Assembly (NCBI GenBank): GCA_005191425.1
Contig: SUPR01000074.1
Span: 1-17,153 of the forward strand
Source: Candidatus Helarchaeota ASGARD archaeon Hel_GB_B
Lineage (GTDB): Archaea > Asgardarchaeota > Lokiarchaeia > Helarchaeales > HEL-GB-B
Direction of reading: 5' to 3'
DNA: 17,153 bases
The notes under the pieces were generated by a model. The model worked only from the letters and a program-made list of their open reading frames with translations. It was not told the origin of the DNA and did not search any database. A program made the translations under genes and the position numbers. Of the stretch, positions 1-17,153 are shown piece by piece. Position 1 is the stretch's first letter; the number at the start of each line of letters is the position of its first letter.

Positions 1-3000
1 GTATATACTAAAGTAGATTCATTTCCAATTAAAATGGAATAATCAGTATAAACTTTTCTTATATTGAATTGAATCGTTAATGACATATTACTGAAAAATG
101 GTTTTCCAATCCAGCTAAAATTGACTTGAACAAAATGATAACCAATCTGGTTCATTTTAATTGCAAGCGTATTTATTCTTAAAGAAAATTTACCCCATGC
201 TAGTTCACTAAAAGTATATGATGTCTCAGACATATTCCCATCAATTATTGCTCTACCACGGATTTTTTGCCCACCATATGACGATATATTCGAGATCCCT
301 TGCCCATTTTTATCCATATCCAAATAATATAAAGTAATTTCTGCAATACTACCATAAGCAAATGTTTGTGGTGTATCATAAGAGAATTGAGTCTCTCTTG
401 CTTCAATAATTACTGGGATTATTATAGAACTATTACTATATTGAGAGTTATAAGTCCAATTTACCCAGATAGTAAAGTCATAAGTCCCTATATCGTCTAA
501 ATACCATGTGTTGATATGAATAATATACACTCCATTTGATAAATTATCAATATAAATATAATTAAAAACTTGAGAATTAACCAAGGCAGAAATACGAATA
601 TTACCTGAATTATTTGAAATTCCAATATTATTTCTATCTAAATCTCTATATTGAATAGTAATATTTGCATAAAATTCGAATGGAGTTACTTCAGGTGGAT
701 TATAATCTATATCAGTTGACCGAGGCCTAACTTGAAAACTAAAAGTTTCATTTGCACATTCTAAAGTGCTCTTTTTTGCAAAAATCCATAAACTATGGGT
801 TCCTACATTTTGAAGAGATGATGCATTTATTTCAATCCTATATACACCGTTCCCATCTTCATAGACAGTAAATGGCGTATAAAGGCTTGATATAGTGATG
901 TATGCATTTTCTATTGGGTCATTATCATGAATTGACTCAAAATCACTAATTACATAATTAATAGTAATTGTTAAATTTGTGTTCCATGGAACAGGATTAA
1001 CAGGGTTAATAACTAATAAAGTAGTAATATTACGGACATTAATTGTTAGTTCAATTGTTTTATTTTGGTAATAGGGGCTACCACTCCAAGATATATTTAT
1101 CATTATTGCATAAATTCCGGGTCCAGGCAATGTTGATGTATCAATATTTATAAAATATCGCCCGTTTGTTTCATTATTAATAGTATAAGAAGCACCATAA
1201 TTTGAAATATTACAAATTACAAATACTTTTCCGGAATTGTTTAGGATATACTGGTTGTGATCTATATCTTTATATTGAGTTTGGACGACTAATGAATTAT
1301 TATATGGAGTTACACTTGGAGGATTGTAACCAAAAAATGTCCGAATTTTACGGATTACTACATAAACTATAATTGTTTGAGGATCATAAAATGTTTTATT
1401 AAGATGAATATAGACCGGTAGAAGGGTATTAAATTGTGTTGGTAAAATAGTAGTCGAGTTAATTTTTATTTCATAAACACCTAAACTAATCTCTTGCCAA
1501 ATATAATTATTACCCCATCCAGAAACAGAAACATTACTGGTCGAAATTCCAATTAATTTAACAGTATCATTATAAGCCACGGTAATATTAAAGGTATCAC
1601 CCCACGGAATATCTCCTTCAGGAGTATTAATTGCTGTTAACGATGTACTCCTTGTTGTTATTTGTAAAATATATAAAGTAGATGCCATTTCATAGTGTTT
1701 CTGCCAATTACCCCATGAACTGTCTAGAGATGCATTTATGTATAGTTGGAACGACCCTAGTCCTAAATCTGTCGAAGTATTTATCAAAAGTGTATATAAT
1801 CCAGTAGAACTATTTTTAATAACGGAATATGACCCATTAACATCAGGTCCACTCCATTCATGCAGGGTATTACTTGAATCTTTCCAGTATACATTGAAAA
1901 TGCTATTATTTAAGCCTACATTATGGTCGGTGTCATTTAATTGGATTGAAATTGAAGCATTTAATCCAAAATTAACAAAGCTTGGAGCAGATAAAATTGT
2001 AAGGTCAGTAGCTATCTTTCTGATTGTAATAGTAGTAGCAGTACTTGTATTTTCATAATGTTCAGCGTGTGCCTTTATAGTTAACCTATAAGACCCTTCG
2101 GGTCTATATTCCCAAGTAGTATTTATTCGAATTTCATAGACCCCAAATCCAATTTCCGTCACAGTATAATTTGAGGCAGGCCAAATAGATTGGGGTTCCA
2201 ACCAGATAGTAGACCCATTGATGTATTTGTATTGCTCGGTATCATTATGAGTTACTGTAATAATTAATTCATCTCCAAAAGGAACAATAGTCCCAGGATC
2301 TGTATCTATAATTAATAAAGCAGAAGGGGGATATTGAATAGTTACCATTATTTGAAAACTTTGGTTCATGTAATGATCTTGGTATAAAGTCACATTAATT
2401 CTATAGATTACATTCTCTTCGGTAAATGCAGTATCGAATGTAACATACCATTTGCTTGCATTTGTATCATATCTAACACTATAATTCCCAGAAACCCAAG
2501 GAGCATCACCAGTTATTTGGATATTTCCTTGAATAGCCACATTATTGTCAGAGTCTCTATACTCAATTTCCGATGTAAAACTATATCCATAAGCCCAATT
2601 AGAAACAAATGAAGTATTTGTATAATAATCAGTATAAACTTTTCTAATAGTAAATGTAATTGAGACATTCTTTTCTCTATAATATGTTTTATTAACAAAA
2701 ACCCAAGTAGTCCAACTTTGTTCTTGCACACTTGTATTAAAGGTTATTTTGAATTTACCAGTACTAATAATTGTTATAGTATATCCGTAAGCCCAACCAC
2801 ATGAGATATTATTTTGGGAAATTAATATACCAATATCATTATGGTCTGAATCGTTATAGGTAAAAATAATTGTTAGATTGGAGTTCCAAGGTACCATTTT
2901 TGGATAATCGCCAACATTTAGAGTAGTCTCGATTTTTCTAACTGATAAAGAAATATTTATAGTCCTATTTACATAAAATGGAGCACCTTTTGAATATACT

Positions 3001-6000
3001 GAAATTTGAATTGAATTAATCCCTAATTTAAGTATATTATCATTTGTATCTACTTCAATATAGTATCTACCAGGTTCGATAGTCTGCATATTTAATACGC
3101 GATAGATATTAATTGAAGGTAAATAAAATATAATATTCAATGTACTGTTATCTATTCCTAAATTAGTATCAAGATCTTTATAATAAACAGAAATGTTTAC
3201 TTTTTCTCCATAAATTGTGATAGGAGGACTTTCATATGTCAATTCAGTATTTCGAGCCCTGACCCTAATTGTAACATTTATTGATGCTGGTGCATAATAG
3301 GGGATTCCAGTATAATTGGCATAAATCGTGAAAATGTAATTCCCAATATTAGCTAATTTTGAGGTATTAAATTTAATCATATATCCATTAGTTATTTCAA
3401 TTATCCAAGCATACCCATTTGAACTCCAGAGAGTATTATTCAGGTCATAAATTTCAATTTGTACGTTATAAGATTGATTATTAATATTTTTATTTCCTTG
3501 AATATCAATATATGAGATATTTAAAGTTGCATTTAAACCAAATCCGACTGTTTCTGCTGGTATATAGGTAATTTCCGTATCACGTGTATTAACAACAATC
3601 TCGATCACCGTTGATTTATTATTGTAATACGGCTTTCCAGACCAATTTACATAAATTAAAAACCTAAAAGTACCAATATCACCAATTTTGGTTGTATTGA
3701 TAATAATATTATAATAACCAGACCCAACCTCATTTATCCAACAAGTTTTTGCGAGGGGGCCAAACCAAATATAGGTGGAATTGTATAAATAAACATTTAT
3801 TTTAACATTAGAGCCCCAAGAATTCGTGGAATTTGAAATTCCTAAACTATTATTATCTAAATCTCGATATAAAATTTTGATTGTACTATTAAGCCCAAAA
3901 ACAACAGAATCAGGTGGATAACCAATTAACTCGGTAGCCCTTGACCTTGTTTTTATATTAACAATTGTAGATTGATTTGAATAATAGGGCTCTCCAGTCC
4001 AATTAACTGTAATCTTGATAGGAAATGATCCATAACTATTCCAAACAGAAGTATCAACTTCAATCCACATCTTCCCTAATTCAACGGGGTCAAAATGCCA
4101 ATCCCAATAACTTGAAGATAAATTACAATCAAATTCAATATTTGACCCATTTATAGAAACTCCATGGTACGAATCAATATATTTTACCCAGAAAGATACA
4201 TTGTCATTATATGGTGTAGTACTTGGAGGAGAATACAATAATTGGGAGTCAACTGCTCTAACTGAGAGAGTTACATAATTTGTTCTATCTGAAAAACCAG
4301 GGGCTGTAATATTTACTTCTAATATATAAGTACCAATTGTTTTTGCACTTGTATTTATAAACACATCATATGTCCCATCTAAATTATCAATAAAATAATA
4401 ATAATTTGTAGAATTTCGAGTCCAATTTATATTAATGTCTACATCTGAAATATAATTTCCTTCTTGATCAGTATAAGTTATTTTAAAACTTGTTTCCTCA
4501 CCCCAGACTTGTTGTGCGGGATTTGTTACTATTAATGCAGATTCTCTAGGTATTAATTTAATCGAAATATTTATAGATTGAAATTCATAATGCGTTCTAT
4601 TCGCCCAAATAGTTAAGTTATAGGTCAAATCCATATTAAAATTAGTAGTATTTATCCTTATTTTCCAGGTTGGATTTGAATCGGGTCCTATTTGCAACAG
4701 TTCAAGATTGTTAATAAGAGTCTTATTTGAGTCGTAAGTAAAAATAGTAATATTCAAATAAGGAGCAGAATCATTTCCTACATTAATTCCCCTTTCCCGG
4801 TCTATATAATATAGCGAAATGTTATATACACCAATAGGAATAGTTGCACTTGGAGATTCAGGAGATGACAAGATAGTATAAGTCCCCCTAATAGTAAGGT
4901 TCACATTCGATAAAGTATCTGGGACATAATTTGATTTATTTACATCAATTCTAAAATTATAGGTCAGTTCATACATATAGTCCATAACAATTTCAATTAA
5001 ATAACTACCATCACCTAAATCGGTGTAACTCCAATTATTATGATATGTAAAGGAGCTTACAGAAGGACTAATTAATGTTAGGTTAATAGTAGCCCCAGTT
5101 ATTCCTCTACTATGGTCTAAATCATAATAAGTTATTGTAAAAGTAGCATTTTCAGTACTACTCCAAGCTACCATTCCAGGTGGGTCATAACTTAATAATG
5201 TTGTAATTTGCTGTATAGTAATCGTAATTGTAATAGACTTATTTTGATAATGAGGCTCGATATTTGCCCATGAAAAATTTATTACTACTGAATATATTCC
5301 ATAAGATGGAATTGAACTCGTATTTATTATTAAAATATATTTATTTGAAAGATTCTCTACCCAAAATTCAGGTATCATTGCTAGAGAAATAATCTGGCAC
5401 GAAACATGTAAATTACCTGAATTATTATTTATAAAAGGCGTGGAGGAAATATCTATATCTTCATAATAGAGGCTTATGGATAAATTATCAGAATAAGGAA
5501 CAGCTTCAGGAGTATCATATAAGATTTGAGTTCTTCGTTCCCGTATAACAAACTGAGTAGTAATACTCTGATTTTGGAATCGACCTTGATATATCCAACT
5601 TACATTTATTTGAATTGAATATGTAGAAAGACTTGGTAAAACTGAGCTATTAAATTCTATTAGATATCTACCAGGAGTTCCGGGTTCTGAAATTATATAA
5701 ATAGGCTGAGTAGGTATTGCTGGACTAAAAATAAAACAATGTATACGGACATTATTTGAAGAATTTGTTATTCCTTGATTGGTCGTATTATCTAGATCAA
5801 TATAATCTACATAAATTGAAACATTATTTAAAAATGGAGTTACTTCAGGAGTCTGACTTGTAAATGATGTTAAATGTTTACGTATAGTAATGATTGTGCT
5901 CGTAAAAGTAGTTTCATAACCAGGTTGGGCTATAGAAATATTTACAGACCTAGAACCAATTGACCAATTATAAGTAATAGCAGATACCGTGAATACTCCA

Positions 6001-7070
6001 GGTGAAATTTCATTTGCAGGTCTGCTTACTCCATCGATCTTTATTACCGGAGATCCTCCACCTATATAGCAATTTAAATCTAAATCTCTATAATAGACGG
6101 TTAATGTCGTGTTTTCTCCCCAAGGAGTTGGGTCCGGGACATCAGCAGTTAATGAAGTTTTATGGAACCTAATTTCAAATGGTACCAAGATTGATTGGTT
6201 ATAATATTTTGACTTGTAAATAGTTAAATTTGCTACATATTGACCACTAGAAAGTCCTGTTAAGTTTACTTCAATTGTATATTCACCGTTTCCAAGATTA
6301 TTATATTGATATTTTCTTCCTGAAGACTCATTAAAAGTCAAATCATAAATTGAATTAATAGGTTGACCATCTAAAGAACTAGAATTATCTTCTACGGAAT
6401 AATGGACAGTAAATGTTATATTTTGTTCCCATGGAACGGGAATAGGAGTTTCAGCAATAAAAATAGTTTTTATAGGTCTGATCGCTATTGGTACAAGAAT
6501 AGAACGATTGATATAATACAATTTTTCGGCTGTTATGTTGATCGTATAACTTCCAATATCCCAATTAGAAGTACCTAATTCAATATTGTATACCCCATTT
6601 CCGGCGTCTGTTACAGTATATGATGAAGTATTACACGAAATTTCTGCTCCACTAAGCCCTCCACCAGTTGAGTTTTTAAATGTGATAATTAAAGAAGTAT
6701 TTACACCCCATGGAATAGAAGAAATAGCTTCATAAGTTAATGTAGTATCATCTATTATAATTAACTTAAACATATCATTTTGATTTTTTGAGTCATAATA
6801 ATCACCTTGAGCCCAAACATCTAAATAATAAATCCCTAATTTCCCACTTGTATCAATATCTAAAGAATAAATACCACCACCATAATCGACCATTGAACCA
6901 TTCAAATCATTTCCATTAACCCAACTTTTAAGAGAATAAGTAACATTTGCACCATTTATCCCAGTCCCCAAATCACTATCTGTATATTTTACTTTTAATA
7001 TTGCAATATTTCCTGCAAATACCGTTAATTCGCCACTTGTTGGAGATTGCCTTGTCAATGTTGTCCTATG
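1..7070 (-). repeat. Protein-level tandem array: 22 complete Ig-like repeats plus the start of a 23rd
   Basis: The recurrent consensus is T.L.Y..P..(V/T)P(W/Y/F)G.N..I.I.Y.D.D...GI ... G.G.Y.I.I(N/D)T..L..G.Y.I.I ... (P)YY.N.S..I.I.IR. Examples: HKTSLTADVPDPTPWGEN, DSQLLYSPPSTTPYNDN, RSTDIDYNPPEVTPF. The count was made by eye. Confidence 0.85.
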
Positions 7071-9509
7071 AGTAATTGTAAAATTTGTACGTAATTCACC
7101 TGCTTCTAATGCTTTTATCCCAGTTGTACTATTATCCCAATGGACTACAACTAAATAATTACCATTTGTCGCGTTTGTTGTAGACAAATAAATATCCGAA
7201 AAAGTCACTGAACCGCTTACCACACTCCGCTCTTCAGTATACCATAAATCTCCAGATTGGTCATATATTGATAAATTTGCAGTCCTATCAACGGAATTTA
7301 ATAAATCTGCTTTAACCCGGACATATTGATTAATGTAATAATTTGTCTGCGGATTATTTAAATTATTTAATGTTTGGACACTTGTAATATAATTTGGAGA
7401 TACACATGTAAAGTTAAAATAACCATACTCTGCAACACTTGTAGGTACTTCTATATAACCATCATTTAAATTACCTCCTAATACATCATCAGTTATATTT
7501 GAGGGCGGTGAATCGGGGTTAAAGACAGATTTTAATTGCCAGTCTTTAGGAATTGTAATATTAAATTTATAGCCTTGAATATCAGTCTGTGGGCTGGGAA
7601 GGTCAGGTGGAGTTGCAAAACAATAAAAATTCCAAACTGGATTTCCTAAATGGTCTGTATAAAAATGGGTACCTAATTCGGTTGTACCATAAGTATGATA
7701 AGTATTTCTTTTTGAAAAACACTCAATAGTATTTTCAACTTTTAATGATACAGGTTTTTGGTCTAAATTATTATAAAATGGAGTTGAATTTACAAAAATT
7801 GTAGTATTTAAAATTCTAGGTTGATTTCCAGCAACCCAATAATTTGAAGGTGTAATTGTGTAGGATCCTATACCCCAATTTGTTGGGTCATCTTGAATTT
7901 TATAAACCGGATATATTACTATATCGTCAAAACTTGAATTACTTACTCCATTATATTCGGCAGAAAGGCCGAAAATCCCACTTGAATATCTAGTGGGATC
8001 AGTATCAATAATATTAATATAAAGAGTACCATTTAAATAAACTCGAAAATGGTTATCAATCACGATAACCTCAATATCATACCATCTGTTGGGAACTATA
8101 GTGGTCTGAGGTACAGTCTTGTGGATAGAATCACCAGGATTCCATTGCTTAGCGTCAAGTCCCCCTTCTATCCTTAATAAATGAATACCATTATAGTTGG
8201 GGTTTGACCTAGCATCAATTCGGACAAAATAAGTATCTGAAACACTTGTTCCTCTAATCATTAATTCAGCTAAAGCATTAGAATCTTCAGCTCTCATTCT
8301 TGCCTTAATTACTGCATTCGTAATAGTCACACCATTCGCTATCGTATTTACTCTTAAACCAGAATGTATACTCCTATAAAATTTATTTCCTCCAAACTGT
8401 TGGACTAACCAAGTACCACTTTGGACAGCCCATCCATTTGCTGGATTTCCTGCAGTATCACTTTCAAAATTATCGTTTAGATTAATTTGATCCCCCATTA
8501 TCATACTAGCTTCTACCTGACTTGGCTTTGGAATTGTCGTAATAAAAAGATACACTTTATCAAAATATGCCTTATGTTTTGGCGCAAAATTTGTACCTGA
8601 TTGTGGAGATATAAATTCAATTCCAATTTTAAAATTAACTTTCTTAGGTATATCTCCAAATGTACTTGGATTTATATATACGACAGCAGATTGCCAAGTA
8701 TTATCAGGAATATTAAAAAAACTTATTGTTTTTACCGGTGTATCGTCAATATAAGCTACTACTGCTACACTCTCTTTTGATGTGTATGTCCCATCGACAT
8801 ATTTATAATAATCAAAATATAATTGGGCACTTACAATTTCTCCTCTGTCTAAATTAATAGGATGTACCCACCGACTCGCGGTACCTTCATATACATAATT
8901 ATAATTATTTCCAGTAGTATAATTATTATCAACATAAATCTCAGTTTCTAATTCAGGATTCGGTCTGGAAACATCAAAATCAGTCAAATTTGTCTTTATC
9001 TCCATATATGCAGTCCCACTGAGACCACTATTCATATGCATTCTAAATTCATCAGTCCACCCAATAGGATAATTCCGAGTTTCAGTTGGATATTGAGTAC
9101 CATTGCCTAAAAAGTCTATTGAACCCCATCCATGATAATGTATATTCTCATTTCTGTTAGCGGTCCTATCGGTCCAATTATAATTCGTTAACCAACATTT
9201 ATTTTCCATCAAATTATATACTTTTGTCGTTAATTTTTCTGCTTCCCAATTGGCAGGGATCTGAAGCGAAGAGGTCCCATTATTTTTCGATGATAAACTT
9301 AATGTCCCAGTTGAGTTACTTGTGCTCCCATATTCTGTAAAATTAAGCGATTTGCCATAATTACTGTAATTCGATATAGCATCTGTAGACATTGGTGATT
9401 TTGATGAATTATAATTAATTAATGGATAATCATTAATATATATTAAACCAATAATTCCAAATAGGATAAAAATTGAAAATATTATTGAGAATAATTTGAA
9501 TTTCTTCAT
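1..9509 (-). CDS. Giant secreted/cell-surface glycoprotein A, 3'-truncated by the window (>3169 aa): signal peptide, N-terminal jelly-roll domains, >=22 tandem ~100-110 aa Ig-like beta-sandwich repeats
   Basis: ATG at 9509 is preceded by GAGTGAG. It starts MKKFKLFSIIFSIFILFGIIGLIYIND. I translated 9509 to ~6660 line by line and spot-checked many lines down to base 1 (last residues RKVYTDYSILIGNESTLVY); all are open in the same frame. Its absence from the stop-terminated ORF track also fits a frame with no in-window stop. It is rich in N/T/S/Y/I/W with very many N-x-S/T sequons. Confidence 0.95.
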   Translation of the reverse strand, partial: MKKFKLFSIIFSIFILFGIIGLIYINDYPLINYNSSKSPMSTDAISNYSNYGKSLNFTEYGSTSNSTGTLSLSSKNNGTSSLQIPANWEAEKLTTKVYNLMENKCWLTNYNWTDRTANRNENIHYHGWGSIDFLGNGTQYPTETRNYPIGWTDEFRMHMNSGLSGTAYMEIKTNLTDFDVSRPNPELETEIYVDNNYTTGNNYNYVYEGTASRWVHPINLDRGEIVSAQLYFDYYKYVDGTYTSKESVAVVAYIDDTPVKTISFFNIPDNTWQSAVVYINPSTFGDIPKKVNFKIGIEFISPQSGTNFAPKHKAYFDKVYLFITTIPKPSQVEASMIMGDQINLNDNFESDTAGNPANGWAVQSGTWLVQQFGGNKFYRSIHSGLRVNTIANGVTITNAVIKARMRAEDSNALAELMIRGTSVSDTYFVRIDARSNPNYNGIHLLRIEGGLDAKQWNPGDSIHKTVPQTTIVPNRWYDIEVIVIDNHFRVYLNGTLYINIIDTDPTRYSSGIFGLSAEYNGVSNSSFDDIVIYPVYKIQDDPTNWGIGSYTITPSNYWVAGNQPRILNTTIFVNSTPFYNNLDQKPVSLKVENTIECFSKRNTYHTYGTTELGTHFYTDHLGNPVWNFYCFATPPDLPSPQTDIQGYKFNITIPKDWQLKSVFNPDSPPSNITDDVLGGNLNDGYIEVPTSVAEYGYFNFTCVSPNYITSVQTLNNLNNPQTNYYINQYVRVKADLLNSVDRTANLSIYDQSGDLWYTEERSVVSGSVTFSDIYLSTTNATNGNYLVVVHWDNSTTGIKALEAGELRTNFTITHRTTLTRQSPTSGELTVFAGNIAILKVKYTDSDLGTGINGANVTYSLKSWVNGNDLNGSMVDYGGGIYSLDIDTSGKLGIYYLDVWAQGDYYDSKNQNDMFKLIIIDDTTLTYEAISSIPWGVNTSLIITFKNSTGGGLSGAEISCNTSSYTVTDAGNGVYNIELGTSNWDIGSYTINITAEKLYYINRSILVPIAIRPIKTIFIAETPIPVPWEQNITFTVHYSVEDNSSSLDGQPINSIYDLTFNESSGRKYQYNNLGNGEYTIEVNLTGLSSGQYVANLTIYKSKYYNQSILVPFEIRFHKTSLTADVPDPTPWGENTTLTVYYRDLDLNCYIGGGSPVIKIDGVSRPANEISPGVFTVSAITYNWSIGSRSVNISIAQPGYETTFTSTIITIRKHLTSFTSQTPEVTPFLNNVSIYVDYIDLDNTTNQGITNSSNNVRIHCFIFSPAIPTQPIYIISEPGTPGRYLIEFNSSVLPSLSTYSIQINVSWIYQGRFQNQSITTQFVIRERRTQILYDTPEAVPYSDNLSISLYYEDIDISSTPFINNNSGNLHVSCQIISLAMIPEFWVENLSNKYILIINTSSIPSYGIYSVVINFSWANIEPHYQNKSITITITIQQITTLLSYDPPGMVAWSSTENATFTITYYDLDHSRGITGATINLTLISPSVSSFTYHNNWSYTDLGDGSYLIEIVMDYMYELTYNFRIDVNKSNYVPDTLSNVNLTIRGTYTILSSPESPSATIPIGVYNISLYYIDRERGINVGNDSAPYLNITIFTYDSNKTLINNLELLQIGPDSNPTWKIRINTTNFNMDLTYNLTIWANRTHYEFQSINISIKLIPRESALIVTNPAQQVWGEETSFKITYTDQEGNYISDVDININWTRNSTNYYYFIDNLDGTYDVFINTSAKTIGTYILEVNITAPGFSDRTNYVTLSVRAVDSQLLYSPPSTTPYNDNVSFWVKYIDSYHGVSINGSNIEFDCNLSSSYWDWHFDPVELGKMWIEVDTSVWNSYGSFPIKITVNWTGEPYYSNQSTIVNIKTRSRATELIGYPPDSVVFGLNSTIKILYRDLDNNSLGISNSTNSWGSNVKINVYLYNSTYIWFGPLAKTCWINEVGSGYYNIIINTTKIGDIGTFRFLIYVNWSGKPYYNNKSTVIEIVVNTRDTEITYIPAETVGFGLNATLNISYIDIQGNKNINNQSYNVQIEIYDLNNTLWSSNGYAWIIEITNGYMIKFNTSKLANIGNYIFTIYANYTGIPYYAPASINVTIRVRARNTELTYESPPITIYGEKVNISVYYKDLDTNLGIDNSTLNIIFYLPSINIYRVLNMQTIEPGRYYIEVDTNDNILKLGINSIQISVYSKGAPFYVNRTINISLSVRKIETTLNVGDYPKMVPWNSNLTIIFTYNDSDHNDIGILISQNNISCGWAYGYTITIISTGKFKITFNTSVQEQSWTTWVFVNKTYYREKNVSITFTIRKVYTDYYTNTSFVSNWAYGYSFTSEIEYRDSDNNVAIQGNIQITGDAPWVSGNYSVRYDTNASKWYVTFDTAFTEENVIYRINVTLYQDHYMNQSFQIMVTIQYPPSALLIIDTDPGTIVPFGDELIITVTHNDTEQYKYINGSTIWLEPQSIWPASNYTVTEIGFGVYEIRINTTWEYRPEGSYRLTIKAHAEHYENTSTATTITIRKIATDLTILSAPSFVNFGLNASISIQLNDTDHNVGLNNSIFNVYWKDSSNTLHEWSGPDVNGSYSVIKNSSTGLYTLLINTSTDLGLGSFQLYINASLDSSWGNWQKHYEMASTLYILQITTRSTSLTAINTPEGDIPWGDTFNITVAYNDTVKLIGISTSNVSVSGWGNNYIWQEISLGVYEIKINSTTILPTQFNTLLPVYIHLNKTFYDPQTIIVYVVIRKIRTFFGYNPPSVTPYNNSLVVQTQYKDIDHNQYILNNSGKVFVICNISNYGASYTINNETNGRYFINIDTSTLPGPGIYAIMINISWSGSPYYQNKTIELTINVRNITTLLVINPVNPVPWNTNLTITINYVISDFESIHDNDPIENAYITISSLYTPFTVYEDGNGVYRIEINASSLQNVGTHSLWIFAKKSTLECANETFSFQVRPRSTDIDYNPPEVTPFEFYANITIQYRDLDRNNIGISNNSGNIRISALVNSQVFNYIYIDNLSNGVYIIHINTWYLDDIGTYDFTIWVNWTYNSQYSNSSIIIPVIIEARETQFSYDTPQTFAYGSIAEITLYYLDMDKNGQGISNISSYGGQKIRGRAIIDGNMSETSYTFSELAWGKFSLRINTLAIKMNQIGYHFVQVNFSWIGKPFFSNMSLTIQFNIRKVYTDYSILIGNESTLVY
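7914..8474 (-). other. Concanavalin A-like/LamG/DUF1080-type beta-sandwich (lectin-like) domain in protein A, aa ~346-532
   Basis: The segment DNFESDTAGNPANGWAVQSGTWLV...NAVIKARMR...YFVRID...RWYDIEVIV.DNHFRVYLNG.LYINIID.DPTRYSSGIFGL.AEYNGVSNSSFDDIVI has the DxFE start, WY.I.V...Y.NG core and G..GL...FDDI end typical of this fold. Confidence 0.75.
8528..8885 (-). other. Possible galactose-binding-like/CBM jelly-roll domain in protein A, aa ~209-328
   Basis: It shows alternating beta-strand patterns, a W...V motif (NTWQSAVVYIN) and a terminal YFDKVYL strand resembling the YFDDV.L end of CBM-like jelly rolls. Confidence 0.45.
9432..9509 (-). other. Signal peptide / N-terminal hydrophobic anchor of giant protein A
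   Basis: Basic n-region MKKFK is followed by the hydrophobic stretch LFSIIFSIFILFGIIGLIYI. No obvious A-x-A cleavage site follows immediately, so it may be an uncleaved anchor. Confidence 0.85.
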
Positions 9510-9515
9510 TTAAGA

Positions 9516-9522
9516 CTCACTC
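9516..9522 (-). promoter_or_regulatory. Shine-Dalgarno-like site GAGTGAG for giant protein A
   Basis: It lies 6 nt upstream of the ATG at 9509 and resembles the archaeal GGAGGTGA motif. Confidence 0.6.
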
Positions 9523-9741
9523 ATTATTCTAATTTTTTTCAAAATATTTAATTATTCTAAGACTGTTTGATTAGTCTATTTAATTATTCCTTTGATTAAT
9601 ACTTCTAATCTATCAAAATAGAATATTACCTTTGATACAAAATTTCTTTTCTATTAAAAACTTCCATTAAAATGGAAATGAATAATATTAACTTGTAATT
9701 ATTTATAATTATAAATAAAAATGGAAATTGTTTGTGATTCT

Positions 9742-10824
9742 TTATCGATATGACATATTAAATGTATCTCGAAGTATGTTCAAATGCTCAATTAATATTG
9801 GATCTGCTTTTGTCCCGTCATTATAACTTTCTAATATTAGATTAATCAAATATTCTGGGAATACTAACTTTATAGCAATATCAGTCCTTAGAAAATATAA
9901 TTCTTGTCCTTTTTTATTTCTTAAAACATTAATAACTCGATTATCCCATAATAATTTTAGTGTATTGTCTAAATTTTCAGTTTCAGACCTCATTAATGCC
10001 ATATCGTCCATTGTTAGATAATTTTCTCTTAATTTTTTGATTATTTTATAAGCGTCCATATCAATTATTATGTTTAAAATTGTTTCTTGGTCCTCAGGTG
10101 TTGGTGAATACCCTTCAAAAAATGCCTTTACATCAGTTAAATAATCATTGTCTAAATTACCACCAAATTGATTTAATTTAGCTTTTTTTACTATATTTAT
10201 TGGTGGGACTCTCGTGACAAATATATCTCCAACTAAAAATACAACAGAACTTGGCATCTCTTTTAATGTCGATTCTACTATTAGTCCCATCTTGATCATA
10301 GAATGTAATATTCCATCTATATCTATATTCTCTCTTGCAAGTCTGTCTTTTAACCAAGTTAAAAGCTCACTTTTCGTGGCGGAACCATCTTCGATCAGTC
10401 TGTCAATTATCATCTTTTTAATGGGGTCTAAAAATGTAAGCGCTAAATGTTGGTCTCGGTCCATTTTTGGATAATTAACTATGTTTTTGAAAATTTCCGG
10501 CAACATTTCTACATATCGTCTGTATTCTAGATTGTTCATTATAATTCGAACTGAATCTGTTAAAACATCTTCATATGCTTCCGGCTCTTCATCTATACTT
10601 AATAATAAACACATATAATAGTTCGTTTCTAACCCCGTAAAATAACTCGCGATATTTAAATCACCAATAGTTATTGTAAGAAACCCTTTCTCACCTTCAA
10701 ATGCGTGCGTTGTATATATCTGCATCGTGGCTTTGTCATCTATATCTATATCTTCTGGATATGCAGATAATCTTTTCATTCCCGCTTTATCATCAAATCT
10801 AAATATTATTAAACCGTGAACCAT
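9742..10824 (-). CDS. Longin/uDENN-like domain + two winged-helix repeats protein (NPRL2/DENN-superfamily-like architecture), 360 aa
   Basis: The N-terminus GLIIFRFDDKAGMKRLSAYP matches the h-h-h-x-F-D-x-x-x-G-x-x-h-x-x-x-(Y)P start of uDENN/longin domains, and the beta-beta-alpha-beta-beta-beta-alpha pattern runs to aa ~120. Two internally similar wHTH-like units follow (aa ~133-208 and ~255-323; FLVGDIFVTRVPP vs FLRTDIAIKLVFP). There is a GGTGA RBS. Confidence 0.8.
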   Translation of the reverse strand: MVHGLIIFRFDDKAGMKRLSAYPEDIDIDDKATMQIYTTHAFEGEKGFLTITIGDLNIASYFTGLETNYYMCLLLSIDEEPEAYEDVLTDSVRIIMNNLEYRRYVEMLPEIFKNIVNYPKMDRDQHLALTFLDPIKKMIIDRLIEDGSATKSELLTWLKDRLARENIDIDGILHSMIKMGLIVESTLKEMPSSVVFLVGDIFVTRVPPINIVKKAKLNQFGGNLDNDYLTDVKAFFEGYSPTPEDQETILNIIIDMDAYKIIKKLRENYLTMDDMALMRSETENLDNTLKLLWDNRVINVLRNKKGQELYFLRTDIAIKLVFPEYLINLILESYNDGTKADPILIEHLNILRDTFNMSYR

Positions 10825-10829
10825 TCATT

Positions 10830-10834
10830 TCACC
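10830..10834 (-). promoter_or_regulatory. Shine-Dalgarno GGTGA for the longin-wHTH gene
   Basis: The minus strand reads TCGGTGAAATGAATG, with 5 nt between GGTGA and the ATG at 10824. Confidence 0.75.
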
Positions 10835-11703
10835 GACACATTTAATCATTACATATATTTAATAAATTATTTCTAAAATATTAAATATATATTATTTGTT
10901 ATTCTATTTCATTTATATGTCTTATTTTTGGATTTTATTGATTCGAAATTTATTTTTTATAATTCATCATTTTTATTTTAATTAACTACTTTAAAAAAAT
11001 AATACAAATGTACCTTATCAAAAACTAGATAAAAACTGTTAATTTATCCAGACATAAAAATAAAATATAATTCAAATTTTGTTGCTTATTTAAGTAATTT
11101 TTTATTATTTTAATAAAAAATAGATGTTTTTTAATGTTACAAAAGCTTTTTTACTTACTTATTGGAGAATCTTCCCAATTTTATATTATTTTCAGAATAT
11201 CTTCGTTTTAAAAGTATTTTTTATAGTGAATGGACGAGATTGTCGTAGTTAAACATTAATTTACAAACGGGACGATAGAAACTTTTTAAATTTAACAAAA
11301 ATACGAATTTAACTATAATTAACCGGCAGAAAAAACATAAATTACAAAATTTGTTTAGTCGATTGGATTTAAATTAGTAAAATAACAATAATTATTGAAA
11401 AAAAATTAAATGTATATAATTTGTGATGAAAATTCGAGCGTGTAGCAAATTATAAAGTTAAATTTGTTATTAGTAGAATTACAGATTCAATTAAAAATGT
11501 TGAGTTAAAAAAGTCATAATAAATTTTGAGAGCGAAATAACAAAAATTGAAAGGTTTTTTAATTATTTTTTTAATTATTAAATTATATTTACTAATTAAA
11601 TTAATTTGAAAAATTTTAATTGAATGCATGTTATCTTTAAATCCTAAATTAGAATATTTTTTCTAATTTGTAATTAAAAAAATCGATAGAAAAACATAAT
11701 ATT

Positions 11704-11708
11704 GGTGA
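11704..11708 (+). promoter_or_regulatory. Shine-Dalgarno GGTGA for the ESCRT-III-CHAT gene
   Basis: The sequence reads ATTGGTGAAATCGGATG, with 6 nt to the ATG at 11715. This supports the start and the inclusion of the ESCRT-III-like N-terminus. Confidence 0.75.
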
Positions 11709-11714
11709 AATCGG

Positions 11715-13847
11715 ATGGCTATAAAATTCAACAAAAATAGGGAAAATTTAGAATATTTGAAGACGGAAATAGAGAAAATTATTAGGAAACTTAAGCTTAA
11801 AATAAGAAATTATGAAGAGAAAATTATAATATTAAAGAATAGAGTAAAAGATCTTTATAAATCAGACAAAGAACAAATGATTAGGAAAGTATTATTGCAA
11901 ATAATTCTTTATAGGAAGAAAATATTTAAGTACCAAGGGTTAATTAGTAATTTAGAAAAGAATTTAGAAGAAATTAAGTCGCTATTTGTTAGTGAAATGA
12001 TAAATAATGTAAACGTTGATTATTTTAATAAAATCAATTATGCACTAAAAGAGTCGACTGAAAAATCTTCAGAAGAAGAAATTGATGCTAAAATATTTAG
12101 TGAAATTGAAAATCAAGTCGATATCGTAGAAGACTATGAAAATGATATAGATATATTAAAAAAGGAAATTTTAATGGAAATGTCGTCAGGAGCAGAGCCA
12201 CCAGATGATTTAGAAGAGAGAAAGAAGAAATTAAGAAAAGAAATTGGTGATATTAAAGAAGAGCTTGGATTTGAATATGAATTACCAAGTGCTGGTGGCA
12301 TACCAATGCCTCAATCGCCTCAAATAGAGGGCGCTAAAGGACAACCAAAAAAATCAGATAAAACAGAAGGTGAAAAAAGGAGACCAAAAACTATCGAACG
12401 ATATGGTGATATAATTGCAGATAATGAGATGGAACTAAATAAAGAGACCAAAATTATGGTATCAATAAAAAAGGAAGCAAAATCAGTATTGGGAGTAAAA
12501 GTGCAGATGTCTATTACAGTTCCAGAGGAAGAGAAAAAATTACCAGAAATCGAAATATTTATAATGGCACCAGATTTTGAGATCCCAGAGCCTCGAAAAA
12601 AATTAGTCATCCCATTGGACCGAGATTCCGAAATACTTGAATTTAAAATAACCCCTAAAGAAGTTGGTAAAAAATATATATTCGTAGAGTTTTATCAAGA
12701 AGGAAAAATGATTAATAGAGCAATTCTGGAAGTAATAGTTAAAAAAGAAACCAATTCTATTAATAAAATTGAAAAATCATTTAATATCACCATGTTTGAA
12801 AATGTGGAAATTGATGCAACTCTAAGAATTATCCGTTACGAAAATAAATTTATTTTTAGTCTTTTTACAAAACATGGAGGCACTATTATAGACCCAAGGG
12901 CATCGTTCGGGACTATGGAAATTAAAAAGAAATATATCAAAAATTTAAACGAATTAATGAGAGATATGGCGTTGGACTTTAAAAACCCAAAAAAAGCCAT
13001 GAATATAATAAAAAAACTTGGAAAACTCGTTTATCAATTAATTCCCGGACCAATGCGCGAAGCCATTAAAAAAATAGACCCAAAATACTTAATTTTTGAA
13101 ACGGGCGATTTATTTGTACCTTTTGAACTTGCTCACGATGGTGAAGATTTTATTTGCTTAAAATATTGCATAGGAAAAAGAATACTTGACGAAAATAAAG
13201 ATTTTAGTGCACCTCCAATTTGCTTTGGCACCTCAGAATTTGATTTCATGATGGTCGAGTCTAATCCTAATAAAGATTTGGAATTAAAAGATAGAGAATA
13301 CATTGAAAAAATTATTAAAAATTACGACATCAATTTTAAAACACTTAAAGACAAAAATGCCACTAAAAAGTTAATATTAGACCTGATAAAATCAACACCA
13401 ATAGAAATTATTCATTTTGCAGGTCATGGTATGTTTGATGAAAAGAATCCAGATAATTCGGGGATCCTTTTAGAGGACGGAATTTTGACGGCACATGAAA
13501 TAAGGAATATGAAAATAAAGGGTTTCCCATTAATTTTTGCAAACGCTTGTGAATCAGCATCTATTACAAAGGTCAATAAAATAAAAGGAGTAGGAGGGGT
13601 TGCAAGGTCATTTCTTGGGTCTGGAGCTATTGGATTTATAGGGCCATTGTGGGAAATTACTGACGATTTAGCTGCTGAATTTGCAATGAAATTCTATGAG
13701 AAATTATTAATAGACCGTTTAACCGTAGGTGATGCTATTAAAGAGGTAAAAATTGAGTTAAAGTCCAAATATTCAGATATTTTATGGGCTACCTTTAATT
13801 ATTACGGTGATCCTACGTTAAAATTATGTCCAAAAAGTCTTGCTTAA
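11715..13847 (+). CDS. ESCRT-III (Vps2/24/46-like) domain - Ig-like beta-sandwich - CHAT cysteine protease fusion, 710 aa
   Basis: The C-terminal CHAT domain is clear: IIHFAGHG (H571), FANACES (C612), GFIGPLWEITD, WATFNYYGDP, and upstream DLFVPFELAHDG..LKYCIGKR. aa ~1-195 form a basic helical hairpin followed by acidic helices with ESCRT-III-like motifs. aa ~225-342 are all-beta. The CHAT call is high confidence and the ESCRT-III call moderate to high. Confidence 0.9.
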   Translation: MAIKFNKNRENLEYLKTEIEKIIRKLKLKIRNYEEKIIILKNRVKDLYKSDKEQMIRKVLLQIILYRKKIFKYQGLISNLEKNLEEIKSLFVSEMINNVNVDYFNKINYALKESTEKSSEEEIDAKIFSEIENQVDIVEDYENDIDILKKEILMEMSSGAEPPDDLEERKKKLRKEIGDIKEELGFEYELPSAGGIPMPQSPQIEGAKGQPKKSDKTEGEKRRPKTIERYGDIIADNEMELNKETKIMVSIKKEAKSVLGVKVQMSITVPEEEKKLPEIEIFIMAPDFEIPEPRKKLVIPLDRDSEILEFKITPKEVGKKYIFVEFYQEGKMINRAILEVIVKKETNSINKIEKSFNITMFENVEIDATLRIIRYENKFIFSLFTKHGGTIIDPRASFGTMEIKKKYIKNLNELMRDMALDFKNPKKAMNIIKKLGKLVYQLIPGPMREAIKKIDPKYLIFETGDLFVPFELAHDGEDFICLKYCIGKRILDENKDFSAPPICFGTSEFDFMMVESNPNKDLELKDREYIEKIIKNYDINFKTLKDKNATKKLILDLIKSTPIEIIHFAGHGMFDEKNPDNSGILLEDGILTAHEIRNMKIKGFPLIFANACESASITKVNKIKGVGGVARSFLGSGAIGFIGPLWEITDDLAAEFAMKFYEKLLIDRLTVGDAIKEVKIELKSKYSDILWATFNYYGDPTLKLCPKSLA

Positions 13848-13940
13848 TATTTTATTATGATAATTTTAATTATAAACAATCTTTATCACGAAATTAAATT
13901 TAAAAGAAATTCACTCAAAAATCAAAAATTAAAAAATAGT

Positions 13941-14058
13941 TAAAAAAAAACAATTTAGAGTAATAGTAATAGTCGGTCGTTGATTCGCCACTAAAAACAG
14001 GTATCATAAATCCTTTTTCTTTTTTGTTTAATTTTTTTAAAGATTTGATTAAAAAAAA
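13941..14058. terminator. Convergent oligo-T terminator region between the CHAT gene and giant protein B
   Basis: The plus strand has a T-rich tract at 14014-14038 (TTTTTCTTTTTTGTTTAATTTTTTT) downstream of the CHAT stop. A9 at 13942-13950 and A8 at 14051-14058 give oligo-T on the minus strand downstream of gene B. Archaeal intrinsic terminators are oligo-T. Confidence 0.5.
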
Positions 14059-14087
14059 TTAAAAACGAAAATAAAATTTAAAATATT

Positions 14088-17000
14088 TTATTTAAGAGAT
14101 TTTAATATATCTTTCTGTTCTTTTAATGATAGATTCTTCAGGTCATTTATTAAATCTTGTTTCTCTTCCTCAGAGAGTCCAGGTATTTTGTCAAGTTCTT
14201 CTTTTATTTGTTCTATGGACAATTTTTTCTCTTTTTCAATTTTAGCTTTTTTAGGTTTCTTAGGTTTAGGAGGTATTTCTTCAGAGGGTGGTTGGGTCTT
14301 AGCAGAAGGTCTGAGGGTTTTAGGTATTGGGATACCCGCTAATTGTAGTAATCGGATTCGGTCATCTACGGGGATTACCATTGCCTCAAGATATAAATCG
14401 GCGTCTTTAGGTGTCATTTGTCTGATATTGTTTAGGACTTCTTCAGCTTGGTTATAATCAATTTCGCTTCCTTTTATCTCTCCAAGAGCTTTAGCAAATT
14501 CCAGAATTTCTACTTTTTCTTTTTTGATTACACCAATTATAGTCAATAATCGTTTGGAAGCTTCTGGTGGTACGTTCATTTCTGCCAATACTTGTTCACC
14601 TTCCAGTTCATTTAGTCCTTTTAGTCTAGTAATAAGAGATTCAGCTTCAGGAGTGGTAATTCTTGTCCTGAGAATCGCACTTAATTCACTTGCAAATGCC
14701 ACAATTTCTGGCTCTACTAATTTAGGTGGTACAATACCTAGGGCTGCCCAATTAGACTCGAAAATTTCTCTGAATAATTCCTCCCTATTCTTCACTACAG
14801 GAACAACAGCTTCACCTTTGCCTTTTTTAATTAATTTTGTACCTTTTATTATTTCTTTTATTTGATATGGTTTGAGCCACCATTTTACTCTTCTATAGAC
14901 GACTACAGTTGCAACACCAGCAATTGCGACCATTGCTGCAATAAATAATGGATGCTCCCAAATTGGTTTAATCGACATTGTAGATTGATAATTGTAGTTA
15001 TTAGTAGTAGCATAATTACTGCTTGAAGGCACAAATTCTATCACAAGATAATATAATTGGTTCACTTTCAATTGACTTGAATCTAAAGTAATCGTAGCAA
15101 CTCCACCAACTACATTTGCGCTCCCAATCTTAAAGTGTTCGCCAGTTGAGCTGTTCAAATAATAATTGATTACGCCATCAAGGGACTCTCCAAATTCATT
15201 GATTATTCTAATTTGGATCTGAACTGAGAAAAATTGATAGATATTAAATGACGCTCTAATTGGTGCTATTATATTCGTTTTCGCAGGTAAAATTTCTACA
15301 GAAATGTTTAGGAATGCTGTTTCATAATGCGTTAAATTCGATACTAATTGAAGGTGATAAATACCTACATTTACCGCCTTTAAGCAGGTTATATTTATAG
15401 CATATCGTCCTCGACTTACATCGCCAGATAGATTGAAAATACCCGGCCAATTTAATAAGGTATAACTTGCAAGTCTTAGATTACCTAAATTTGAATGAGT
15501 ATAATCATAATTACTATAAGTTTCATTATCTTGATAATAAAATTTAATTAACCCAGAATGTCGGTACCTCATTGCCATTGAATTTTCGGATATGTTGTAA
15601 ATATCATCACCATCTGAACTCTCCCAGTCATAAAAAACTATACTTGTTTTTATTAGTCTGACTTGGAATGTAAAGTTCACTGAAATTGTTTCATAGTTCA
15701 ATTTAATAAAAGTTAAGTTTAGCGTATGATTTCCAATGTCTAAGAGGCTTGTGTCTATACGTACTTGATAAATTCCAATATCGCCACTTGGAAATATATT
15801 AATTTGGGGTTGGTTGCTCTGATTTACTCCAATTATATTCCTATAAATATTGCTAAGGAGAGCAATAATTCCAATACCACCTCTATCATAGTCAGTATAA
15901 TTGACAGTAAAAATACACTGATCACCCCATGGAGTAGGCACTATGTAGTCATCTACCATTGTTAAATTAACTCTTACAGGTCTAATATAGAATGAAACAT
16001 TCAGTTCAGATGTTAGGTATATCCTGTTATATTCTGTTGCATTTATATGTATATGAAGTCTGAACTTACCTGTAAATTGTCTGTAAATTTGAGATGTATC
16101 AATTCTAATTCTAAATAGACCAATTAAACTATCATTATCAGGAGTAGTTTCTAAATAGGTATTATTAAGTTCCCAATATGCTGTACTGAACCAAGTAGAA
16201 TAATTTGTATTTCCCTCTTCATATAATCTTACTTGTAGGTCAGTTGTCTTTGATACACCAGTAATTATTCCTGGATTAGCAGCTGAACTTTTCAAATCCC
16301 ACCAATAGAACCACACATCAACGATTTGTCCCCAATAATATTCTGGCTCTATACTTGGAAAATGATATAAAGTGCCAGATACTATTGATGATGCTACTGT
16401 ATAATTTGCAGTAATATTTGTTGGGTGCGTCTTTATCAATAAGTCTATCAAGAAACTTACACTACTGTTTTTAATATGATCTCCAAATACTTCAAAAATA
16501 ATCTGGAAATTGTCCAATTCATCGACTTCACTTCTATTAAATCCAAAGGTAAATCTATAATATCCCAGTGATTGTTGTGATGTATCTACAGTGATATTAC
16601 CCCATTGCCAGATGTGTCCATAATATGTAATATTATATGTAGGCATACTTATCGCAAATCTTATATTGTTATATTGCCCAGTGCTCCCTCCTGTTGCATG
16701 TGAATTATTTTCTAACCATTCATTATGTGCCGTATCTTCAACTCGAACCGTAATATTAAAACTACTTGCTTCTTCCGCATAAGTCACCCTATCATATTGT
16801 CCCCTTGTAGATTCTGTTGGGATATTTATTACTGTGACATATTTGTTCAAATATGATGAAATCGTGAAAATAGCCTTTCCACTTATATGGATTTTCAGCG
16901 TGATTTCTTGATATGGTAGGATTGGGAGAATTGTAGTGTTCATTGTAAAGTTCCATACACCATCACCTAAACCAAATACTTCATAATAAGTAAAATTGCC

Positions 17001-17153
17001 ATTTTGCTTGATATATTCACTTGACCAGCCATTTAATAATGTGGTAGTAGATACTGTTATATTGACATCGGCACCTGCAATACCAGGTTCTCCTTCTGCT
17101 TCAGAATTATTGAAGCTGAATAATAAGGTAATATTATCGCCCCAACATACATC
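14088..17153 (-). CDS. Giant single-pass surface glycoprotein B, 5'-truncated (>=1021 aa visible): Ig-like repeats, C-terminal TM helix, 268-aa cytoplasmic tail
   Basis: The frame is open upstream of the track's ATG at 16943 all the way to 17153 (DVCWGDNITLLFSFNNSEAEGEPGIAGADVNITV...GLGDGVWNFTMNTT), so 16943 is an internal Met. It carries the same repeat consensus as protein A (e.g. PTPWGDQCIFTVNYTDYDRGGIGI...GIYQVRIDTSLLDIG...NYETISVNFTFQVR). Confidence 0.93.
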   Translation of the reverse strand, partial: DVCWGDNITLLFSFNNSEAEGEPGIAGADVNITVSTTTLLNGWSSEYIKQNGNFTYYEVFGLGDGVWNFTMNTTILPILPYQEITLKIHISGKAIFTISSYLNKYVTVINIPTESTRGQYDRVTYAEEASSFNITVRVEDTAHNEWLENNSHATGGSTGQYNNIRFAISMPTYNITYYGHIWQWGNITVDTSQQSLGYYRFTFGFNRSEVDELDNFQIIFEVFGDHIKNSSVSFLIDLLIKTHPTNITANYTVASSIVSGTLYHFPSIEPEYYWGQIVDVWFYWWDLKSSAANPGIITGVSKTTDLQVRLYEEGNTNYSTWFSTAYWELNNTYLETTPDNDSLIGLFRIRIDTSQIYRQFTGKFRLHIHINATEYNRIYLTSELNVSFYIRPVRVNLTMVDDYIVPTPWGDQCIFTVNYTDYDRGGIGIIALLSNIYRNIIGVNQSNQPQINIFPSGDIGIYQVRIDTSLLDIGNHTLNLTFIKLNYETISVNFTFQVRLIKTSIVFYDWESSDGDDIYNISENSMAMRYRHSGLIKFYYQDNETYSNYDYTHSNLGNLRLASYTLLNWPGIFNLSGDVSRGRYAINITCLKAVNVGIYHLQLVSNLTHYETAFLNISVEILPAKTNIIAPIRASFNIYQFFSVQIQIRIINEFGESLDGVINYYLNSSTGEHFKIGSANVVGGVATITLDSSQLKVNQLYYLVIEFVPSSSNYATTNNYNYQSTMSIKPIWEHPLFIAAMVAIAGVATVVVYRRVKWWLKPYQIKEIIKGTKLIKKGKGEAVVPVVKNREELFREIFESNWAALGIVPPKLVEPEIVAFASELSAILRTRITTPEAESLITRLKGLNELEGEQVLAEMNVPPEASKRLLTIIGVIKKEKVEILEFAKALGEIKGSEIDYNQAEEVLNNIRQMTPKDADLYLEAMVIPVDDRIRLLQLAGIPIPKTLRPSAKTQPPSEEIPPKPKKPKKAKIEKEKKLSIEQIKEELDKIPGLSEEEKQDLINDLKNLSLKEQKDILKSLK
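14895..14948 (-). other. Transmembrane helix of protein B
   Basis: LFIAAMVAIAGVATVVVY is followed by RRVKWWLK, consistent with the positive-inside rule and a type I topology. Confidence 0.9.

What the first reader, a model, noticed from the sequence alone, without database searches (positions are those of the whole stretch)
11715..13847. ESCRT-III subunit fused to a caspase/separase-clan CHAT protease
Seen in sequence: aa 1-195 show ESCRT-III charge asymmetry (K/R-rich hairpin, then acidic helices) with matching motifs EEKII..K..VK.LYK.DK, YRKKI.KY.GL.SNLE, KIFSEIENQVDIVED and IKEELG...LPSAGG. Against human CHMP2A as I recall it (EKKIIADIKKMAKQG; KIMMEFERQAEIMD; VLDELG...LPSTGG) these align in order across alpha1-alpha5. 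The same ORF ends in a CHAT protease, with no stop or frameshift between. Established: Asgard archaea encode Vps2/24/46-like and Vps20/32/60-like ESCRT-III; clan CD proteases are often switched on by proximity on filaments; and fungal Rim13/PalB and calpain-7 are proteases recruited to ESCRT-III. Inference: this protein could co-polymerise into ESCRT-III filaments and trigger proteolysis at a membrane-remodelling site, for example in division, vesicle release, damage or infection. I do not recall this fusion being characterised.
Basis: partly seen in the sequence, partly recalled or inferred. Interest (0 to 1): 0.92.

Follow-up and report, generated by a model that had tools for sequence, protein, structure and literature searches.

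The report
ESCRT-III-like domain fused to CHAT protease
An Asgard archaeon from vent and marine sediment encodes one protein in which a diverged copy of a membrane-remodelling ESCRT-III subunit is joined to a caspase-like protease, an apparently undescribed pairing whose function is still only inferred.

Summary
Window 11715-13847 (+) is one 710-aa ORF.

**Architecture**
- aa 1-185: ESCRT-III-like helical domain
- aa 186-224: Pro/Gly/Lys linker
- aa 225-400: beta domain
- aa 401-710: CHAT protease with His571/Cys612 intact

**ESCRT-III call.** It rests on several tests.
- An HMM of Asgard ESCRT-IIIB, run over the whole genome, hits only ESCRT-IIIB, ESCRT-IIIA and this ORF (E 7e-6).
- hhalign gives 90% probability, collinear over the whole length. 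A relative's N-domain gives 97%. Shuffled and reversed controls fail.
- A profile of the N-domains finds CHMP3 first in the PDB.
- The Foldseek top 30 in Swiss-Prot are all ESCRT-III.
- Charge is +12 then -16.
- Pfam Snf7 stays below its cut-off, and pure geometry is non-specific.

**Junction.** It is real: two independent assemblies, a bridging contig from a further run, and six relatives share the layout.

**Family.** The beta+CHAT core occurs in 9 of 400 Asgard species genomes. Its N-termini are swapped (TPR-like or other), the N-domain evolves fast, and there are no conserved or ESCRT neighbours.

**Mechanism (inferred).** An ESCRT-III-type assembly module concentrates and activates the protease, more likely as a stress or defence effector than as core ESCRT machinery.

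I found no description of this fusion in the ESCRT surveys searched. Other notes of this scan cover the same stretch only.

The parts
11715..13847 (+). Whole ORF, 710 aa plus stop (P0001).
   Evidence: The identical protein is found in two independent ENA assemblies. A Logan contig of run X2 spans 12018-12735 across the domain junction.
11704..11708 (+). GGTGA, a ribosome-binding-site-like motif 6 nt upstream of the ATG.
   Evidence: Read directly from the sequence. This is inference only.
11715..12269 (+). ESCRT-III-like (B-type-like) domain, aa 1-185.
   Evidence: The ESCRT-IIIB HMM hits here at E 7.2e-6 genome-wide. hhalign gives probability 89.8%, full length. Pfam Snf7 covers aa 18-179 at E 5e-4, below its cut-off. 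The Foldseek top hits are all ESCRT-III.
11733..12050 (+). Basic alpha1-alpha2/3 helical hairpin, aa 7-49 and 53-112.
   Evidence: AF2 model with the 7-sequence alignment: block-mean pLDDT 81-92 over aa 11-90, falling to about 57-60 by aa 91-110. Net charge of aa 1-112 is +12. It aligns to the hairpin of Asgard ESCRT-IIIB with the tips in register.
12051..12269 (+). Acidic C-terminal half of the ESCRT-III-like domain, aa 113-185. It includes the terminal amphipathic helix at aa 163-184, which aligns to the C-terminal helix of ESCRT-IIIB.
   Evidence: Net charge of aa 113-195 is -16. The hhalign alignment ends at template position 215 of 216. Model confidence is low here, pLDDT below 60.
12270..12386 (+). 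Pro/Gly/Lys-rich flexible linker, aa 186-224.
   Evidence: Variable-length Pro-rich stretch in all family members. Predicted as coil.
12387..12914 (+). Conserved beta-rich domain, aa 225-400. It starts at the invariant R229/D232 block.
   Evidence: Family alignment A1. The Atlas model of aa 222-430 matches the N-terminal parts of bacterial CHAT proteins at TM 0.63-0.73.
13017..13811 (+). CHAT (clan CD, caspase/separase-like) protease domain, Pfam match aa 435-699.
   Evidence: PF12770 at E 1.8e-30 and Peptidase_C25 at E 5e-13. PADLOC BovA at E 5.2e-10 on aa 528-696.
13425..13427 (+). Codon of the catalytic His571.
   Evidence: Invariant in the 20-sequence family alignment.
13548..13550 (+). 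Codon of the catalytic Cys612.
   Evidence: Conserved in at least 90% of family members; one relative has Tyr.

Best explanation
**Shown.** The gene encodes a modular protein. A complete but diverged copy of an Asgard ESCRT-IIIB-type subunit has a basic helical hairpin, an acidic C-terminal half and a terminal helix. A flexible Pro-rich linker ties its C-terminus to a beta-domain + CHAT protease module with an intact His/Cys dyad.

**Inferred.**
- The ESCRT-III-like domain acts as an assembly and targeting module. It would polymerise, on its own or on ESCRT-III-type polymers at a membrane.
- The C-terminal tail of an ESCRT-III subunit points away from the filament, so the tethered proteases would be displayed and crowded.
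- Clan CD proteases are typically switched on by such proximity.
- Fast evolution, patchy distribution, N-terminus swapping and resemblance to bacterial conflict-system CHAT modules make a stress-, damage- or virus-triggered effector more likely than a core division or sorting component.
- Substrates are unknown.

I put about 0.85-0.9 on the architecture and ESCRT-III ancestry, and about 0.45 on the mechanism.
For: **ESCRT-III ancestry**
- The Asgard ESCRT-IIIB HMM finds only IIIB, IIIA and this ORF in the genome (E 7.2e-6).
- hhalign is collinear over the full length: probability 89.8% for this protein and 97.4% (P 1.3e-11) for relative P0005. Shuffle and reversal controls are negative.
- The N-domain profile finds CHMP3 as its top four PDB hits (E 1.3e-4), followed, among a few unrelated weak hits, by Vipp1/PspA and Heimdall ESCRT-IIIB.
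- Foldseek: the PDB top hits are CHMP2A/3, CHMP1B, Vipp1, Loki CHMP4-7 and Asgard ESCRT-IIIB. The Swiss-Prot top 30 are all ESCRT-III.
- Charge asymmetry is present.
- In blind searches of related genomes, most of the best-scoring intact open frames (nine of about 218-232 aa) turned out to be, or have the size of, ESCRT-IIIB genes.

**Protease.** CHAT scores E 1.8e-30 and the dyad is conserved.

**Real fusion.**, and the same layout in P0004-P0008 and P0010.

**Effector-type module**
- The beta+CHAT core matches bacterial CHAT proteins. The beta domain alone also resembles domains of TIR- and TCAD9-bearing proteins, more weakly (TM 0.46-0.56).
- BovA is hit in PADLOC.
- Paralogues carry a TPR-like N-terminus.
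- The genome's other CHAT proteins carry Ras-like GTPase, Macro or TPR N-termini.
- The same-genus genome is 87% identical in ESCRT-IIIA but only 53% in the beta domain of this protein, and 16% in the N-domain.
Against: - There is no functional data of any kind.
- Pfam Snf7 is below its gathering score.
- Five of the seven N-domains are not individually recognisable as ESCRT-III. Constraint on the ESCRT-III function may therefore be weak.
- Pure geometric comparison ranks generic helical hairpins level with ESCRT-III, at Z about 10-11.6.
- The model is confident only for the hairpin.
- No neighbouring substrate or partner gene is conserved.
- The ESCRT locus lies on another contig.
- Proximity activation is established for caspases and some CHAT proteases, but it is assumed here.
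Confidence: 0.45

Rival explanations
1. Housekeeping ESCRT regulator. The protein is a true third ESCRT-III subunit. It co-polymerises with the canonical ESCRT-IIIB/IIIA filaments and cleaves ESCRT subunits or cargo there, to time disassembly, division or vesicle release.
For: A full-length ESCRT-IIIB-like copy is present, including the terminal helix and a Pro-containing segment where ESCRT-IIIB has its MIM2-like motif. The charge pattern is kept. The genome has the full partner set of IIIA, IIIB and Vps4. From general knowledge, proteases are recruited to ESCRT-III in eukaryotes (calpain-7, Rim13/PalB), and CdvB is removed by the proteasome in Sulfolobus.
Against: The core family was found in only 9 of 400 Asgard species genomes, whereas ESCRT-IIIA was found in 37 of the 41 related genomes searched. 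The N-domain is 16% identical between same-genus genomes, where ESCRT-IIIA is 87%. Paralogues replace the domain with a TPR-like unit. The gene is not linked to ESCRT genes.
Confidence: 0.2
2. Exapted spacer. The N-domain descends from ESCRT-IIIB but now serves only as a coiled-coil dimerisation or spacer element, or as a decaying remnant. It has no polymer or membrane role, and the protease is regulated in some other way.
For: Divergence is rapid, and detectable ESCRT-III similarity is lost in five of seven relatives. Unrelated helical N-termini occur in P0009 and the P0011-13 group on the same core. Model confidence is low beyond the hairpin.
Against: The basic-then-acidic charge split is kept in all seven members, though weakly in P0007 (+1/-4) and P0008 (+2/-14). 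The ~200-aa length is also kept across members, and the terminal amphipathic helix in most (P0008 and P0004 have Pro in that block). Retention of a whole ESCRT-III copy, rather than a fragment, suggests selection on its overall design.
Confidence: 0.2
3. Not homologous. The N-terminus is a generic charged helical hairpin that resembles ESCRT-III by convergence and composition.
For: Pfam Snf7 is below its cut-off. The HMM matches carry high composition bias. Geometry-only search gives many unrelated hairpins at equal Z. The Atlas structure hits include SMC and other coiled coils.
Against: Order-dependent signal is present: shuffled and reversed controls score 11 against 52. The alignment is full-length and collinear, ending at the template's last residue. 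The domain is the only extra hit of the ESCRT-IIIB HMM in the genome. The helical N-termini of P0009 and P0011-13 score nothing. All top Foldseek 3Di+AA hits are ESCRT-III.
Confidence: 0.1
4. Artefact. The ORF is a chimeric assembly or a miscalled fusion of two genes.
For: The genome is a metagenome-assembled draft of 182 contigs with 4.9% contamination.
Against: The protein is identical on contigs of two separate ENA assemblies. A contig from another sequencing run bridges 12018-12735. Six relatives from other samples share the same domain order.
Confidence: 0.02

Closest known systems
Asgard ESCRT-IIIB (Vps20/32/60-like; solved filaments PDB 9ftl and 9fn1)
   Same: Same length of about 200 aa, a basic alpha1-alpha2 hairpin and an acidic C-terminal half. 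A Pro-containing segment and a terminal amphipathic helix sit in the same order. hhalign probability is 90-97%. Foldseek and VIA hit 9ftl and 9fn1.
   Different: About 19% identity. Pfam Snf7 is below its cut-off. The domain evolves far faster than the canonical subunit. It is not in the ESCRT/Vps4 locus. It carries a 500-aa protease module on its C-terminus. Polymerisation and Vps4 binding are untested.
Prokaryotic CHAT proteases of conflict systems (Borvo BovA; TPR-CHAT/Csx29 of type III-E CRISPR 'Craspase'; bacterial beta-domain+CHAT proteins)
   Same: A CHAT domain with a His/Cys dyad. The preceding beta domain is as in bacterial CHAT proteins (TM 0.63-0.73). BovA is hit at E 5e-10. A variable N-terminal adaptor is present, TPR-like in the sister group.
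   Different: The N-terminal adaptor here is ESCRT-III-like, which I did not find described. No CRISPR, gasdermin or other partner gene lies nearby. A defence role is untested. The BovA match covers the CHAT part only.
Eukaryotic proteases recruited to ESCRT-III (calpain-7, Rim13/PalB; from general knowledge)
   Same: A cysteine protease brought to an ESCRT-III scaffold.
   Different: Those proteases are calpains that bind ESCRT-III non-covalently through MIT domains. Here a clan CD protease is covalently fused to an ESCRT-III-like domain. There is no homology between the proteases.
PspA/Vipp1 (bacterial branch of the ESCRT-III superfamily)
   Same: The same superfamily fold. Weak profile and Foldseek hits: E 0.06-0.08, Vipp1 at rank 3, and one relative hits PspA_IM30 at E 0.004.
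   Different: Scores are consistently lower than for the eukaryotic and Asgard ESCRT-III. A survey of PspA/Snf7 architectures reports few fusions and none to a protease (PMC11237479).

Membership tests
ESCRT-III / Snf7 (Pfam PF03357) | Sequence match to the family profile above the curated threshold. | tested here: not met
   Snf7 scores 20.1 bits, E 5e-4, on aa 18-179 against a gathering score of 27.3. Only 2 of 7 family N-domains give any Snf7 hit.
ESCRT-III / Snf7 | Remote homology to bona fide ESCRT-III by profile methods, with controls. | tested here: met
   The Asgard IIIB HMM hits this ORF at E 7.2e-6, the only extra hit in the genome. hhalign gives 89.8% for this protein and 97.4% for P0005, full length. 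Shuffles score 11.3 +/- 1.8 against 52. The PDB profile search finds CHMP3 first, E 1.3e-4.
ESCRT-III / Snf7 | Core fold: a long alpha1-alpha2 hairpin followed by shorter alpha3-alpha5 helices. | tested here: inconclusive
   The AF2 hairpin 7-49/53-112 has block-mean pLDDT 81-92 over aa 11-90, dropping near its end. Later helices (128-134, 142-155, 163-184) are below pLDDT 60. Foldseek 3Di+AA top hits are all ESCRT-III. Geometry alone ties with unrelated hairpins at Z 10-11.6.
ESCRT-III / Snf7 | Basic N-terminal half and acidic C-terminal half. | tested here: met
   +12 (pI 9.8) for aa 1-112 and -16 (pI 4.2) for aa 113-195. The same direction of split is seen in all seven relatives (weak in P0007 and P0008) and in canonical IIIB.
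ESCRT-III / Snf7 | C-terminal MIT-interacting motif that binds Vps4. | tested here: inconclusive
   The terminal helix aa 163-184 aligns to the last helix of ESCRT-IIIB. A Pro-containing segment lies where IIIB has its MIM2-like motif. No binding evidence was obtained.
ESCRT-III / Snf7 | Polymerisation and membrane binding or remodelling. | not testable with these tools
   This needs purified protein, liposomes and electron microscopy.
ESCRT-III / Snf7 | Genomic association with Vps4 and other ESCRT genes (usual in Asgard). | tested here: not met
   The canonical IIIA, IIIB and Vps4 genes lie on contig C128, and this gene on C156. No ESCRT genes lie beside the homologues examined.
CHAT (Pfam PF12770; clan CD cysteine proteases) | Profile match above the curated threshold. 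| tested here: met
   106.9 bits against a cut-off of 24, E 1.8e-30, covering profile positions 3-289 of 289.
CHAT (clan CD) | Catalytic His and Cys dyad. | tested here: met
   H571 is invariant. C612 is conserved in at least 90% of 20 family members.
CHAT (clan CD) | Proteolytic activity. | not testable with these tools
   This needs an enzyme assay with a C612A control.
Borvo defence system (BovA) | Full-length similarity to BovA and an anti-virus phenotype. | tested here: inconclusive
   The PADLOC BovA hit, E 5.2e-10, covers only the CHAT part (profile positions 512-680 of 711). The phenotype is not testable here.

The most novel reading that the evidence does not exclude
A caspase-like protease is a genuine subunit of Asgard ESCRT-III polymers. 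Membrane-remodelling filaments in the closest archaeal relatives of eukaryotes would then carry their own proteolytic activity. Filament assembly at a damaged, dividing or virus-budding membrane would directly trigger cleavage of ESCRT components, cargo or cell-death substrates. This would be a covalent, prokaryotic counterpart of the eukaryotic recruitment of proteases to ESCRT-III.
Probability: 0.2. Interest if true: 0.85.

Novelty: new variant of a known kind. Interest (0 to 1): 0.62.

Why it matters
ESCRT-III proteins are regarded as almost purely structural subunits with very few domain fusions. A published survey reports minimal architectural variation (PMC11237479). The large ESCRT diversity survey mentions no protease (PMC10936438).

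A full ESCRT-IIIB-like copy wired to a caspase/separase-clan protease suggests that Asgard archaea have used the filament-forming module as a platform for regulated proteolysis.

If it assembles as predicted, it gives a simple, testable model of proximity-activated proteolysis on a membrane-remodelling polymer. It would add to the link between Asgard 'eukaryotic signature' modules and conflict-system effectors. The same genome also has Ras-like-GTPase-CHAT and Macro-CHAT proteins.

If the domain proves to be only a decaying spacer, the finding is a curiosity of domain shuffling.

Tried and rejected
1. Single-sequence searches with aa 1-230 or 1-215 against 5.8 and 1.8 billion proteins found only the protein itself and one 92-aa fragment. 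Relatives were reached only through the C-terminal module.
2. The N-domain profile was searched against proteins of stand-alone length (110-350 aa). Nothing scored E <= 0.01, so no free-standing close relative is known.
3. The full-length single-sequence AF2 model was too poor to use (pLDDT 39).
4. Complex prediction of the Vps4 MIT domain with aa 150-200 gave no answer (score 0.05, below the mark). This is neither for nor against binding.
5. I tested whether the TPR-like N-terminus of sister proteins P0014-P0023 is a MIT domain. TPR families and designed TPR proteins score far better. MIT appears only weakly: Pfam E 0.008-0.1, and a Vps4-type MIT chain at E 0.004. I rejected MIT in favour of a generic TPR unit.
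6. Conserved neighbours: the 360-aa upstream ORF has no Pfam or PADLOC hit. It is unrelated to the ORFs upstream of homologue P0008. Contexts of P0005, P0006 and P0008 differ from the window.
7. RNA evidence: no RNA holder is listed among the public runs.
8. Rfam and promoter/terminator scans of the window and the AT-rich upstream spacer found nothing above background.
9. An apparent 1169-aa ESCRT-IIIA 'fusion' in genome G004 is a scaffold gap of Ns, not a fusion.
10. The geometry-only structure search does not separate ESCRT-III from other helical hairpins.
11. An A-type assignment (CHMP2A-like) is not favoured over B-type by hhalign. Eukaryotic A-type proteins nevertheless top the HMM and Foldseek lists, so the subtype is not fully settled.
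Full report
**Observation.** The window holds a single uninterrupted ORF at 11715-13847 on the + strand, 710 aa. Pfam places a CHAT domain at aa 435-699 (E 1.8e-30, 106.9 bits against a cut-off of 24) with an overlapping Peptidase_C25 match. It also gives a sub-threshold Snf7 match at aa 18-179 (E 5e-4, 20.1 bits against 27.3). His571 and Cys612 sit in the expected HFAGHG and NACES contexts.

**Organism.**
- The assembly is a 3.5-Mb draft in 182 contigs, 93.7% complete.
- It has the canonical Asgard ESCRT set on another contig: an A-type and a B-type ESCRT-III gene about 4 kb apart, and Vps4.
- The same-genus genome carries a protein nearly identical to a database entry labelled Candidatus Helarchaeota. 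I therefore infer a Helarchaeales-like Asgard archaeon.
- The gene's DNA is found in hydrothermal-vent and marine-sediment metagenomes from several studies.

**Is the junction real?**
- The identical 710-aa protein is encoded on contigs from two separate ENA assemblies, 72 kb and 17 kb.
- A 718-nt contig from a further public run covers 12018-12735 with one difference. This spans the end of the helical domain, the linker and the start of the beta domain.
- Six relatives from other samples have the same domain order.

A misassembly is very unlikely.

**Is the N-terminus ESCRT-III? Sequence evidence.** Single-sequence searches are nearly blind here. Only the protein itself and one fragment were found among billions of proteins. 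BLASTP against the genome's own ESCRT-III proteins is not significant, although it is collinear with the B-type. phmmer against the PDB gives a weak hit to a Loki Vps20/32/60-like chain (E 0.02). Profile evidence is much stronger.
1. In a blind six-frame search of 60 related genomes with aa 1-230, nine of the best-scoring intact open frames were about 218-232 aa. Those inspected proved to be ESCRT-IIIB genes (best per-genome E 5.4e-5).
2. An HMM built from seven Asgard ESCRT-IIIB proteins, run over the whole genome in six frames, returns exactly three places. These are ESCRT-IIIB (E 1e-78), ESCRT-IIIA (E 4e-10, 40 bits) and this ORF (E 7.2e-6, 26 bits).
3. hhalign of aa 1-200 against that profile gives 89.8% probability (P 1.8e-6) over 173 columns. 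Query 9-185 lies on template 12-215 of 216, so a whole ESCRT-IIIB copy is matched and it ends at the template's last helix.
4. The N-domain of relative P0005 gives 97.4% (P 1.3e-11), also over the full length.
5. The seven-sequence N-domain alignment scores 52 against the IIIB profile. 100 column shuffles gave 11.3 +/- 1.8 (maximum 15.6) and the reversed alignment gave 10.7. The signal therefore depends on order, not composition.
6. The same alignment, as an HMM against all PDB sequences, finds CHMP3 as its four best hits (E 1.3e-4 to 8e-3). Vipp1/PspA and Heimdall ESCRT-IIIB follow, among a few unrelated weak hits.
7. The helical N-termini of other family members (P0009, P0011-13) serve as natural negative controls and score nothing.

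**Is the N-terminus ESCRT-III? Structure evidence.**
- An AF2 model of aa 1-200 with the seven-sequence alignment has a hairpin at 7-49/53-112. It is confident over most of its length (block-mean pLDDT 81-92 over aa 11-90, about 57-60 at aa 91-110). Three short helices after it are of low confidence.
- Foldseek (3Di+AA) puts CHMP2A-CHMP3, CHMP1B, Vipp1, Loki CHMP4-7 and Asgard ESCRT-IIIB on top in the PDB (E from 1.4e-3).
- All 30 best Swiss-Prot models are ESCRT-III proteins, aligned over residues 1-200 (E from 2e-4).
- Caveat: a geometry-only search ties ESCRT-III chains (Z 11.2) with unrelated helical hairpins (Z 10-11.6). The hairpin shape by itself proves nothing.
- Charge is +12 for aa 1-112 and -16 for aa 113-195, as in the canonical B-type subunit.

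I put the ESCRT-III ancestry at about 0.85-0.9.

**Which subtype?** hhalign favours B-type (score 45-52) over A-type (about 25). The blind genome hits were B-type where inspected. Eukaryotic A-type proteins (CHMP3, Did4, CHMP2A) nevertheless lead the HMM and Foldseek lists. B-type is the better reading but is not settled. The segment before it (EMSSGAEPP; 'E-I/V-P' in most relatives) lies where Asgard Vps20/32/60 proteins have their proline-rich MIM2-like motif (PMC7240154).

**The family**
- Searching with aa 215-710 found about 20 full-length relatives in Loki-, Hel- and Hod-labelled MAGs.
- All share a conserved core that starts at aa ~225: a beta domain plus CHAT, with H571 invariant and C612 nearly so. 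A Pro-rich linker of variable length precedes it.
- The N-termini fall into groups. Six relatives (P0004-8, P0010) align with this protein's helical domain. P0014-23 have a single TPR-like unit. P0009 and P0011-13 have other helical or acidic regions with no ESCRT-III signal.
- One genome (G006) carries both a close-type and a TPR-type copy, so these are paralogous lineages.
- Among 400 Asgard species genomes the core was found in 9. These comprise the window's own genome, its genus-mate (G001), all three genomes of a neighbouring family in the same order, and four of six genomes in one distant family.
- Divergence is striking. N-domains are 16-31% identical. Whole proteins of the same relatives are 47-55% identical, and the aa 215-710 part is 60-67%.
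- The same-genus genome is 87% identical in ESCRT-IIIA, but 53% in this protein's beta domain and 16% in the N-domain.

**Context**
- The neighbours here are a divergent 360-aa ORF without family hits, a giant surface-type protein and a second very large ORF. The giant protein is over 3169 aa in the window and 4272 aa on the longer contig, with ConA-like and Ig-like domains.
- Homologues sit among unrelated genes.
- No ESCRT, CRISPR, gasdermin or other obvious partner gene is adjacent.
- The Atlas model of aa 222-430 matches the N-terminal part of bacterial CHAT proteins (TM 0.63-0.73). It matches beta domains of TIR- and TCAD9-bearing proteins more weakly (TM 0.46-0.56).
- PADLOC's only hit is BovA of the Borvo system, on the CHAT part.
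- The genome has further CHAT proteins with Ras-like GTPase, Macro or TPR N-termini.

**Mechanism.** The architecture is shown. The rest is inference.
- In ESCRT-III polymers the C-terminal tail projects away from the filament (established knowledge). A protease on a flexible linker at that end should therefore be compatible with assembly and would be displayed and concentrated.
- Clan CD proteases are commonly activated by induced proximity (established for caspases; assumed here).
- I therefore favour an assembly-activated protease (0.45).
- Fast evolution, patchy distribution, swapped N-termini and conflict-system relatives point to a stress, damage or defence effector rather than a core ESCRT part.
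- Rivals: a housekeeping regulator co-polymerising with canonical filaments (0.2), an exapted spacer (0.2), convergence (0.1) and artefact (0.02).

**Novelty.**
- Full-text searches combining CHAT with ESCRT-III, Snf7 or Asgard returned no paper that held both CHAT and an ESCRT or Asgard term.
- The ESCRT diversity survey (PMC10936438) contains no mention of CHAT, caspase, protease or peptidase.
- The PspA/Snf7 architecture survey (PMC11237479) reports minimal variation for Snf7 and no protease fusion.
- Within what I could search, the architecture is undescribed. Both parts belong to known families, so I class it as a new variant of a known kind.
- Other notes of this scan on the same stretch reached compatible readings.

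Noticed in passing
window 3-9509 (-): A giant ORF, over 3169 aa in the window and 4272 aa on the longer contig L028. It has a ConA-like/3-keto-disaccharide-hydrolase domain (E 1.6e-7) and weak filamin/invasin-type Ig repeats. It is probably a huge surface or adhesin-like protein.
   Followed up: partly
window 14088-17153 (-): A second very large ORF, convergent with the CHAT gene. It is at least 1021 aa in the window and 1636 aa on L028, with no Pfam or PADLOC hit.
   Followed up: partly
window 9742-10824 (-): A 360-aa ORF divergent from the CHAT gene with no Pfam or PADLOC hit. It is not related to the ORFs upstream of homologue P0008. Another note of the scan calls it longin-like, which I did not test.
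   Followed up: partly
window 10825-11714: An 890-bp intergenic spacer of about 20% G+C. It has no Rfam hit and no excess of promoter-like sites. A 59-aa ORF is called here in other assemblies.
   Followed up: partly
L007:691-2388:+, L008:1495-3093:-, L009:133-2349:+, L012:184-2058:-: The same genome encodes other CHAT proteases with different N-terminal modules: a Ras/Rab-like GTPase (E 6e-32), a Macro domain (E 5e-18) and TPR arrays. The CHAT module appears to be a shuffled effector in this archaeon.
   Followed up: partly
P0014-P0023 N-termini (alignment A4): The sister group of the family carries a single ~60-aa TPR-like three-helix unit in place of the ESCRT-III-like domain. It has a faint MIT resemblance (Pfam E 0.008-0.1), but TPR scores far better.
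   Followed up: yes
L002:2348-3496:- and L001:3-1109:-: A HerA/DUF87-type P-loop ATPase gene lies between the canonical ESCRT-IIIA and ESCRT-IIIB genes of this genome. This was seen in translation only. Another note of the scan reports it too.
   Followed up: no
L046 (G004:C123): An apparent 1169-aa open frame containing ESCRT-IIIA is caused by a run of N (a scaffold gap) read through as X. It is not a fusion.
   Followed up: yes
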